Shown here one piece after another: positions 1 through 48,527 of a stretch of DNA of 48,527 nucleotides. Under the pieces are notes generated by a model. That model saw only the letters and a list, made by a program, of their open reading frames with translations. It made no database searches and was not told the DNA's origin. Made by a program: the position numbers and the translations under genes. Numbering within the stretch: the first letter of the stretch is position 1; every line of letters starts with the position of its first letter. The stretch is from an uncultured Anaerolineales bacterium. GTDB taxonomy: Bacteria > Chloroflexota > Anaerolineae > B4-G1 > SLSP01. The stretch covers positions 1 through 48,527 of the forward strand of contig CAZYYC010000002.1 of assembly GCA_964650935.1 (NCBI GenBank), read 5' to 3'.

Positions 1-1530
1 ATCGGGAGAGGTCGCTTCCAGGATGTGCCACGGATAGGCATAGACGACCACGCGGTCGCCGGGGCGCGCGTGGTCGTTCAGCCACTGTGCGGCCTGTTGT
101 ACGCCGTCGGACGTGGTCTGGACGACGCTGCGGTAGCCGATGGAGGAGCGATGTCCGATAAAGCGGGCGCCGAGCCACTGGTAGCCGTTGAGGTTATAGT
201 CCGGATAGCAGAGAGCCAGATCGACGCCCAGCCCCAGGGCAGCCAGGGCACCTAGGCCCAGCGCCAGGGCCCTCCGACGTGACATCAGCGTCAGGAGCTG
301 ATCCGCGCCCAAGATCGCTAAGATCGGTAGCACGGGGACCATGTAGAAGGTCTGTGCGAGCGGCAGCAGGACCAGCCCAAGGCAGTAGAAGGCGAGTACG
401 AGCAACGGGAACCTAAGCGTCGGTCTCCGCCTCCACGCTCGGGCTGCTGCCACCGGGCTTGCCAGGAGCCCCAGCCCGATGAGTGGGCTGGACTTGAAGA
501 GCACGCTTGCTAGGTGGAGGGTTGCAGCCTCTCCGATGAAGGCAGGACTCCAGGTCATCTCGTGCTCGAATCTGGAGATCAGACTGGCGATGATGGCGGG
601 GTTGGTCGTGTGTACGGGTGGCAGCACCATGAAGGTCCCAAGGGCCAGGGCGAGCACGAAGCCGACCAGGTGAAGCGGCGCCGCGGTTCTGTCGCGATGC
701 CGCACCGCCCAGATCAGGACTGCGACCCACGCGCCGAAGGCGAGGAGGAAATGGAATCGTAGCAGTGGCTCCTCGCGCCATTCGGGCGCCATCGTATTCA
801 GACTGAGCCGGCCGAACGCGATGGCGGCGCACATCAGTGCCAAAAGCCCAACGCCTCTGCGCAGGTCCTTGGTAGCTAGGTCAATGCTCCGCCGTTGCCT
901 CGGGAAGGACAGCATGTCGAGGACGATGGCGGGAAAGATCACGATCGTTGTGGCCTTGCCCGATAAGGCCAGGCCGAGGACGACCGCCGTGACGGCTGCC
1001 CAGCCCAACGATCCGGTCTGCCGCAGTCGTGACATCGTCGCCAGCAACCAGGTGAGGGCGCAGGCCACATAGATATCGGTTTCCGTGAAGGCTATCCTGG
1101 CGAACGAAAGGAAAAAGGGGCTTGTCGCGAGGATAGCCCCGGCTAGCAGCCCCTTCTTGGCGTCGAAGTCGCGTAGGCCGGCGTGGAAGGTGCCGACGAT
1201 GGTCAGCGCTCCAACGACGTAACTGACCAGCCGGGCGGTGAGGAGGTCATCCGTTCTGAGCAGCCCGTAGACGGCGGCGACGACCGCCATCGGCAGCCGT
1301 GTCTGGCTGGGGTCGGAGGACGAGCCTCTGAGCCAGCCATCCGGTTGCGCCAGATAGGACCGCGCGATGTCGATGTCGGTCTGTTCGTCCCAGGAGATGC
1401 CCTGACGGTTCAACGTGGGCAGGAGAAGTGCGCTGTAGCATAAAAGGAGCAGGCACATAGCCGGAAGGAGCTGATATGTCCGTGATAGGACGCCGGACGA
1501 GGCTTGAGGGGATGCGGCTCTCGAGGTCAT
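1..1530 (-). CDS. GT-C fold integral-membrane glycosyltransferase (ArnT/PMT-like, GT39/GT83 type); C-terminus lies beyond the window edge
   Basis: Absent from the ORF track because it has no stop in the window. The reverse-strand ATG at 1530-1528 opens a stop-free frame of 510 codons down to base 1. Hand translation: MTSRAASPQ...LNRQGISWDEQTDIDIARSY...LSGKATTIVIFP...YPDYNLNGYQWLG... It has many hydrophobic helices and an acidic DE motif in the first external loop, as in polyprenyl-phosphate-sugar dependent GT-C enzymes. The short ORFs listed between 25 and 1456 are other-frame artefacts inside it. Confidence 0.7.
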   Translation of the reverse strand, partial: MTSRAASPQASSGVLSRTYQLLPAMCLLLLCYSALLLPTLNRQGISWDEQTDIDIARSYLAQPDGWLRGSSSDPSQTRLPMAVVAAVYGLLRTDDLLTARLVSYVVGALTIVGTFHAGLRDFDAKKGLLAGAILATSPFFLSFARIAFTETDIYVACALTWLLATMSRLRQTGSLGWAAVTAVVLGLALSGKATTIVIFPAIVLDMLSFPRQRRSIDLATKDLRRGVGLLALMCAAIAFGRLSLNTMAPEWREEPLLRFHFLLAFGAWVAVLIWAVRHRDRTAAPLHLVGFVLALALGTFMVLPPVHTTNPAIIASLISRFEHEMTWSPAFIGEAATLHLASVLFKSSPLIGLGLLASPVAAARAWRRRPTLRFPLLVLAFYCLGLVLLPLAQTFYMVPVLPILAILGADQLLTLMSRRRALALGLGALAALGLGVDLALCYPDYNLNGYQWLGARFIGHRSSIGYRSVVQTTSDGVQQAAQWLNDHARPGDRVVVYAYPWHILEATSPD

Positions 1531-1588
1531 CGTGCCGTCGTCCGCGTGAGTTGTCTTGGAGACCCTCATCGTGTGTTCTACCGGGTCG

Positions 1589-2125
1589 CTAGAGTATCAC
1601 GACCAACAAGGTGCCTACGAGAGCGCCGATCAACAGGCCGACGATGACGTCAGCAGCGTGGTGCAGACCCAGGACAACGCGGCTGATCGCGACGCTCACG
1701 GTCCAGAGCAGCAAGAGCAGCGCGCCCCACCAGGGGAGCAGCGTTCCCACAGCGACGAAGAGCGCGCCGGCGCGGGCGGCGTGACCGGAGGGGAAGGCGT
1801 GGGGGTCGAATTCGGAGTAGAAGTGCCCCCCTGCGCCCTCGGGACGCGGGCGGCGGATCAGGTATTTGAGGAGGGTGCTCGCACACCAGGCAAGGGCTGT
1901 CGCCAGGACGACGCGCTCGCCCAGGCGTGCCCAGAAGCCGGTGCCGAAACGCCACGTCAGGACGCCGATGGCCAACCAGAGGAGGCTGTCGCCGGTGCGC
2001 GTCCAGAGCCCCATGACTACCCGGGTCACGCGTGCGCGCCGCGGTGGTGCGCACGCGAGCCGGCCGGATAGAGCCATGGTGGCCCGGGCATCAAGGTCGG
2101 CGGCGCGGGTTCGCCAGCCGCTCAC
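1589..2125 (-). CDS. PAP2-family lipid phosphate phosphatase (type 2 phosphatidic acid / polyprenyl-diphosphate phosphatase superfamily)
   Basis: All three PAP2 motifs are present: KYLIRRPRP (KxxxxxxRP), PSGH, and SRVVLGLHHAAD (SRxxxxxHxxxD). The protein is hydrophobic and helical. The GTG start overlaps the upstream stop (GTGA at 2125-2122). An alternative ATG lies at 2077. Confidence 0.85.
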   Translation of the reverse strand: MSGWRTRAADLDARATMALSGRLACAPPRRARVTRVVMGLWTRTGDSLLWLAIGVLTWRFGTGFWARLGERVVLATALAWCASTLLKYLIRRPRPEGAGGHFYSEFDPHAFPSGHAARAGALFVAVGTLLPWWGALLLLLWTVSVAISRVVLGLHHAADVIVGLLIGALVGTLLVVIL

Positions 2126-2898
2126 GCCGTCTCTCCGTGAGCCAGTTCACGACGGCAGATCTCGAGCTGGAAGGGTTTGTCGGCGTCCATGCCCATCTCG
2201 GGGTAGGGGACCTCGAGAGCGCGGACGTTGAGCCCCAGTTTCCGCTGCACGCGTTGTTCGAGTTCGGGCAGCGTCAGACGTCCGGAGAGGTAGCGGAGTA
2301 GGAAGATCGGTCCGAGGTGCAGGGCTTGCTTCGCGACGCTCTTACGGTTCCGCATCAAGGCCTGCCAGAGGTCGTGGTGCGTCTGGCCAATGTGCGGTGC
2401 GACCACGTGGATGTCGCCGGCTGCGAAATCACCCTCTGCGAAGTGTGCGTAGCTGCGCCGCGAGGTCGGGAAGCGTGCCTCCATCCTGGCGCGCGAGATC
2501 AGGCTGTGGTAGATGTCGACGGACGGATCATCCGCCAGCCTCAGCAGCGCCTCGATCATCGCACTGGTGAGCAAAGGGATATCGCAGCTCACCATCAGGA
2601 CCTGTGGGGCCTCGGGATGGGCGGTTGTCGCGCGCTCGATGCCGGCGAGGCAGTTGCCCAGCATCGAGCCGGCATCGGGTAGATAAGCCACGACCATGGG
2701 TGAATCCAGCCCCTGGCCTTCCTCGATGCCCACCACGACGATGCGGGTGATGCTCGGGGCACCGGTCAGGGCATCGAGCACCCACTGTCCCATCGGCTTG
2801 CCGGCGATGTCGAGCAGCGCCTTGGGCTGTCCCTGGGTATGGGTATAGAGCAGGTCCTCCTGCTGGGGTACGCCACCGGCGAGTACTACTGCGTCCAT
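2122..2898 (-). CDS. MobA-like / GT-A fold nucleotidyltransferase family protein
   Basis: N-terminal AVVLAGG...KALLDIAGKPM nucleotide-binding signature. The track ORF starts at GTG 2907, but that GTG is part of a GGAGG Shine-Dalgarno (2911-2907) sitting 8 nt before ATG 2898, so I prefer 2898. The stop overlaps the PAP2 start. Confidence 0.75.
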   Translation of the reverse strand: MDAVVLAGGVPQQEDLLYTHTQGQPKALLDIAGKPMGQWVLDALTGAPSITRIVVVGIEEGQGLDSPMVVAYLPDAGSMLGNCLAGIERATTAHPEAPQVLMVSCDIPLLTSAMIEALLRLADDPSVDIYHSLISRARMEARFPTSRRSYAHFAEGDFAAGDIHVVAPHIGQTHHDLWQALMRNRKSVAKQALHLGPIFLLRYLSGRLTLPELEQRVQRKLGLNVRALEVPYPEMGMDADKPFQLEICRRELAHGETA

Positions 2899-2910
2899 CA
2901 CTGTCACCTC

Positions 2911-3813
2911 CTAGCCGTTCAGGGTCATGATGTGGGGGTGCATCCCCAGCTGCTCGATGAGTTCGTCTAACTCGTCGCGGGTCAAGGCCCGCCCTTTGCC
3001 CGCGGCTGCCACCAGTGCCGCCTCCATCATATTGGTGCCGAAGGAGCGACCGTTGAGGCGTGGCGTGGTGGTCACCAGGTAGCGCACCCCGGCGGAGGTG
3101 AAGGACTCTACGTCGGCCTCGGTGGTGGTGTTGGTGAGGATTGTCTTTCCGTCGAGACGCGGCGGCATGTGCCGCTTGGTGTAGCTGCAGTCTCCGGCGA
3201 TGATGGTGGCCCATCGATACCAGCGCGTAAAGCGGGGCACGGTCTCGTGCTGCTTCTCGCCGACGGGATAGAGCATGGCAATGGGCAGCCGCGTCGCGAT
3301 CGGCCCCAAGAGGCGGAGCAGCAGGTCGACCTGGGCCAAGGTGCGCAGCGCGATGGGCATACCCAGCGCGAAGAGCAAGTCGCCGTAGACACCGTCATAG
3401 CCCGCCTCGTGCAGGCTGAGAGCCATGCCGTAGCGATCTGAGGCGACGTTGACCAGCGTACGCTTGGGCACGAGCTCGCCGTCCAGGTGCTCCTGGACAT
3501 AGGCCATACAGCGGCGCTCAAGGGTGAACTTGAGACCACGTCCATCAACGACGGGCGTACGTTGGACATCGCGGATGAGGTGCCGCGCCGCGTGCAAGGG
3601 ATAGGCGTGCTGCGGAGTCCCGACCGAGAGGTCGATACCCCCCATCCCGAAAGCGTCGACCTTTCCATCCAGCGAGCGGAAGAGGGATGCCGCCCGCTCA
3701 ACGTTCCCGTCTGTTCCGATTCGTTCGATCAAGACCTTCTCGCCCAACAGCTCGAGTTCCACCTGTTTGTCGCGCGTGGAACTCCCCAGGCTAACACTGA
3801 CTGCCCGTCGCAT
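2911..3813 (-). CDS. Conserved protein of unknown function; I recall this family being auto-annotated as quinate 5-dehydrogenase-like, which I cannot verify here
   Basis: Track ORF 2911-3960. I prefer the internal ATG at 3813 (MRRAVSVSLGSS...), which follows GAAAGGA 9 nt upstream. The N-terminal 49 aa of the longer ORF are Arg/Pro-rich and look non-coding. Notable motifs: GMGGIDL and TNTTTEADVESF...TTTPRLNGRSFGTN. It is the first gene of a four-gene co-directional cluster. Confidence 0.6.
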   Translation of the reverse strand: MRRAVSVSLGSSTRDKQVELELLGEKVLIERIGTDGNVERAASLFRSLDGKVDAFGMGGIDLSVGTPQHAYPLHAARHLIRDVQRTPVVDGRGLKFTLERRCMAYVQEHLDGELVPKRTLVNVASDRYGMALSLHEAGYDGVYGDLLFALGMPIALRTLAQVDLLLRLLGPIATRLPIAMLYPVGEKQHETVPRFTRWYRWATIIAGDCSYTKRHMPPRLDGKTILTNTTTEADVESFTSAGVRYLVTTTPRLNGRSFGTNMMEAALVAAAGKGRALTRDELDELIEQLGMHPHIMTLNG

Positions 3814-4133
3814 AATGCCGATCCTTTCAGATAATGGGTAGGGGGCGGCGAACCGTCGATGCGGCAGCCGACCGGATAATGTGGCTATTATAGGGCGGAG
3901 TGGCGTGGTGGATACTCGACAGTCCCGGTCACCTACACCGCCACGCGGATTCGGCACCATCGCGCTCTTTGGGTCCGGCGTGCCGTGACAGCGGCCCGAT
4001 GCTGCAGTATCATGCCGCTCAAGGAAGCGGTCTGATCGTCAAAGTCGGAGAGGGCCAGCGGATGGATCCTGCTCCTTTAGCGAGTCGCCCATGACCTGGT
4101 CGTTCGAAAGATGCGCCGGTTCAGAGAGGAGCC

Positions 4134-5435
4134 ATGCAAGCTCGAGGGCTAAGGGTTTTCGTCACAGTGTGGGCGGGGCAAGTGGTCTCGACCTTGGGGT
4201 CGTCGATCACGGGCTTTGCGTTAGGTGTATGGACCTATGAGATCACCCGCTCGCCGACGCTCTACGCTGTCACGTTGCTGATCTCGGTTCTGCCACGAGT
4301 TCTGCTCGCGCCGGTTGCCGGGGTGGTCAGTGATCGGTGGGATCGCCGGTTGGTGATGATGTTGGCCGATACCGGTGCGGGGATCAGTTCACTTCTCATC
4401 GTGGCGGTGCTCCTCTGGAGCGACCTACAGGTGTGGCACATCTACGTGGCGACGTTCATCAATTCGGCGTTTAGTGCGTTCCAGTGGCCCGCCTATGCTG
4501 CTGCCACCTCGCTCCTGGTCCCGAAACGCCATCTTGGACGCGCCGCGGGCATGACGCAGATCGGCGACGCCCTCAGCCAGCTTGCCGCGCCCGCGATCGC
4601 CGGTGCGCTCTTTGTCACAGCGGGGCTCAAGGCTGTTCTGGTGATCGACATCTGCTCGTACTTCGTTGCGCTGGGCACGCTCCTGCTCGTTCGCTTCCCG
4701 CAGCCCGAGGTCAGTGAGGAAGATGAGGGAGAGCGGGGCTCGTTCCTGAAGCAGGCCGTCTTCGGGTGGACCTACATCCGTGAGCGGTCGGGCCTCCTGG
4801 GGCTGTTGCTTGTCTTTGCCCTCCTCAACTTCCTCGTCAGTATCACCTTTGCACTCTACACGCCGCTCATCCTCAATATGACGACGCCGGACGTGTTGGG
4901 CTACTTGAACGCCGTCGCCGGGATGGGGATGCTCGTAGGGACAGTGTTGATGAGCACCTGGGGAGGCCCACGTCGCCGCATCCTGGGCATCTACGCCGCG
5001 GAGACGGTGCTGGGCCTCACGACCTTCGCCTTCGGCCTACGTCTGACGATTCCGCTCTTGGCGTTGAATAACTTCATCTTTATGATGGCTATGCCGATTT
5101 CCCAGGGGTGCAGCCAGGCGATCTGGCAGACGAAGGTCGCCCCGGCGATTCAGGGACGCGTGTTCGCCATTCGTAGCATGATCGCGTCCTCCATCGTGCC
5201 GCTCTCCTATGCTCTTGCCGGACCCCTGGCGGAGTATCTCTTCGAGCCGTGGATGATGGAGGATGGGGTGCTTGCCCGACACCTGGGGCCGACCATCGGC
5301 GCTGGGCCAGGTCACGGCATCGCCCTGATCTTCATTCTCGCGGGGCTCTTCTACACACTGGGCGCGCTCGCGATCGTGACGCATCCACGGATTCGTGGGA
5401 TCGAGTCGGAGATCCCCGACGCTCTCTCAGATTGA
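4134..5435 (+). CDS. MFS transporter, DHA3/EntS-like (probable efflux)
   Basis: 433 aa with about 12 hydrophobic segments. The N-terminus RVFVTVWAGQVVSTLGSSITGFALGVW...VVSDRWDRR is typical of MFS_3 exporters. GAGAGGAG Shine-Dalgarno lies before the ATG. Confidence 0.85.
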   Translation: MQARGLRVFVTVWAGQVVSTLGSSITGFALGVWTYEITRSPTLYAVTLLISVLPRVLLAPVAGVVSDRWDRRLVMMLADTGAGISSLLIVAVLLWSDLQVWHIYVATFINSAFSAFQWPAYAAATSLLVPKRHLGRAAGMTQIGDALSQLAAPAIAGALFVTAGLKAVLVIDICSYFVALGTLLLVRFPQPEVSEEDEGERGSFLKQAVFGWTYIRERSGLLGLLLVFALLNFLVSITFALYTPLILNMTTPDVLGYLNAVAGMGMLVGTVLMSTWGGPRRRILGIYAAETVLGLTTFAFGLRLTIPLLALNNFIFMMAMPISQGCSQAIWQTKVAPAIQGRVFAIRSMIASSIVPLSYALAGPLAEYLFEPWMMEDGVLARHLGPTIGAGPGHGIALIFILAGLFYTLGALAIVTHPRIRGIESEIPDALSD

Positions 5436-5529
5436 CAGCAGGACACCTAGTCTCGCGGCGTGTTGCCCCACGCTGTACCCTCACCTAGGGGCTGATGAAC
5501 GTCAGGTAGAGCGGGGGCGCAGGGCGCGG

Positions 5530-8055
5530 TCAGCTGTCGAGGTCGATCGGCAACCGCTTCCCGCGGCGGATCGTCTCGATGCTGGGCTGCTGGAGGGGGA
5601 GCAGCACGTAGAAGCGACTGCCCGGGCAGCTGCGTACGTCGTGACCGGGGCTTTCCACCCAGACCTGACCTCGATGGGCCTCGACAATGCCCTTGACGAT
5701 GGCCAAGCCCAGGCCCGGTCCGCCACCGCGGAACTTGATGGTCCCGGAGGAGTGGAGGCTGATCTCGCCGACCTGATAGAACTTGTCGAAGATGCGTTGC
5801 TGGTGCACAGGGTCAATGCCGATGCCCGTATCGGCCACGACGATCTTGATACAGGGTTCGGGCAAACCATAGAGATCGGAGAGAGTCTGCCGAGCGGTGA
5901 TGGTGATCTTTCCTCCGTCGGGCGTGTATTTGATGGCGTTGGTCACCAAGTGACGCACCACCTTATCGAGGGCCATGCGATCGCCCTCGAGGGGAGCGCA
6001 GGCTGAACAATCGGCGAGATGGACCTCGATCCTGCGTTCTGCGGCGGCTTCGGCGAGATCTCTTGTCACGTCCTTGAGAAGCTCGCAGAGGTCCATCGGC
6101 AGGAAGTCGAGTTGCAGGGTCTGGCTCTCGATCTCGGCGAGGTCGACCATTCGGTTGACGATCTCCTGCAGGCGCTCGGCGCCCAGGGCAAGACCCTCGA
6201 TCATATTGGCGGTTGTTTTCCTCTGGTGGAGCGCCGGTTCCTCGAGCAGCATATGGCTGTACCCCATCACGAGGGTCAGAGGGGTGCGCAGCTCGTGAGA
6301 GGCCAAGGAGATGAAGTCGGACTTCGCACGATCGAGGCTGGCGAGCTGACGGTAGGCATCCGAGAGCTCCATATAGAGGCTGGCGTTGTGGAGGGCCACA
6401 CCGGCTTGGCCGGCAAAGGCGGTCCCCAGCGCGACCTCATCGCAGGTGTAGGGAACGGGCTGCTCGCGGGCTAAGGAGAGCATACCGATGACTTCATCGT
6501 CGGCGTTGATGAGCGGCAGCCCGGCCCATGAACGGGCCGGCGGCAGGCCCTCGACGTAATCCCAATCGGGACGTTGCTCGATCACCGGAACGGTGAGGGG
6601 TTCCTTGGTCTCATAGATGCGGCGGTAGACGTCGCCCTCTTTGATGGCAACGCGGATGTCGAGTGGATTGCTGCTCTGCGGGAAGCCCCGGGCCGCCACG
6701 ATTTCGAGCACGTTCTCGCGCTGGAGTAACACCGATCCACGATCATAGCCCACGATCTGCCCGAGGCTGGTGAGGATGAGATCGAGGACCTCTGAGATGT
6801 CCAGGGTCTGCGAGAGGGCGCGACCGACGGTGTAGAGCGTTTCCGTCAGCGCGCGCTGGGCGTGCTCGAACTCGTACCTCGAGGCGTTGCGGATTGCCAT
6901 AGAGATCTGCCCGGCGAGCGAGAGGCAGACGCGCAGGTCATCATCGCAAAAGGCATCGCATTGCTGCGACTGGATATCGAGGACGCCCAGCAGCACGTCA
7001 CCGGCTTCGAGGGGAATGACCATCTCCGACTGCGTGTCATCGAGTGGGCCGAGGCGTACGTAACGCTCATCATCACAGACGGCGTTGACGCAGACGGATT
7101 CGTGGTGGCGCGAGGCCCATCCGATGAGCCCTAACTCGCCGACGACGAGGCGATGGCTGCCGTGAATGAGCTTGCGTCCGGCTTCGCCCGTGCCGGCACG
7201 CGCGACGAGGTAATCACCCGTCTCGTCGATGAGGAAGATGCCGACGAAGTCAAAGCCGAAGGTCGTGTGCAGAGTCTGAACGACGTGATTGAGGAGCGCA
7301 TCGAGATCAAGAAAGGCGTTGATGGAGTTTCCGACCGAGATGAGGGTCTCCAGATGCGCAGCACGCAGGCGGAGGTCGTGGGCACGACGCTCGGCCTGAT
7401 GGCGGTAGTGTTGGAGGTTGCGCGTGGCGCGGAGATGTGCGTTTTGTAGGGCAAGGGAGAGCGCACATGCGGCGACCAAGATGAGGCTGTGGTGGCGCCA
7501 GGGCGTCGTGTCCAGGGCAGGCCAGGCGACGGAGAGCCACGCCGACAGGGTGACTAGGATGAGCCCGACGAGGGTAGGGGGAGAGGGGAGGAAGAAGGCG
7601 GCGGCAAGGAGGAGAAAGGTGAGGTGTGTGGTGTGGAGAGGATCGCGGGTGAGGGCGAGGTGGGCTATACTGCTGATGAGAACCAGAGCGGCGACGCCGC
7701 AGGGGAGTACGGCGACGGGAAAGCGGGTCGGGCGTCGGTGGGTTAGGATGAGGTAGAGGGTTAGCAGCAGGGCGCTGGTGACGAAAGCGAGCGGCGCGAG
7801 CGTTGCGGCATAGTCGCCGGAGAAGACGACGTGGGTACAGGCCAGGATGAAGTAGAGGATGCTGAGGACCAGGGTGAACGGACGCAGGGTATCCTGCGTG
7901 GCGGCCTGTCGATCGTCGTTAGCGGTGGTGGTACCAGGCATCCTAAGCCGTGGTGGTCGACGCTCGGCTTGGGTGGATCCGTCAGGTCTGCCGTTGGCCT
8001 TCATGGTTGTCGTCTTCGTGACGTCCTGGTTGATGAGGTTAGCTACATTATACAC
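5530..8055 (-). CDS. Sensor histidine kinase: multi-TM N-terminus, two GAF domains, HisKA and HATPase_c
   Basis: H-box SDFISLASHELRTPLT, N-box VRHLVTNAIKYTPDGG, G1 DTGIGID, G2 GGPGLGLAI. Two GAF-like blocks precede the H-box and about 6 hydrophobic helices lie at aa 60-220. Start is uncertain: GTG at 8055, with ATG alternatives at 8004 and 7941. Confidence 0.85.
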   Translation of the reverse strand: MYNVANLINQDVTKTTTMKANGRPDGSTQAERRPPRLRMPGTTTANDDRQAATQDTLRPFTLVLSILYFILACTHVVFSGDYAATLAPLAFVTSALLLTLYLILTHRRPTRFPVAVLPCGVAALVLISSIAHLALTRDPLHTTHLTFLLLAAAFFLPSPPTLVGLILVTLSAWLSVAWPALDTTPWRHHSLILVAACALSLALQNAHLRATRNLQHYRHQAERRAHDLRLRAAHLETLISVGNSINAFLDLDALLNHVVQTLHTTFGFDFVGIFLIDETGDYLVARAGTGEAGRKLIHGSHRLVVGELGLIGWASRHHESVCVNAVCDDERYVRLGPLDDTQSEMVIPLEAGDVLLGVLDIQSQQCDAFCDDDLRVCLSLAGQISMAIRNASRYEFEHAQRALTETLYTVGRALSQTLDISEVLDLILTSLGQIVGYDRGSVLLQRENVLEIVAARGFPQSSNPLDIRVAIKEGDVYRRIYETKEPLTVPVIEQRPDWDYVEGLPPARSWAGLPLINADDEVIGMLSLAREQPVPYTCDEVALGTAFAGQAGVALHNASLYMELSDAYRQLASLDRAKSDFISLASHELRTPLTLVMGYSHMLLEEPALHQRKTTANMIEGLALGAERLQEIVNRMVDLAEIESQTLQLDFLPMDLCELLKDVTRDLAEAAAERRIEVHLADCSACAPLEGDRMALDKVVRHLVTNAIKYTPDGGKITITARQTLSDLYGLPEPCIKIVVADTGIGIDPVHQQRIFDKFYQVGEISLHSSGTIKFRGGGPGLGLAIVKGIVEAHRGQVWVESPGHDVRSCPGSRFYVLLPLQQPSIETIRRGKRLPIDLDS

Positions 8056-8144
8056 GGCAACGAAGGGGACAATAGCTCCAGGCCGTTTCGGTATAGTTAC
8101 AGTTTGATAGACAAGAGACGAAGACGAGCGCTAGGAAGACGGAG

Positions 8145-8660
8145 GTGAAGATGAAGACGCTGTTGATCTTGCGGCACGGTAAGTCGAGCTGGAAAGAGGC
8201 GGGGCTGGCCGATCATGAGCGCCCACTGAAGGGACGTGGAGAGCGTGATGCGGTTGAGGTGGGACGGCGGCTCGCGGAGCTGGGGCTGGTGCCCGAGCTG
8301 GTTGTGAGCTCGACGGCACGACGAGCGCGGGCGACGGCGATGCTGGCAGCACGGGCGAGCGGATGCTCGCAGGAGGTCGTGCCGGCGCGCGAACTCTATG
8401 CGGCAAGTGCACAGGCGGTGATCTGTGTCATCAGCACGGTGCCGGCGGGCTTTGAGCGTGTGATGGTGGTCGGGCACAATCCGGGTCTGGAAGAGGTACT
8501 GGAGGTGCTGACGGGAGAGGCTCGCCGGCTGCCGACGGCATGCGTCGCGTGCGTCGGGCTGCCGGTCGATACGTGGTCGGAGGTGCAGCCGGGGATTGAG
8601 GGACGCCTGTTGTGGGTCTGGCGGCCCGCCGATCAGGGTGGCGAGGCGGGGATGAGGTAG
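8145..8660 (+). CDS. Histidine phosphatase superfamily protein, SixA-like phosphohistidine phosphatase
   Basis: LILRHGKS (RHG catalytic motif) and VVGHNPG (second catalytic His). The size of about 170 aa fits SixA. GGAGGTG Shine-Dalgarno lies before the ATG. Confidence 0.8.
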   Translation: MKMKTLLILRHGKSSWKEAGLADHERPLKGRGERDAVEVGRRLAELGLVPELVVSSTARRARATAMLAARASGCSQEVVPARELYAASAQAVICVISTVPAGFERVMVVGHNPGLEEVLEVLTGEARRLPTACVACVGLPVDTWSEVQPGIEGRLLWVWRPADQGGEAGMR

Positions 8661-10168
8661 GGTCCGGCGGCAAGGGCCTGCCAATGGCCGTAGGCGTTCA
8701 GGTTGCCATAGGAGAAGAGCGCGTGGCCCTGAGCGCCGGCCTCGCGGGCCGTCCGGATGCGCCAAGCGATAGCGTCGAAGTCCTCGGTGACGCCGATACC
8801 GGGATAGACCGGATGCCCCTGGCTGTCGTCGAGGAAATCGTGCATCAGGGCTTGCCAGTTGTCGGGTTGGTCGGCATAGCTGCCGTAGAGCATCGGGACG
8901 ATAGCGTCAAGCGCGCCGGTCACGAGCCAGCCTTTGGAGTCCTGGTAGTAGCGGGTGAGTCCATCGGTGTAGGATGGCCAGACGGCAGCGGAGAGGAGAG
9001 TACGCTCCTGTGACTTCCCCATCACAGACATGCTTGAACGATCTCCTGTGTCGACGTGTGAGAGGGTGGTGTAGATCCTGCGGACTAGGCCGGTGATGCG
9101 CTCCTGCTGCCATTGGGCGCGCTGGGCCGTCGGATCGGTGCCGGCGGCGGCATTGCTGAAGGGATCGTAGGAGTAGTCGGGCCCGGCGTAGCGGACGAGG
9201 TCGAGATGGATGCCGTCGACGGCGTAACGCTCGGCGATGTCGGTGACGACGGAGAGAACGTGATCGTTGACCAGGTCGACGCCGGGACTGGCCCACAGGT
9301 AGTTGCCCTCGCTCGGGGCCATCGGCACGGGTGGGGAGCCGGCGGTGTACTGACGCCAGGTGTAGCCAAGGGCATGTTCGCCTGGATGGGCCTCGTAATG
9401 AGGTCCATAGGTGAAGCGATCGAACATCTGCGGCGGATCGGTGGCGGGAGGGAAGAGGTCGCCGTAACCGGCGGGCGGGGACTGCCAGGCGGGGTAGACG
9501 TTGACGTAGGCGTGGACCTCAAGGCCGGCAGCGTGCCCGCGCTCGATCATATAGGCGAGCGGATCCCAACCGGGGTCGACGCCGAGCGTGGTGGAGACAG
9601 GACCGGCGGTGAGGCGGGCGGCCCAGGGTTCCAGATCGGAGGCGTAGTAGGCGTCTCCGGCGGCACGGATCTGGAAGAAGATAGTGTTGAGGCCGGCGGA
9701 GGCGATGTTGGTGACGAGGGTGTCGACGTCCTCGGGTCGGGGCGTGCGCTCGAGGGTGGTCCAGTCGAAGCGGGTGACCCAGACGGCGCGGAGCTCGGTG
9801 ATGGGGACCGGGGCGGAGGTGATGAGGGGGAGATAGGCACGTGGCGCGAGGTCCTCCCCTTCCAGCTCACCCACGGTGGTTGGGAGAGCCGGCGACGAAG
9901 ACGCCGGACCGGCGGAGGGCAGGATCGTGCTTGGGGTCGCCGGCGCAGCATGCAGGAGCTGCCAGGTGTCGGCGCGGCCCAGGGAGGCAGCGACGGTATC
10001 GAAGTCGACGGCGGTGGTGGGCGCGGGCGGTGGCGTGAGGAGGCAGAGTAGCATAAGCAGGGCGATGAGGAGCGGGCGGGTGCCGTGGACGGTTCTTACG
10101 TCTTGCTGTCCTCCGCCACAGCATAGGGGGAGGCTCACACGATCCTGGGTCCCCCGTGGCTTGAGCAT
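8633..10168 (-). CDS. Exported glycoside-hydrolase-like family 10 (GHL10 / DUF187, YngK-like) protein
   Basis: N-terminal hydrophobic anchor/signal (PLLIALLMLLCLL) followed by a Pro/Ala/Ser/Thr linker. TIM-barrel-like blocks follow: RAVWVTRFDW, NTIFFQIRAAGDAYYASDLEPWA, AAGLEVHAYVNVY, DGIHLDLVRY. The 3' end overlaps the convergent SixA-like gene by 28 nt. Confidence 0.7.
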   Translation of the reverse strand: MLKPRGTQDRVSLPLCCGGGQQDVRTVHGTRPLLIALLMLLCLLTPPPAPTTAVDFDTVAASLGRADTWQLLHAAPATPSTILPSAGPASSSPALPTTVGELEGEDLAPRAYLPLITSAPVPITELRAVWVTRFDWTTLERTPRPEDVDTLVTNIASAGLNTIFFQIRAAGDAYYASDLEPWAARLTAGPVSTTLGVDPGWDPLAYMIERGHAAGLEVHAYVNVYPAWQSPPAGYGDLFPPATDPPQMFDRFTYGPHYEAHPGEHALGYTWRQYTAGSPPVPMAPSEGNYLWASPGVDLVNDHVLSVVTDIAERYAVDGIHLDLVRYAGPDYSYDPFSNAAAGTDPTAQRAQWQQERITGLVRRIYTTLSHVDTGDRSSMSVMGKSQERTLLSAAVWPSYTDGLTRYYQDSKGWLVTGALDAIVPMLYGSYADQPDNWQALMHDFLDDSQGHPVYPGIGVTEDFDAIAWRIRTAREAGAQGHALFSYGNLNAYGHWQALAAGPYLIPASPP

Positions 10169-10250
10169 AAGCAGAGTCTAGGCACCTTTCCGGCAGCGGC
10201 AAGTGGGAAAGATGGCGGCACGCCGAGACGCGGCTGCCCGTCGGATGTGT

Positions 10251-10291
10251 CCCTTCCGGGCTGCGTTACCTCAAGCAACAGCCCGGAAGGG
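10251..10291 (-). terminator. Perfect 13-bp stem hairpin directly downstream of the 10304 stop codon
   Basis: cccttccgggctg (10251-10263) pairs with cagcccggaaggg (10279-10291) around a 15-nt loop. No clear U-tract follows on the minus strand. It separates the ABC/hydrolase operon from the GHL10 gene. Confidence 0.5.
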
Positions 10292-10303
10292 GGGCGGTTC
10301 GCG

Positions 10304-12499
10304 CTAGTTGCCCAGCTCGAATGTACGGGTAGCGCGAGCCCGTAGGTGCAGCGAGGTGGTGGTGCCGTCGTCGTAGACAAGGCGCAGATCGCGGTCGGCA
10401 CCGGTCGTATCGGTCAGGACAAGGGTCGTGCCGTCGAGTGTGACGGTGACGCTGTCGATGCCGAAGGCGAGGCCGCGTGGTCGATCGATGTAGACGTCGC
10501 CGAAGTGGTCATAGATGCGGTTGCGCGCCTCGGCAGCGGCGCCGTTGCCCCAGTCATAGATGGTGAAGCTGCCGATCCCGCCGCCCTCGGGCGTGGTGTA
10601 GCCGGTGTGTCCGTAGTTCTCCATCGTGAAGCCGTAATCCTCGGGCCCAAAGAAGGGCCAGACCTTCTCCCACAGGGCCTTAGCCTCGGGATTCTGCGGG
10701 CAGTACATCATGACGAAGGCGGACTTTAGGGCTGCAATGCCGCGTTCGAAGAGGTGGGGATCCCCGGTCTCGCGGTAGTAGGCGAGGAAGAGCTCGGCGA
10801 AAAGACACTGACGAGAGTCGTTCCACTCACCGTCAAAGTTCATGACGCCGAAGCCGCCGAGGGCGGGGATGTAGATAAAGGGCGGCTGCCAGGTCTGTTG
10901 GGTCATGGAGAGCTCGTCGAGCGTGCGGCGACCCCACCTGAGGTAGCGTTCGTCACCGGTGACGCGGTAGGTCTCGAGCAGGGCCTCGGCAGTCCAAAAC
11001 ATCGAGAAGTTGCACTGCTTGTACATCCCGTTGCGGGGGATGCGGTGTCCGAGATACGTTTCCTTGCCGAAGCTGCAGCACGACCAGTAGGTCTCGAAGT
11101 CCTCCCACCGACCGTTGGGGACGATCTCGATAAGGACGGCATCCATTGCGCGCAGCGCGGCTTCACGATAGCGGGCATCGCCGGTGAGCTCGGCGAGTTT
11201 GAGTAGGAAAGTGACACTCATGCTGGTCTCGGGAGACTCGGCAAGCACGTCGGCAGGGGCGAGGGTGTCGGGATGGAGCCAGGCGGGGAAGAAGCCCTTG
11301 TCATCCTGGAGGGTGAGGAGTTTGTCAGCGTAGGTGCTGACGTAGGTGAGCAGGTCGGCATCGGGATCGAGCTCCTCGTACCAGCGGAGCATGAGCAGGG
11401 CGGTCCAGCTGGCATCAAGGATGTGGTACCAGGCATCGGTAATGCCACGCTCGCGGGGACTTCGATTGGAGTTGGTCCAGTAGCCGGTCTCCCAGCCGAG
11501 AGAACGCTGGATGTCCTCGCCATCGATCGTCACGGTGGTCATCTCGGTGCGGTAGACGCCGGGGAAGATGCCCTCCTTGAAGGGCGCGGCGAGGGCGAAG
11601 GCCTTGGTCAGATCGGCGCGCCGGCGCAGGTCGGTGTCACCGGTGCGGCGGGCATAGCGGAAGAGGCCCGAGGCGCCGCGGAGCGAGGAGAACCAGGCCT
11701 GATTCCAGATGGAGAGGAACTCGCGCAGGGTCGTGTGGCCGGGATAGTTGGGCGACTCGGTGACGTTGACGATGAAGGCAGGGGCGCCGACGGTCTGCCC
11801 GTCGAGCTCGAACTCCTGCCAGACGGCGTCCTCCCATGTGTCAAAGGCCCACCGATAGACGTGCTCGACATAGCGGTCGAGGGGCACCTTCAGGGGCTCG
11901 CCCTGGTTGTAGAGGGGCCGGGCGTAGCGCTGCCAGAGGAAGTGGGCCACGCGATCCCAGGGGTTGCGCGGCGTCGCTGTGTCGCGGTAGGCAAGGACGT
12001 AGAAACCAAGCTCGATCAGCCCGGGCTGGAGTGTCATGCCGGTGACCTTCTCGTACTCAACGTGCTGCGAGATGCGGGTAGCGCTCAAGCCGATCCACCA
12101 ACGCTTCTCAGGGGCGTCGACATCCAAGAACCAGGGATTGTCGGGTAGGGCGCCGCAGATATCGAGATCGGGCACGAGGATCAGCGTGCGATCGCGGTCA
12201 GCTGCGATGAGAGCAGGGGAACGGAAGACGTGCTGGGCGATGCAGGTGCCCTCACGCGGCGCAAGATGGGGCGCCCACCAGAAATCGGGGTCGATGGCGA
12301 GATGGAACGCGATGGCGAGCTCATCCTGGGTGAGCGGGGCGTCTAGGCGCCAGGCAACGCGGACGCGCTGCCAGCCATCGCCGACGTCGGATATGTCGAC
12401 GGTGGGAGATGAGGCGCCAAGGGTTGGGACTGCAAATGTGGCCCAGGTCTCGTCGCCGATGCGCAGAGCTGCGTTGCGGTCAGATAGGTCAATGTCCAT
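10304..12499 (-). CDS. Uncharacterised cytoplasmic 731-aa protein, putative alpha/alpha-toroid (six-hairpin-like) carbohydrate-active enzyme; paralog of 12504-14801
   Basis: AAGGAGG Shine-Dalgarno 9 nt before ATG 12499. No signal peptide. Repeated helical-hairpin signatures: TGDARYREAALRAMDAV, TGDERYLRWGRRTLDEL, TGDPHLFERGIAALKSAF. Blocks shared with the neighbour are listed in the findings. It carries an extra C-terminal beta-rich tail. The family assignment is inference only. Confidence 0.6.
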   Translation of the reverse strand: MDIDLSDRNAALRIGDETWATFAVPTLGASSPTVDISDVGDGWQRVRVAWRLDAPLTQDELAIAFHLAIDPDFWWAPHLAPREGTCIAQHVFRSPALIAADRDRTLILVPDLDICGALPDNPWFLDVDAPEKRWWIGLSATRISQHVEYEKVTGMTLQPGLIELGFYVLAYRDTATPRNPWDRVAHFLWQRYARPLYNQGEPLKVPLDRYVEHVYRWAFDTWEDAVWQEFELDGQTVGAPAFIVNVTESPNYPGHTTLREFLSIWNQAWFSSLRGASGLFRYARRTGDTDLRRRADLTKAFALAAPFKEGIFPGVYRTEMTTVTIDGEDIQRSLGWETGYWTNSNRSPRERGITDAWYHILDASWTALLMLRWYEELDPDADLLTYVSTYADKLLTLQDDKGFFPAWLHPDTLAPADVLAESPETSMSVTFLLKLAELTGDARYREAALRAMDAVLIEIVPNGRWEDFETYWSCCSFGKETYLGHRIPRNGMYKQCNFSMFWTAEALLETYRVTGDERYLRWGRRTLDELSMTQQTWQPPFIYIPALGGFGVMNFDGEWNDSRQCLFAELFLAYYRETGDPHLFERGIAALKSAFVMMYCPQNPEAKALWEKVWPFFGPEDYGFTMENYGHTGYTTPEGGGIGSFTIYDWGNGAAAEARNRIYDHFGDVYIDRPRGLAFGIDSVTVTLDGTTLVLTDTTGADRDLRLVYDDGTTTSLHLRARATRTFELGN

Positions 12500-12503
12500 G
12501 GTG

Positions 12504-14801
12504 TTAGGCCTCCTTGGTAGGTAGACGTGGGCTCATGTGCTGCGAAGCGCCCCCGGATCTCAGGAAATAGGCGGCGGTGGCTAAGGCGCTGCCGGTTCCC
12601 CAATCGAAGCCGCTGACCCCGCACAGGCCGTCGTGACCGCCATGAGCGTGGTTCTCAGCAGCAAGGCCCTGGAGTGCGCGATGCCAACCGGTGGGATAGA
12701 GGGTGCTGAGGACAGGTAGGTAGGTGGTTGTGAATGCTGCATAGAGCGCGGCTTGGGCGCGTTCAAGGTGTTCGACGTCGCCCAGCAGGTTGTAGAGGTC
12801 CAGATGGGTGTCGGCGAACTGCGCCTGACGTGCGTCGCTCCACTCCCCATCCGTGTTCATGACCCCGTAGCCGCCAAAGGCGGCGAAGTTCAGGAAGGGC
12901 GGATCCCAGACCTGCTGGTAGAGCGTGAGGCGATCCATCACCCGGCGGGAAAGCGTGAGATGGCGGGGATCGCCGGTGACCTCGTGGAGGGCCAGGAGCC
13001 CGGCTGCCGCGGTGTGCATACACAGTGTGTTCTGGGGCCATTGACCGGAGCGGTGGTCGTAGGCGTCGAGGGGCTTGGGGGAGCAGGAGTAGTAGAGCTC
13101 AAAGTCGATCCAACGGGCCTGGGCGATGGCCCAGCTTTCGAGCCACGCTACAGAGCGAACTGCGGCACTGAGGAAGCGCTCGCGATCCGGATCGTCCGGC
13201 GGAAGAGCGCGGGCCAACTCCGCGAGGAACAGCAGCGAGGTAGCGTCCTCGGCGCTGTTAACGAAGCGCTCCTCGGGCCAGAGACGGAGGAGGCCGTGGG
13301 CGATGTAGCGGTCGCCCGGATCGTGCGCCTCAATGTCGGCCAGCTGCGCGGCATGATCCACGTGCGTGACCGGCGCGAAGGTGTGCGCATCGACGTAGGC
13401 GGGGAAGCTTCCCTTCTCGTCTTGCAGGGAGAGAAGGCCCTGGGCATAGGTGCGGGCGAAATCCAGTGATCGCGCATCCGGTTCAAGGTCACGCTGCCAG
13501 CGGAGGAGGTGATAGGCGGTCCAGGACATATCGAAGAGATGGTAGATGCCTAGGCCACCACCCTGTGGGTGGCTATGAACCCAGCGGTGGGGTGTCGACA
13601 CGTCGCCGAAGACGAAGACGGTGGGAAAGAGGCCGCGTTCCTGAGGCGCGGCGAGGACGAGGTCGCGCGTAGCGCGGGCGCGATCGACCCAATCGGATGT
13701 CCCGGTCTCCTTGCCCCAGACATAGAGTCCATAGGCCGAGCGAAGCTGGTTGAACCAGGTGCAGAACCAGACGTCATTGCGGTAGGCGCGATGGATGCGG
13801 AGGGCGCCGACACGCCGTCCATCGAGTGTGGTCTCGTCCCACAACTGGTCGAGGGCGCGAGGGTAGATCTGCCGGGCGAGTTCGGGAAAGGTGGCGGGCA
13901 TGGGGTGCGCAGCCGCGGCAGAACGCTTGCCGGCGTCGGTCCACAGTTTGCGGTTGGCCGCGTCGAGGGAAGCCCCTGGCGGCGCATCGGCGGCGGCGAA
14001 GAGATGATAGGTGAAGTGCAGGGGGCGTGTGGGCGGGAGCTCGCCGGGAAGATCCGGGCCATCGGGGGCGGGATGGGCGGCGTAGTAGACGTGGCCGCGG
14101 ACGTGGTGGGCACGAAGGCCGACGCGGAAGGTGGGCACACCATCGTCACGCAGCAGCGCCATACAACCGGGTAGTGACTGTAGTTTGCCGAGGGTGCCGG
14201 TGTCGTAGATGAGGGCTGCGGCGCGATCGCCGCTCTGGGCGGTAAGGGCCGGCGACCGGAGCACGTGTCGCCCGATCACGTCGTGGGGCTCGGGTGTGAG
14301 GACGGGCGAGAAGACCTCATCAGGCGGCGACGCCTCGTCCGGCGCACCGGACACGTGCCGGCCGACGAAGCGCCAAGCGGCCTCGAACCAGTCGACCGTG
14401 GTATCCGGTCGGGTGCGGTCGGCGGCGAGCACCTCGCTGACGCGAATCCAGGAGCTGTCATCGTCCAGGCGTAGGGTCAGGGCAAACGTAGTAGGGCCTG
14501 CGCTGCCGCGGATGGTCAGCTGGGCCGCCCCGGCGAGGCCCGTCTCGAGCTCAAGACATGGCATATCGGGATGCTCGGCGCGCAGGGCCGCGTTGGCGGG
14601 GTTGGTCGCGTTGGTGCCGCTACGCTCCAGGATGGAGACGAAGCCGTGGCCTGCCTGCCAAGCTGAGATGCGCAGGTGGAGCGCGCCGGCAACTACGGAG
14701 GCTTCGAGTTGGATGCGTTCGTTGTGGATCGTGACGTGATTGGGGGTCTGAACACTGTGCATGGTGTGACCTTTCGTCGTGGCGTGTGCCGAAGCGATCA
14801 C
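12504..14801 (-). CDS. Uncharacterised cytoplasmic ~750-aa protein, putative alpha/alpha-toroid carbohydrate-active enzyme; paralog of 10304-12499
   Basis: Homology to the downstream gene is clear by eye: IYHLFDMSWTAYHLLRW, LQDEKGSFPAY, RWIDFELYYSC, GGYGVMNTDGEWSDARQ, FDWGTG. The stop lies 4 nt before the next start. Start is either GTG 14801 or ATG 14762. Confidence 0.6.
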   Translation of the reverse strand: MIASAHATTKGHTMHSVQTPNHVTIHNERIQLEASVVAGALHLRISAWQAGHGFVSILERSGTNATNPANAALRAEHPDMPCLELETGLAGAAQLTIRGSAGPTTFALTLRLDDDSSWIRVSEVLAADRTRPDTTVDWFEAAWRFVGRHVSGAPDEASPPDEVFSPVLTPEPHDVIGRHVLRSPALTAQSGDRAAALIYDTGTLGKLQSLPGCMALLRDDGVPTFRVGLRAHHVRGHVYYAAHPAPDGPDLPGELPPTRPLHFTYHLFAAADAPPGASLDAANRKLWTDAGKRSAAAAHPMPATFPELARQIYPRALDQLWDETTLDGRRVGALRIHRAYRNDVWFCTWFNQLRSAYGLYVWGKETGTSDWVDRARATRDLVLAAPQERGLFPTVFVFGDVSTPHRWVHSHPQGGGLGIYHLFDMSWTAYHLLRWQRDLEPDARSLDFARTYAQGLLSLQDEKGSFPAYVDAHTFAPVTHVDHAAQLADIEAHDPGDRYIAHGLLRLWPEERFVNSAEDATSLLFLAELARALPPDDPDRERFLSAAVRSVAWLESWAIAQARWIDFELYYSCSPKPLDAYDHRSGQWPQNTLCMHTAAAGLLALHEVTGDPRHLTLSRRVMDRLTLYQQVWDPPFLNFAAFGGYGVMNTDGEWSDARQAQFADTHLDLYNLLGDVEHLERAQAALYAAFTTTYLPVLSTLYPTGWHRALQGLAAENHAHGGHDGLCGVSGFDWGTGSALATAAYFLRSGGASQHMSPRLPTKEA

Positions 14802-14914
14802 GATAGGCCCGGATGCGTCGTGAGAGCAGGTCCGGACACGGCGGTGATGCCTCGGTACCGTGTGATGTCATGCGTGCGTCGAGGGCCACCTGTGGCTCAC
14901 CTTCTCATCCCGGC

Positions 14915-16189
14915 CTAGAACCTCACGAGGTGGAAGTCGGTCTGGCGACCGTGGATGGGATAACAGCCGTCGCGCGTGAAGGCGACATCCTGTTCCATCG
15001 AGAAGGTGACCTCCTGTCCATCCCACTCCGGGACGGGTGCGGTGATCGAGAGCTCCATGGTGAACGTCTGGTTGGTCTCGAGCGTGACGTCACCGCGGCC
15101 CTCGCACCTCTCCTGTTCCCAGGGCAGGCCGATGAGGGGGCCCGGCTCATGGAGGAAAAAGCCGAGACTATGGGAATAGACCTTGGGCTTGGGTATGCCG
15201 GCGGCGTGGGCCCGCGTGAGAATGGTTTCCAGGAGTTGGTTGCCGGTCAGACCGGCTTGAAAGGAGGCCATAAAGATGTCCTGAAGGCGGTTGCCCTCAG
15301 CCATCAGGTGCCGAAGTCCCGTGGGCGCACTCCGTTCGCCCGGGCGGAGGATGTAGGCCCACTCCTGATGATCGCTATTGAGACGGAGGTATTTGATCCC
15401 GACATCCGAATGGATCATATCGCCGGGACGAATGACCTGGTCATCGGCGCCATACCGAGTGCGCATGGCGTCGCTACGGACCAAGTTGAAGAAGGGCTTG
15501 AAGGCCAGGTCAAGGCCGAGCTCCGCCGCCGACTGCCAGTAAGCCCACTCAAGATCGCGAGTCGTCGTAACGCCGGGGACGATGGTCGCGGTGCTGTAGC
15601 AGGCGCCCAGCAGGTGGTGGGCCACGTTGACGACGTGATGAAAGGCGGTCAGCTCACGGTCGGTGAGGCAGGCAAAGAAACGGGTGATGAGAGGTTCGGC
15701 GGAGACGAGGCGTTCGGCGAAGGACGGCGGTAGGGTGGCGAGAAGGCGATCATAAAGGGTGTGAGTGAGGCCGCCCGCAGCCCACTGCGTCGTCCCGATG
15801 TTGATGCCGATGCGCTTGGGGTTGCGGGCTTCAATGCACTGGCGCAGTAGGGGCCACTGTTCCTCGTGATGGCGCCCGGTCCAGGGTCGCTCATAGAGCC
15901 CCTGGGTGTCGGTCATCGAGAGGTTCAGGCGTTCAACACCCAGATCAGGTCCGCGGTCATAGAAGACCAGGACTTGGAGGATGGGGCACCACGTGTTGAT
16001 GGGGATGAGGTGGGTGAAGACGGGATCGAGGTTGTCCTCCTGGCAGATGATGAGCCACATGTCGAGGCCGCACTCACGCATCAGAGAAGGGAGGAGGTCA
16101 GTGAGCCGTTCGTCAAGGAGGTCATACGTAAGGGCCGCGCGCTCACGCATGGTCAGGATTCGAGGCATCGGTGATACCGAGCTAGGCAT
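14915..16189 (-). CDS. M24-family metallohydrolase (Xaa-Pro peptidase / creatinase fold)
   Basis: AGGAGG 8 nt before ATG 16189. The pita-bread metal ligand pattern looks intact: HSD...(11 aa)...NSD, YSHSLG, TMELS, SMEQD. The N-terminal creatinase-like domain begins MRERAALTYDLLDERL... Confidence 0.75.
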   Translation of the reverse strand: MPSSVSPMPRILTMRERAALTYDLLDERLTDLLPSLMRECGLDMWLIICQEDNLDPVFTHLIPINTWCPILQVLVFYDRGPDLGVERLNLSMTDTQGLYERPWTGRHHEEQWPLLRQCIEARNPKRIGINIGTTQWAAGGLTHTLYDRLLATLPPSFAERLVSAEPLITRFFACLTDRELTAFHHVVNVAHHLLGACYSTATIVPGVTTTRDLEWAYWQSAAELGLDLAFKPFFNLVRSDAMRTRYGADDQVIRPGDMIHSDVGIKYLRLNSDHQEWAYILRPGERSAPTGLRHLMAEGNRLQDIFMASFQAGLTGNQLLETILTRAHAAGIPKPKVYSHSLGFFLHEPGPLIGLPWEQERCEGRGDVTLETNQTFTMELSITAPVPEWDGQEVTFSMEQDVAFTRDGCYPIHGRQTDFHLVRF

Positions 16190-16281
16190 AGATACGCCTC
16201 CTAACTATCTTTGATGGCTCTAAGGGTGGCAGCGTCGCCGGATCCGTGATCCGATGGGTTTCGCGCGGGCAGAACAAGAGT

Positions 16282-16386
16282 GCCAGACCTTGCGAGGGCT
16301 TGGTGTTGTGTTGTGCGTTGGGCCCCGTGTGTGCGTTGCGGTCTATCTTGGGATGGGACTGCGTGACCCTCGCAAGGTCGTCTGGC
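16282..16386 (-). promoter_or_regulatory. Long-range intercistronic stem (17 bp with a 3-nt bulge) enclosing about 68 nt of GT/CA-rich sequence, between the permease and M24 genes
   Basis: gccagaccttgcgaggg (16282-16298) pairs with ccctcgcaaggtcgtctggc (16367-16386). The loop contains gtgttgtgttgtgcgttg and gtgtgtgcgttgcgg. It sits in the 213-nt gap within an otherwise tight operon. Confidence 0.45.
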
Positions 16387-16402
16387 TAAGGTTGGGCCGG
16401 CT

Positions 16403-17290
16403 CTATCCTTTGATGCCGGTGAGGGCAATGCCCTCAACAATGAGGCGCTGGGCGAAGAAGTAGAGGATGATAGGCGGGAGGAGGATGACGACGGAGGCTG
16501 CCATCAGGTAACCCCATTGCGTGCTGTACATGCCGCGGAAGGTGGCGAGTCCGAGAGAAAGGTTGAACTTGTTGGCATCGTTCAGGATGATGAGGGGCCA
16601 GAGGAAGTCATTCCAGCCGTTGATGACGGAGAAGACGGTGACGGTAGCGAGAGCGGGCTTGGAGAGCGGCATGATGATGCGCCACCAGATGCCGATGTAG
16701 CCACATCCATCGATCTTGGCAGCATCATCGAGTTCTCGGGGAATGCCCATATAGAACTGGCGTAAGAGAAAGATGTAGAAGGCGCTGCCGAAGAAGGCGG
16801 GGACGAGGAGTGGGAGATAGGTGTTGATCCAGTTCAGCTCCTTGTAGAGGATGAACTGGGGGACCATCGTGACCTGTCCCGGCAACATCATGGTCGAGAG
16901 CAGAACCATAAACAGGAGGTTCTTCCCGGGAAAGTTGAGGCGGGCGAAGCCGTAGACTACCCAGGAGCTGGAGAGGACGATGCCGAAGGTGCCGACGGTG
17001 GTGAGGAAGAGGGTGTTCTTGAGCAGCTGCCAGAACTTCATCAGGTCGAGCGCTTCGGGATAGTTCTGCCAGAGGATCGGATTCGGTATCCACTGAGGTG
17101 GATAGATCCAGATGCGCGCCTCGACTTTGAGCGAGGAGGAGAGCATCCAGAAGAAGGGTAGGGAGAAGATGATGCCAAGGGCGGTGAGAAAGAAGTACCA
17201 GAGAACCTTGGAGAGCGTCTTCTGGACGCGGTACCAACTGAAGTGCCGAGTGCGCGAAAGTGTGCTGTGTTGTATGTCTTGGGCCGCCAT
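16403..17290 (-). CDS. Carbohydrate ABC transporter permease (MalG-like)
   Basis: 295 aa with 6 TM segments. The EAA-loop region reads PRELDDAAKIDGCGYIGIWWRIIMPLSKPAL. Confidence 0.9.
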   Translation of the reverse strand: MAAQDIQHSTLSRTRHFSWYRVQKTLSKVLWYFFLTALGIIFSLPFFWMLSSSLKVEARIWIYPPQWIPNPILWQNYPEALDLMKFWQLLKNTLFLTTVGTFGIVLSSSWVVYGFARLNFPGKNLLFMVLLSTMMLPGQVTMVPQFILYKELNWINTYLPLLVPAFFGSAFYIFLLRQFYMGIPRELDDAAKIDGCGYIGIWWRIIMPLSKPALATVTVFSVINGWNDFLWPLIILNDANKFNLSLGLATFRGMYSTQWGYLMAASVVILLPPIILYFFAQRLIVEGIALTGIKG

Positions 17291-17302
17291 TTGTTTCCCC
17301 CC

Positions 17303-18235
17303 TTACCTCATCATTTCGCCTTCGTAGTAGACCCACTTCTGTGACAGGCGGAACTGGATCAGGGTGAGTAAGATCACGATCACAAAAAGGACCCAGGCCA
17401 TAGCAGCTGCGTAGCCCATGCGCAGGAGGCGGAACGCCTGACGGAAGAGATAGAGTACGTAGAAGAGGGTGGAGTTCTGGGGCGCTCCGCCCGTCATCAC
17501 ATAGGCGGATGTGAAGACCTGGAAGGAGCCGATGAGGCCCATGACGAGGTTGAAGAAGATGACCGGGGTCATCATAGGAATCGTGACATGGCGGAACTTC
17601 TGCCAGGTGTTAGCCCCATCGATGACAGCCGCCTCATAGAGTGACGTCGGCACGCCTTGAAGGCCCGCGAGGAAAATCACGGCGGTGCCGCCGACACCCC
17701 ATAGACTCATCAGGATGAAGGCAGGCTTCGACCAGGTCGGATCAACCAGCCAGCCCGGGCCAGGAAGGCCGATGGAGCGGAGGAGGTAGTTGATGAGCCC
17801 AAACTGAGGGTTGAAGAGCCAGATCCATAGCAGGGAGACGGCGACGCCGGAGGTGACGGCGGGGAGGTAGAAGACGGTCCGGTAGATGTTCATGCCGGGA
17901 AGCTTGACGTTGAGCAGGAGCGCGAGCAGGAAGGCGAAGATGATGCCCAGGGGCACGCTGAAGATGACGTAATAGACGGTGTTGTAGAGCGAGAGGAGGA
18001 AGAGCCGATCGCGGGTGAAGAGCTCAATGTAGTTGCTCAGGCCAACAAACTTCGGTGGGGCAAAGAAGTCGTAGTCGGAGAAGCTGAGGCCGATGGAGGC
18101 GATAACGGGCCCGAGGGTGAAGACGAGGAAGCCGATGACCCATGGGGCGACGAAAATGTAGCCCCAGAGTGCCTCACGGTCGAACTTGAGTTTCCCCTTA
18201 CCTGAGAACTGCTTAAAGGTCTGAGGTGAGAGCAT
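17303..18235 (-). CDS. Carbohydrate ABC transporter permease (MalF-like)
   Basis: 310 aa. The EAA-loop region reads PTSLYEAAVIDGANTWQKFRHVTIPMMTPVI. GGAGGT Shine-Dalgarno lies 8 nt upstream of the start. Confidence 0.9.
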   Translation of the reverse strand: MLSPQTFKQFSGKGKLKFDREALWGYIFVAPWVIGFLVFTLGPVIASIGLSFSDYDFFAPPKFVGLSNYIELFTRDRLFLLSLYNTVYYVIFSVPLGIIFAFLLALLLNVKLPGMNIYRTVFYLPAVTSGVAVSLLWIWLFNPQFGLINYLLRSIGLPGPGWLVDPTWSKPAFILMSLWGVGGTAVIFLAGLQGVPTSLYEAAVIDGANTWQKFRHVTIPMMTPVIFFNLVMGLIGSFQVFTSAYVMTGGAPQNSTLFYVLYLFRQAFRLLRMGYAAAMAWVLFVIVILLTLIQFRLSQKWVYYEGEMMR

Positions 18236-18260
18236 GCGGATGACCTCCGAACGGTAAAAA

Positions 18261-18316
18261 GCCGTCTCGGCAATGAGCCTTTGTCCTAGAGCCGAGGTTC
18301 ATTGCCGAGACAGACG
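18261..18316 (-). promoter_or_regulatory. Intercistronic hairpin between the binding-protein gene and the permease genes
   Basis: ccgtctcggcaatga (18261-18275) pairs with tcattgccgagac(aga c)gg (18298-18316). That gives 13 contiguous bp plus 2 more across a bulge, with a 22-nt loop. Confidence 0.45.
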
Positions 18317-18330
18317 GTAATCAGGAGAGC

Positions 18331-19692
18331 CTACTCGGCATCTTCTCTGGCCAGAGCGTCCGCGATCTTGGGAGCTGCATCGCCCAGAGCCTCTTCAGGT
18401 GTGCGATCGCCGAAGATAGCTTCGTCGAAGGCCTGCCCGAGGGCGTCGGTGATGAGCGGGTACTGGGAGCTGCGCGGGCGAGCGCGTCCGGATTCCATCG
18501 CCTCGAGGAAGACGGCCAACTGCGGGACTTCCTGGAGGCGCTGCTCGGCAATGCTCCGGCGACCGGTGAGTGCGTAGCCGAACTTGGACGTGTGGAGCTG
18601 CCAGGTATCGGTGGTGGTGAAGGCCATGATGGGCAGCGTCTGCTCGAGATGCTGGCCGTCCCGGTTGGCGGAGAAGAGCCATCCACCGACGCCGCTGATG
18701 AACTGACCGTCCGCCGGGCGCGGGAACTTGGCGATGTCCCAACTGAACTCGGGCGGGTTGGTCTCGGTGAGGTTGGCGAGGTCGAAGGCGCCGGTGGCGC
18801 TCATGACGACGACCTGACCATAGAAAGTGCCTTCGGGACCCGCTTCGGCCATACCGGCCTTGGGCCAGATCTTGTGCACGTTGATGATGTCCTTGAGGAA
18901 CTGGATCGCCTCAACAGCGGGCTCAGCGTCGATGGTGACCTCACGAGTTGCCGAGTCGTAGACCTGACCGCCATTCATCCAGATCCAGGGAAGGACCATC
19001 CAGACGGAACCTTCGCCGAGGCAGCACCACTGCTCGAAGGCCCACTGACGGACGGCGTTCCAGTCAAAGGCGGCGTCGTTGGGGTGGTTGCCGTTGATAT
19101 CGTAGGTGAGGGCCTGACCGGTGGTGATGAGCTCATCCCAGGTCTCGGGCGGCTCGACGCCGGCCTCATTCATTTTGTCGACGTTGATACGCAATGCGAT
19201 CGAGTTGGTCTCCAGGACGGTTGCATAGGTCTTGCCGCGGAACTGCATCTCGGCGCGGGCAGGAGGATAGAAGTCATCGAGGATATCCTGCGGGATCACC
19301 GCATCACTCAACTCGGCGGTGAGGCCGCGATTGGCGAACGTCGGGAGGTTAATCCCGTCAACGGCGAAGATATCGGGGAGCGTGCCGCCGGCAGCCGCCG
19401 TGGCGAACTTCTGCTCCCACTCACTGGGGACGCGGGTGAAGAGGAAGTCGGTATCGGGATGGTCAGGCAGGTAGTTCTCAGCCATGAACTCGGTGATCCC
19501 GATGTTGTCCTCGAGGGGATGGGGGGTCCACATCTCGACGGTGACCTTGTCGACAGCCGGCTCACCGACGACCGGCTCGCCGCCGGGCTCCTGTGTAGCA
19601 GGCTGGGTCTGCGCGCCGCAGGCTGACAGTAGTGCAACACCCGCGCCGGCCGAGGCCAGTTTCAGAAAGTTACGACGTGACAGCTTCTCCAT
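18331..19692 (-). CDS. ABC transporter extracellular solute-binding lipoprotein (carbohydrate family 1), Tat-type signal
   Basis: Preferred start is ATG 19692, preceded by AAGGAGG. MEKLSRRNFLKLASAGAGVALLSACGAQ combines a twin-arginine motif with a lipobox (LLSAC). The track ORF extends to 19758 without support. Confidence 0.88.
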   Translation of the reverse strand: MEKLSRRNFLKLASAGAGVALLSACGAQTQPATQEPGGEPVVGEPAVDKVTVEMWTPHPLEDNIGITEFMAENYLPDHPDTDFLFTRVPSEWEQKFATAAAGGTLPDIFAVDGINLPTFANRGLTAELSDAVIPQDILDDFYPPARAEMQFRGKTYATVLETNSIALRINVDKMNEAGVEPPETWDELITTGQALTYDINGNHPNDAAFDWNAVRQWAFEQWCCLGEGSVWMVLPWIWMNGGQVYDSATREVTIDAEPAVEAIQFLKDIINVHKIWPKAGMAEAGPEGTFYGQVVVMSATGAFDLANLTETNPPEFSWDIAKFPRPADGQFISGVGGWLFSANRDGQHLEQTLPIMAFTTTDTWQLHTSKFGYALTGRRSIAEQRLQEVPQLAVFLEAMESGRARPRSSQYPLITDALGQAFDEAIFGDRTPEEALGDAAPKIADALAREDAE

Positions 19693-19761
19693 AACGGATC
19701 CTCCTTGTGGCAAGTGCAGTAATGAAGGAAATGCGCCACCCGGGGCGGCGCGCGACACCTA

Positions 19762-19790
19762 TTGACCGTGCCGTTGGGACGTGCTATGAT
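19762..19790 (+). promoter_or_regulatory. Near-consensus sigma-70-type promoter: TTGACC, 17 nt spacer, (TGc)TATGAT
   Basis: TTGACC at 19762-19767, an exact 17-nt spacer, then TATGAT at 19785-19790 preceded by an extended -10-like TGC. It lies about 120 nt upstream of the response-regulator start at 19910, in the divergent intergenic region. Confidence 0.45.
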
Positions 19791-19909
19791 GGTTTGCCAT
19801 AGTCAACACCACGGCTGCTCGTCGTCCGTATTTCTATCTTAGCATACCGAACGGGCGATTTCCAGGCCATGAATCTGCCAATAGCCTGCCATGGAGTGAT
19901 AGCCATACA

Positions 19910-21121
19910 ATGGAGAATCCCGACCAACTTGACGATCAGATCCTAGAGGCGCTGACGCATCTCTACGATCCGGATTATGTGCCGCCTGCAGGCCTTGTCG
20001 AACTCGTGGGAGTGTCTCCCGAGGACGGCCCGCTGCCGGTGCAGTCGGCCCTGCTTCATGCGATTCAGGAGCTCGAGCCACGCGGCGTGCTGTCGGACGA
20101 AGCCCATCTCGCGCGCGTCTACGAGGTGCTGCACAGGCGCTTCGTGGCCAAACTAACGCAGGAGAAGACGGCAGAGCTGATGGACATCAGCGTCCGGCAT
20201 CTGAACCGCGTTCAGCGTGAGGCGGTGCACACGCTGGCGCGGCGCCTCTGGGAGCGACGGCGTGATCGGGGCAGGGCCGCAGCCGGAAGCGAGTTGCAGG
20301 CCGGGGATTGGGAGGCGCAGATAGGACGCGAACTGGCGGCGCTACAGGCCCGAGCCCCAGGGGCTGTGGCCGATGTCGGTGAGACGCTGACCGGGGTGTT
20401 GAGTTTCCAGGGTGCCCTGGGCCTGGGTGAGGATCGGGTCGAGGTGGGGTTCGTACAGCCGGACCTGGCGGCGGCTCTGAACGCTTCCGTGCTGCGCCAG
20501 ATCCTGATCACCGCGATCGGGCGTTTCGTGCGGTACCAGGGGGAGCGGGGTCGGGTGACGGTCTTCGCGGGGTTGGAGAATGGTGAGGTGCGCATCACCA
20601 TTGCCGGTGCGGTGGAGACCCGAGCGGATGATGCGGATCTGCGGCGGGCGCTGGTGGGCGACGTGCTGACCCCGACGGGCGTGGGGGTCGAGGTCTCGGT
20701 GGAGGAGGGCGCTGTCTTTGTGACGATCCGAATGCCGTCGGCGGCACAGCGGCTTACGGTGCTCGCGGTTGACGATAATGCGGATATGGGCCACTTCTAC
20801 CGCCGCTGTACGGTGGGGACGCGCTACCAGCTGGTGCACCTAGGTGCCGGAGAAGGGGTATTGGAAGCGGTGCGGGCGATCCAACCGGATGTGATCGTGC
20901 TGGACGTGATGCTTCCGGACGTGGATGGCTGGCAAGTGCTGATGCACCTGCACGAAGACCCGACCACGCGGTCGATCCCGGTGGTGATCTGTACGGTCGT
21001 ACGGGAGGAGGAGCTGGCCCTGTCGTTAGGCGCGTCCGGGTTCCTGGCCAAGCCCGTCCGGCCCCGCGAGTTCATCCAGGCACTAGATCAGGCGCTCCTT
21101 CGGGCTCAAGAAGGAGGGTAG
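19910..21121 (+). CDS. Atypical response regulator: sigma-70 region-4-like HTH, degenerate HATPase-like middle domain, C-terminal receiver
   Basis: HTH: LTQEKTAELMDISVRHLNRVQREAVHTLARRL. The middle domain resembles a kinase catalytic domain (VLRQILITAIGRFVRY...VRITIAG...VFVTIRMP) but I see no Asn or G-box residues. Receiver: LAVDDNADM...VIVLDVMLPDVDGW...VVICTV...FLAKPV. Confidence 0.75.
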   Translation: MENPDQLDDQILEALTHLYDPDYVPPAGLVELVGVSPEDGPLPVQSALLHAIQELEPRGVLSDEAHLARVYEVLHRRFVAKLTQEKTAELMDISVRHLNRVQREAVHTLARRLWERRRDRGRAAAGSELQAGDWEAQIGRELAALQARAPGAVADVGETLTGVLSFQGALGLGEDRVEVGFVQPDLAAALNASVLRQILITAIGRFVRYQGERGRVTVFAGLENGEVRITIAGAVETRADDADLRRALVGDVLTPTGVGVEVSVEEGAVFVTIRMPSAAQRLTVLAVDDNADMGHFYRRCTVGTRYQLVHLGAGEGVLEAVRAIQPDVIVLDVMLPDVDGWQVLMHLHEDPTTRSIPVVICTVVREEELALSLGASGFLAKPVRPREFIQALDQALLRAQEGG

Positions 21122-23279
21122 AGAGCTCTTCCGTGCAGCGCAGGAGACGGCTTAGCGGGAGGCCCTCCCCGATGGTCGCCGCGATGAGGGGGCTCAGGGG
21201 CGGGCGATCCGCCGGGTCCTGGGCGGAGACGAGCAGGGTGGGGACGGTCGGCAACGTAGGATCCGTGCTCAGGGTGGTGAGGAGTCCCCAGCCATCGGTG
21301 CCGGGCATAATGACATCGAGCAGCATCAGGTCAATGGGCTGTGTGCGCAGGTGGCGGAGGGCGGCCTCGGTGCTGCCGGCGGTGGCGATGTCGAGGGTCG
21401 GATCGTGGAGCTGCAGCATACGGGTGAAGAGCTGCAGGACGTCGGGATCGTCATCGACGATGAGAATGTGGCGGGGTGGTGCCGGCGTGAGGTCGAGCGC
21501 AGCGGTGAGGCTGGCGCGCGTGACAGGTTTGACGAGATAGCCGAGGGCACCGGCGTCGGCAGCGCGCTCGAGCGTACGTGGGACGGCACAACCCATGATG
21601 GGCGTGTCGGGAGCGAGGGATTGAAGCTCGCGCATCCGGGGCCAGAGGTTGTCGAGGTCCGTCGTGTTGATGAGAATCGCATGGGCAGGAGCGTGTGCGA
21701 GGGCATCGGCGACCTGCGAGATGTCGTGAGTATGGAGGCATTCGAAGGTGTCCGCGTGTCGCGCGAACCAGGCATGCAGATCTCCCGTGGGGTCGCAGAG
21801 GATGAGGCGGGGAAGGGTAAGACGATCGGAGTAGGAGGCGCGGGAAGCCTGGACAGCCGGTTCACGCCAGACCCAGTCGGGCACAATGGTGTGACCGGGA
21901 CGCGCAAGCGGCGCGATGGGCGGGGAGATCGGTAGTGTGAAGTAGAAAGTTGTGCCGACGCCCAGCTGGCTCTCGAGCCACATACGCCCGCCGTGGAGTT
22001 CGACGAAACGACGGGAGATGGACAGACCGAGACCGCTGCCGCCGCGACCGTGCCAGAGGCGGCCCTGGTCGAAGGGTTCGAAGATCGTCTCGGCGTCCTC
22101 AGGGGCAATGCCGGCGCCGGTGTCCTGGACGCTGATGCGAACCTGCCCGTCCTGATGATGGACCTCAATCCTGATATGGCCATGATCGGTGAAGCGCGCA
22201 GCGTTACTGACGAGGTTGAGGATAACCTGCTGAACACGAGTTCGATCGCAGTAGACGTCGGGAAGGTCGCCGGGCACCTGAACGTGCGCGGCGACTTGTT
22301 TTTTGTCGAGTAGAGGGCGGACGGCAGCGACGCTGGCGTCGATGACGTTGCCGAGGGCCACCCGCTCGCGGTGAAGGGCCAAGCGACCGGACTCGATGCG
22401 GGTGAGATCCAGGACATCGTCGATCATATGGGACAGGTGCTCGCAGTTGCGATGGATCACCTGCAGGTCCTGACGCATGTCCGGGGGCAGGACGACGGCA
22501 TAGATCTCGGGCGACTCGACCATCAGGTCGACCAGGCCGATGATCATGTTGAGCGGGGTGCGAAACTCGTGGCTGACGTTGGCGACGAAGGTCGTTTTGG
22601 CACGTTGGGCTTCCTCGGCGATCTCGCGCAGCGCGGTGGTACGTTGATTGGCGAGGGCGAGCTGCCGGTTGGCGGTAGCGAAGGCCTCCAGGGTCTGTTC
22701 GAGCTGGGCCTGATGGTCGCGCGCCTCCTCAAGAAAGTGCTGTCCGCGATGGAAGTAGTCCTCCACCCAGTCGATGAGTTGATGGACGGGACGATGGGTG
22801 CCGTAGGTGGTGCCGAGTGCAGCCCAGGTGGCAAGGATGGCCAGACTGAGGGTCGGCGCGTCGGCGAGGGTTGGTTGTAGGCGGGGAACGAGGAGGAGGG
22901 TGGCGGTCTGCAACACGGCAACGAGGATAGAGGCCGAGAAGCGGATGAGGGGCGTCGCGAGGGCGACGGGCAGCGCAGCGAGGATAAGGACCTGCGGGAG
23001 ATCCAGGATCAGGGAGGCGGCATAGATCGCTGTAGGTAAGGCGCCCAGAAGGAACCAGCGGCCCAGGCTGGGACGCCAGGCCGTGATCAGCCAGGCGGCG
23101 AGGCCCAGAGGAAGGATCGCGAGGCTGAGGCTCATAGCGCGGTTGACGATCGCCCATTGGCTCGAGGTGAGCTCGGCGATGAAGTAGGGGAGGATGCCCG
23201 CGACGAGCAGGACGGCGATCACCGGACCGGTGGGGATGCGGAGTTCGGCCTCGAAGCCGGGTTGTATATGATTCGACAT
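21072..23279 (-). CDS. Hybrid sensor histidine kinase: about 6 TM, HisKA, HATPase_c, receiver-like domain, then C-terminal receiver
   Basis: AGAGGAG Shine-Dalgarno before ATG 23279. H-box VANVSHEFRTPLN, N-box ILNLVSNAARFT, G1 DTGAGI, G2 GGSGLGLSI. A receiver-like block follows (AILINTTD...GYLVKPV), then a receiver (ILIVDDDPDV...LMLLDVIMPGTDGW...LLVSAQ). Confidence 0.85.
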   Translation of the reverse strand: MSNHIQPGFEAELRIPTGPVIAVLLVAGILPYFIAELTSSQWAIVNRAMSLSLAILPLGLAAWLITAWRPSLGRWFLLGALPTAIYAASLILDLPQVLILAALPVALATPLIRFSASILVAVLQTATLLLVPRLQPTLADAPTLSLAILATWAALGTTYGTHRPVHQLIDWVEDYFHRGQHFLEEARDHQAQLEQTLEAFATANRQLALANQRTTALREIAEEAQRAKTTFVANVSHEFRTPLNMIIGLVDLMVESPEIYAVVLPPDMRQDLQVIHRNCEHLSHMIDDVLDLTRIESGRLALHRERVALGNVIDASVAAVRPLLDKKQVAAHVQVPGDLPDVYCDRTRVQQVILNLVSNAARFTDHGHIRIEVHHQDGQVRISVQDTGAGIAPEDAETIFEPFDQGRLWHGRGGSGLGLSISRRFVELHGGRMWLESQLGVGTTFYFTLPISPPIAPLARPGHTIVPDWVWREPAVQASRASYSDRLTLPRLILCDPTGDLHAWFARHADTFECLHTHDISQVADALAHAPAHAILINTTDLDNLWPRMRELQSLAPDTPIMGCAVPRTLERAADAGALGYLVKPVTRASLTAALDLTPAPPRHILIVDDDPDVLQLFTRMLQLHDPTLDIATAGSTEAALRHLRTQPIDLMLLDVIMPGTDGWGLLTTLSTDPTLPTVPTLLVSAQDPADRPPLSPLIAATIGEGLPLSRLLRCTEELSTLLLEPEGAPDLVPG

Positions 23280-23330
23280 GATCGATGCTCCTCTTGGATA
23301 GCGTCATCCCGGGATGGGTAGCACCCCGTT

Positions 23331-24869
23331 TTACGTCGACGGGAGGTCGGCGAGCCGTGGATAGAGGGGGGCTAGGGCCCGATAGGTGGCGACGAAGAGG
23401 CTCGTGAGCTCGGTGTAGAGCGCGTGAGTCTTCGCGTTAGGCTCGAGTGTGGCAGCGATGGGGTTCATAGCTAGGGCCACGGAGGCATCGGGATAGAGGC
23501 CGAGGGCCAGGCCACCGGCAAGGGCAGCGCCCATCGAGGTGGCCTCCTGGAGAAGGGAGAGGCGGTGGACGGGCAGCTGGTAGATATCGGCGAGGATCTG
23601 GTTCCACAGCGGGCTGCGGGCGCCGCCGCCGATCAGGCGAATCGCATCCGGCTGGGCCCCCTGGGCCTGAAAGGCCTGCAGGATGAGGCGTAGGTTCAGG
23701 GCGACGCCCTCGAGAACGGCCCGAATGAGGTCGGCGCGCGTGTGCCGGATGGTCAGACCGATAAAGGCACCGCGGGCCAAGGGATCCCAGTGGGGGCTGC
23801 GCTCGCCAAGGAGATAGGGGAGGAAGAGCAGGCCGTTGGCGCCAGGAGGCGATTGGGCGGCCTGGGCGTTGAGGAGATCATAGGGGTTCAGGTCGAGCGT
23901 CGCTGCGGCGGTGATCGCCTGGGGACAGAGCTGGTCGCGGGTCCATTGGTAGGCAGCGCCGGCGGTCTGCATCGTGCCGTCGGGCATGAAGAGATCGGGG
24001 AGAATGTGGGCGAAGGTGAAGGTGGTGTAGTCAGGGTCGAAGATAGGTGCGGGCGTGGCGAGGGCGATCCACGAGGAGGCGCCGATGTAATTGTAGGCCG
24101 AGCCCGGAGCGACGACGCCGGCGCCGGCGGCGGCACACGCGCCGTCGCCGCCGCCGATCACGACGGGTGTGCCCGCCGGTACACCGGCCTCCGCCGCGAC
24201 GCTGGGCAGGACGGTGCCGACCACCGAGGCGGAGGGGCGAATCTCGGGCAGTTGGGCCGGATCGAGATCGGTGGCCTCGAGGATCTCGGGTGACCAATAA
24301 CCCGTCGAGAGATCATAGAGGTTCATACCGGAGGCGTCGGAGGGATCGGTCACGAAGGCGCCGGTGAGTCTTGCCACGATGGCATCCTTGGCGTGGGTGA
24401 ACTTGTAGGCACGGTGGAAGAGGTCGGGTTGGTGATCTCGTAGCCAGAGAATCTTCTCAACTGAGTAGGCAGGGCTGAGGCGGTGGCCTGTGATGCGGTA
24501 GATGTCGGCGAAGGGGATACGCGCGCCGAGGGCCTCCGTCTGGTCGGTGGCGCGTTGGTCGGCCCAGATGATGGCGGGCCGCAGGGGCCTAGCGTCGCGG
24601 TCGAGGGCGACGCAGCCCATCATCTGGCCCGAGAAGGTGATGCAGGCGATGTCGGAGGCCGGTGTGTTGGTGCGGGCGAGGAGCCGCCGGGTGGACGTGC
24701 AGATGGCGTCCCACCAATCCTGAGGGTTCTGTTCGGCCCAACGGGGTTGAGGATAGTCGGTATCGTAGGGATGAAAGGCGCTGCCGAGGAGGCGACCTTC
24801 GGCGTCATAGAGCGTGGCTTTGTTGCCGGTCGTGCCTAGGTCATGGGCCAGGATGAGATGGGGCATCAT
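23331..24869 (-). CDS. FGGY-family carbohydrate kinase (xylulokinase-like)
   Basis: HDLGTTGNKATLYD...WAEQNPQDWW...FSGQMMGCVALD...RPAIIWADQR...GGGARS. AGGAG lies before the tandem ATG ATG at 24869/24866. Confidence 0.85.
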   Translation of the reverse strand: MMPHLILAHDLGTTGNKATLYDAEGRLLGSAFHPYDTDYPQPRWAEQNPQDWWDAICTSTRRLLARTNTPASDIACITFSGQMMGCVALDRDARPLRPAIIWADQRATDQTEALGARIPFADIYRITGHRLSPAYSVEKILWLRDHQPDLFHRAYKFTHAKDAIVARLTGAFVTDPSDASGMNLYDLSTGYWSPEILEATDLDPAQLPEIRPSASVVGTVLPSVAAEAGVPAGTPVVIGGGDGACAAAGAGVVAPGSAYNYIGASSWIALATPAPIFDPDYTTFTFAHILPDLFMPDGTMQTAGAAYQWTRDQLCPQAITAAATLDLNPYDLLNAQAAQSPPGANGLLFLPYLLGERSPHWDPLARGAFIGLTIRHTRADLIRAVLEGVALNLRLILQAFQAQGAQPDAIRLIGGGARSPLWNQILADIYQLPVHRLSLLQEATSMGAALAGGLALGLYPDASVALAMNPIAATLEPNAKTHALYTELTSLFVATYRALAPLYPRLADLPST

Positions 24870-24884
24870 GGACTCCTGATGTGA

Positions 24885-25679
24885 TCACAGGGTGGCGTCC
24901 TCGACGAGAGCGACCAGGGCGGCGAGGGCCGCGGGTGCCTGGGTGGGCAGATCGTCCCAGCGCGACTCGATGGAGACGGGGCCATCGTAACCGCCAAGAA
25001 CCAGGGCGTGGAAAAAGGACAGCAGGGCGGGACAGGGCTCGCCCCCCGGCGGAAGGCGGGAGGGGACGGTAGCGATATGAACGTGATGCAGCAAGTGGGC
25101 GTTGGTGACGAGTTCGCCAAAGCTGTCGTTGTCGAGGGCCCAATGGTAGGCGTCGGCAAGGAGGCGAAGGTTGGGATGGTTCACCGCCTTGACGTAGCGG
25201 GCGCACTCACCGATGGAGTTGAGCACGTTGCACTCATCCCGGGCGCGGTTGAGCGGCTCCACGACGACGGTGACGTCTTGGTCTTGAGCCAGGGGGGCGA
25301 TCAGCTTTCCGAACCAGACGAGCTGCTTCCAAGCCGACCCGCGGTCGAAGCCGTCGGGAATCCGGCGAGCGCCACCTGACCCGAAGACGATCGTGCGGAT
25401 GCCGGCAGCCCGGGCGCGAGCGAAGGAAGTCAAGGCATAGGCCTCGAGTGCGGCGGCGTCGATGACCGGGCCCGTGACCTTGAGGGAGGCCGGGAGGAAG
25501 CAGTTGGCGGCAGGGGCAGGGAGCGGCGCAGCCCGGATGGTGGCAAGCGCCGGCTGGAAGGCGTCATCGCCCTCGACTGTCTTGAGATGATTCTGAACGT
25601 GGAGCTCGATGAAGTCAAAGCCGGCGGCCGCCAGCGTGGGTGCCGCTTGAGGATCTGCACAGACTCCGTATCGCATCAT
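24885..25679 (-). CDS. Sugar phosphate isomerase/epimerase family protein (xylose-isomerase-like TIM barrel)
   Basis: 264 aa. MRYGVCAD...AAGFDFIELHV...VVEPLNR...HVHIAT pattern of the AP-endonuclease-2/xylose-isomerase-like TIM fold. AAGGAG Shine-Dalgarno. Confidence 0.75.
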   Translation of the reverse strand: MMRYGVCADPQAAPTLAAAGFDFIELHVQNHLKTVEGDDAFQPALATIRAAPLPAPAANCFLPASLKVTGPVIDAAALEAYALTSFARARAAGIRTIVFGSGGARRIPDGFDRGSAWKQLVWFGKLIAPLAQDQDVTVVVEPLNRARDECNVLNSIGECARYVKAVNHPNLRLLADAYHWALDNDSFGELVTNAHLLHHVHIATVPSRLPPGGEPCPALLSFFHALVLGGYDGPVSIESRWDDLPTQAPAALAALVALVEDATL

Positions 25680-25714
25680 GATCTCCTTATGGGATGGGTG
25701 TGAGCAACAGGGAC

Positions 25715-26563
25715 TCAGGCATGCCCGCCCGCAAAGCTGACGCCGATGTCCGCAGCGACGTTGCGGATGTGCGCGGCGGCGAGCCGATAGTCCTCATCGG
25801 TGGCGAGATGCTCCACCATCAGCGGCGTATCGGGGTCGAGTGCGGCGAGTTCGGTCAGGAGGGTGGCGTAGTCGAGGTTGCCCTCGCCGGGACGGACCTC
25901 GTCGAGGTGGGTGGTGAGGCGTACGTCGAGTCGGGTGTCTTTGGCGTGACAGCTGCGGATGTGGGGGCCGAGCTTGGCGAACCATTCGCGGATCAAGGCG
26001 GCGTTGTCAAAGTAACGCTCGGGGCTGTTGATGACGTTGACCATGTCGATGTGCACGCCGAAGTGAGGATGGTCGATGGCCTGGAGCAGGGCGAGGTAGC
26101 TGTCGGCGGTGTGGGGATACATCCAGGGCATCGGCTCGAGGCTGTAGAAGGTGCGAGAAGGGTTGACGGCGCGGAGGATCGTGCGCACGGTGTCGACGAT
26201 GCGGTCGAAGGTGGCAGGCGTGAGGTTGTCGGGGTGAGGTCCGTCCCAAGGTTGACCGCAGGATCCGGCGATGTTGACGCAGCAGCGGGCGCCGATGTCG
26301 TCGGCGAGGGCGAGCTGAGTCTGGCAGGTGGCAATGGCCGCCCGGCGCTCGTCGGGATCGGCACTGAGCGGGTTACTCCATGCGCCGACCTCGGCGATGA
26401 TGATGTCCGCATCGCGCGCCGCCGCGACGTAGGCGCGACGGGTGGCCTCGTCGGCATCGGCGGAGATGGGGCAATAGGCTGCTGTGTAGCCCTGAGCTTG
26501 CAGGGCGGCGATCCAGGACGCCGGCGTGAGGGGCTCAGCGTGGATAGGGGCTCCGAGTCTCAT
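25715..26563 (-). CDS. Sugar phosphate isomerase/epimerase family protein (xylose-isomerase-like TIM barrel)
   Basis: 282 aa. ...IAEVGAWSNPLS...CCVNIAGS...FYSLEPMPW...HFGVHIDMVN...CHAKD pattern. AAAGGA Shine-Dalgarno. Confidence 0.7.
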   Translation of the reverse strand: MRLGAPIHAEPLTPASWIAALQAQGYTAAYCPISADADEATRRAYVAAARDADIIIAEVGAWSNPLSADPDERRAAIATCQTQLALADDIGARCCVNIAGSCGQPWDGPHPDNLTPATFDRIVDTVRTILRAVNPSRTFYSLEPMPWMYPHTADSYLALLQAIDHPHFGVHIDMVNVINSPERYFDNAALIREWFAKLGPHIRSCHAKDTRLDVRLTTHLDEVRPGEGNLDYATLLTELAALDPDTPLMVEHLATDEDYRLAAAHIRNVAADIGVSFAGGHA

Positions 26564-26633
26564 CGTGAAGGTCCTTTCGGTAAGTCACTTATGATCAGAC
26601 ATGGGCAGCGCGTCAAAGCAAAACGACCGCACG

Positions 26634-28118
26634 TCACGCCGACCTCTGCTTGTTGGTGATGGCTTGGGTGTAGGCCTCGACGTAGGCGTGAGCGCTCTTC
26701 TGCCACGAGAAGTCTAGGGTCATGGCCTTGCGGCGCATCTTGGCGATGTGGTGAGGGCGGTCATACCAGGTGCTGACGGCCCATCCGATGGTACCGTGGA
26801 CGGCCTGCGGTGCCAGGGCATCGAACTTGAACCCGGTGCCGCTGCCGGTGCGCTCATCGTATTGGGTGACGGTGTCGGCCAGGCCACCCGTGTTCCTGAC
26901 GATGGGCAGGGTGCCGTAGCGCAGGGAGTAGATCTGGTTGAGGCCGCAGGGCTCATAGCGTGAGGGCATGGCAAAGAAGTCGGCGCCGGCCTCGATCCAG
27001 TGGGCGAGCCCATTGTCATAGCCGATGTGCACGCCGACACGACCGGGATACCGTTGAGCCAGCCGGGCGTAGAAAGTCTCAAGATCAGGATCTCCGGAGC
27101 CCAGGATGGCGAACTGAACCACCATATCAGCCAGGACAGGCTCGATGGCGGCAGCGAGGACGTCGAGACCCTTCTGGTGAGCGAAGCGGCTGACGACGCC
27201 GACAATCGGCAGAGTCGGGTCGACGTCGAGGCCGAGGCGGCGCTGGAGAGCCTCCTTGCATATGGCCTTGCCGCGGAGATCGCGACGGGTGTAGGTGGCG
27301 GGGATGAGCGGGTCGGTCTCCGGATCCCAGGCGCTGTAGTCGACACCGTTCAAGATGCCGAGGTAATCGTCGCGCCGGTCATTGAGGTAGGGAGCAAGCC
27401 CATGAGCGTACTCGGGCGTGCGCGTCTCCTGCGCGTAGGTCGGACTGACGGTGGTGACCAGGTCAGCGTAGTGAATCCCCCCCTTGAGGAAGTTGATCCG
27501 ACCGTGGTCTTCGAGTTTGCCCGAGGTGAAGTTGCCCCACTGAAGGCCGAGGTAGGGATAGTGGTCCGCGGGATAGACGCCCTGATAGCCGATATTGTGG
27601 ATGGTGAGGACGCTCGCGGCGGGACCGAGGACGGCATCGTTCCAATGCCAGATCTTGAGATAGGCGGGAGCGAGGGCGGTCTGCCAGTCGTGCGCGTGGA
27701 TGATATGGGGAGCAAAGGGCAGATCGCGGCAGAGTTGGAGCGCCGCGCGGGTAAGGAAGGCGAAGCGGCGGGGGTTGTCGAGGTAGTCATTGAGGGCGTC
27801 GTCATGATAGAGGCCGGGGCGTGCGAAGTACTTGTCCGATTCGATCAGGTAGATAGGCACGTCGCCTTGGGTCTCGGTTGTGTAGACGGCGCACCATTCC
27901 TCCGTGTCACCCATCCAGACGCCGAGAGGTTGGATGAGAGGACGTAGGGGATGGGCCGGCGTATCTATGGCGCCGTACTTCGGCAGGACGACGCGAACGT
28001 CGTGACCGAGGGCGCTCAAGGCTTGGGGTAGCGCGCCGACCACGTCGGCGAGGCCGCCGGTCTTGACGAACGGAACGGCTTCAGAGGCGACCATGACGAT
28101 GCGGAGTGGTGTCTGCAT
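26634..28118 (-). CDS. glgA: Glycogen (starch) synthase, GT5
   Basis: N-terminus LRIVMVASEAVPFVKTGGLADVVGALPQAL contains the KTGGL motif. The remainder (HAHDWQTA..., PSRYEPCGLNQIYSLRYGT) matches GlgA over its full length of 494 aa. Confidence 0.92.
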   Translation of the reverse strand: MQTPLRIVMVASEAVPFVKTGGLADVVGALPQALSALGHDVRVVLPKYGAIDTPAHPLRPLIQPLGVWMGDTEEWCAVYTTETQGDVPIYLIESDKYFARPGLYHDDALNDYLDNPRRFAFLTRAALQLCRDLPFAPHIIHAHDWQTALAPAYLKIWHWNDAVLGPAASVLTIHNIGYQGVYPADHYPYLGLQWGNFTSGKLEDHGRINFLKGGIHYADLVTTVSPTYAQETRTPEYAHGLAPYLNDRRDDYLGILNGVDYSAWDPETDPLIPATYTRRDLRGKAICKEALQRRLGLDVDPTLPIVGVVSRFAHQKGLDVLAAAIEPVLADMVVQFAILGSGDPDLETFYARLAQRYPGRVGVHIGYDNGLAHWIEAGADFFAMPSRYEPCGLNQIYSLRYGTLPIVRNTGGLADTVTQYDERTGSGTGFKFDALAPQAVHGTIGWAVSTWYDRPHHIAKMRRKAMTLDFSWQKSAHAYVEAYTQAITNKQRSA

Positions 28119-28211
28119 AGCTATGCGCCTTTCAGATCCGGACCCTTCCGAGATTTCCGATCAGTCGTTAGGTCGGGAGGGGGATCGCGATGGTCCCAGT
28201 TGGGAAATATG

Positions 28212-28243
28212 GGGCTTTGAGCGCTTCTGTGAGCTCAAAGCCC
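28212..28243 (-). terminator. Intrinsic-terminator-like hairpin after the oxidoreductase gene
   Basis: gggctttgagc (28212-28222) pairs with gctcaaagccc (28233-28243): 11 bp perfect with a 10-nt loop. It begins 12 nt after the stop at 28255. On the minus strand it is followed by CAUAUUUCCC. Confidence 0.55.
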
Positions 28244-28254
28244 TGGATGTCACG

Positions 28255-29358
28255 CTAGATATCGATAGCTGCAGACGTCGAGAGTTCCCGGACCTCGTCA
28301 GCGGTCACCTCTCGCCCAAGCTTCTCGGAGAGGTAGATACCCTCTGAGATCAGCATCGTGTTCAAGGCGATCTCGGCGGTGGGCAGCAGGTCAACCCGTC
28401 CCTGCAGGGCGGCAATCCAGTGGTGCTGTGGGCTGTCGTAGACGTCCCCCTGATCGTGGACGTTGTGGAGACGGTAGCTGAACTGATCCAGGTCGCCGGT
28501 GGCATCGAGGGCGAGATCGCCATCGTTGCGGAAAAAGCCGAAGGGATCGAGCTTGACGCCGCCCTCGGATCCGACGACGTAGGAACTTCCCAGGGTATCA
28601 AGATGGATCGCCCACGCCTCGATGATATCAAAACCAATGTTGTTCTCGAGGCGAGCGAAGCCCATACCCAGTTCCTCGACACTGTAGTTGCTCATCTCGC
28701 GGCGGCGTGGGTCAATGGCCGTCTCCTGATAGGTCTTTCCGGTGATCCGCTCCACCTTCGGGTTGCCGAGGAGGTAGAGGATGGTCGCGATATGATAGAC
28801 GCCCATATCGAAGAAGGCCCCACCGGCGGCAATGGATTTGTCCACGAACTCCTTGCGCCCGTAGCCATCGACAAAGGGGCGCCCCCGGCGGCGATGCCCT
28901 GCGGATCGGGCGTGGTAGATCTTGCCGAGGCGGCCCGCGTCGATGAGGGCCTTGGCGGCCTTGGTCTCAGGGGCGAAGAGGTTGGCAATCTGGATGGAGA
29001 GATGGAGGTCGAGCTCGCGAGCGGTGTTGAGCATCGTGAGGGCATCCACATAGGTGCCCGCCATCGGCTTCTCGCAGTAAACATGACAGCCGGCGCGGAG
29101 GGCCGCTAGGGTGCCTGCCATATGGAGATTGTTGTGAAGACAGATGTCGACGGCATCGAGGTGCTCGTTCTTGAGCATAGTGTAGCCGTTCGTGTAGACC
29201 TTGGGGATGTTGAAGGTCTCGGCAACGCGTTGACCTTCGGGCACGTCGATATCGGCAAGCGCGACGATCTCGACATCGGGAATCTGTTGATAGCGGCGGA
29301 GATGGGCTTTGCCGATCAGGCCGACGCCGATGATGCCGATACGGATCTTGCTGGTCAT
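28255..29358 (-). CDS. Gfo/Idh/MocA-family NAD(P)-dependent oxidoreductase
   Basis: [19 protein letters not shown] Rossmann N-terminus, EKPMA motif, 367 aa. AAAGGAG Shine-Dalgarno. Confidence 0.85.
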
Positions 29359-29418
29359 CCGGGGCTCCTTTCTGCGCTAGGGTCGATGGAAAAGGACGTC
29401 AGGGACAGAGAGATACAG

Positions 29419-29467
29419 CCTTCCGGGCTGTCGACCCGAGCAGATGCGGGCCCGACAACCCGGAAGG
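29419..29467 (-). terminator. Compound hairpin after the FtsX-permease gene; shares its arm sequence with the 10251-10291 hairpin
   Basis: ccttccggg (29419-29427) pairs with cccggaagg (29459-29467). An inner imperfect stem (gtcgacccg / cgggcccgac) lies inside. It sits 27 nt downstream of the stop at 29494. Confidence 0.4.
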
Positions 29468-29493
29468 AGAGACCACCCGGTGGAGACGTAGGG

Positions 29494-32331
29494 CTAGCCA
29501 AAGACGCCTTTGAGCAAGCTGAAAGCGCGCCTGGAGAGGGCTCGACTGATGACGGCGACCTCGAGCGTCACGATCACGGCGACGAAGATGGAGACGAGGT
29601 AGCGGACCTGATTCTCGGCGATGATGGGAATCAGGGGTGGGAGCGGGACGCCTTGCTGGCCCGTGAAGCGAAAGAGGGGGACGAAGAGATTGGAGGCGAA
29701 GGCGCCGATGAAGGCGCCGGCAATAGCCCCATAGGCCGTCAGGAAGGCGTATTCCATCACGACCTGAGCCGTGATCTGGCGACGGAGCATGCCGATGGCG
29801 CGTAGGATGGTGAAACGCTCAAGGCGCTCGCGGAGGGAGGCATAGGTGTAGATCAGGAGGCCCATCAGGGCCATGACGACCGCGGCGAGGAAGCCGATCG
29901 TGAGGGTGCCGAAGACGCCGACGCGCTCGAACTTGGCCTGCTCGGTGCGGATGTTATTGATGGCGTCGCCGCCGCGGCTGGTGGCGATATTGAGAACCGA
30001 GGGAATGGCGGCGAGCACCTCTCGCGGATCGGTGGTGCCGTCGACGCGAGCCCAGACACCGTGCGGGACGGGCATACCGACGAAGAAGTTGAGGTGATCG
30101 AGGTTGCCGATGATCGTGGGCTGCTCCTCCTCATAGACGGTGGGGAAGTAGTCGTAGGTGCCGACGACGACGAAGCTATCGGTGATATGGAATTCGTAGT
30201 TGACAGCGATGCCGATATTGATCGTGTCGCCGATAAAGAACTCGTTCTCGTCGAAAAGCTCCTGGGAGATGAGGACGGCATTGGAGTTGGCGGCGAGACG
30301 GTTCATCAGGGCACCGAGTGACTCGTCCGCGAAGTCATTGCGGAACCAAGCGACCTGAGGGAAGGTCAGGCGGTCGATGGCCATAAAACGACCGCGCACG
30401 TTTCCGGTATTCATCATCCGGGTCGTCATAGGATAGCTACCCACGGGCGTAGCCGCGGCGATGCCGGGCACATCCATGAAGTTCCCGGGCTGTGGGATCC
30501 ATTCGCCGGTGATGACGGTGGTGGGGGAGGTGCCGTCGGCTGAGAGCGGCATAACATTGAAGGCTAAGTCGGCTCCGGTCTCGTAGTAGATGCGATCGAC
30601 CAACCATTGGTCGAGGCTGGCTGCCATCGACAGCATGTAGACGCCGAGGGCCAGCGAGACGATGACGAGCAGGAGAGGATTGATGTAGGTGTGGCTGCGG
30701 CGACCCAGCTGGCGCAGAGCCAGGTGGGGTGTCGCCCAGGGGATGAGGTTGGCGATGAAGTCAAGGGCACGCATGATGAAGGGGAAGAGGCGGAGCGTCA
30801 TCAGCGAAGCGGTGAGAATGAAAAGGGCCGGGACGAGGATAAGGAGCGGGTCCTGGTAGAGATCGGCGGGGGAGGTGGTGATGAGCGCTGACAGGGAGCC
30901 ATGGCGCGAGACCTGCTGGTAGGCATAGTAGGTCGGGATGAGGAGCAGGAAGTCAAGATAGGCACGGTACCAGAAGGGGCCCTTCGAGGGGCGGGATCGG
31001 GAACGATCCACCTCCACGGCACTGAGGCGCGTCGCCCGGGCCGCCGGCACCATCCGCGAGATCAGCGCGACCAGCAGGGCGACGAGCGTGACCGGGACGT
31101 TGAGGCCCCGGAGTGCAACCGGCAGCGGCGCGCGACTGGTGAAATTGAGGAAGCTGGAGGTGTTGCCCATCACGCGTGCGAGAATCATCCCGAGCCCGAT
31201 ACCCAGGGGATAGCCAAAGAGGAAGAGAATGAGCTCCTCAAAGAGCGTGAGCGTGAGGATGCTGGTGGGACGCATACCGCGACCGACGAGCATCGCCGTC
31301 TCGCGTTGCTGCCACTGTGCGATGATAGCGGAGGAGAGGACCAGGAAGTAGAGGAGGAAGCCGAAGGAGGGGAGGTTGAAGGAGAGCAGGATCGCGGTGA
31401 GTGTGTCGCCGCGGGTCACAAAGGACTCCAGAGGACCAAGCGGTGGTGTGTTGATCCTCGCCCTGGGCAGATAGCGATTGATGACGACCTGGGCGCGGGA
31501 GAAACCGCGGAGGTACTCCTGAGCGAGCTCGGGATAGACGTGCGCATCGTCTAGAATAATGTGCCAGGCCACATACCAGCTGCGTGAGGGGACGAGGGGC
31601 TGGATGCGGCCAATGTAGTCGTCGCGCCGGACCAGCAGGACGTTCTGCAGGGTGGCGTCGGGGTTCTCAAACCAGTAGGTGCTGGAGGGATCCTCTGCTT
31701 GCCAGATGCCGACGATTCGGATGGGCGTCCCTGCCGATCGCACGTTGATGCCGATGGCGAGTTCATCGCCGACATTGATCCCCATCTTCTCGGCAAGGCG
31801 TGTATGCATCCACACATCAAGCACATCGCCTGAGGTGGTAGCGGGATCTAGTGGACCACCTTCGATGATGCGCATATGCTCGGAGACATTCTCGACGTAG
31901 GCGATGTCGACCGAACCCAGGAAGTCACCGGCAGCGTATTGAGTCTCGCCCTCGGGGGGCTGGAGCATCATATTGCCGCTGTGGATCTGCATCCTGAGAT
32001 GCTCAACGGGTAGGCCGACCTCTGCCGACAGCGTACTGGCGACGTTCTGAGAGAGTTCCTCACCCAGAGCGACTGAAATCGGGCTCTCAGATGTGGGGAA
32101 AGTGTAGACGCTCGTGGAAAAGGGCGGACGGCCCGTCATGCGGCTGAACTCGGCGAGCTCCTGGTCGAGGATGACCTGGTCGACAGCCTGGGCGAAGAAG
32201 GCGGCGTTGCTGACGAGTCCGACGGCGAGAATGACACCGAGAAGCGCAAGGAATGTGAGTCCGGGATGGTGAACTAACCGCTCGATGGCAAATTGGATCA
32301 CCCCGGCAATTCTGTATATCAGCTTGAGCAT
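29494..32331 (-). CDS. Large ABC-type permease with two FtsX/MacB-like domains (945 aa)
   Basis: N-terminal TM, then large external domains alternating with two 4-helix FtsX-like bundles (around aa 310-440 and aa 820-945). This is the typical FtsX-like permease family layout. No ATPase gene is adjacent. Confidence 0.75.
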   Translation of the reverse strand: MLKLIYRIAGVIQFAIERLVHHPGLTFLALLGVILAVGLVSNAAFFAQAVDQVILDQELAEFSRMTGRPPFSTSVYTFPTSESPISVALGEELSQNVASTLSAEVGLPVEHLRMQIHSGNMMLQPPEGETQYAAGDFLGSVDIAYVENVSEHMRIIEGGPLDPATTSGDVLDVWMHTRLAEKMGINVGDELAIGINVRSAGTPIRIVGIWQAEDPSSTYWFENPDATLQNVLLVRRDDYIGRIQPLVPSRSWYVAWHIILDDAHVYPELAQEYLRGFSRAQVVINRYLPRARINTPPLGPLESFVTRGDTLTAILLSFNLPSFGFLLYFLVLSSAIIAQWQQRETAMLVGRGMRPTSILTLTLFEELILFLFGYPLGIGLGMILARVMGNTSSFLNFTSRAPLPVALRGLNVPVTLVALLVALISRMVPAARATRLSAVEVDRSRSRPSKGPFWYRAYLDFLLLIPTYYAYQQVSRHGSLSALITTSPADLYQDPLLILVPALFILTASLMTLRLFPFIMRALDFIANLIPWATPHLALRQLGRRSHTYINPLLLVIVSLALGVYMLSMAASLDQWLVDRIYYETGADLAFNVMPLSADGTSPTTVITGEWIPQPGNFMDVPGIAAATPVGSYPMTTRMMNTGNVRGRFMAIDRLTFPQVAWFRNDFADESLGALMNRLAANSNAVLISQELFDENEFFIGDTINIGIAVNYEFHITDSFVVVGTYDYFPTVYEEEQPTIIGNLDHLNFFVGMPVPHGVWARVDGTTDPREVLAAIPSVLNIATSRGGDAINNIRTEQAKFERVGVFGTLTIGFLAAVVMALMGLLIYTYASLRERLERFTILRAIGMLRRQITAQVVMEYAFLTAYGAIAGAFIGAFASNLFVPLFRFTGQQGVPLPPLIPIIAENQVRYLVSIFVAVIVTLEVAVISRALSRRAFSLLKGVFG

Positions 32332-32415
32332 AGTTGATTACCTGTGTCTGAGTCCTTTGGATGCACTATGAAGGATTGTAACAACAAGATTCCGTGTAGT
32401 ATAGCAGGGGCTGGT

Positions 32416-32442
32416 GATCCGACAACCGACTGAGGTCGGATC
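32416..32442 (-). terminator. Hairpin abutting the MFS stop codon
   Basis: gatccgac (32416-32423) pairs with gtcggatc (32435-32442): 8 bp with an 11-nt loop. It is followed on the minus strand by the comparatively AT-rich 32332-32400 region, which contains TATACT and TACAAT boxes upstream of the FtsX-permease start. Confidence 0.4.
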
Positions 32443-33777
32443 CTAGTTCGGCGGACCGTCGTCGGTTGATGAGCGTCTTCCTAGGTGAAGGTTCGGCCAG
32501 GGCCGATCCAGCCGGCTGTAGATGGCGCCTGCGACGAGGCGAAAGGTCGCCGATAGGAAGAACACGCCCGGCATGCCGATCCGGTCAGCGAGGGCGACGC
32601 CCACAAGCGGCCCCATAAAGGCAGCGACGTTAACCAGGATCGCGTAGATCGCGATGTAGGTGGGGCGTCGATCCGGCGGTGAGACGCGCAGCAGGATATT
32701 GTAGCGCGACAGCATCACGGCGGCGCTGACGAAGTTGGGGATGACGACGATGAGAAAGTTGATCGTCAACGACTGACTGAGCCCTGTGAGCAACGGGTAA
32801 AGGGCCATCAAGGGGGTGGTCAGGGCGATGATCTTGGCCTCTCCACGTCGTTCGACCTGGCGGGGCCAGAAGCGGTAGGCGATGATCGAGGCGATGCTCG
32901 CCAGTGTTGTCCGCCAGCCGATCCAGCTGTCCGTTGCGCCCAGGGTCTCGATGAAGTAGATCGTGAAGAGAGGCGAGGCCAGAGAGATGGCCCACTGGTA
33001 GGCGAAGGTACCCAGAACGATGACCGAGAACTCGCGCGAGCCACTGATGATCTCGCGGATCTCCCGAAGGTTCGGGGCGCTGGGCTTCTTGGCCGGCGCC
33101 GGGGGCTGGTGGAGGTCGATGCGGTTGACGTGCCAGGTGCTGACCGCCGCGCCGACGAAGGCGACCAGGAAGATGACCTGGTAGTTGAACGGAAAGGTGG
33201 CCCAATCGAGGAAACTGCCCATCAACGGGACGATGGAGAGCGTGATCAGATGCGTCATCGTGTTGCGCATGCCCACGACGCGCGCCCGCTGCTGCTCGGG
33301 CACGATGGCGGCGAAGAAGGTATCCCAGCCTGCTGAGGAGAGGATCGTGGGGATGCCCATCAAAATCACGAGCCAGACGAGCAGCGTCGCCTGGGGGATC
33401 TGACGGAGCAACGGCAGGCGACCGAGCCAGGGGAGCAGGAAGATCAGCAGGTAGAGACAGCGTCCGGCAGCGAGGCTCTTGACGATCAGTGACTTCCGAT
33501 CGGGCGAGCGCTCGATCATCTGAGCCGCCGGAATGCGCAACAGAACCATGAGCAGCGCCGGGATCGAGGCGCTCAATCCGATGAGCTGGTTCGATGCTCC
33601 CAAGCGAATGGCGTAGACGTTGATATAGGTGCTCGCCGCGGAGGCCAGCCCCAACCAGAAGAGGTCCTGATAGAGGTGCCAGATGTTGCGTTGCCGGACG
33701 TGCTGGGGATCCGGGCCCCGGAAGAAGGGCACGAAGGTGCCCGCGATCCACCAGCGAAGTCCCTTTAGAAGACTCAC
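32443..33777 (-). CDS. MFS transporter
   Basis: 444 aa with about 12 hydrophobic segments. GTG start at 33777, 24 nt after the SDR stop. It is the last gene of the oxidoreductase operon. Confidence 0.8.
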   Translation of the reverse strand: MSLLKGLRWWIAGTFVPFFRGPDPQHVRQRNIWHLYQDLFWLGLASAASTYINVYAIRLGASNQLIGLSASIPALLMVLLRIPAAQMIERSPDRKSLIVKSLAAGRCLYLLIFLLPWLGRLPLLRQIPQATLLVWLVILMGIPTILSSAGWDTFFAAIVPEQQRARVVGMRNTMTHLITLSIVPLMGSFLDWATFPFNYQVIFLVAFVGAAVSTWHVNRIDLHQPPAPAKKPSAPNLREIREIISGSREFSVIVLGTFAYQWAISLASPLFTIYFIETLGATDSWIGWRTTLASIASIIAYRFWPRQVERRGEAKIIALTTPLMALYPLLTGLSQSLTINFLIVVIPNFVSAAVMLSRYNILLRVSPPDRRPTYIAIYAILVNVAAFMGPLVGVALADRIGMPGVFFLSATFRLVAGAIYSRLDRPWPNLHLGRRSSTDDGPPN

Positions 33778-33801
33778 GATCGGTCTAGTGATCCTTCCTT
33801 A

Positions 33802-34581
33802 TCACCAAATGGTGTATCCGCCATCGACCACCAAGGTTGACCCGGTCATGTAGCTGGAAGCCGGCGAGGCCAGGAAGATCGCCGCCGGCGCCAGCTCCTC
33901 GGGTTCACCCGGTCGCTTCATCGGAATCGCATTGATCCAGACCCCACCCATGGCGGGGTCCTCAAAGAAGGGGCGTGCCATCGCCGTGTTCATATAGCCG
34001 GGCGCAATCGCGTTGACCCTGATATGGTAGGGGGCCCACTCCGACGCCAGGGATTTGGTGAGGTGGATGACGGCTGCCTTTGAGGCGTTGTAGGAGGCCT
34101 GGGCCTGCGGGACGTTGACGATGAGCCCGGACATCGAGGCGATGTTGATGATGCTGCCCTGCCGGCGCTCGATCATGTGGCGCCCGACAGCTTGGCAGCA
34201 GAAGAAGACGCCGGTCACATTGACGTCGAGCACGCGGCGCCAGTCCTCAGGCTGTACGTCCTCGGCCTCCAGGTGTTGTACGATCCCGGCGTTGTTCATC
34301 AGGAAGTCGATCTTGCCGAAGGTGCTCAAGGCCGTGTCCACCATCGCCTGTACGCTGGACCGGTCGCTGACGTCCGTCGGGACGAACAGCGACCGGCGGC
34401 CCATATCTGCGATCTCGGCGGCGGTCTCGGGCCCGGTCTCCGGATTGATCTCGGCAACGACGATGTCGGCCCCGGCCTCGGCAAAGGCACGGCAGAAGGT
34501 CTTGCCGAGTCCCTGGCCTCCGCCGGTGACGATGCCGACCCGGCCGGCGAGCGAGAACGAATCCAGGATCATCCCGTTCAC
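33802..34581 (-). CDS. SDR-family oxidoreductase (classical short-chain dehydrogenase)
   Basis: VTGGGQGLG (TGxxxGxG), NNAG, and a Ser...YNASK catalytic triad. The track start GTG 34581 abuts the upstream stop. ATG 34572 behind AGGTGA is an equally good start. Confidence 0.88.
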   Translation of the reverse strand: MNGMILDSFSLAGRVGIVTGGGQGLGKTFCRAFAEAGADIVVAEINPETGPETAAEIADMGRRSLFVPTDVSDRSSVQAMVDTALSTFGKIDFLMNNAGIVQHLEAEDVQPEDWRRVLDVNVTGVFFCCQAVGRHMIERRQGSIINIASMSGLIVNVPQAQASYNASKAAVIHLTKSLASEWAPYHIRVNAIAPGYMNTAMARPFFEDPAMGGVWINAIPMKRPGEPEELAPAAIFLASPASSYMTGSTLVVDGGYTIW

Positions 34582-35403
34582 CTAGATGAGATCCGACAGG
34601 AAGCTGATCGCCTGGCGGATGTCCGCGATCTGCTGCGGGCCGGTGATCTCGCGTTCGATGGTCAGTGCGCCACTGTAGCCCAGTCCCTTGAGCTTCTTGA
34701 TGAGCAGCGGGAAGTTGACGCGCCCCTCGCCCAAGGGCTTTTCCACACCGAGCTCGCGACCGCCGGTGGGGTACTCGCCGTCCTTGGCGTGCACGCCGCG
34801 TACGTAGCTGCCGAAGATATCGAGCGCGTCGATAGGGTTGGCCTTGCCGTACATCAGAAGGTTCGCGGGATCGAGGTTCACGCCGAGGTTGGCGTATCCC
34901 AGGTCCTCGAAGACGCGCAACATCACGACCGGTGTCTCCTGCCCCGTCTCGAACCAGAGCTCGACATCGCGCTCGCCGCAATACTCCGCCACCTCGCGCA
35001 GGGCGTCGAGCAGCGGGGGATAGAGCGGATTGGTCAGGCTTTCGGGGATGAAGCCCACGTGCGTCGTGATGCTCGGCACGCCTACCCGGACGGCGAAGTC
35101 GCAGCCCTCCTTGAGCGTGGCCACGCGTTCGGCTTGGGTTTCGAGAGGCACCAGACCGATCAGGACGGGCCCCTGGACGAAGTCCCAGATGTGCGGACCC
35201 TCCATACCGGTCCAGATGGTGGTGATCTCAATGCCGTCCTTGTCGGCAGCGGCTGCCAGGCGGTCGGCCATCTCTGCGTTGAGCAGATTGCGCTGCCAGC
35301 AGCTCACCTGACACGTGGGGAGCTCAAATTCTTTGACCTTGTTGATGGTCGCCTCGGGACCCTCCTCGAGCGGGGCCATAACCCCTAACTTCAGCTTTGT
35401 CAT
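34582..35403 (-). CDS. Sugar phosphate isomerase/epimerase family protein (xylose-isomerase-like TIM barrel)
   Basis: 273 aa. ...VPSITTHVGF...LWFETGQE...LGVNLDPANL...GVHAKD pattern. Confidence 0.75.
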   Translation of the reverse strand: MTKLKLGVMAPLEEGPEATINKVKEFELPTCQVSCWQRNLLNAEMADRLAAAADKDGIEITTIWTGMEGPHIWDFVQGPVLIGLVPLETQAERVATLKEGCDFAVRVGVPSITTHVGFIPESLTNPLYPPLLDALREVAEYCGERDVELWFETGQETPVVMLRVFEDLGYANLGVNLDPANLLMYGKANPIDALDIFGSYVRGVHAKDGEYPTGGRELGVEKPLGEGRVNFPLLIKKLKGLGYSGALTIEREITGPQQIADIRQAISFLSDLI

Positions 35404-35444
35404 TTTCGTCTCCTTAACTACAGATGCTGTGTGTTCGCGTGCTG

Positions 35445-36536
35445 CTACGGCTGTTGGTTCATTCGGATGACGGCTCGGAGCACGCCGTCGCCATAGCGGT
35501 TGACCAGCGCAAAGGCCTGATCCGCCTGCTCGGCGGAAAAGGCGTGGGTCGCCATCCGGGCGACGTCGATCGTCCCCGACTTCACGAGCGTGATTGCACG
35601 TGGATAGGTGTGTTTCATCCGTCGCACGAGCTTGATGGTCAAGCCCTTGCGTCGCACGACCGAAGCCGACATCCTCATCGTATCATCGTCGGGGATGCCC
35701 ACAACCACGACTCTGCCACCGGGTCGCGTGACCTGAGCCGCCTGGTCCGGTGTCTCGTCAGCGCCGGCGGCCTCAAAGGCCACGTCGACGCCCCGTCCAC
35801 CCGTGGCCTTGAGGATGGCAGCCACGACATCTTCGCTGGTGGGATCGAAGGCTACATCGGCTCCCCCAGAGAGCGCCACCTCACGCCGGTAGGCGAGCGG
35901 TTCTGTGACGTAGACGGCGCCGGCACCTGCCGCACGCGCTAGCCTTGCCGTGAAGAGCCCGATGGGACCGGCCCCCAGGACCGCGACGGTCTCCCCGACC
36001 TTGAGGTGCGCCAGATCGACCGTGTGGATCGCCACGCCAAGGGGCTCGAGCATCGCGCCCTCATCAGGCGTCATCCCCTCGGGCAGCGGAAAGCAGTTCT
36101 CAGCGGGCATGCGGATGGTGTCCGCCAGAGCGCCGACGTGGTTCGGCGATCCGCAGAAGAGGACCTCGGGGCAGAGGTTGGGATGACCGTGGAGGCAGGA
36201 CTCACAGGTGCCGCACGGGATGGCGGGCTCGACCGCCACGAGTTGACCGATCTCGAGTCCGTCCACACCATCACCCACCGCAGCGACCCAGCCCGAGAAC
36301 TCATGGCCCATCACCATCCCGGCATCGACGATGGCGCTGCCGATCGCGCCCTCATGGTAGTAGTGGTGGTCTGAGCCGCAGATCCCGACAGAGGCCACTT
36401 TCAGCAGGACCTCGCCGGGTCCGGGATGGCCCGGATAGGGCATCTGGATGGCGCGCAGATCGTGCAGGCCGAAGAGACCGATAGCGCGCATGGTGGGCGC
36501 GGAGGTGTCATCCTGGTGGCTGGGGTGCATTGTCAT
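35445..36536 (-). CDS. Zinc-dependent medium-chain alcohol/polyol dehydrogenase (sorbitol / L-idonate dehydrogenase-like)
   Basis: GICGSDHHYY (catalytic Zn Cys-His), GHEFSG, a structural Zn Cys cluster (CGTCESCLHGHPNLC), and NAD fold VLGAGPIGL. Confidence 0.88.
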   Translation of the reverse strand: MTMHPSHQDDTSAPTMRAIGLFGLHDLRAIQMPYPGHPGPGEVLLKVASVGICGSDHHYYHEGAIGSAIVDAGMVMGHEFSGWVAAVGDGVDGLEIGQLVAVEPAIPCGTCESCLHGHPNLCPEVLFCGSPNHVGALADTIRMPAENCFPLPEGMTPDEGAMLEPLGVAIHTVDLAHLKVGETVAVLGAGPIGLFTARLARAAGAGAVYVTEPLAYRREVALSGGADVAFDPTSEDVVAAILKATGGRGVDVAFEAAGADETPDQAAQVTRPGGRVVVVGIPDDDTMRMSASVVRRKGLTIKLVRRMKHTYPRAITLVKSGTIDVARMATHAFSAEQADQAFALVNRYGDGVLRAVIRMNQQP

Positions 36537-36543
36537 CTTGGTC

Positions 36544-37542
36544 CTATCTGATGCGCGTGTTCTGTTCGCTCTCCCACATGTCGGCGTTGGTGCCGAAGGC
36601 GGCTTTGAGCGGGTCGGTGGCCTCGTTCAGGGCAGTAAGGACATCGGCTGGGAGCTGCAACTCGGCAGCTTTGACGTTCGCCGTGATCTGCTCGGGGCTG
36701 CGGGCGCCGGCAATGACGGTGGCGACCGCGGGCTGGGCCAACACCCAGGCGAGAGCGACGTTGGTCATAGGTAGGTCGGCCTCGGTGCAGATCTCGCGGA
36801 TGCGTGTGAGTGCCGTCGCGGTCTCGGCCTCGGCGCCCGGACCCCCATGGCGCGTCATCGGGCGCCGCTCGGAGGAGAAGTGGCGTGTGCGGGCGCGCTC
36901 GTCGGGGATGTCATCGATGGTGGCGAACTTGCCGGTGAGAATCCCGTGCAGCAGAGGGCTGTAGGCCGCTACGCTGACGCCGTGCTCAAGGCAGGCGGGG
37001 ATGATCTCCTGCTCGATGGAGCGGAAGAGCAGGTTGTAGGCTAGTTGATTGAGCTCGATGCGACCGACCTGCAGGAGCGCGGACAGGTCCTGCTTGCCGA
37101 AGTTGGAGCAGGCCGCGAAGCGCACTTTGCCCTCGTTCTGGAGCCGGGCCATCTCGCCCAGCGTCTCCTCGAAGGGCACCTCCCAGTTGGGCCAGTGGAG
37201 GTAGTAGACATCGATATAGTCGGTCTGCAGGCGCTGCAGGCTCTCTTCACACGCCCGGCGCAGCTCTGCGGGGCGTGCGTGATCGCCGGATGCCTTGGTG
37301 GCGATGATCACGTCCTGACGCATATCCTTGAACGCTTTGCCGATCAGCTCCTCGGAGCGCCCGCCGCCGTAGGCCTCCGCACTGTCGAAGAAGTTGACGC
37401 CGACCTCGACCGCCGTGTGCAGGGCAGCGATAGCTTCCTGCTCGTCTTGCTCTCCCCAGACCTGGTCGCCTCCAATGGCCCAGCAGCCCATACAGATGGT
37501 GCTGACCTCAAGGTCGCTGCGTCCGAGTTTACGATACTCCAT
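36544..37542 (-). CDS. Aldo/keto reductase family oxidoreductase
   Basis: MEYRKLGRSDLEVSTICMGCW...NFFDSAEAYGGGRSEELIGKA...YYLHWP. AAGGAGG Shine-Dalgarno 8 nt upstream. Confidence 0.9.
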   Translation of the reverse strand: MEYRKLGRSDLEVSTICMGCWAIGGDQVWGEQDEQEAIAALHTAVEVGVNFFDSAEAYGGGRSEELIGKAFKDMRQDVIIATKASGDHARPAELRRACEESLQRLQTDYIDVYYLHWPNWEVPFEETLGEMARLQNEGKVRFAACSNFGKQDLSALLQVGRIELNQLAYNLLFRSIEQEIIPACLEHGVSVAAYSPLLHGILTGKFATIDDIPDERARTRHFSSERRPMTRHGGPGAEAETATALTRIREICTEADLPMTNVALAWVLAQPAVATVIAGARSPEQITANVKAAELQLPADVLTALNEATDPLKAAFGTNADMWESEQNTRIR

Positions 37543-37620
37543 GGTGTTGACCTCCTTGATTGTGTCGTAGCCGATTATAGGTGACGTGGTGGGTAACTCA
37601 AGGTCGCGCGCGCTTGCCTC

Positions 37621-38904
37621 TCAGGAAAGGAACTTCGCCTCGATCGCCGCCAGGGCCTCGTCGCCGATGGGGACCATCTCACCGATGTGCGAGGTGTCGA
37701 TGAGGGCCGTCGCACTGAACTCGGCGACCTCCAGCCGGTCGAAGGCCTGCGGCAGGTCCTTACCGGTGGTGAGGATCGCGTCGTTCTGCAGTAGAGCGAC
37801 GGGTACCTGCTCGCCGAGGCGACGCGACAGCGTCTCCCCATCATCGAACTGCTCGCCATAGGGGACGGTAGGGATGTCGCGCAGCACGATGTAGCTCTCG
37901 GGGATGGTGCGGGTGTCGAGTTTCTTCCCGGTGATGCTGTAGGCGGTTGCGCTCGGCGGCTGAGCTGTGATGATCGCGCCGATCTCGGGATGGTCGCGGT
38001 AGATCGTCATATGCAGGCGTACCGCGCGGCTGGGTTGTTTGCGCCGCTCGCGTCGCCCGTTGCGGACGAGCACGATGTCCTCGATATCCAGGTACTTGCG
38101 GTCGACACCGAAGGGCGTGATGAGGAAACTGTCGCCATCGATGCGGGCTGAGACCGTGCCTTCGGTACTGGTCATCAGCCGCTGGTCGTAGGCGCGATGC
38201 ACAACGTCGACGACCTGCTTGCGCAAGGTGAGCTCCGCCGTGGCGTGAGTCTTGGGGTTGAACTTGGGCAATTTCTCGCCGCGCCGGTGTGAGCGCTCGA
38301 TCTGCCCATCGGTTAAAGAGCCGACCTCGCCCAAGGTTCTGGCCCGTATCAGGGTGCGCGCGCAGAAGTCGAGCGTCTCAAACCGCTGAAAGGCCTCGAG
38401 CAGCGACGCGCCTCCCGAGACGACACCGTGATTTTCGAGCAGGACGATGTCGACGCCATCGCCGAAGGTGGCGGCGATGGCGCTGCCCAGCTCCTCGCTG
38501 CCGGGGAGGGCATAGGGCGCATAGCCGACGGTGCCGCAGACGTAGTGGGCCTGGGGAATGATCTTGGTATTGGGGATGGTGCGGACGATGCTGAAGGCGA
38601 CCAGCGCCTGGGGATGAGCGTGGACGATGGCGCGGAAGTCGGGTCGTCGGGCGTAGATCGCGCGGTGGAAAGGGTACTCCGACGAGGGCCTGTGAGGACC
38701 GATGGTGGTGCCGTCCGGCTTGACGCAGATGATGTCGCTGGGCGTCAGCGCGCCTTTGTCGATGCCGGCGGGCGTGATCCACATATCCCCCTCGGGATCC
38801 AACACCGAGAGATTGCCCCCGGATGTCGTCGTCATGCTGTAGCCGTAGATGCGCTTCATGATGGTGACGATCTGTTCGCGCGGCGGCAAGAGATCGAATC
38901 TCAT
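37621..38904 (-). CDS. Tandem-domain class II aldolase/adducin-family protein (intact N-domain, degenerate C-domain)
   Basis: Domain 1 carries the FucA-type catalytic set: PSSE76...H95-A-H97...ENH159G. Domain 2 is homologous but has A294, T313, Q315 and D375 at those positions. Confidence 0.85.
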   Translation of the reverse strand: MRFDLLPPREQIVTIMKRIYGYSMTTTSGGNLSVLDPEGDMWITPAGIDKGALTPSDIICVKPDGTTIGPHRPSSEYPFHRAIYARRPDFRAIVHAHPQALVAFSIVRTIPNTKIIPQAHYVCGTVGYAPYALPGSEELGSAIAATFGDGVDIVLLENHGVVSGGASLLEAFQRFETLDFCARTLIRARTLGEVGSLTDGQIERSHRRGEKLPKFNPKTHATAELTLRKQVVDVVHRAYDQRLMTSTEGTVSARIDGDSFLITPFGVDRKYLDIEDIVLVRNGRRERRKQPSRAVRLHMTIYRDHPEIGAIITAQPPSATAYSITGKKLDTRTIPESYIVLRDIPTVPYGEQFDDGETLSRRLGEQVPVALLQNDAILTTGKDLPQAFDRLEVAEFSATALIDTSHIGEMVPIGDEALAAIEAKFLS

Positions 38905-38977
38905 CGTGTGCCTCTGCTTTCGTTACGTGACGGGCGACGATTGTCCGGTGATCCGGATCGTTCGTTATTCGTTGCGT

Positions 38978-40108
38978 CTATAGCTCCACGGGTTGTCCGC
39001 CGAGTTTCGCGGACTCGCGGATCGCTAGGATCAGTGCCTGGTCGAGGCGCGCCTGGTGGGGACCGTAGGTCGGATCGGTGTCGTCGCGCACGGCGTCGAC
39101 GAGGCTCAGCAGACAGCCGGCGACGCCGATCTCGTCATCGTGCCATTGGGGACCGTGCCCCTGGATCCGGGGACGGAAAGGGTTCTCCCAGGTCACGATG
39201 GGCAGGTCCGGGTCGCCGGTATGGGCGACCATCGCCACGAGCGCGCCGCCATCGCAGCGCTCCCAGCGACGTTCCACCGTGATGAAGCGCGGCGCTTCAC
39301 CCCCGGGCGCCAGTAGCGAGAGTCTTTCCTCGACATCGAGCCCTACACCGGTTGTGAGCCCCATGCCCTTCTCCGCCATGAAGCGGCTGCTGCGCCACCA
39401 GCGAAGCGCTGAGTCGTAGCCGACGTCGGTCCAGTGGAAAACGCCCACCTGACCGCCCTCAAACTCGATGATGCCGTGTTCCTGGGTCTCGGTGCGCGGC
39501 CCACGGGTGCCGGCATTCATCGCCCAGTGGGGTGCGAGGTCGTAGGAGTGGATTGAGCCGGTGACGCGGATGGGTCGAGCATCGAAGCCGAGGTAGCTGC
39601 GCATGACGCTGATGCCGTGGTAGCCATGCCCCCCATAGTCGTTGAAGGAGGTGTAGACCTGGCCGAAGAGGCCTGAGGCGATCAACTTCAGCTTGAGCTG
39701 CTCGAGGGGACGGCGGTGAAATTGCTCGGCCACCTCCACCTTGAGATGCTGCTCCTCGGCGGCGTGGATGATCGCGTCGGCTTCGTCGAGATCGTGCGCA
39801 ATCGGGGTCTCCAGGAGGACGTGCAGCCCATGGTCGACAGCTAGCTTGCCGACCACGCCGTTGGCGCTGTAGGCGACGGAGACGATGCCGATCGCGGGTT
39901 CCGTCTCCGTCATCAGACGGTCCAGGTCGGTGAACCAGGGCGCGTTCAGTTCGTTCCCGAGGCGCTGTGCTGAGGCATCACTGCGGCCCCAGACCGAGAC
40001 CAACTCGACGTCCTGGGGAAGGGCTTTGAGGATCGGCCCATAGAGGTAACCGGAACGTCGGGCCGTGCCGATGATCGCGACGCGAAGTGGGGAGCCGCTC
40101 TTTGCCAT
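38978..40108 (-). CDS. Gfo/Idh/MocA-family oxidoreductase
   Basis: Preferred start is ATG 40108, behind GGAGGAGG. LRVAIIGTARRSGYLYG Rossmann N-terminus and ETPIA motif. The track ORF adds 10 aa, to 40138. Confidence 0.85.
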   Translation of the reverse strand: MAKSGSPLRVAIIGTARRSGYLYGPILKALPQDVELVSVWGRSDASAQRLGNELNAPWFTDLDRLMTETEPAIGIVSVAYSANGVVGKLAVDHGLHVLLETPIAHDLDEADAIIHAAEEQHLKVEVAEQFHRRPLEQLKLKLIASGLFGQVYTSFNDYGGHGYHGISVMRSYLGFDARPIRVTGSIHSYDLAPHWAMNAGTRGPRTETQEHGIIEFEGGQVGVFHWTDVGYDSALRWWRSSRFMAEKGMGLTTGVGLDVEERLSLLAPGGEAPRFITVERRWERCDGGALVAMVAHTGDPDLPIVTWENPFRPRIQGHGPQWHDDEIGVAGCLLSLVDAVRDDTDPTYGPHQARLDQALILAIRESAKLGGQPVEL

Positions 40109-40188
40109 AACACTACCTCCTCCGTTAAGTGATCCCACAATCGTGCGGCCCCATTATAGGGTCACAGGGAGGAGGGGGCAATTGGGTG

Positions 40189-41472
40189 CTATGTTGCGAG
40201 GTGGGTAAGGAAGCGATCGACGTCGTAGAGGGCCGACTGGGCGGGCGGGGAGATCTGCAGCGCGATGAGGTCGAAGGCATGTTCGACCATCGGGAGCTTG
40301 ACGATCGCGGCTTCAGCTCCGGCTGCCACGAGCGACCGGTGAAGCCCGATGACGTCCTCAACCGGGATGACGTGGTCATGCAGGCCCTGGATGAGCAGGG
40401 TGGACGGGCAATGGGGGCCGATGTGGGCGATGGGCGAGTAGGCGAGCAGGGCCTCGTCAAGCTGAGACAGCGGAGCCCCGAAGAGTCGCTGGGCGAGTTT
40501 GGACCATGGCAGATAGCCCTCTTGCGGGAAGTAGCCGAGGGCCTTGCCTGCCGCTGTCGCCAGCGGATGCATCGACTGCTCGGACCAGTGATCGGTCAGG
40601 GTGCGCAGATCGGCGACGGGGTAGTAGGCGACAACGCCGCGGACCGACGTGTCGACGCCGCGGACGTCCCCGGGCGTGTAGGTGGGATCGCCCGAGGTGT
40701 AGGCAGCGAGCAAGGCCAGGTGCCCGCCCGCCGATCCGCCTGCGAGCACAACGCGGGTGGGATCCACGCCAAGCGCCGGTCCGTTGGCCTTGAGCCAAGC
40801 GACGGCACGCTTGACGTCACCGAGCATGCCGAGCATATCGGTCTCGCGGGCCATGCGGTAGGCGACATCTATGATGACGTGGCCCTGGGCAGTCAGATGG
40901 CGGAAAAAGGGGCGCGTCAGGACGTCTTTGTCGAAGGCCTGCCAGGCACCACCGTGCAGGAAGACGATACCGATGTCCGAGCGCGGTACGCCGGGTTCGG
41001 GCTGCCAGAGATCGCAGAGCAGGTCACGATCGGTACCCGGCACCGTCGCAAAGGTGACGTTGCGGACCACGCGTGAGCGGGGCCGCGTCGCGACCTGACC
41101 GAGCCGCCAGCGCCGGCTCAACCGTCTTGACTCGGGTTCGGATTTGACCGGGAAGGCCCGGTCAACGTCGCTCTCGGGTGTGGTGATGCGCTGGATATAG
41201 TGGGCGCCCAGCAGGGCCCCCAACACCCCCAAGGCGCCGATGTGGGGCCGCCGCGTCCGACGGGCGAGCAGGGTGCCGACCCACCCCAACAGGGCCAACA
41301 CCGGTGCGAGGGCGCCGCCCAGGATCTTGAGACCATAGCCGATCAGATTCGTCGAGAGGCCGCGGGTCCGCGGCTTGACGTAGAGCCAGCCGGTGAGGGC
41401 GGCAGAGGTGATGCAGAGCGCCGTCGTCAGACGATTGAGGCGGTTCCGTGGTTCGCTGTGGTCCTGGGTCAT
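40189..41472 (-). CDS. Membrane-anchored alpha/beta hydrolase (esterase/lipase, HGG type)
   Basis: About 3 N-terminal TM helices, then FLHGGAW (oxyanion HGG), GGSAGGH (GxSxG nucleophile), GLHDHV (Asp) and MVEHAF (His). Confidence 0.8.
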   Translation of the reverse strand: MTQDHSEPRNRLNRLTTALCITSAALTGWLYVKPRTRGLSTNLIGYGLKILGGALAPVLALLGWVGTLLARRTRRPHIGALGVLGALLGAHYIQRITTPESDVDRAFPVKSEPESRRLSRRWRLGQVATRPRSRVVRNVTFATVPGTDRDLLCDLWQPEPGVPRSDIGIVFLHGGAWQAFDKDVLTRPFFRHLTAQGHVIIDVAYRMARETDMLGMLGDVKRAVAWLKANGPALGVDPTRVVLAGGSAGGHLALLAAYTSGDPTYTPGDVRGVDTSVRGVVAYYPVADLRTLTDHWSEQSMHPLATAAGKALGYFPQEGYLPWSKLAQRLFGAPLSQLDEALLAYSPIAHIGPHCPSTLLIQGLHDHVIPVEDVIGLHRSLVAAGAEAAIVKLPMVEHAFDLIALQISPPAQSALYDVDRFLTHLAT

Positions 41473-41486
41473 GGGCTTTTCGAGAT

Positions 41487-41518
41487 CAGGAGCCCCTCGA
41501 TGATACGAGGAGCTCCTG
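41487..41518 (-). terminator. 13-bp hairpin between metK and the hydrolase gene
   Basis: On the minus strand: CAGGAGCTCCTCG-TATCAT-CGAGGGGCTCCTG, with one G-U pair. It lies 24 nt after the metK stop and 15 nt before the hydrolase ATG. No U-tract follows, so it may attenuate or stabilise rather than fully terminate. Confidence 0.4.
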
Positions 41519-41541
41519 CACGTGACCGTTCTCCGGTGGGG

Positions 41542-42759
41542 CTAGGCCAGACCGGCCTGCTCCTTGAGTGTAGCCGCCTTATCGGTGCGCTCCCAGGGGA
41601 CATCGAGGTCGGTGCGACCGAAGTGGCCGTAAGCGGCGACCTGCTTGTAGATGGGGCGGCGCAGGCCCAGGTCGCGGATGATCGCGCCGGGGCGCATATC
41701 GAAGTTCTTCTCGATCAGCTCGACGATCTTCTCGTCGGGGATCACGCCGGTGCCGAAGGTCTCGACGGCGATGCTGGTGGGCCGGGCGACCCCGATAGCG
41801 TAGCTTAGCTGCACCTCAATGCGCTCGGCGATGCCGGCTGCCACGATGTTCTTCGCGATGTAGCGGGTCATATAGGTTGCCGAACGGTCGACCTTGGTGG
41901 CGTCCTTGCCTGAGAAGGCGCCGCCGCCGTGGCGCGCCACACCCCCGTAGGTGTCGACGATGACCTTGCGACCCGTCAATCCGGCGTCGCCCGCGGGGCC
42001 ACCGGTGACGAAGCGCCCGGTGGGGTTGATGAGGTACTTGGTCCCGTCGTCCAGGAAGCTCTCGGGGATGACGGGCTTCACGACATGCTCGATGATATCC
42101 GCCTCGATCTGGTCGTGGCTGATGTCGGGGTGGTGCTGGCTGGAGACAACGACGGTGTCGACGCGCTTGGGCTTGCCGTAGGCGTATTCGATGGTCACTT
42201 GGCTCTTACCATCGGGACGCAGGTAGGGCAGGGTGCCGTCCTTGCGCACCTCGGCGAGACGTCGGGTGAGCTTGTGCGCAAGCGAGATGGAGAGCGGCAT
42301 GAGCTCCGGGGTCTCGGTGCAGGCAAAGCCGATCATCATACCCTGATCGCCGGCGCCGATGGCCTCGATCCGGTCGTCCTCGCTCATCTGGCCCTGCTTG
42401 TGCTCAAGGGCCTCGTCCACGCCGAGGGCGATGTCGGCACTCTGCTCTTTGATGGAGACGATCACGCCACAGGTCTCGCCGTCGAAGCCGTACTTGGCGC
42501 GGTCGTAGCCGATGTCGACAATGGTCCGCCGCGCGATGTCGGCGATCTCGACGTAGGCCGAGGTGGTGATCTCGCCGGTGACGACGACCAAACCGGTGGT
42601 CACGACGCAGTCGCAGGCGACGCGCGCATCAGGATCCTCAGCCAGGATTGCGTCCAGCACCGCATCGGAGATCTGGTCGCAGATCTTGTCAGGGTGACCC
42701 TCGGTCACCGACTCGGAGGTCAGGAAGTACTGCGGGTCTTGCATAAAGGACAGTGTCAT
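41542..42759 (-). CDS. metK: S-adenosylmethionine synthetase
   Basis: [54 protein letters not shown]: canonical MetK motifs over 405 aa. Confidence 0.95.
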
Positions 42760-42966
42760 CTTGTGTATCCCCTTCCCATATGATCAAGCGGTCTCTCAAG
42801 CGACCGAGCGACTCGCCGTTGTCTGTGTTGATGGTGTTGGGCGGCGCGATCGGGCGCCCGGCACCAAAGCGTAGACTACAACAAAACCGGCTAAGTGCAA
42901 CCCCGTTGGGAGGATGTGGAATATGACAGGTTCCTTCGTATACTTAGGGCATACTGAGCATCTCAT

Positions 42967-45900
42967 GTGCGCGACAGGACTGACTCTATGGATGAAAATC
43001 TGGCCTCGTTTCTGACGCCGGTTGCCGCCTGGTTTGAGGAGGCCTTCGGCGCGCCCACACCGCCGCAGGCTCAGGGCTGGCCCGCGATCCAGCGCGGCGA
43101 GCATACCCTGATCCTGGCCCCCACAGGCTCCGGTAAGACGCTGGCGGCCTTTCTTTGGGGGATCGATCAGCTCTTCCGCGAGCTCTCCTCGCCTGAGGGC
43201 GCGCCGGACGGCGTGCGCCTCATCTACATCTCGCCGCTGAAGGCGCTCAACAACGACGTACACCGTAACCTGCGTCGCCCGCTGGCAGGCATCCGGCGCA
43301 AGGCCGATGAGCTGGGCCTGGAGCTGCCGTCGATACGGGTGGCGGTGCGCTCGGGTGATACGCCCCAGCGCGAGCGGCGCGCGATGCTTAAGCAGCCGCC
43401 GCACATCCTCATCACGACGCCCGAGTCACTCTACCTGGTGCTGTCCAGCCCGAAGGCGCGCGAGATGTTCCGTAGCGTCCACACGGTGATCGTCGACGAG
43501 ATCCACACTCTCGCCGGCAACAAGCGCGGGGTGCATCTTTCCCTGAGCCTGGAGCGGCTGCAGGCCCTGGCTGATGAGGAGGTCCAGCGACTGGGGCTGT
43601 CGGCGACGATCCGACCTCTGGAGGAGGTGGCGCGGTTCCTGGGTGGCGGCACCTGGTCGGGCGAGGGAGAAGCGAGGTCGTTGAGCCCGCGGCCCGTGAC
43701 CGTGGTCGACGCTGCGTACAAAAAGGCGCTCGATCTGCGGGTCGTAACCCCGCTGGACGACTTCCGCAACGTGCCCGGCGGCTCGATCTGGCCCACGCTG
43801 ATCGCGCGGGTGCTCGACCTGATCCGCGTCCACAAGACGACGCTGGTCTTCACGAACAACCGCCGGCTGGCAGAGCAGACCGCCGATCGGCTCACCGAGC
43901 AGATGGCGGCGGAGGCGTCGGGCCGCGCCACGGGCCTCATCGAGGGCGGTGTGGTGAAGGGCGTGGGCCTGATGGCGACCGGGACAGGGCTGGCAGCGCT
44001 GCGAGACGATGCTGCGCGTGTGCGGGTCCACCACGGCAGCGTCGCCAAGGAGGCCCGCCTGGAGATGGAGCGACAGCTCAAGGCGGGGGAGCTGCCCGTG
44101 TTGGTAGGGACCTCGTCCCTGGAGCTGGGCATCGACATCGGTTCGGTCGACCTGATCGTGCAGCTGCAGTCGCCCAAGTCGGTGGCGCAGGGCCTGCAGC
44201 GGGTGGGACGCTCGGGTCACCTGGTGGGGCAGACGAGCAAGGGGCGCATCTTCCCGACGCATCGCGAGGATGTTGTGGAGGCGGCGGCGATCGCCGGGGG
44301 CATGCTGCGCGGCGAGGTGGAGCCGACGCACACGCCGCGCCACCCGCTGGACGTGTTGGCGCAGCAGATCGTGGCGATGGTGTCGGTGGAGACGCAGGAG
44401 GTCGAGGCGCTGTTCAACCTTGTCCGCCGTGCATACGCCTACCACGACCTGTCGTGGCGTGCCTTCGAGGCGACGCTGGAGATGCTGGCGGGGCGCTATC
44501 CCAGCCAATCGTATCGCGAACTGCGCCCGCGCCTGAGCTGGGACCGGGTGAACAACCGGCTGGCGGCGCTGCCCGGCTCGCGCATGATGGCCCTGACCAA
44601 CGGCGGCACGATCCCCGACAGCGGCTCCTTCGGCGCCTATCTGAGCGACGGCAAGACCAAGTTGGGTGAGCTCGACGAGGAGTTCATCTTCGAGACGCGC
44701 ATCGGCGACACGATGATGCTCGGATCGCAGGTGTGGCGTGTGATCGACCTGACCGACGACCGGGTGACGGTGGCCCCGGCTCCGGGCGCGACGCCGCGGA
44801 TGCCCTTCTGGCGCGGGGACTTTCCGTGGCGGCCCTATGAGCTGGGGGTGAAGGTGGGGGCGTTCCGGCGCGAGGTCGCCGAGCGCCTGGTGGCGATCGC
44901 GCAGGATCTGGGCCTCGAGGATCTTGGCGAGATCCGCGAGCTGCGCGAGGCGCCCGAGGTGGCGGGGCTGCTCGGTTGGCTGCACGAGCAGTATGCGCTG
45001 GACCGGCGATCGGCCTGGCACACGGTGGACTACCTCGCCGGGCAGCTGGGGCAAGCCGGTGCGCTGTCGTCGGATCGCACGATCCTGGTGGAGGTCTTTG
45101 AGGATGCGCTGGGCGACCCGCGATTGGTGGTCCATTCGCCTTTCGGCGGGCGCGTGAACGGACCGTGGGGGCTGGCGCTCGCCGGAGCGCTGCGGGAGCG
45201 GACAGGCGTCGAGATCGAGGTGGAGACGAACGACGACGGTATCCTGCTCCGCCTTCTGGATGCCGAGGCCGAGTTCCCGCTGGACGTGATCGCGGAGATG
45301 GGGCCGGTGGAGGCGCGCGAGCGGATCCTGAAGGAGTTGCCCGATTCGGCGGTCTTCGGCGCGCACTTCCGTCAGAACGCGGCCCGCGCGCTGTTGTTGC
45401 CGGGCCTGGGGCGCGGCAGGCGCACGCCCTTCTGGCTGCAGCGGTTGCGTGCGCGGGATCTATTGCAGGTCGTGCGGCACTTTGACGACTTCCCGATCAT
45501 CGCCGAGACCTACCGTGACTGTCTGCAGGACGTGCTCGACCTACCTCACCTGGAGGAGGTGCTGACCGGTATCCGGGAGGGGGCGATCGAGCTGGTGGTG
45601 GTCGAGTCGCTGACGCCCTCGCCGGTGGCGCAGAGCTTGCTCTGGGACTTCATCAGTGTGCGGATGTATGAGTGGGACACGCCGCGGGCCGAACAGCAGC
45701 TGCAGACGCTGGCGGTCAACCGTGACCTGTTGCAGGACCTGCTGAAGGGCGTCGAGCTCGACGAGCTGTTGAGGCCCGAGGCGATCGAGGCGGTGCGGGA
45801 GCAGCTGCAGCGCACGGCGCCGGCGCAACGGGTGCGCACCGCCGAGGAGTTGGCGGTGCTCCTGCAGCAGCTCGGCGATCTCGCCTCCGGCGAGGTCGCA

Positions 45901-47763
45901 CAGCGGGCGTCGGTCGATCCGTCGGGCTGGATCGCGCGGCTGACCGGCGCCGGGCGTGTGGTGGGTTTGGAGATCCCCACGTCTCGGGGTCACGAGACGC
46001 GCTGGATCTCGGCGGAGTATGAGGCCGAGTATGTCGCCGCCTTCGGCCTTACGCCGGCGGGGAGGCCGTCGTCTGCACCGGTCGATGACGACGCGGCGCG
46101 CCGCGCGATCCTGGAGCGCTTCTTGGCGCAAGCGGGCCCAGTGACACTGGAGGCCGTCCTGGCGCGCTACGCCTTCCCTCGTGATTGGCTTGAGGCGGCG
46201 CTGGAGGAGCTCGTCGAGGCGCGGGAGCTGGTGCATGGGCGCTTCACCCCGGGCGCGGGCCGTGAGGGGGCCACGGTCGAGGCTGAGTTCGTCGATCGCC
46301 GTGCCCTGGAGCAGATCCACCGGCGCACGATGCGTATCTTGCGCAACGAGGTGCAGCCCGTGCCCTTCTCGACCTATGCGGACTTCCTGGCGCGTCGACA
46401 GCATCTTCACCCCGGCGAGCGGCTAGCGGGCGAGGGGGCGCTTGCCGCGGTGCTGCAGCAGCTGCGCGCCGCGCCCGTCGTCGGCCCGGTGTGGGAACGC
46501 GACGTGCTGCCGCTGCGGCTGCGCGACTACCAGCCGGCGGAGCTCGCGGCGCTCTGTCAGAGCGGCGAGCTCGCCTGGATCGGGTCGGGCGGCGCGGATC
46601 CGCGGCGAAGCCGGGTGCGCTTCCTCTTCCGCGGCGAGGGCCACGTCTTCCTCGAGCCCGCGCCGAAGGGTCTGGACGGGTTCAGTGAGGTCTCACGCGA
46701 GGTGTATGCCTTTCTGAAGTCGGAGGGCGCCGCCTTTCTCAATGACCTTGCCGCCGCGCTGGACCTGGAGGTGCCCGCGATCGAGCAGGCGCTGGTGGAG
46801 CTGGTGATGGCCGGTTTGGTGACCAACGACAGCCTGGAGGCGCTGCGGGCGATCCTCGATGTGCCGGCAGCGGGTGAGCGACCAGGTGGCGGGGGTCGAG
46901 CGGAGAGCGGACACGCGGTCAGTGCGTTCGAGGAGGAACTGGCTCGCCGTCGGGCGGATCTGGGGTTGGGCTCGCGTCGGGTCACGCGGCTGTCCGACCC
47001 CGCGCGCTATCGCTCGGCGAAGCAGCGGGTGCGTCAGCGGTTGGAGCAGCGGGCGCCGGTTGTGACGCCGGCTGCACCTCGCTGGGTGGGGCGCTGGACG
47101 CCGGTGCATCGCTTCGGCATCATGGGCAAAGCCGTCCCCGATGGGGAGCGGGCGGCGCGCCAGGCCCGCCAGCTATTGGCACGCTATGGCGTGGTCACGC
47201 GGGTGTGCCTGGACGACGAGATTGGCGCTTGGGACTGGGGCCTGATCTACCCTACCTTGCAGCGGATGGAGCTGCGCGGCGAGATCCGCCGCGGCTACTT
47301 CGTCCAGGGGCTGCCGGGCTTGCAGTTCGCGCTGCCGGACGTGGTCGAGCAGCTGCGGGCGCTGCGCGATCCGGCCGGCGACGCGGATGCGCTGGTGGTG
47401 ATGAGCGCCTGTGACCCGGCGAACCTCTACGGCCCGACCCGGGATGATGGTCCGGCGGACGGGGCCGGCGAACCGCTGACCTTTACGCGCGTCCCCTCGA
47501 CCTGGGTGGTGCAGCATCGCGGGCTGCCGCTGCTGGTGGCTGCCGCCGGCGGCAGTGACCTGACCACGCTGGCGGGGGCGGAGGAGGAGTTGTTGACGCA
47601 GGCGATGGTGGCGCTGCTCGCGCATCTGGCGGGCTTCGAGCGGCGCATCCGTGTGGAGAGCTGGAACGGCGAACCCATCCTCGACAGTCCCGGTGCGCCG
47701 ATCCTCGAGAGGGCCGGTTTCCGGCGGAGCTATCCCGAGATGGTCTGGGATCGTGCGGTGTGA
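42967..47763 (+). CDS. lhr: Lhr-family large ATP-dependent DEAH-box helicase with long C-terminal domain
   Basis: Motif I APTGSGKT, motif II VIVDEIHTL, motif VI QRVGRSGH. Lhr-specific N-terminus FLTPVAAWFEEAFGAPTPPQAQGWPAIQRGEHTLI. Length 1598 aa. Start is either GTG 42967 or ATG 42988. Confidence 0.9.
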   Translation: MRDRTDSMDENLASFLTPVAAWFEEAFGAPTPPQAQGWPAIQRGEHTLILAPTGSGKTLAAFLWGIDQLFRELSSPEGAPDGVRLIYISPLKALNNDVHRNLRRPLAGIRRKADELGLELPSIRVAVRSGDTPQRERRAMLKQPPHILITTPESLYLVLSSPKAREMFRSVHTVIVDEIHTLAGNKRGVHLSLSLERLQALADEEVQRLGLSATIRPLEEVARFLGGGTWSGEGEARSLSPRPVTVVDAAYKKALDLRVVTPLDDFRNVPGGSIWPTLIARVLDLIRVHKTTLVFTNNRRLAEQTADRLTEQMAAEASGRATGLIEGGVVKGVGLMATGTGLAALRDDAARVRVHHGSVAKEARLEMERQLKAGELPVLVGTSSLELGIDIGSVDLIVQLQSPKSVAQGLQRVGRSGHLVGQTSKGRIFPTHREDVVEAAAIAGGMLRGEVEPTHTPRHPLDVLAQQIVAMVSVETQEVEALFNLVRRAYAYHDLSWRAFEATLEMLAGRYPSQSYRELRPRLSWDRVNNRLAALPGSRMMALTNGGTIPDSGSFGAYLSDGKTKLGELDEEFIFETRIGDTMMLGSQVWRVIDLTDDRVTVAPAPGATPRMPFWRGDFPWRPYELGVKVGAFRREVAERLVAIAQDLGLEDLGEIRELREAPEVAGLLGWLHEQYALDRRSAWHTVDYLAGQLGQAGALSSDRTILVEVFEDALGDPRLVVHSPFGGRVNGPWGLALAGALRERTGVEIEVETNDDGILLRLLDAEAEFPLDVIAEMGPVEARERILKELPDSAVFGAHFRQNAARALLLPGLGRGRRTPFWLQRLRARDLLQVVRHFDDFPIIAETYRDCLQDVLDLPHLEEVLTGIREGAIELVVVESLTPSPVAQSLLWDFISVRMYEWDTPRAEQQLQTLAVNRDLLQDLLKGVELDELLRPEAIEAVREQLQRTAPAQRVRTAEELAVLLQQLGDLASGEVAQRASVDPSGWIARLTGAGRVVGLEIPTSRGHETRWISAEYEAEYVAAFGLTPAGRPSSAPVDDDAARRAILERFLAQAGPVTLEAVLARYAFPRDWLEAALEELVEARELVHGRFTPGAGREGATVEAEFVDRRALEQIHRRTMRILRNEVQPVPFSTYADFLARRQHLHPGERLAGEGALAAVLQQLRAAPVVGPVWERDVLPLRLRDYQPAELAALCQSGELAWIGSGGADPRRSRVRFLFRGEGHVFLEPAPKGLDGFSEVSREVYAFLKSEGAAFLNDLAAALDLEVPAIEQALVELVMAGLVTNDSLEALRAILDVPAAGERPGGGGRAESGHAVSAFEEELARRRADLGLGSRRVTRLSDPARYRSAKQRVRQRLEQRAPVVTPAAPRWVGRWTPVHRFGIMGKAVPDGERAARQARQLLARYGVVTRVCLDDEIGAWDWGLIYPTLQRMELRGEIRRGYFVQGLPGLQFALPDVVEQLRALRDPAGDADALVVMSACDPANLYGPTRDDGPADGAGEPLTFTRVPSTWVVQHRGLPLLVAAAGGSDLTTLAGAEEELLTQAMVALLAHLAGFERRIRVESWNGEPILDSPGAPILERAGFRRSYPEMVWDRAV

Positions 47764-47778
47764 CGCGAGCTCGCTCAC

Positions 47779-47808
47779 CCCGCAAAGGCGCCGATTGCCT
47801 TTCGCGGG
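47779..47808 (+). terminator. Hairpin after the lhr stop
   Basis: cccgcaaaggc (47779-47789) pairs with gcctttcgcggg (47797-47808): 11 bp with one bulged C. It is followed by tcgatatgttct. Confidence 0.45.
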
Positions 47809-47869
47809 TCGATATGTTCTCCGAAGAAGGGTTCCCTAGCGTAACAGCACAACGATGGAGGTGCTCAAA

Positions 47870-48527
47870 ATGATGGACGGCATCCGTCTTTCGGTCTTCA
47901 CCAAGCCCCGGCCCGGGCTGTCGCTGGACGAGTTGGGCGTGTTGGTGTCGACGCTGGGATTCGATGGGATTGAGCTTCCCGTGCGGCCCGGGTATCAGGT
48001 CGAGCCGCAGCGTGTCGCAGAGCTGCCGCAGGCCGCTCAGACGCTGGACCGGCACGGGGTCAAGATCCTGAGCGTGGCCGGGCCTACGGATGAGGCGACC
48101 ATCGTGGCGTGTGCTGAAGCCGGCGTGCCGACGATCCGGGTAATGGCGCCGGTCGCGAGGGGGGAGCCGTACCCCGAGGCCGAGGCGCGCTACCGGCGCG
48201 AGTACGACGCGCTTCTGCCGCTGCTGGAGCGTTACGGCGTGCAGCTGGGCGTGCAGAACCACTACGGGCGCTTCGTCGCGAACGCGGTGGGCCTGCAGCG
48301 ACTCGTGGCCTCCTACGATCCTCGCAGCATCGGCATCGTCTGGGACGCAGCGCACGAGGCGCTCGACGGCAACGACCTCGACCTGGCGCTCGACGTGGTG
48401 TGGCCGCATCTCGCGATGGTCAACCTGAAGAACGCCTATTGGCGGCGGGTGAACGGCCCGGAGGCCGAGGCGGCTGCTTGGGAGGTCTACTGGACGACCG
48501 GACGGCACGGACAGGCCTCGTGGCCCT
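47870..48527 (+). CDS. Sugar phosphate isomerase/epimerase family protein (xylose-isomerase-like TIM barrel), 3' end beyond the window
   Basis: Not in the track because it runs off the right edge. GGAGG lies 9 nt before ATG 47870. Hand translation: MMDGIRLSVFTKPRPGLSLDELGVLVSTLGFDGIELPVRPGYQV...GVQNHYG...VWDAAHE...MVNLKN, stop-free to the end. The 341-aa minus-strand ORF at 47483-48508 is an Arg/Pro-rich antisense artefact. Confidence 0.7.
   Translation, partial: MMDGIRLSVFTKPRPGLSLDELGVLVSTLGFDGIELPVRPGYQVEPQRVAELPQAAQTLDRHGVKILSVAGPTDEATIVACAEAGVPTIRVMAPVARGEPYPEAEARYRREYDALLPLLERYGVQLGVQNHYGRFVANAVGLQRLVASYDPRSIGIVWDAAHEALDGNDLDLALDVVWPHLAMVNLKNAYWRRVNGPEAEAAAWEVYWTTGRHGQASWP

Follow-up and report, generated by a model that had tools for sequence, protein, structure and literature searches.

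Genes and transcript features of the locus

Within the 48.5-kb stretch of DNA analysed here (hereafter the window), which derives from an uncultured Anaerolineae bacterium, six co-directional genes were found on the minus strand exactly where a prior sequence-only reading had placed a six-gene unit. In operon order they code for a Tat-exported solute-binding lipoprotein (SBP) of the CUT1 type (18331..19692), a UgpA/MalF-like ABC permease (permease 1, 17303..18235), a UgpE/MalG-like ABC permease (permease 2, 16403..17290), a cytoplasmic M24B metallohydrolase of the creatinase/prolidase fold (14915..16189), and two paralogues belonging to the same unnamed family, bigA (752 aa, 12504..14762) and bigB (731 aa, 10304..12499). 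The intergenic gaps were computed as 95, 12, 213, 152 and 4 nt, in agreement with the range of 4–213 nt claimed previously; the 152-nt value presumes that bigA begins at the ATG at 14762, as in database entry P0391 (752 aa), and becomes 113 nt if the alternative GTG start at 14801 is used. An AAGGAGG Shine-Dalgarno sequence is located 8 nt upstream of the SBP gene, and an identical site serving bigB sits within the 3' end of bigA.

Three inverted structures accompany these genes on the minus strand. The perfect 13-bp stem-loop that had been proposed to close the unit was recovered at 10251..10291, 12 nt past the bigB stop codon, with a folding energy of −33.3 kcal/mol (z = −5.1 relative to shuffled sequences). 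It has no U-tail and a 15-nt loop, and is therefore not a canonical intrinsic terminator, nor did it feature in the list returned by the terminator scan; it likely marks the end of the transcript or stabilises it. A stem-loop in the SBP–permease gap (18264..18311; 17-nt arms, 94% complementary, 14-nt loop) may, by analogy with many ABC operons, contribute to differential mRNA stability. The gap between permease 2 and the M24 gene contains a perfect 13-nt inverted repeat (16286..16379), the arms of which are separated by 68 nt.

The proposal that the transporter is of the CUT1 type was substantiated by profile searches. The SBP matched PF01547 (62.6 bits against a cutoff of 26, E 8e-17) and the Tat signal model TIGR01409 (22.2 bits against 16.7), its N-terminus (MEKLSRRNFLK...LLSAC) carrying both a Tat motif (SRRNFLK) and a lipobox (LLSAC), and its best solved relatives were sugar binders such as GacH and MalE-like proteins. 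Both permeases matched PF00528 (BPD_transp_1; E 7e-16 for permease 1 and 2.5e-17 for permease 2): the nearest NCBIfam models were UgpA, GlcT and MalF for the former, all under their equivalog cutoffs, and UgpE, MalG and GlcU for the latter, the best of them likewise under theirs. The locus consequently presents the CUT1 combination of a family-1 SBP with two MalF/MalG- or UgpA/UgpE-like permeases. No MalK/MsiK-type ATPase was detected in the 48.5-kb window by tblastn with an ABC ATPase; because a single ATPase from another locus often serves several CUT1 systems, its absence here is compatible with membership of that group.

The further claim that the M24 gene and the two large paralogues are the only catabolic genes at hand proved to be overstated, since several others lie close by. 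Directly downstream, past the 10251..10291 hairpin, is a gene on the minus strand (8633..10168) for a GHL10-type TIM-barrel glycanase homologue (PF02638, E 3e-25) that matches Clostridioides difficile Cwp19 (5oq2, E 2e-25), a peptidoglycan hydrolase. With its N-terminal hydrophobic segment and Pro/Ser/Thr-rich linker, this protein is predicted to be secreted or anchored, and is a possible extracellular partner of the operon. On the opposite side, and divergent from the operon, is a response regulator gene (19910..21121, plus strand), whose product has a sigma70_r4-like HTH at its N-terminus and a receiver domain at its C-terminus; a convergent hybrid histidine kinase gene (21072..23279, minus strand) overlaps its 3' end. 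Beyond these two-component genes lie a xylulokinase gene (XylB; TIGR01312, 402 bits against a cutoff of 380) and two genes for xylose-isomerase-like TIM-barrel proteins (AP_endonuc_2), jointly spanning 23331..26563 on the minus strand, which may possibly provide downstream sugar catabolism.

The M24B metallohydrolase and gene neighbourhoods in other genomes

The M24 protein matched the pita-bread catalytic domain PF00557 (45.5 bits against a cutoff of 23), and its AF2 model (pLDDT 91) comprised an N-terminal creatinase/prolidase domain plus the catalytic domain. The metal ligands D262, D273, H340, E379 and E399, together with H347, were invariant across 23 homologues: D262, D273 and E379 paired with prolidase residues on alignment to 1wn1, and H340 and E399 were assigned via the HxxGxxxHE motif and residue spacing. 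An active enzyme with an intact two-metal site is predicted. The best Foldseek matches, extending over the full length (TMt up to 0.75, ~16% identity), were Xaa-Pro aminopeptidases and dipeptidases, and the non-peptidases creatinase, ectoine hydrolase DoeA and DMSP lyase DddP matched almost as well. The two-domain fold, the five ligands and the HxxGxxxHE motif are thus held in common with M24B Xaa-Pro aminopeptidases and prolidases (T. maritima 2zsg, P. horikoshii 1wn1), from which the window enzyme differs both in its ~16% identity and in having sugar-type genes as its genomic partners.

The arrangement of SBP, M24 and paralogue pair recurred, as part of the entire operon, in three other metagenome contigs at protein identities of 54–86%: L083 (54–81%), L086 (69–86%) and a JGI contig. 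The response regulator (54% and 76% identity, respectively) and the hybrid histidine kinase are syntenic in L083 and L086, as is the xylulokinase/isomerase-like block in L086, and control of the operon by this response regulator is likely; the JGI copy carries a LacI-type regulator in place of the two-component system. An orthologous transporter (58–77% identity) adjoins bigB in four genomes (L002, L006, L007 and L008), as SBP–permease–permease–bigB with no M24 gene, and a bigA-like gene in L090. All five of these contigs with a transporter and one paralogue belong to Chloroflexota and between them display three different gene orders. The arrangement is therefore conserved beyond this genome, contrary to the outcome that would have refuted the sequence-only reading. 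The tandem paralogue pair occurred in none of 80 species-level loci, being confined to a narrow Chloroflexota clade, outside which the neighbourhood is not conserved and many bigB genes stand amid housekeeping genes (Lon protease, a tRNA_SAD-domain gene).

Outside that clade the commonest partner of the family was GH172, present within 10 kb in 19 of the 80 loci; it was fused to a family member in one instance (P0104), and it also occurred directly downstream of two bigA-like genes. Other carbohydrate-related neighbours in other phyla included GH127-like, GH106 and GH2 genes, LacI regulators and sugar ABC systems. An M24 orthologue (50–52% identity) was located within ~1.5 kb of bigB in three Gemmatimonadota, and in two of the three (L035 and L079) an M19 dipeptidase-like gene lay between them. 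No GH172, M19 or GH127-like gene was found in the window itself.

These neighbourhoods bear directly on the previous suggestion that the pairing of the two large proteins with a metallohydrolase hints at a glycoconjugate substrate. An alternative is that the substrate is a plain oligosaccharide handled by the transporter and the two barrel enzymes as a unit. On that view the M24 protein would be a common type of cytoplasmic Xaa-Pro peptidase, its gene linked to the operon by synteny only and left over from an older M24–GHL10–kinase block. The four M24-free transporter–bigB pairings are consistent with such an origin, as is contig L087, in which M24 (70% identity), GHL10 (54%) and a GAF kinase (64%) occur in the same flanking order as in the window, GHL10 directly following the M24 orthologue, with neither transporter nor barrel genes. 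So too are the 213-nt gap with its inverted repeat upstream of M24, and the different contexts of relatives sharing 64–66% identity with the window M24, close relatives elsewhere adjoining GHL10, or Opp-type transporters and M19 genes. Against this, each of the four complete operon copies retains M24 between permease and bigA, the difference in regulator notwithstanding; an M24 orthologue accompanies bigB, along with the M19 gene, in another phylum; and the family has diverged from characterised M24 enzymes, the window protein giving no NCBIfam model match and, searched as a single protein, no PDB sequence match. On this evidence the plain-oligosaccharide alternative with a bystander M24 appears somewhat unlikely, and the glycoconjugate idea survives as a hint, given some support by the peptidase-like genes flanking the family in Gemmatimonadota and somewhat weakened by the M24-free pairings and by L087.

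Fold and family relationships of bigA and bigB

Aligned over 637 aa, bigA and bigB share 32% identity (E 3e-76). Neither has an N-terminal hydrophobic segment, in keeping with the reported lack of signal peptides, and a cytoplasmic location is supported for both. Neither they nor 62 diverse relatives gave a match above threshold to Pfam, NCBIfam or PDB sequences. The family comprises 939 clusters at 50% identity, none of them named, and spans many phyla and at least 381 species. The bigB subfamily is widespread, with more than 1464 homologues that were, among the matches listed, all unnamed or 'hypothetical'; that of bigA is rare, 48 relatives being found. One JGI/ENA cluster member of the family bears the label 'YesR', a name from the GH88/GH105 hydrolases.

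The alpha/alpha toroid surmised by the sequence-only reading was borne out by the AF2 model of bigB (pLDDT 81.6, pTM 0.88), which consists of a beta-sandwich (residues 1–172), an (alpha/alpha)6 barrel in which paired helices run from ~270 to 666 as a twelve-helix toroid, and a second beta-sandwich (669–726). The TGDxRY motifs on which that surmise had been founded were present as TGDARY and TGDERY in bigB, with variants in both proteins. Foldseek yielded 170 matches in the PDB at E ≤ 1e-3, nearly all of the 50 listed being (alpha/alpha)6-barrel enzymes: the best among them were the PL27 lyase 5nok (E 5e-8), GH116, GH94, a GH15-type dextran dextrinase and GH52. These resemblances are generic, the nearest solved structures showing 9–13% identity and full-length TM values of 0.24–0.34, and the matches mix hydrolases with lyases, phosphorylases and epimerases.

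Conservation was assessed with 111 sequences taken from the 50%-identity clusters, using a threshold of ≥85%. Eighteen polar or aromatic positions (H146, R274, W336, Q398, D467, E469, Q534, W537, N554, D556, E558, D561, R563, R586, E627, N628, H631 and W650) emerged, all of which are kept by both paralogues; bigA retains 42 of the 44 family positions conserved at this level, including every polar one. The bigB model is least confident at the most conserved loops.

Searches of Pfam, NCBIfam, PDB sequences and PDB folds, which stood in for CAZy family models, yielded no assignment to an established CAZy family. GH88/GH105 unsaturated glucuronyl/rhamnogalacturonyl hydrolases share the six-hairpin barrel, and weak, sub-threshold PF07470 matches occurred in 6 of 62 family members; however, PF07470 scored 22.9 bits against a gathering threshold of 26.6, covered only model positions 205–343 (the last 40%), and was rejected. 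Enzymes of GH88 and GH105 consist of one domain and ~350–400 aa, in contrast to the three-domain bigA and bigB. The GH127/GH146 beta-L-arabinofuranosidases were likewise rejected, PF07944 reaching 19.4 bits against 24.9 across a mere 27 residues. Catalysis in GH127 involves a conserved Cys nucleophile/Cys-Zn site; the CC pair at 474–475 of bigB corresponds to SCS in bigA, and C474 falls below 85% conservation across the family. The L-rhamnose-alpha-1,4-D-glucuronate lyase of PL27 (BACCELL_00875, 5no8/5nok) resembles bigB in its N-terminal beta-sandwich plus (alpha/alpha)6 barrel and provided both the best structural and the sole sequence-level match, yet the latter was weak (phmmer E 0.089 over 39 residues), the TM value was 0.24–0.26 at 11% identity, and the family profile matched no PDB sequence, PL27 included. 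PL27 enzymes are components of Bacteroides PULs that act on gum arabic. GH116 (TxGH116/ExoMA2) matched by Foldseek (E 1e-7, TM 0.30, 9% identity) and gave no sequence or HMM match.

It is conceivable that bigA and bigB use this barrel for chemistry other than hydrolysis, as phosphorylases, beta-eliminating lyases or sugar epimerases/isomerases. The place of PL27 as top Foldseek match and sole sequence-level echo is compatible with that view, as are the GH94 and GH65 phosphorylases and AGE-type epimerases among the Foldseek matches, the glucuronyl C5-epimerase C-terminal domain that constitutes the commonest weak Pfam echo (13 of 62 members), and the conserved R274, R563, R586, H146 and H631, which would fit a negatively charged group, for instance phosphate or a uronate. 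It is judged unlikely, however, in that every such match is generic for the fold and none reached a family threshold, a set of six conserved carboxylates is seen more typically in hydrolases, and AGE-type enzymes have no flanking beta-sandwich domains. With a sugar-type importer, a prolidase-like enzyme and two barrel paralogues of a large unnamed family in one unit, the operon is a credible starting point towards a new family of carbohydrate-active enzymes.

Proposed function of the locus

The locus most likely imports an oligosaccharide or glycoconjugate and degrades it in the cytoplasm. Taken as a whole, the proposal of an inducible locus by which a carbohydrate-containing oligomer is taken up and broken down inside the cell is on balance probable. 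The Tat-exported lipoprotein would capture the ligand outside the cell, and the two CUT1 permeases would bring it in using an ATPase encoded elsewhere, none being present in the window. In the cytoplasm, bigA and bigB, which share the architecture of beta-sandwich, (alpha/alpha)6 barrel and beta-sandwich with GH116, GH94, GH65, GH52 and PL27, would each cut a different glycosidic linkage in the imported molecule, and the M24B enzyme would hydrolyse a bond of amide or peptide type, either in the substrate or in a product. Expression is probably controlled by the adjacent hybrid kinase and response regulator, and the secreted GHL10 protein may produce the imported fragments, although the hairpin sets its gene apart from the operon.

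Scavenging of peptidoglycan-type glycopeptides, in which GHL10 would cut the strands, the transporter import muropeptide-like fragments, M24 trim the peptide and the barrels split the sugars, would fit the Cwp19 likeness and secretion of GHL10, the conserved M24–GHL10 adjacency and the M19 dipeptidase-like genes found beside M24 and bigB elsewhere, but is very improbable, given that GHL10 adjoins bigB among the 80 loci only in the near-identical contig L001, that amidase, MurNAc etherase and GlcNAc-processing genes are absent, that the GH172, GH127-like and GH106 neighbours of the family suggest furanosides and rhamnosides of plant or microbial origin, not murein, and that M24 aminopeptidases require a free alpha-amino group, which MurNAc-attached stem peptides do not possess.

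For the favoured scheme of uptake and cytoplasmic breakdown, the leading guess at a substrate is a furanoside-containing glycan or glycoconjugate, because GH172 and GH127-like neighbours recur elsewhere in the family. A comparable system is the D-arabinan locus of Microbacterium arabinogalactanolyticum, which has a secreted endo-enzyme (GH183), an ABC importer, an isomerase, a kinase, and signal-less exo-enzymes of GH172 and of the beta-sandwich/(alpha/alpha)6 family GH116 (PMC10509167). It differs in that the window holds neither GH172 nor GH183, neither bigA nor bigB has a sequence match to GH116, and an M24B enzyme forms part of the unit. Common to both are the progression, a proposed one in the window, from secreted depolymerase through CUT1-type importer to signal-less cytoplasmic exo-enzymes that include a beta-sandwich plus (alpha/alpha)6 protein, the isomerase and kinase genes nearby, and the link to GH172, which the bigA/bigB family repeatedly adjoins.

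Anatomy and conservation of the uptake operon

Analysis of positions 10304-19692 confirmed six open reading frames (ORFs) arranged head to tail on the minus strand and separated, in gene order, by gaps of 95, 12, 213, 152 and 4 nt. The first encodes a solute-binding protein (18331-19692, minus; Pfam SBP_bac_1), preceded by an AAGGAGG site and bearing an N-terminus (MEKLSRRNFLK...LLSAC) with a twin-arginine motif followed by a lipobox. Genes for two permeases (17303-18235 and 16403-17290, both minus; BPD_transp_1), nearest to UgpA/MalF and UgpE/MalG respectively, precede that for an M24 protein (14915-16189, minus; Pfam score 45.5 bits against a threshold of 23) and two large ORFs, bigA (752 aa; 12504-14762, minus) and bigB (731 aa; 10304-12499, minus). 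A perfect 13-bp stem-loop (10251-10291, minus; -33.3 kcal/mol, z = -5.1) lies 12 nt past the last stop; with a 15-nt loop and neither U-tail nor T-run, it was not among the predictions of a consensus terminator scan. With ORF positions, Pfam matches, gaps and hairpin as found, the sequence-only reading of a six-gene uptake unit closed by a hairpin was correct in all material points. No ABC ATPase gene was found anywhere in the 48,527-bp window, and an Rfam scan of its whole length returned no RNA family; a fragment from Anaerolineae bacterium AnMBR.bin427 was 96% identical to the window.

Two of the gaps contain inverted repeats. A stem-loop at 18264-18311, within the 95-nt gap after the binding-protein gene, has 17-nt arms that are 94% complementary and a 14-nt loop, and may allow the binding-protein message to outlive the remainder of the transcript. 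In the 213-nt permease-M24 gap, a perfect 13-nt inverted repeat (GACCTTGCGAGGG / CCCTCGCAAGGTC; 16286-16298 and 16367-16379) with arms 68 nt apart may act in RNA processing or stability, or be bound by a protein.

The arrangement recurs within one clade. Contig L083 carries a hybrid kinase, response regulator, binding protein, two permeases, M24 and bigA-like and bigB-like genes (protein identity 54-81%); L086 has the same layout plus upstream xylulokinase and isomerase-like genes (69-86%); and a JGI contig (sample 3300042731) carries the binding protein, two permeases, M24 and a bigA-like gene (60%) followed by a truncated gene, with a LacI-type regulator in place of the two-component system. 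An orthologous transporter (58-77% identity) adjoins a family member in five further Chloroflexota contigs, namely bigB co-directionally in L002 and L006, bigB convergently in L007 and L008, and a bigA-like gene, with a LacI gene in between, in L090. This persistence of the pairing through rearrangement argues for a functional connection between the transporter and the bigA/bigB family. Beyond the Chloroflexota clade the neighbourhood is not conserved, many bigB genes lying among unrelated genes, and none of the 80 species-level loci listed (of 381) contained the tandem pair.

The response regulator of the window (19910-21121, plus) has an unusual domain order, with an N-terminal sigma70_r4-like helix-turn-helix and a receiver at residues 284-392, and its 3' end overlaps that of a convergent hybrid histidine kinase (21072-23279, minus) by about 50 nt; both overlap and arrangement are also present in L083 and L086.

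Predicted fold and spread of the bigA/bigB family

As paralogs, the two large proteins share 32% identity over 637 residues (E 3e-76), and a signal peptide is absent from each. Neither matched any Pfam or NCBIfam family at threshold, bigB giving sub-threshold echoes of GH88, GH127, GH47 and C5-epimerase models, each on one or two helical hairpins. In the AlphaFold2 model of bigB (pLDDT 81.6, pTM 0.88), an N-terminal beta-sandwich (residues 1-172) is followed by a barrel of paired helices (about 270-666) and a small C-terminal beta-sandwich (669-726). Foldseek comparison of this model with the PDB gave 170 matches at E <= 1e-3, almost all of which, among those listed, were (alpha/alpha)6-barrel enzymes. 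The best was the PL27 L-rhamnose-alpha-1,4-glucuronate lyase BACCELL_00875 (E 5e-8), followed by GH116, GH94, dextran dextrinase, GH52, GH76, GH65, GH63, GH78 and AGE-type epimerases, with full-length TM scores of just 0.24-0.34 and identities of 9-13%. The alpha/alpha toroid proposed in the sequence-only reading is thus the fold predicted for bigB. PL27 also gave the sole sequence-level echo (E 0.089), the best value from PDB searches with bigA and bigB singly, and a 22-sequence family profile found nothing in the PDB; given these results and the low TM scores and identities, no solved structure is closely related to either protein. A GH127-like cysteine nucleophile was ruled out because the Cys pair is not conserved.

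A word-seeded search detected more than 1,464 bigB homologues, with no functional name on any of the 120 matches listed, and an exhaustive profile search yielded 939 clusters at 50% identity (676 at E <= 1e-10); the bigA branch is much rarer (48 matches). When one genome was scanned for each species, 381 loci were confirmed, and the 80 listed, all from metagenome-assembled genomes (MAGs) or uncultured bacteria, belong to Chloroflexota, Hydrogenedentota, Planctomycetota, Acidobacteriota, Gemmatimonadota, Verrucomicrobiota, Omnitrophota and Eubacteriales MAGs, a spread also described as including Clostridia-type MAGs; one distant relative occurs in the cultured Cohnella candidum. With no solved structure, no Pfam model and no named member among the matches listed, this is an unnamed, structurally unsolved, large and phylogenetically wide family. 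Across Chloroflexota, Planctomycetota, Acidobacteriota, Gemmatimonadota and Eubacteriales MAGs, bigB orthologues (L012-L080) remain 57-65% identical along about 720 residues. Such values are high for an accessory carbohydrate enzyme and point either to strong constraint or to recent lateral spread between bacteria from shared habitats (anaerobic digesters and sediments).

When 111 diverse members were aligned, near-invariant polar residues emerged at H146, R274, W336, Q398, D467, E469, Q534, W537, N554, D556, E558, D561, R563, R586, E627, N628, H631 and W650 (bigB numbering); since bigA has all of them, both paralogs look catalytically competent, and such a mixture of carboxylates, tryptophans and arginines would be expected of a sugar-binding active site. 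Pfam analysis of 62 diverse members produced scattered, sub-threshold toroid matches (C5-epim_C 13, GH88 6, Pec_lyase 4, GH127 4, GH47 3), so the label 'rhamnogalacturonyl hydrolase YesR'/GH105 attached to one cluster member is unjustified. Among nine long members screened with Pfam for fusions, every match fell below threshold: toroid echoes and a single DUF1349 match.

The M24 protein and its neighbourhoods

No NCBIfam model matched the M24 protein and, as a single sequence, it matched no solved structure. A profile of its homologues aligns with Pyrococcus prolidase (1wn1), and this alignment, an HxxGxxxHE motif and residue spacing placed the metal ligands at D262, D273, H340, E379 and E399, all of which, together with H347, are invariant in 23 homologues. 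The best structural neighbours of the AlphaFold2 model (pLDDT 91) were Xaa-Pro aminopeptidases and dipeptidases of two domains (target-normalised TM up to 0.75, about 16% identity), with creatinase, ectoine hydrolase and DMSP lyase close behind. The protein is thus a divergent member of M24B, and probably active.

In the Anaerolineae MAG GCA_025454475.1 (L087, 10001-15917), a 70%-identical M24 orthologue is contiguous with genes for GHL10, a Cwp19-like glycanase homologue, and a double-GAF histidine kinase. The window has these GHL10 (8633-10168, minus) and kinase (5530-8055) genes after bigB, with the bigA-bigB pair separating M24 from GHL10; the tandem pair was either inserted in the window or lost in L087. 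GHL10 matches Cwp19 (E 2e-25), and its N-terminal hydrophobic segment and Pro/Ser/Thr-rich linker indicate an extracellular location. M24 relatives at 64% identity adjoin M19 genes, a Fucose_iso_C-like gene and an Opp-type transporter. In L081 (10001-14719) and L082 (10001-14776), such a relative precedes two IF-2B-family (isomerase-like) genes and a RuBisCO large-subunit-like gene, a conserved neighbourhood lying opposite an Opp-type ABC operon and fragmented M19 genes.

Recurrent partners and proposed catabolic role

The commonest neighbour of bigB among the loci listed is GH172 (formerly DUF2961; current Pfam names GH172_1st/dom/2nd), with a homologue no more than 10 kb away in 19 of the 80. 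It was also the top family among 103 operon-like neighbours, is directly 3' of bigA-like genes in two contigs, and in P0104 forms one polypeptide with a bigB-type protein, the sole informative family fusion found. In the passages cited, characterised GH172 enzymes comprise alpha-D-fructofuranosidases/difructose-dianhydride enzymes and exo-alpha-D-arabinofuranosidases (PMC8605356, PMC10115798, PMC10509167). Other operon-like neighbours were GH127-like proteins, GH106, GH2, LacI regulators and sugar ABC systems. PF28588, considered as a model for the bigA/bigB family, was ruled out, being 'GH172_1st'.

From the gene set, folds, conserved residues and co-occurrence patterns, we infer, with rather better than even confidence, that the Tat-lipoprotein and CUT1 system would import a carbohydrate-containing oligomer by means of a shared ATPase; in the cytoplasm the paralogous barrel enzymes would cut two linkages and the M24B enzyme hydrolyse an amide-type bond, with expression controlled by the adjacent, syntenic two-component pair and fragments perhaps provided by secreted GHL10. 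Closely similar in logic is the published D-arabinan locus of Microbacterium, where secreted endo-enzymes and an ABC importer are accompanied by signal-less exo-enzymes, of GH172 and of beta-sandwich/(alpha/alpha)6 GH116 type, and by an isomerase and a kinase (PMC10509167). Coupling a binding-protein-dependent importer to exo-enzymes in the cytoplasm is a standard design; the enzymes themselves are not standard, and the locus does not represent a categorically new type of system.

Pairing of the family with pita-bread and M19 metallohydrolases is unusual. In the Gemmatimonadota loci L035 and L079, bigB has SDR, Fucose_iso_C-like and GH172 genes nearby, and after it come genes for an M19 dipeptidase-like protein and an M24 orthologue (50-52% identity); in a third (L053) the M24 orthologue directly follows bigB. 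Together with the GH172 pairing, these associations hint at a class of sugar-amide substrates with catabolism not described, and within the import scheme the substrate may be a sugar-amide conjugate instead of a plain glycan, though this is doubtful. A plain oligosaccharide substrate combined with M24 as a syntenic bystander, against which stands the M24 orthologue beside bigB in a second phylum, appears somewhat unlikely. That the barrel instead performs non-hydrolytic chemistry, as a phosphorylase, lyase or epimerase, is unlikely and overlaps the import scheme as regards the operon's role; the PL27 and epimerase fold matches, at low TM scores, speak for it. Salvage of peptidoglycan fragments, resting on GHL10, M24 and M19, is improbable.

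A bolder form of the import-and-breakdown scheme, itself unlikely, is that bigA and bigB constitute a new carbohydrate-active enzyme family that cuts a furanosidic or otherwise unusual glycosidic bond, with an M24B amidohydrolase as its obligatory partner in this operon for breaking down an imported conjugate of the sugar-amino-acid or glycopeptide kind, such as hydroxyproline-linked arabinosides or a Maillard/caramel-type adduct. If true, this would be the first sugar-type ABC operon with a pita-bread 'peptidase' as an integral catabolic step. The operon offers CAZyme discovery a good and concrete target, with the GH172 pairing, and that with M24-/M19-type metallohydrolases in two phyla, as starting points; were an activity assigned, thousands of genes would gain an annotation in uncultured degraders from digesters, sediments and soils, and a new CAZy family would probably result.

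Elsewhere on the contig, a 1,598-aa ORF (42967-47763, plus) at the 70% G+C end overlaps minus-strand ORFs at 43426-45366, 45541-46410 and 47483-48508, none of which has a Pfam match. The regions 23331-29358 and 33802-40138 hold many sugar-oxidoreductase and isomerase-type genes, including a xylulokinase, three xylose-isomerase-like TIM barrels, SDR, Zn-ADH, an aldo-keto reductase, a class II aldolase, glycogen synthase and two GFO/IDH/MocA oxidoreductases, one of them weakly similar to levoglucosan and glycoside 3-dehydrogenases.

Follow-up and report, generated by a model that had tools for sequence, protein, structure and literature searches.

Genes A and B probably encode two active cytoplasmic enzymes that cleave glycans with different specificities, acting on an ABC-imported oligosaccharide that, by analogy with related loci, probably contains D-arabinofuranose (D-Araf). 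We place the probability of this reading at about 0.55. Both genes lie on the minus strand of the window, which is the whole 48,527-nucleotide stretch of Chloroflexota DNA that was analysed. The upstream gene, A (12504..14801), encodes 765 aa when read from a GTG at 14801, but an ATG at 14762, which yields a 752-aa protein, appears to be the more likely start based on its GAAAGG Shine-Dalgarno sequence and its agreement with the database gene call P0121. The downstream gene, B (10304..12499), encodes 731 aa. An earlier note on this DNA had described the pair as tandem, deeply diverged paralogues, which was upheld by BLASTP: A and B are 32% identical across 637 aa (E=3e-76), which is far beyond chance, and the paralogy reaches into the N-terminal beta domain, from residue ~68 of B and residue ~157 of A. 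The six blocks that the note had listed as shared are found verbatim in the two translations and match columns that are invariant across 51 homologues. The proposed spacing of 4 nt was also exact when the junction (12500..12515, minus strand) was read straight from the sequence, with the TAA stop of A at 12506-12504 followed by a CACC spacer and then the ATG of B at 12499. A perfect AAGGAGG Shine-Dalgarno sequence for B is located at 12515-12509, within the last codons of A and 9 nt before the ATG of B. This layout fits translational coupling, and A and B would be expressed from one transcript in a translationally coupled manner.

A and B would be the final pair in an import-and-degrade operon that consists of an SBP, two permeases, an M24-like hydrolase, A, and B, and that lies beside a two-component regulator. 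The ABC importer (16403..19758, minus strand) comprises the SBP (18331-19758), which carries a TAT signal, and the permeases (17303-18235 and 16403-17290). In relatives from Caldilineaceae and Thermoflexales, B comes directly after the orthologous transporter. Immediately 5' of A is the gene encoding the M24-family metallohydrolase-like protein (14915..16189, minus strand), which is paired again with the A/B family in loci L001, L007, L043, L061, and L087. M24 was considered as a universal partner and rejected, as it is present in 3/80 B loci, plus L001 and L007. On the other side of the importer are a response regulator (19910-21121, plus strand) and a hybrid histidine kinase (21072-23279, minus strand), which probably regulate the operon and are kept with it in L001. 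Just past the histidine kinase are a gene for a XylB-type kinase, which scored 402 bits vs a cut-off of 380, and two TIM-barrel sugar isomerase/epimerase genes. Located 135 nt downstream of B is a gene encoding a GHL10 (PF02638) protein with an N-terminal membrane or signal segment (8633..10168, minus strand). This protein may serve as the extracellular depolymerase of the system, and the position of its gene after B is retained in L008 and L094. Among relatives, L001 conserves the operon and L094 conserves the A-B(-GHL10) part of it. A scan for promoters and terminators returned counts near shuffled expectation, apart from a single promoter-like site 5' of the SBP gene.

Sequence comparisons indicate that A and B belong to two different subfamilies, both old, of a large unnamed family, which comprises about 708 clusters at 50% identity and spans many phyla, including Chloroflexota, Planctomycetota, Gemmatimonadota, Acidobacteriota, and Hydrogenedentota. 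B is orthologous to the members of a widespread subfamily whose sequences are 58-76% identical across phyla, and A belongs to a rarer 'A-type' subfamily; 54 of the 97 representatives lie nearer to B than A does. We rejected a recent tandem duplication as the origin of the pair, as A and B are not mutual closest relatives and no second copy is present in 80/80 B loci. Scans of both proteins against Pfam and NCBIfam found nothing above threshold, and a PDB sequence search using both single sequences and a profile returned only an insignificant PL27 fragment, with the profile alone finding nothing. No description of the A/B family was found in the literature on PF28588, GH172/DUF2961, and PL27. 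PF28588 itself was considered as the family and rejected, as it corresponds to the first domain of GH172. The closest Pfam model is that of the GH88/GH105 unsaturated glucuronyl/galacturonyl hydrolases (PF07470), which is also the precomputed label of some B orthologues. Residues 365-500 of B align with the C-terminal third of the model (E=5e-5), but the scores of B (22.9 bits) and P0002 (25.8 bits) fall below the gathering threshold of 26.6, and A showed no match. The alignment covers profile positions 205-343 of 352, or about 40%, and excludes the N-terminal half, which in the UGL structure contains the catalytic Asp residues. Furthermore, proteins of the A/B family are twice the size of GH88 enzymes.

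The earlier note had anticipated an alpha/alpha toroid, and on this point AlphaFold models and Foldseek matches agree. In the AlphaFold2 models of A (pLDDT 93.5, pTM 0.94) and B (pLDDT 88.5, pTM 0.91), an N-terminal beta-sandwich is joined to an (alpha/alpha)6 barrel with ~12 helices arranged as six hairpins, which at the level of fold places both proteins in the six-hairpin (alpha/alpha)6 glycosidase-like superfamily. A has a long beta-sandwich (aa 1-257), a barrel (aa ~264-742), and no C-terminal beta domain. B has a beta-sandwich that is short (aa 1-172), with an N-terminus that is unusually short for the family, a barrel (aa ~182-666), and a C-terminal beta domain (10304..10495, minus strand; aa 669-731, with strands at 669-726 in the model). 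Signal peptides are absent from both A and B. Foldseek returned >150 matches at E<=1e-3 to (alpha/alpha)6 CAZymes, and the matches for A and B are all carbohydrate-active (alpha/alpha)6 proteins, i.e., PL27, GH52, GH94, GH63, GH76, and AGE epimerases, at ~10% identity. A beta-sandwich and an (alpha/alpha)6 barrel, with or without a C-terminal beta domain, is the architecture of many six-hairpin glycosidases. The note had also described a beta-rich C-terminal tail of ~90 aa as an extra of B. Such a tail is present in B and absent from A, with 64 residues beyond the barrel in B vs 16 in A, but its length is ~60 aa. Moreover, the C-terminal beta domain is the norm of the family and is missing from A-type proteins, and sequence comparison indicates that the domain is ancestral and was lost by A rather than gained by B.

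Across both the A-type and B-type subfamilies, ~60 columns are invariant. Residues D467, E469, Q534, N554, D556, D561, R563, R586, E627, and H631 are 91-100% conserved in 108 diverse representatives, and all of them are present in A, which departs from residues that are >=85% conserved in the family at two sites only (P110->Y and F550->Y). Every Asp, Glu, His, and Arg that is conserved in the family is kept in both A and B, which suggests that neither protein is auxiliary. Combining conservation with the AlphaFold model revealed that the invariant residues fall in long inter-hairpin loops located at one face of the barrel, and the same loops are where the conserved acidic and aromatic residues are concentrated. 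The most conserved loop of B (10808..10900, minus strand) reads Q534-Q-x-W537 ... G548-G-F-G-V-M-N554-F-D556-G-E558-W-N-D561-S-R563-Q, and its residues are candidates for catalysis or substrate binding. A further motif, W465-E-D467-F-E469-T-Y-W-S473-C474-C475 (11075..11107, minus strand), contains D467 and E469, which are 96-98% conserved family-wide, C474, which is 80% conserved, and C475, which is specific to the B clade. In the proposed mechanism, the long helix-connecting loops on this one face would build an active site from the near-universal residues D467-x-E469, Q534, N554-x-D556-x-E558-x-x-D561-x-R563, R586, and E627-N-x-x-H631. From the fold and these conserved residues, we infer that the chemistry is most likely carboxylate-based glycoside hydrolysis and not Cys/Zn catalysis.

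Other readings of the pair were weighed against this one. The earlier note had focused on the cysteine pair and favoured a heteromer of one active and one auxiliary subunit, in which B, with the Cys-Cys pair, would be catalytic and A auxiliary or regulatory. It also raised the chemistry of GH127 beta-L-arabinofuranosidases of the HypBA1 type, which are retaining glycosidases with an (alpha/alpha)6 catalytic domain and a Cys nucleophile inside a Zn site of three Cys and one Glu. The contrast that it drew between 'SCC' in B and 'SCS' in A is correct, and the CC dipeptide and shared fold are in keeping with GH127-like enzymes, as are the GH127-like genes located directly 5' of B-type genes in four Planctomycetota loci and a weak Pfam match to GH127 (DUF1680/PF07944), which scored 19.4 bits for B (E=5.6e-4) and 11.1 bits for A (E=0.2) vs a cut-off of 24.9 and involves one helix only. 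However, position 475 is Ser in 73/108 and Cys in only 4/108 diverse family members; the 'CS' seen in A is usual for the family and 'CC' a peculiarity of the B clade, which argues against the proposal that the difference separates an active from an auxiliary subunit. Cys474, which A and B share, is absent from 20% of the family, where S, N, or A takes its place ('SNA' in P0144-P0148). The family has no second or third conserved Cys, and in A the site contains just one Cys. This pattern makes a Cys3-Glu zinc site impossible for most of the family, A included. Consistent with the absence of profile homology, hhalign of the A/B family against GH127-like proteins gave a probability of 2% and aligned only a 36-column generic helix. 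GH127-like chemistry is effectively refuted at the level of the family, and as an account of A and B we regard it as extremely improbable; what is interesting about these proteins does not lie in the Cys-Cys pair. The heteromer, which we consider unlikely, draws on the 4-nt spacing and the Shine-Dalgarno sequence inside A, which suggest stoichiometric co-expression, on the recurrence of the A-B tandem in L001, L094, and L109, and on complementary domain losses, with A lacking the C-terminal beta domain and B having a short N-terminus. Against it stands the full set of conserved residues in A, and an obligate complex is contradicted by gene occurrence: B-type genes are without any paralogue in 80/80 genome loci, and A-type genes occur without B in most contexts (L002, L088, L089, L091, L092, L093, L099, and L107). 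A 732-aa gene located 5' of the A-type gene in L089 was examined as a possible B-type gene and rejected as unrelated by BLASTP.

Among families that share the fold, the GH94/GH65 phosphorylases and the GH52/GH63/GH116 glycosidases have an overall multi-domain architecture similar to that of A and B, and many of them are cytoplasmic and act on ABC-imported oligosaccharides, as A and B would, but their conserved motif sets differ from that of the A/B family, and the PDB profile search did not find them. Phosphorolysis of an imported disaccharide by enzymes resembling GH94 or GH65 would agree with the four-part layout of those families (N-terminal beta-sandwich, linker helices, (alpha/alpha)6 barrel, and C-terminal beta domain), with GH94 cellobiose phosphorylases as the top Foldseek matches for A and high-ranking matches for B, with the cytoplasmic location of both proteins downstream of an importer, and with invariant residues R563, R586, and H631, which could bind phosphate. 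We nevertheless find phosphorolysis very doubtful, because identity is ~9-10% with TM-scores of ~0.3 and no match at the sequence level, and because a signal peptide or a lipoprotein box, which is atypical for phosphorylases, is found on many proteins of the family (P0149, P0150, P0116, and the B-type proteins encoded in L043 and L087). That A and B are distant relatives of PL27 lyases, which would act by beta-elimination on a glycan with uronate, is likewise unlikely. The PL27 L-rhamnose-alpha-1,4-D-glucuronate lyase BACCELL_00875 (PDB 5NO8) ranks first for B in phmmer (E=0.089 over 39 residues) as well as in Foldseek (E=1.7e-9), it has the same layout of a beta-sandwich followed by an (alpha/alpha)6 barrel (PMC8377490), and the conserved Arg and His could perform carboxylate neutralisation and proton abstraction. 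However, the phmmer E-value is not significant, identity to B is ~10% with a TM-score of ~0.28, and PL27 lacks the C-terminal beta domain. In addition, the context of A and B shows no sign of lyase chemistry or uronate: no uronate-catabolism genes were noticed in the loci examined, and the genes that recur nearby encode furanosidases and a pentose isomerase. AGE-superfamily sugar epimerases or isomerases gave the best barrel-only TM-scores (TMt 0.58-0.65), but AGE enzymes are single-domain proteins of ~400 aa with paired catalytic His, whereas the A/B family has 700+ aa, flanking beta domains, and a carboxylate-rich signature. Non-catalytic carbohydrate binding, which we group with the AGE proposal as highly improbable, is countered by the 58-76% identity across phyla and the ~60 invariant positions, which argue for catalysis. 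Remote homology to GH116 and clan GH-O, which was prompted by the GH52 Foldseek match and by GH116 neighbours, was rejected at the sequence level: there were no Pfam matches, and hhalign against four GH116 neighbours gave a probability of 0.2%.

For hydrolases of different specificities, the neighbours of related genes point to D-arabinan, which is an unusual sugar polymer of mycobacterial cell walls. The enzymes that cut D-arabinan (GH183, GH172, and one GH116 subfamily) were not identified until 2023 and already serve as analytical tools and probe targets. In Microbacterium arabinogalactanolyticum, the D-arabinan locus encodes a GH183 endo enzyme, an ABC importer, the GH172 enzyme ExoMA1, the GH116 enzyme ExoMA2, an isomerase, and a kinase, with GH172 and GH116 being intracellular (PMC10509167). 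An ExoMA1-like GH172, an ExoMA2-like GH116, and a FucI-like isomerase are likewise combined in the A-type loci L093 and L099, which also have an ABC importer, and in the B-type locus L087, and to these the loci add an (alpha/alpha)6 family that the published description does not mention (PMC10509167). Co-location of this kind occurs in relatives that are ~50% identical to A (L093 and L099) or 61% identical to B (L087 and L069). In L093, the order of genes is LacI, FucI-like, SBP, two permeases, A-type, GH116, and GH172, with GH116 matching ExoMA2 at E=2e-108 and GH172 matching ExoMA1 at E=8e-125; the same order is found in L099, and partial versions are found in L097, L110, and L098. L087 contains an ExoMA2-like GH116 (E=7e-116), GH172, a FucI-like gene, and M24, in addition to a 395-aa ORF that matches the M19 dipeptidase of L043. 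In L069, a GH172 gene that matches ExoMA1 at E=3e-135 begins 45 nt after the B-type gene. Across the B-type loci, GH172 is within ~10 kb in 20/80 and is fused to the B-type protein in P0104, and about 60/80 have no GH172. B-type neighbours are heterogeneous and include peptidases (M24, M19, M81, and S9) and GH127-like, sulfatase, and URO-D-like genes.

The operon of the window differs from the Microbacterium locus in that it carries M24, A, B, and GHL10 instead of GH172, GH116, and a FucI-like gene, and tblastn with proteins of these three kinds as queries found no GH172, GH116, or FucI-like gene in the whole 48.5-kb window. Therefore, the link to D-arabinan rests on relatives that are 50-61% identical. 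The window does share with the Microbacterium locus an ABC importer, enzymes without signal peptides (A and B), and a XylB-type kinase, which are generic features and not specific to D-arabinan.

Taken together, these observations lead us to favour the alternative of two sequential specificities, which the earlier note had also mentioned. Because A and B both keep the full signature, differ in their accessory domains, and each usually occur without the other, we infer that they most likely cut different linkages of one imported oligosaccharide, either sequentially or as complementary specificities. The substrate would most likely be a furanoside-bearing glycan or glycopeptide fragment, and by analogy our best guess is D-arabinofuranose oligosaccharides such as those released from actinobacterial arabinogalactan or lipoarabinomannan. 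By the same analogy, the A/B family may be a new enzyme family for D-arabinan digestion. If so, a further widespread family in D-arabinan-type operons could be the source of a missing specificity, would constitute a new CAZy family across the five phyla named above, and would be relevant to the recycling of actinobacterial necromass by environmental bacteria. Even with another substrate, the size of the family (~700 clusters at 50% identity), the absence of a Pfam, NCBIfam, or PDB relative, and the sharply conserved carboxylate-rich site make it a well-defined target for function discovery. A more detailed version, which we hold tentatively and consider somewhat unlikely, is that of a new GH family acting on D-Araf glycans from mycobacterial or corynebacterial arabinogalactan and LAM fragments, in which A and B would provide two linkage or anomer specificities and the M24 peptidases, with M19 elsewhere, would handle attached peptide. 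For a new GH family of this kind, A/B-type specificities would be provided elsewhere alongside GH172 and GH116, and the pairing of A with B would be the arrangement found in this Chloroflexota lineage.

The two genes, A (12504..14801, minus strand; 765 aa from GTG in the ORF list) and B (10304..12499, minus strand), are separated by exactly 4 nt, and their products share 32% identity over 637 residues (BLASTP, E=3e-76), which confirms that they are tandem, diverged paralogues, as an earlier note had described them. The six sequence blocks aligned in that note all occur verbatim in A and B, and they coincide with invariant columns among 51 homologues. An ATG at 14762 of A has a GAAAGG Shine-Dalgarno sequence 7 nt upstream and is also the start of P0121, the public gene call for A, which suggests that 752 aa is the more likely length. 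A perfect AAGGAGG lies within the last codons of A, 9 nt before the ATG of B, and this placement fits translational coupling of the two genes.

In Pfam and NCBIfam scans of A and B, no model reached threshold, and the sub-threshold matches (GH88, GH127, GH47 and C5-epimerase), which cover single helices or a partial region only, are to families with an (alpha/alpha)6 fold. Searches of PDB sequences, with single sequences and with profiles, returned nothing significant. AlphaFold2 models built on alignments mixing both subfamilies predict for B (pLDDT 93.5, pTM 0.94) a beta-sandwich (residues 1-172), a helical barrel (182-666) and a small beta domain (669-726), and for A (pLDDT 88.5, pTM 0.91) a larger beta-sandwich (1-257) and a barrel to ~742, with the C-terminal beta domain absent. 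Foldseek searches of the PDB with these models returned only carbohydrate-active (alpha/alpha)6 proteins, which indicates a six-hairpin toroid and bears out the fold that had been guessed from sequence. These matches (PL27 lyase 5NO8, GH52, GH94 phosphorylases, GH63, GH76 and AGE epimerases) all show ~10% identity and whole-chain TM-scores near 0.3, and the PDB sequence, profile and Foldseek searches revealed no close characterised or solved relative.

The family to which A and B belong is large. When 1.84 billion cluster representatives were scanned exhaustively with HMMER, 708 clusters passed E<=1e-3 and 267 passed E<=1e-30. A word-indexed search returned at least 1464 relatives of B and only 29 of A, and a scan with one genome per species gave 313 relatives. 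The best 80 of these 313 all derive from MAGs, are 57-75% identical to B, and represent Chloroflexota, Hydrogenedentota, Planctomycetota, Acidobacteriota, Gemmatimonadota, Aminicenantes, Verrucomicrobiota and other phyla; one further record, from an Anaerolineae MAG, is 96% identical to B. The source-given name is "hypothetical protein" in every case. In most members, as in B, the barrel is followed by 60-100 residues; A-type proteins have ~16 there, and A has therefore lost the C-terminal beta domain. The description of this domain as an extra tail of ~90 aa in B is thus reversed, and its actual length is ~60 residues. B has 76 residues ahead of the conserved P77 position, fewer than the ~130-150 of most members, A among them. 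A subfamily of ~1180-1190 aa (P0144-P0147 and P0148, the latter at L090 8001-11585) is 34-36% identical to A, carries the motif SNA in place of the semi-conserved cysteine, and has ~200 additional C-terminal residues without a Pfam match; the P0148 gene comes after an ABC importer, with genes for a GH116 and a FucI-like isomerase nearby.

On the minus strand, the operon opens with the gene for a TAT-signal substrate-binding protein (SBP; 18331-19758). Permease genes at 17303-18235 and 16403-17290 come next, followed by the gene for an M24-family hydrolase (14915-16189), by A and B and, 135 nt beyond B, by a GHL10 (PF02638) gene (8633-10168) whose product has a membrane or signal segment at its N-terminus. 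A and B have no signal peptide, unlike many members of the family from other genomes, which carry signal peptides or lipoprotein boxes. The GHL10 protein, which also has a long Pro/Ala/Ser-rich linker, may be an extracellular depolymerase that supplies the ABC importer. L008 and L094 keep its gene directly downstream of B, and L091 has a further GHL10 gene close to its A-like gene. Immediately upstream of the operon are genes for a response regulator with an N-terminal sigma-70 region-4-like HTH and a C-terminal receiver (19910-21121, plus strand) and a hybrid histidine kinase (21072-23279, minus strand), which converge with an overlap of ~50 nt and are kept as a pair in L001. Immediately beyond the kinase gene, an XylB-type xylulokinase (TIGR01312, 402 bits against an equivalog cut-off of 380) and two xylose-isomerase-like TIM-barrel proteins are encoded (23331-26563, minus strand), and these could process the sugar freed by the operon via a pentulose. 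The A-type/GH172 pair on the P0128 contig precedes genes for a similar TIM-barrel protein and for a GFO/IDH/MocA oxidoreductase. Relatives in Caldilineaceae and Thermoflexales have the orthologous transporter followed directly by B, without M24 or A.

At 80 loci (the best 80 of 313 relatives), the ORFs lying up to 6 kb from B were clustered de novo, and the commonest neighbour family was DUF2961, i.e., GH172, at 13 of the 80. Within ~10 kb, tblastn detected GH172 at 20/80 loci, mostly co-directional with B and often immediately adjacent. In a Planctomycetes MAG, a B-type module is fused to a complete two-domain GH172 (P0104, L005/L047 10001-13294); this module is 64% identical to B, and GH127, GH43 and GH28 genes flank the fusion gene. 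Four Planctomycetota loci (L045, L042, L052 and L059) have a GH127-like gene immediately before B, and the order GH127, B, GH172 in L045 (8054-13476) is a three-gene furanosidase-type cassette. The GH127-like proteins, from Sedimentisphaerales and Phycisphaerae, are secreted and have E-G-C and C-C zinc motifs. In L093, co-directional genes encode LacI, a FucI-like isomerase, an SBP, two permeases, an A-type protein 50% identical to A, a GH116 and a GH172, an order repeated in L099 and partially in L097, L110 and L098. L-fucose isomerase doubles as the classical D-arabinose isomerase. For the L093 GH116, the match to the exo-beta-D-arabinofuranosidase ExoMA2 (8IC6) has E=2e-108, against ~1e-14 for beta-glucosidases; for the GH172, E=8e-125 to the exo-alpha-D-arabinofuranosidase ExoMA1 (8IC8) compares with 2e-39 to alphaFFase1. 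A GH172 gene whose product matches ExoMA1 at E=3e-135 begins 45 nt after the B-type gene of L069, and L087 (Gemmatimonadota) has FucI-like, GH172, ExoMA2-like GH116 (E=7e-116), B, a 395-aa ORF and M24. Such a layout mirrors the characterised D-arabinan locus of Microbacterium arabinogalactanolyticum, in which GH183 endo-arabinanases act outside the cell and supply an ABC importer, GH172 and GH116 enzymes complete the breakdown inside it, and an isomerase and kinase channel D-arabinose to metabolism (PMC10509167). About three quarters of B-type loci are without GH172 and have varied neighbours, and tblastn detected no GH172, GH116 or FucI-like gene in the 48.5-kb window.

About 60 columns are invariant across the A-type and B-type subfamilies. 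Among 108 diverse representatives, Q398, G402, P405, D467, E469, Q534, W537, G548, N554, D556, D561, R563, R586, E627 and H631 (B numbering) are 91-100% conserved, with R586 at 100%, and W650 (90%) and E558 (88%) fall just below that range; A carries every one of them. The conserved residues sit in long loops of B that join successive helix hairpins (459-496, 532-561 and 594-651), which, judging from the secondary-structure map, would form the active-site face, as in (alpha/alpha)6 enzymes. Taken together, A and B are co-expressed, cytoplasmic paralogues with an (alpha/alpha)6 fold and flanking beta domains, encoded downstream of an ABC importer; both retain a sharply conserved carboxylate/Arg/His signature, and both subfamilies are recurrently linked to D-arabinofuranosidase genes. 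We propose that both would be glycoside hydrolases with carboxylate catalysis, for which D467/E469, D556/E558/D561 and E627 are candidate residues, and that they would cleave different linkages of the same imported oligosaccharide, possibly one with D-arabinofuranose or a related furanose. We assign a probability of roughly 0.55 to the general statement of two carboxylate glycoside hydrolases with distinct specificities for one imported oligosaccharide; D-arabinan itself as the substrate is a tentative suggestion.

Other activities are found among the structural matches, and we regard a PL27-like lyase as unlikely, a phosphorylase as slightly more so, and an epimerase or binding protein as quite improbable. 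The earlier note had also raised GH127-type chemistry with a zinc-bound cysteine nucleophile. Both A and B have Cys474, whose conservation across the family is only 80% (the replacements are S, N or A), and alignments of family members contain no other conserved cysteine, which makes a Cys3-Glu zinc site impossible in most members. Furthermore, hhalign gave 2% probability between the family and GH127-like proteins from neighbouring genes, and a GH127-like cysteine enzyme is accordingly very improbable. The hhalign value against GH116 was 0.2%, i.e., no profile homology, which suggests that A and B, if they act on arabinofuranosides, represent an independent family.

A heteromer with an auxiliary subunit, marked by CC in B and CS in A, was another proposal of that note. 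Position 475 is Ser in 73/108 members and Cys in 4/108, which indicates that the CS of A is the family norm; the motif is SCC in 84, SCS in 24 and SCN in 9 members of the B clade (n=120), and SCS or SCA in the A clade. The proposed marker therefore fails, since A also retains the conserved signature. Tandem A then B was found only in the window, L001 (61% and 69% identical, whole operon conserved), L094 (95-96% identical) and L109. No second paralogue was present at any of the best 80 (of 313) B-type loci, and A-type genes occur without B in L002/L003, L088, L089, L091, L092, L093, L099 and L107. This separate occurrence argues against an obligate heteromer or an active and auxiliary pair, which we consider unlikely; two enzymes of different specificity united in one operon is the better reading. 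A recent tandem duplication was likewise rejected, because among 97 full-length representatives clustered at 50% identity, 54 resemble B more closely than A does and 37 resemble A more closely than B does. The novelty lies at the family level within well-known six-hairpin CAZymes and is not a categorically new system; follow-up is worthwhile for a large, unnamed, structurally uncharacterised family that is repeatedly inside D-arabinan-type utilisation operons.

Peptidase genes recur near the family. M24 is present at B-type or operon loci in the window, L001, L007, L043, L061 and L087, and its association with B-type genes spans distant phyla (L007 and Gemmatimonadota L043, L061 and L087). The M24-family protein of the window matches no NCBIfam model and, at E<=1e-3, nothing in the PDB, and by eye it apparently keeps the usual Asp/Asp/His/Glu/Glu metal-ligand pattern. 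An M19 dipeptidase gene lies between B and M24 in L043 and apparently in L087, where the 395-aa ORF occupies the matching place and matches the L043 protein. In L041 an M81 peptidase gene lies close to B, and in L004 B has S9 peptidase genes on both sides. One possibility is that the substrate is a glycopeptide or cell-wall fragment.

In L105 (9847-10576), L104, L106 and L108, a transporter 71-77% identical to that of the window precedes an A-type gene with a large internal deletion, which leaves ~55 aa of the N-terminus fused, out of frame, to the last ~190 aa; M24 and B are absent, and this gene is a decayed remnant of the enzyme part of the operon in a related lineage. Within the window, a 1598-aa ORF (42967-47763, plus strand) lies in the highest-GC part (~70%), overlaps several long minus-strand ORFs and is probably a spurious high-GC reading frame.

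Follow-up and report, generated by a model that had tools for sequence, protein, structure and literature searches.

At the centre of a seven-gene block in the window (the whole 48,527-nucleotide stretch of DNA analysed here) is an uncharacterised kind of double-domain sugar-phosphate aldolase. We tentatively interpret the block as a lineage-specific sugar-catabolism patchwork of the Anaerolineae, built around this aldolase and a TIM-barrel protein, with two probable promoters, a kinase acting in trans, and aldol cleavage. No characterised pathway matches it.

Gene families were assigned using Pfam, and specific functions by comparing NCBIfam model scores with their cut-offs. The features concerned are as follows (coordinates are those of the window).

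32443..33777, minus strand: MFS_1 transporter, 444 aa (PF07690, E 4.7e-30)
33802..34581, minus strand: SDR (short-chain dehydrogenase), 259 aa (PF13561, E 3.6e-72; also PF00106)
34582..35403, minus strand: xylose-isomerase-like TIM barrel, 273 aa (PF01261, E 7.4e-27)
35445..36536, minus strand: Zn-dependent MDR (medium-chain dehydrogenase), 363 aa (PF08240 and PF00107)
36544..37542, minus strand: AKR (aldo/keto reductase), 332 aa (PF00248, E 1.5e-75)
37574..37601, minus strand: promoter-like site between the aldolase and AKR genes, TTGAGT-16-TATAAT (consensus scan)
37621..38904, minus strand: tandem class II aldolase (PF00596 in two stretches, E 1.6e-80)
38275..38904, minus strand: aldolase N-terminal catalytic half, aa 1-210 (FucA structure alignment)
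37621..38259, minus strand: aldolase C-terminal degenerate half, aa 216-427 plus stop codon (E. coli FucA match)
38978..40108, minus strand: divergent Gfo/Idh/MocA-like protein, 376 aa, 'ETP' subfamily (PF01408, E 4.2e-16)
40153..40181, minus strand: promoter-like site upstream of Gfo, TTGCCC-17-TATAAT (consensus scan)
23331..26563, minus strand: TIM3-TIM2-FGGY unit (FGGY 23331-24869, TIM2 24885-25679, TIM3 25715-26563)

All seven open reading frames were confirmed as co-directional minus-strand genes (32443-40108) of the families given in the preliminary description, and recomputed intergenic gaps (73, 78, 7, 41, 0, and 24 nt from Gfo to MFS) were identical to those reported there; the SDR start abuts the stop of the TIM gene. 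For Gfo, the ATG at 40108, preceded by GGAGGAGG, is a better start than the longest-ORF GTG at 40138. The block is flanked by the syntenic housekeeping genes metK, an FtsX-like permease, and GlgA. No regulator gene lies within it, and Pfam and NCBIfam profile searches found a kinase domain in none of the seven products, as had been claimed. NCBIfam matches of all seven products to characterised pathways fell far below cut-offs (bits vs. cut-off: LgdA 27.6 vs. 650; IolG 29.9 vs. 355; IolM 210 vs. 450; YdjG 197 vs. 550; OtnC 165, summed over two domains, vs. 250; UlaE/SgbU-type epimerase 19 vs. 272), which bears out the earlier view that no pathway could be named.

Alignment of the aldolase N-half with FucA structures places GGNLS, TPAG, PSSE, HAH, HY, and NHG in register, so that all FucA zinc ligands, Glu73, Tyr113, and the phosphate-site residues (GGN, TPAG, PSS) are kept; none of them varies among 67-81 homologues drawn from at least eight phyla. 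The Glu that follows the PSS motif is of the FucA type, as opposed to the Asp of the AraD type. G28, N29, and G44 have been named as the FucA phosphate site (Rodionova 2013, PMC3870299). Since the phosphate-site residues are kept and are invariant in 81 homologues, the aldolase substrate should be phosphorylated, as the preliminary description called normal for this family. The C-half on its own gives a full-length match to E. coli FucA (E 1e-11) and carries the substitutions S72->R, E73->A, H92->T, H94->Q, and H155->D; conservation extends to the residues introduced in this way and to an IPES loop. The tandem arrangement proposed earlier stands as two PF00596 stretches, the second of which is without any catalytic residue and is best described as a conserved copy with the FucA fold that is predicted to be catalytically dead. 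An AF2 model of the whole protein has a pLDDT of 94.3 and a pTM of 0.92. Each fold match in the PDB spans one half, and no single-chain two-domain precedent was found there. Scores against the NCBIfam FucA, RhaD, and AraD models are all below cut-offs.

The seven genes had been taken as one transcription unit. That is not established, because a conserved TATAAT lies upstream of both Gfo and AKR. Across the whole window TATAAT occurs only four times, in each case on the minus strand. One of these hexamers belongs to the site upstream of Gfo; the related loci L007 and L008 have a TATAAT in the same position, and so does L010 despite deletion of Gfo. The AKR-side hexamer, conserved in six loci, stands 34 nt ahead of the AKR ATG, with AAGGAGG following it. 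When the AKR upstream regions of the window, L004, and L006-L010 are aligned, CTATAATC does not vary, even though the sequences on either side diverge. Judging from these motifs, Gfo-aldolase and AKR-MDR-TIM-SDR-MFS are probably two units that are read separately. The 7-nt AKR-MDR and 0-nt TIM-SDR junctions indicate co-translation.

Comparison with nine related Anaerolineae loci revealed a mosaic (variants in L007, L008, L009, L010, L004, and L087/88) that does not support the earlier picture of seven genes forming one fixed pathway. Among related loci with enough sequence, the aldolase and TIM barrel are the only genes never missing, and their linkage holds across 70% to 100% aldolase identity. 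Gfo, AKR, MDR, SDR, and MFS are each missing from at least one relative: AKR from L087, MDR from L004 and L087, SDR from L008, L010, and L087, and MFS from L008, L009, L010, and L087. Gfo remains adjacent to the aldolase in L006, L007, L008, and L087/88 and is decaying in L009 and L010, where gene remnants are still visible.

Such a pattern could also arise if the genes shared no pathway at all, having been gained and lost singly as co-directional neighbours of an aldolase with a general or housekeeping role (e.g. aldehyde or deoxy-pentose salvage). We regard this as unlikely, although it accommodates the dispensability of every gene except the aldolase and TIM barrel, the housekeeping flanks, the two separate promoter-like sites, and the lack of a regulator in the block. 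It also draws on the wider distribution of the aldolase, which in most of approximately 75 loci in other phyla is solitary among housekeeping genes (TypA, malic enzyme, EPSP synthase, and similar genes), so its general role could differ from sugar catabolism. Against it stand the two co-translation junctions, the steady aldolase-TIM linkage, and two recurrent gene contexts elsewhere. The first is found in Spirochaetota, where a similar superfamily set (MFS, AKR, SDR, MDR, FGGY, aldolase) recurs: arrays of the form SDR-(MDR)-FGGY-(YihS-like isomerase)-aldolase have genes that overlap or are at most 69 nt apart in L021, L027, and L030, lie beside genes for a YdjG-like AKR and Fe-ADH, and MFS homologues 26-29% identical to that of the window occur near the aldolase in L017, L019, and L021. 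The Spirochaetota SDR, MDR, and AKR are only approximately 30% identical to the window enzymes or undetectable, and have superfamilies but not orthology in common with them; moreover, the five Spirochaetota loci represent one related lineage and thus few independent observations. The second is that four phyla have the tandem aldolase within or adjacent to L-rhamnose gene clusters, far above chance for a housekeeping gene. In L074 (RhaM-aldolase-RhaI-RhaB) it fills the aldolase slot of a rhamnose operon, L005 and L070 carry RhaM-RhaA-aldolase and RhaA-aldolase, respectively, and in L053 (Paenibacillus) it adjoins rhaEW-rhaI-rhaB; as L053 already has the RhaEW aldolase, the tandem protein there is not simply RhaD. 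The rhamnose-gene and SDR/MDR/FGGY contexts make the deoxy-sugar or polyol theme of the preliminary description plausible.

For the patchwork interpretation, the kinase is the missing element. The nearest is the FGGY gene (23331-24869) located 7.6 kb downstream of the MFS stop, at the distance given earlier, and its product passes the TIGR01312 XylB cut-off (402 vs. 380); the adjoining TIM2 and TIM3 match PF01261 and PRK13210 weakly. Synteny with L092 and L093 extends over the array ...TIM-SDR-(MFS)-FtsX-(Gfo2)-GlgA-TIM3-TIM2-FGGY, and in L021, L026, L027, L028, and L030 the tandem aldolase is accompanied by an FGGY of 47-49% identity. L091 has fucose-isomerase-like genes close to its FGGY orthologue, as L094 has close to its homologue of the divergent Gfo protein. 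Most likely, the absent kinase is supplied in trans by this syntenic XylB-like FGGY gene, which is the simplest way out of the paradox raised earlier of a phosphate-dependent aldolase in a block that is indeed kinase-free. Counter-evidence is that FGGY orthologues of other Anaerolineae lie in unrelated contexts (L090, L091) and that the protein scores as a xylulokinase; were it a true producer of D-xylulose-5-phosphate, its product would be no substrate for the aldolase. A further point against the model is that aldose-ketose isomerases of known deoxy-sugar types (RhaA, RhaI, FucI) and rhamnulo-/fuculokinase were found nowhere in the 48.5-kb window.

From this we infer a substrate, an order of steps, and roles for the kinase, the oxidoreductases, and the C-half. 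The starting compound would be a sugar or polyol, with the 6-deoxyhexose or pentose type as the most likely. It would be taken up, possibly via the MFS protein, for which NCBIfam gave neither a sugar-porter match nor any other specific one. A ketose would be made from it by the TIM-barrel enzyme(s) together with NAD(P)-dependent oxidoreductases, and the XylB-like FGGY, whose gene lies 7.6 kb downstream in this co-directional syntenic array, would phosphorylate the ketose. Cleavage of the ketose phosphate into DHAP and L-lactaldehyde or glycolaldehyde would then take place at the zinc site of the aldolase N-half, with the dead but conserved C-half serving as a built-in partner subunit. AKR, MDR, and SDR may form an interchangeable periphery that reduces or oxidises the aldehyde or makes ketose from aldose or polyol, which would explain the loss of each in relatives. 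The AKR is closest to the YdjG-type methylglyoxal reductase model of NCBIfam and to AKR11-type aldehyde reductases in the PDB (e.g. IolS, GSP69); the best models for the MDR are threonine 3-DH, IolM, and idonate 5-DH, all under cut-off, and the SDR has no specific NCBIfam assignment.

It is improbable that the aldolase-family protein is instead an OtnC/OiaC/LerI-like decarboxylase or isomerase of acid-sugar or tetrulose phosphates, belonging to a D-apiose, tetronate, or tetritol route with Gfo-like proteins of the ApsD/ApnO type. Its top NCBIfam model is 3-oxo-tetronate-4-P decarboxylase (165 bits, the sub-threshold, two-domain score given above) and its best structural match YgbL (6voq), but its motif is PSSE as in FucA, whereas that of YgbL is PSKE. 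Apiose routes reportedly combine Gfo/Idh/MocA, TIM-barrel isomerase, FGGY kinase, and class II aldolase-family decarboxylase enzymes, which favours such a route; a DUF1537 kinase, a RuBisCO-like protein, and a lactonase are all absent from the window. The aldolase of L005 has split transketolase genes nearby. PF13204 apiosidase-like genes were identified in two relatives only, next to the cluster in L004 and, in L092, between TIM2 and FGGY; PF13204 is a broad family.

The model drawn from the preliminary description is a single kinase-independent seven-gene operon, in which redox isomerisation or 3-keto-glycoside chemistry would yield a non-phosphorylated ketose for the aldolase to cleave. The joint presence of Gfo and TIM genes without a kinase in the block is consistent with this, as is the canonical EKP-type Gfo gene that usually, and directly, precedes the TIM gene in relatives (L007, L008, L010, L087, L089). 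However, that paired Gfo has been lost from the window, and the Gfo protein that is present comes from a divergent subfamily of small size (at E<=1e-30, 90 clusters out of 1.84 billion representatives) in which E100 and P102 never vary and T101 hardly does, the catalytic lysine of EKP having become threonine (ETP); GxGxR (Rossmann loop), GHxYHG, and WxNP are also conserved. Its Pfam match covers the N-terminal Rossmann domain only, its best E-value against PDB sequences is 1e-7, and DgpA/LgdA-like structures are matched at about 1e-4 to 1e-3 (DgpA1 7.5e-5) through the Rossmann part alone; the levoglucosan dehydrogenase model scores far under its cut-off. All four redox superfamilies are therefore represented, but ETP in place of EKP together with the GxGxR loop leaves Gfo unproven as a fourth working dehydrogenase. 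The TIM barrel has a sole close solved relative, the uncharacterised 3tva (E 3.8e-47), and matches a 2-hydroxy-3-keto-glucal hydratase (8ro4) very weakly (E 0.008); PDB searches revealed no significant similarity to LgdB or DgpB/C. Given also the invariant phosphate-binding residues of the aldolase, the conserved internal promoter-like site, and the syntenic kinase nearby, we consider a kinase-independent operon quite improbable, and the 3-keto-glycoside idea is weakened. We consider an L-xylulose/L-ribulose-5-phosphate route of the E. coli LyxK-SgbU-SgbE kind highly improbable. It draws on the same three families (FGGY, PF01261, PF00596): polyol dehydrogenases would yield L-xylulose for FGGY to phosphorylate, with the TIM barrel as 3-epimerase and the aldolase-family protein as the 4-epimerase that forms D-xylulose-5-P. 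TIM homologues bear the JGI name 'L-ribulose-5-phosphate 3-epimerase', and there are weak hits to TIGR00542 and PRK13210, but the TIM barrel scores 19 bits against the 272 of the 3-epimerase model, and the aldolase keeps the FucA HY motif and the invariant Glu of PSSE, not the Asp of the AraD/SgbE motif PSSD.

Among known systems, the fungal oxidoreductive pentose pathway comprises an aldose reductase (AKR), L-arabitol and xylitol MDRs, L-xylulose reductase (SDR), and xylulokinase, and isomerises sugar by alternating reduction and oxidation before phosphorylation. The AKR, MDR, SDR, and XylB-like FGGY families are all present in the window; the fungal pathway, unlike the window, is eukaryotic and needs no aldolase or TIM barrel, and the window AKR, MDR, and SDR need not act in series. 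The E. coli ydjEFGHIJKL cluster, studied in the Raushel laboratory, encodes an AKR (YdjG), two Zn-MDRs, a kinase, an aldolase, and MFS transporters, and YdjG is the best NCBIfam model for both the window AKR and the Spirochaetota AKR. Its aldolase (YdjI, of the FBP type of class II) is of a different fold family and its kinase (YdjH, PfkB) is encoded in-cluster, unlike in the block; the score of the window AKR relative to the YdjG cut-off marks an analogue, not an orthologue. The levoglucosan (LgdA/LgdB/LgdC) and C-glycoside (DgpA/DgpBC) systems pair Gfo with a xylose-isomerase-like TIM barrel, a pairing that relatives keep with a canonical Gfo directly upstream of TIM; the window, whose remaining Gfo is without the EKP lysine and matches these enzymes over the Rossmann fold only, does not. 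RhaEW (YuxG), a fusion of class II aldolase and SDR lactaldehyde dehydrogenase found in rhamnose loci of Chloroflexi and Bacilli (PMC3870299), likewise joins a non-canonical PF00596 aldolase to a second domain and has an SDR partner, but the fusion partner in the window is an inactive aldolase domain and the SDR is separate, three genes away. Paenibacillus L053 encodes both proteins side by side, so they are not equivalent. The E. coli L-fucose (FucI/FucK/FucA/FucO) and L-rhamnose (RhaA/RhaB/RhaD/RhaO) regulons differ from the window, which is without their isomerases and kinases, has an unlinked XylB-like kinase and a tandem aldolase with a dead second copy, and offers AKR, MDR, and SDR rather than Fe-ADH as aldehyde-handling candidates. 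The proposed logic is nonetheless the same, in that a ketose would pass through an FGGY kinase and a PF00596 aldolase to DHAP and an aldehyde, with an oxidoreductase to follow, and the N-half of the window aldolase keeps the catalytic and phosphate residues of FucA.

The block at 32443-40108 consists of seven co-directional minus-strand genes, and the positions and families obtained from our ORF list and Pfam searches agree with those of the preliminary description, as do the intergenic gaps of 73, 78, 7, 41, 0 and 24 nt found on recomputation. The earlier remark that a kinase is lacking also holds, as no kinase domain was detected in any of the seven products and the closest kinase is the FGGY gene at 23331-24869. 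The previously given Gfo start at 40108 is preferred because its ATG is preceded by GGAGGAGG. The genes are, in order of transcription:

38978-40108, minus strand, Gfo/Idh/MocA protein (Gfo-ETP)
37621-38904, minus strand, two-domain PF00596 class II aldolase of 427 aa (ALD)
36544-37542, minus strand, aldo/keto reductase (AKR)
35445-36536, minus strand, Zn-MDR dehydrogenase (MDR)
34582-35403, minus strand, xylose-isomerase-like TIM barrel (TIM)
33802-34581, minus strand, SDR
32443-33777, minus strand, MFS_1 transporter (MFS)

GC skew is positive along the whole window, and nearly all genes lie on the minus strand. On the plus strand, 42967-47763 encodes a 1598-aa Lhr-type DEAD-box helicase (by the Pfam annotation of the identical gene in locus L001), and the long minus-strand ORFs over it, e.g. 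43426-45366 (no Pfam match), are probably not real genes but antisense ORFs that arise in GC-rich DNA.

Judged by related Anaerolineae loci, the block is more aptly seen as an accessory cluster of mosaic composition around a tandem FucA-like aldolase and a TIM barrel of the 3tva type, i.e. resembling the uncharacterised PDB structure 3tva. Apart from the aldolase, the TIM barrel and the FtsX-like permease downstream, no gene is constant across these loci, and the four oxidoreductases to which the preliminary description drew attention are individually dispensable, one of them being doubtful as a dehydrogenase. Translated Gfo remnants upstream of the aldolase in L009 and L010 indicate that the Gfo gene was lost there by decay. 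A canonical EKP-type Gfo (Gfo3) stands directly before TIM in five relatives and in L089; it is missing from the window, where the MDR-TIM gap is 41 nt.

Table. Gene order at related Anaerolineae loci.
L007: metK-esterase-Gfo-ALD-AKR-MDR-[extra canonical Gfo]-TIM-SDR-MFS-FtsX
L008: as L007, minus SDR and MFS
L009: ALD-AKR-MDR-TIM-SDR-FtsX (MFS absent)
L010: esterase-ALD-AKR-MDR-Gfo3-TIM-FtsX (Gfo, SDR and MFS absent)
L004: ALD-UROD-AKR-TIM-SDR-MFS-FtsX (Gfo and MDR absent)
L087/88: esterase-acyltransferase-Gfo-ALD-Gfo3-TIM-FtsX (AKR, MDR, SDR and MFS absent)

Several neighbours of the cluster deserve mention. The duplicated FtsX/MacB-type permease (29494-32331, minus strand, 945 aa) comes after the cluster in all relatives (L004, L007-L010, L087, L092, L093). 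In L094, too, a 29% identical FtsX permease with an HlyD-like adaptor stands behind the Gfo-ETP homologue; this could reflect a functional link or plain synteny. A BD-FAE/Abhydrolase_3 esterase of 427 aa (40189-41472, minus strand), located immediately upstream of the predicted Gfo promoter and syntenic in L007, L008, L010 and L087, could remove acyl groups from a carbohydrate substrate of the cluster. URO-D (PF01208) genes occur between aldolase and AKR in L004 (11354-12406) and near the aldolase in L005 (248-1345), with MTTB fragments nearby in L004, and may be a sign of chemistry on methylated sugars or of methyl transfer.

The preliminary description treated the seven genes as a single transcription unit. 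While co-directionality, gaps of 0-78 nt and the lack of a convincing minus-strand terminator inside the block favour this view, a conserved predicted promoter before AKR speaks against it. A consensus scan identified two promoter-like sites, TTGCCC-17-TATAAT ahead of Gfo and, within the 78 nt between aldolase and AKR, TTGAGT-16-TATAAT, which lies 34 nt upstream of AKR; these account for two of the four TATAAT sites on the minus strand of the whole 48.5-kb window (40158, 37579, 8052 and 3892), and none is found on the plus strand. Among the AKR-upstream regions of seven loci (the window, L004 and L006-L010), the flanks diverge, CTATAATC is invariant and the AGGAGG ribosome site is kept, and the TATAAT upstream of Gfo is retained in L007, L008 and L010. 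This phylogenetic footprint suggests that the block is probably read from two promoters as two units, Gfo-ALD and AKR-MDR-TIM-SDR-MFS, with read-through compatible with the lack of a terminator.

The N-terminal half of the aldolase carries GGNLS, TPAG, PSSE, HAH, HY and NHG at the positions of FucA N29, T43/G44, S71/S72/E73, H92/H94, Y113 and H155 (alignment with FucA structures), and has the three FucA histidine zinc ligands (H92, H94, H155) and the catalytic Glu73. The corresponding H95, H97, H159 and E76 show no variation among 67 homologues, and the catalytic residues of this half are invariant across 67-81 homologues. Residues G28, N29 and G44 belong to the FucA phosphate site (Rodionova et al., PMC3870299). 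Counterparts of all the FucA phosphate-binding residues (G28, N29, T43, G44, S71, S72) are present and invariant in the N-half as GGNLS, TPAG and PSS; given this intact site, a phosphorylated substrate would be expected, as was previously held.

The C-terminal half by itself aligns with E. coli FucA along its entire length (E 1e-11) and keeps the class II aldolase fold, as seen in this match and in the AlphaFold2 model, but with S72->R, E73->A, H92->T, H94->Q and H155->D the zinc ligands and the catalytic Glu are absent. The replacement residues R293, Q315, N374 and D375, together with an IPES loop, are conserved among homologues, which argues for a second copy that is catalytically dead yet under selection. 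The AlphaFold2 model of the whole protein has two domains (pLDDT 94.3, pTM 0.92); fold matches in the PDB (YgbL, FucA, DrdA) each span one half only (TM ~0.42 on the query), and none of them offers a single-chain precedent for the tandem architecture. We infer that the dead C-half substitutes for the neighbouring subunit of a FucA-type tetramer.

Curated NCBIfam models all score the aldolase under cut-off, including OtnC (165 vs 250), FucA (151 vs 264), Ru1P aldolase (151 vs 300), RhaD and MtnB. L-Ribulose-5-phosphate 4-epimerases of the AraD/SgbE type have Asp where FucA has Glu (PSSD motif). An identity of this kind is rejected for the tandem protein, since its FucA-type Glu is invariant within PSSE and the AraD models reach 79-87 bits against cut-offs of 257-389.

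The tandem arrangement is widespread. The best 120 database matches of the aldolase are all 412-437 aa long, and one genome scan yielded 182 loci at 49-95% identity, spanning Anaerolineae, Caldilineaceae, Spirochaetota, Planctomycetota, Paenibacillus, Victivallis/Lentisphaeria, Bacteroidales, Acidobacteriota and Kiritimatiellae; the active/dead architecture is found in at least eight phyla. An Anaerolineae MAG recovered from an anaerobic membrane bioreactor is the closest genome (L006, 95%). The other six genes of the block accompany the aldolase only in close Anaerolineae relatives whose aldolase is at least 70% identical (tblastn of all window proteins, 85 loci). Outside these relatives, a Pfam scan of 104 same-strand neighbour proteins revealed no dominant conserved partner across phyla, the most frequent being FGGY (6), followed by GH65 and SDR (4 each) and RhaA and RhaM (2 each), and housekeeping genes flank the aldolase at many loci, including Victivallis and Paenibacillus contexts. 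An all-vs-all BLAST clustering of neighbour ORFs from 82 loci was set aside, as it was too fragmented and included antisense ORFs of GC-rich DNA.

The first protein of the block is the doubtful dehydrogenase. Pfam recognises only its Rossmann domain, and its sequence matches in the PDB are weak (best E 1e-7; DgpA1 7.5e-5; LgdA-type 6a3f 3.6e-3). The canonical EKP motif, which contains the catalytic lysine, and the GxGxxG loop are not present; an alignment of 40 family members instead has ETP, with a nearly invariant T, a GxGxR loop, and conserved GHxYHG and WxNP. EKP is found in the second Gfo of the window (28255-29358), which has the canonical motifs, and in the extra Gfo of the relatives. 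All curated models score Gfo-ETP under cut-off (LevoglcsnDh 27.6 vs 650, IolG 29.9 vs 355, UDP-GlcNAc 3-DH 48 vs 450), and only 90 clusters at E<=1e-30 emerged when all 1.84 billion representatives were scanned with HMMER. The informative context among its homologues is L094, where a protein ~47% (tblastn) or 49% (phmmer) identical lies behind a fucose-isomerase-like gene and an AKR; the remainder are contigs of ~2 kb.

Our best guess is that the substrate would be a ketose phosphate derived from a deoxy-hexose or a pentose, with cleavage to DHAP and lactaldehyde or glycolaldehyde. A branched-sugar or acid-sugar substrate is a live alternative, given the apiosidase-like (PF13204) genes in L004 and L092 and the resemblance of the aldolase to YgbL/OtnC. 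The aldolase family is also linked to L-rhamnose genes in four phyla: RhaM-ALD-RhaI-RhaB in L074 (Terriglobia; RhaI model 481 bits, rhamnulokinase model 420 bits), RhaM-RhaA-ALD in L005, RhaA-ALD in L070 (Bacteroidales), and the tandem aldolase 573 nt upstream of rhaEW-rhaI-rhaB-deoR-lutA in L053 (Paenibacillus sp. S-38). Since L053 already has a RhaEW aldolase, the tandem protein need not be a simple RhaD substitute. For the window itself a phosphorylative L-rhamnose operon is rejected, as the rhamnose isomerase or rhamnulokinase genes of those four loci have no counterpart beside its aldolase; RhaA, RhaI, FucI and rhamnulokinase were all absent from the window. A tetronate/apionate route (OtnK/OtnC/OtnI; OiaK/OiaC) fails on the lack of a DUF1537 kinase among the window genes scanned and on the sub-threshold OtnC score. 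NCBIfam scans of the seven proteins and PDB sequence searches gave nothing above a curated cut-off, and assignment to an inositol (IolG/IolM/IolO), levoglucosan, C-glycoside, tetronate, ydj or L-ascorbate/L-xylulose pathway is therefore rejected. A role in SAM salvage (DHAP shunt/5-deoxyribose), hinted at by metK, is disfavoured, as metK is a syntenic housekeeping neighbour and MtnA/DrdI and MtnK/DrdK genes are absent. As the preliminary description had anticipated, NCBIfam scans, PDB sequence searches and the literature provided no characterised pathway matching the block, and we found no description of this enzyme combination or of tandem class II aldolases in the literature.

Elsewhere in the window, a putative glycan-active run at 8633-14801 (minus strand) encodes GHL10 (PF02638), a 731-aa protein with sub-threshold GH88/GH127 matches and a 765-aa protein unrecognised by Pfam. 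This run adjoins two-component genes and an ABC sugar transporter (16403-19758), and may be a polysaccharide utilisation region supplying the sugar.

Three families encoded here are without a characterised member, namely the tandem active/dead class II aldolase, the ETP-type Gfo-like protein and the 3tva-type TIM barrel, the last of which is abundant in Anaerolineae. The novelty is moderate, these being three uncharacterised enzyme subfamilies within familiar catabolic logic. A more ambitious joint reading, which we consider rather improbable as a whole, is that the tandem protein represents a widespread third type of (deoxy)ketose-1-phosphate aldolase beside RhaD/FucA and RhaEW, in which the dead copy replaces the homotetramer neighbour, and anchors an undescribed route in anaerobic Chloroflexi by which a polyol, deoxy-sugar or branched sugar is processed with the ETP-type Gfo-like protein and the 3tva-type TIM barrel. 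Anaerobic digesters are dominated by Anaerolineae, whose sugar metabolism has been deduced almost wholly from annotations of this kind, in which pipelines call such genes 'L-fuculose-phosphate aldolase', 'L-ribulose-5-phosphate 3-epimerase' or 'xylulokinase' without evidence. Assigning the aldolase substrate would correct thousands of annotations and might give deoxy-sugar catabolism a third aldolase type. The block also illustrates that what looks like an exotic 'operon' can in fact be a small conserved core surrounded by a mosaic of dispensable accessory genes.

The kinase of the cluster is probably supplied by the syntenic TIM3-TIM2-FGGY unit, of which FGGY is the last gene and, with a score of 402, exceeds the cut-off of the XylB model (380). 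Loci L092 and L093 conserve the order ...TIM-SDR-(MFS)-FtsX-(Gfo2)-GlgA-TIM3-TIM2-FGGY, with FGGY 72-73% identical, which makes FGGY a stable neighbour of the cluster; FGGY orthologues elsewhere in Anaerolineae have different neighbours. TIM3 (25715-26563) and TIM2 (24885-25679), both on the minus strand and preceding FGGY, have weak D-psicose 3-epimerase, IolO and L-ribulose-5-P 3-epimerase matches, and in L092 DUF5060/apiosidase-like (PF13204) and beta-lactamase-fold genes are inserted between TIM2 and FGGY.

This kinase type is encoded together with the tandem aldolase in five Spirochaetota loci, all of one lineage, with FGGYs 47-49% identical to that of the window. The arrays are SDR-FGGY-ALD with overlapping junctions (L030), SDR-MDR-FGGY-ALD (L021) and SDR-MDR-FGGY-(YihS/SftI-like isomerase)-ALD (L026), with similar arrays in L027 and L028. 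Adjacent genes encode a ROK protein, an aldose epimerase, an Fe-ADH and a divergent YdjG-like AKR. In Acidobacteriota, the gene order at locus L063 is ALD-FGGY-SDR. The Spirochaetota SDR, MDR and AKR are not orthologous to those of the window. The isomerase-kinase-aldolase-reductase logic of these arrays is shared with the fucose, rhamnose and sulfoquinovose EMP-type pathways.
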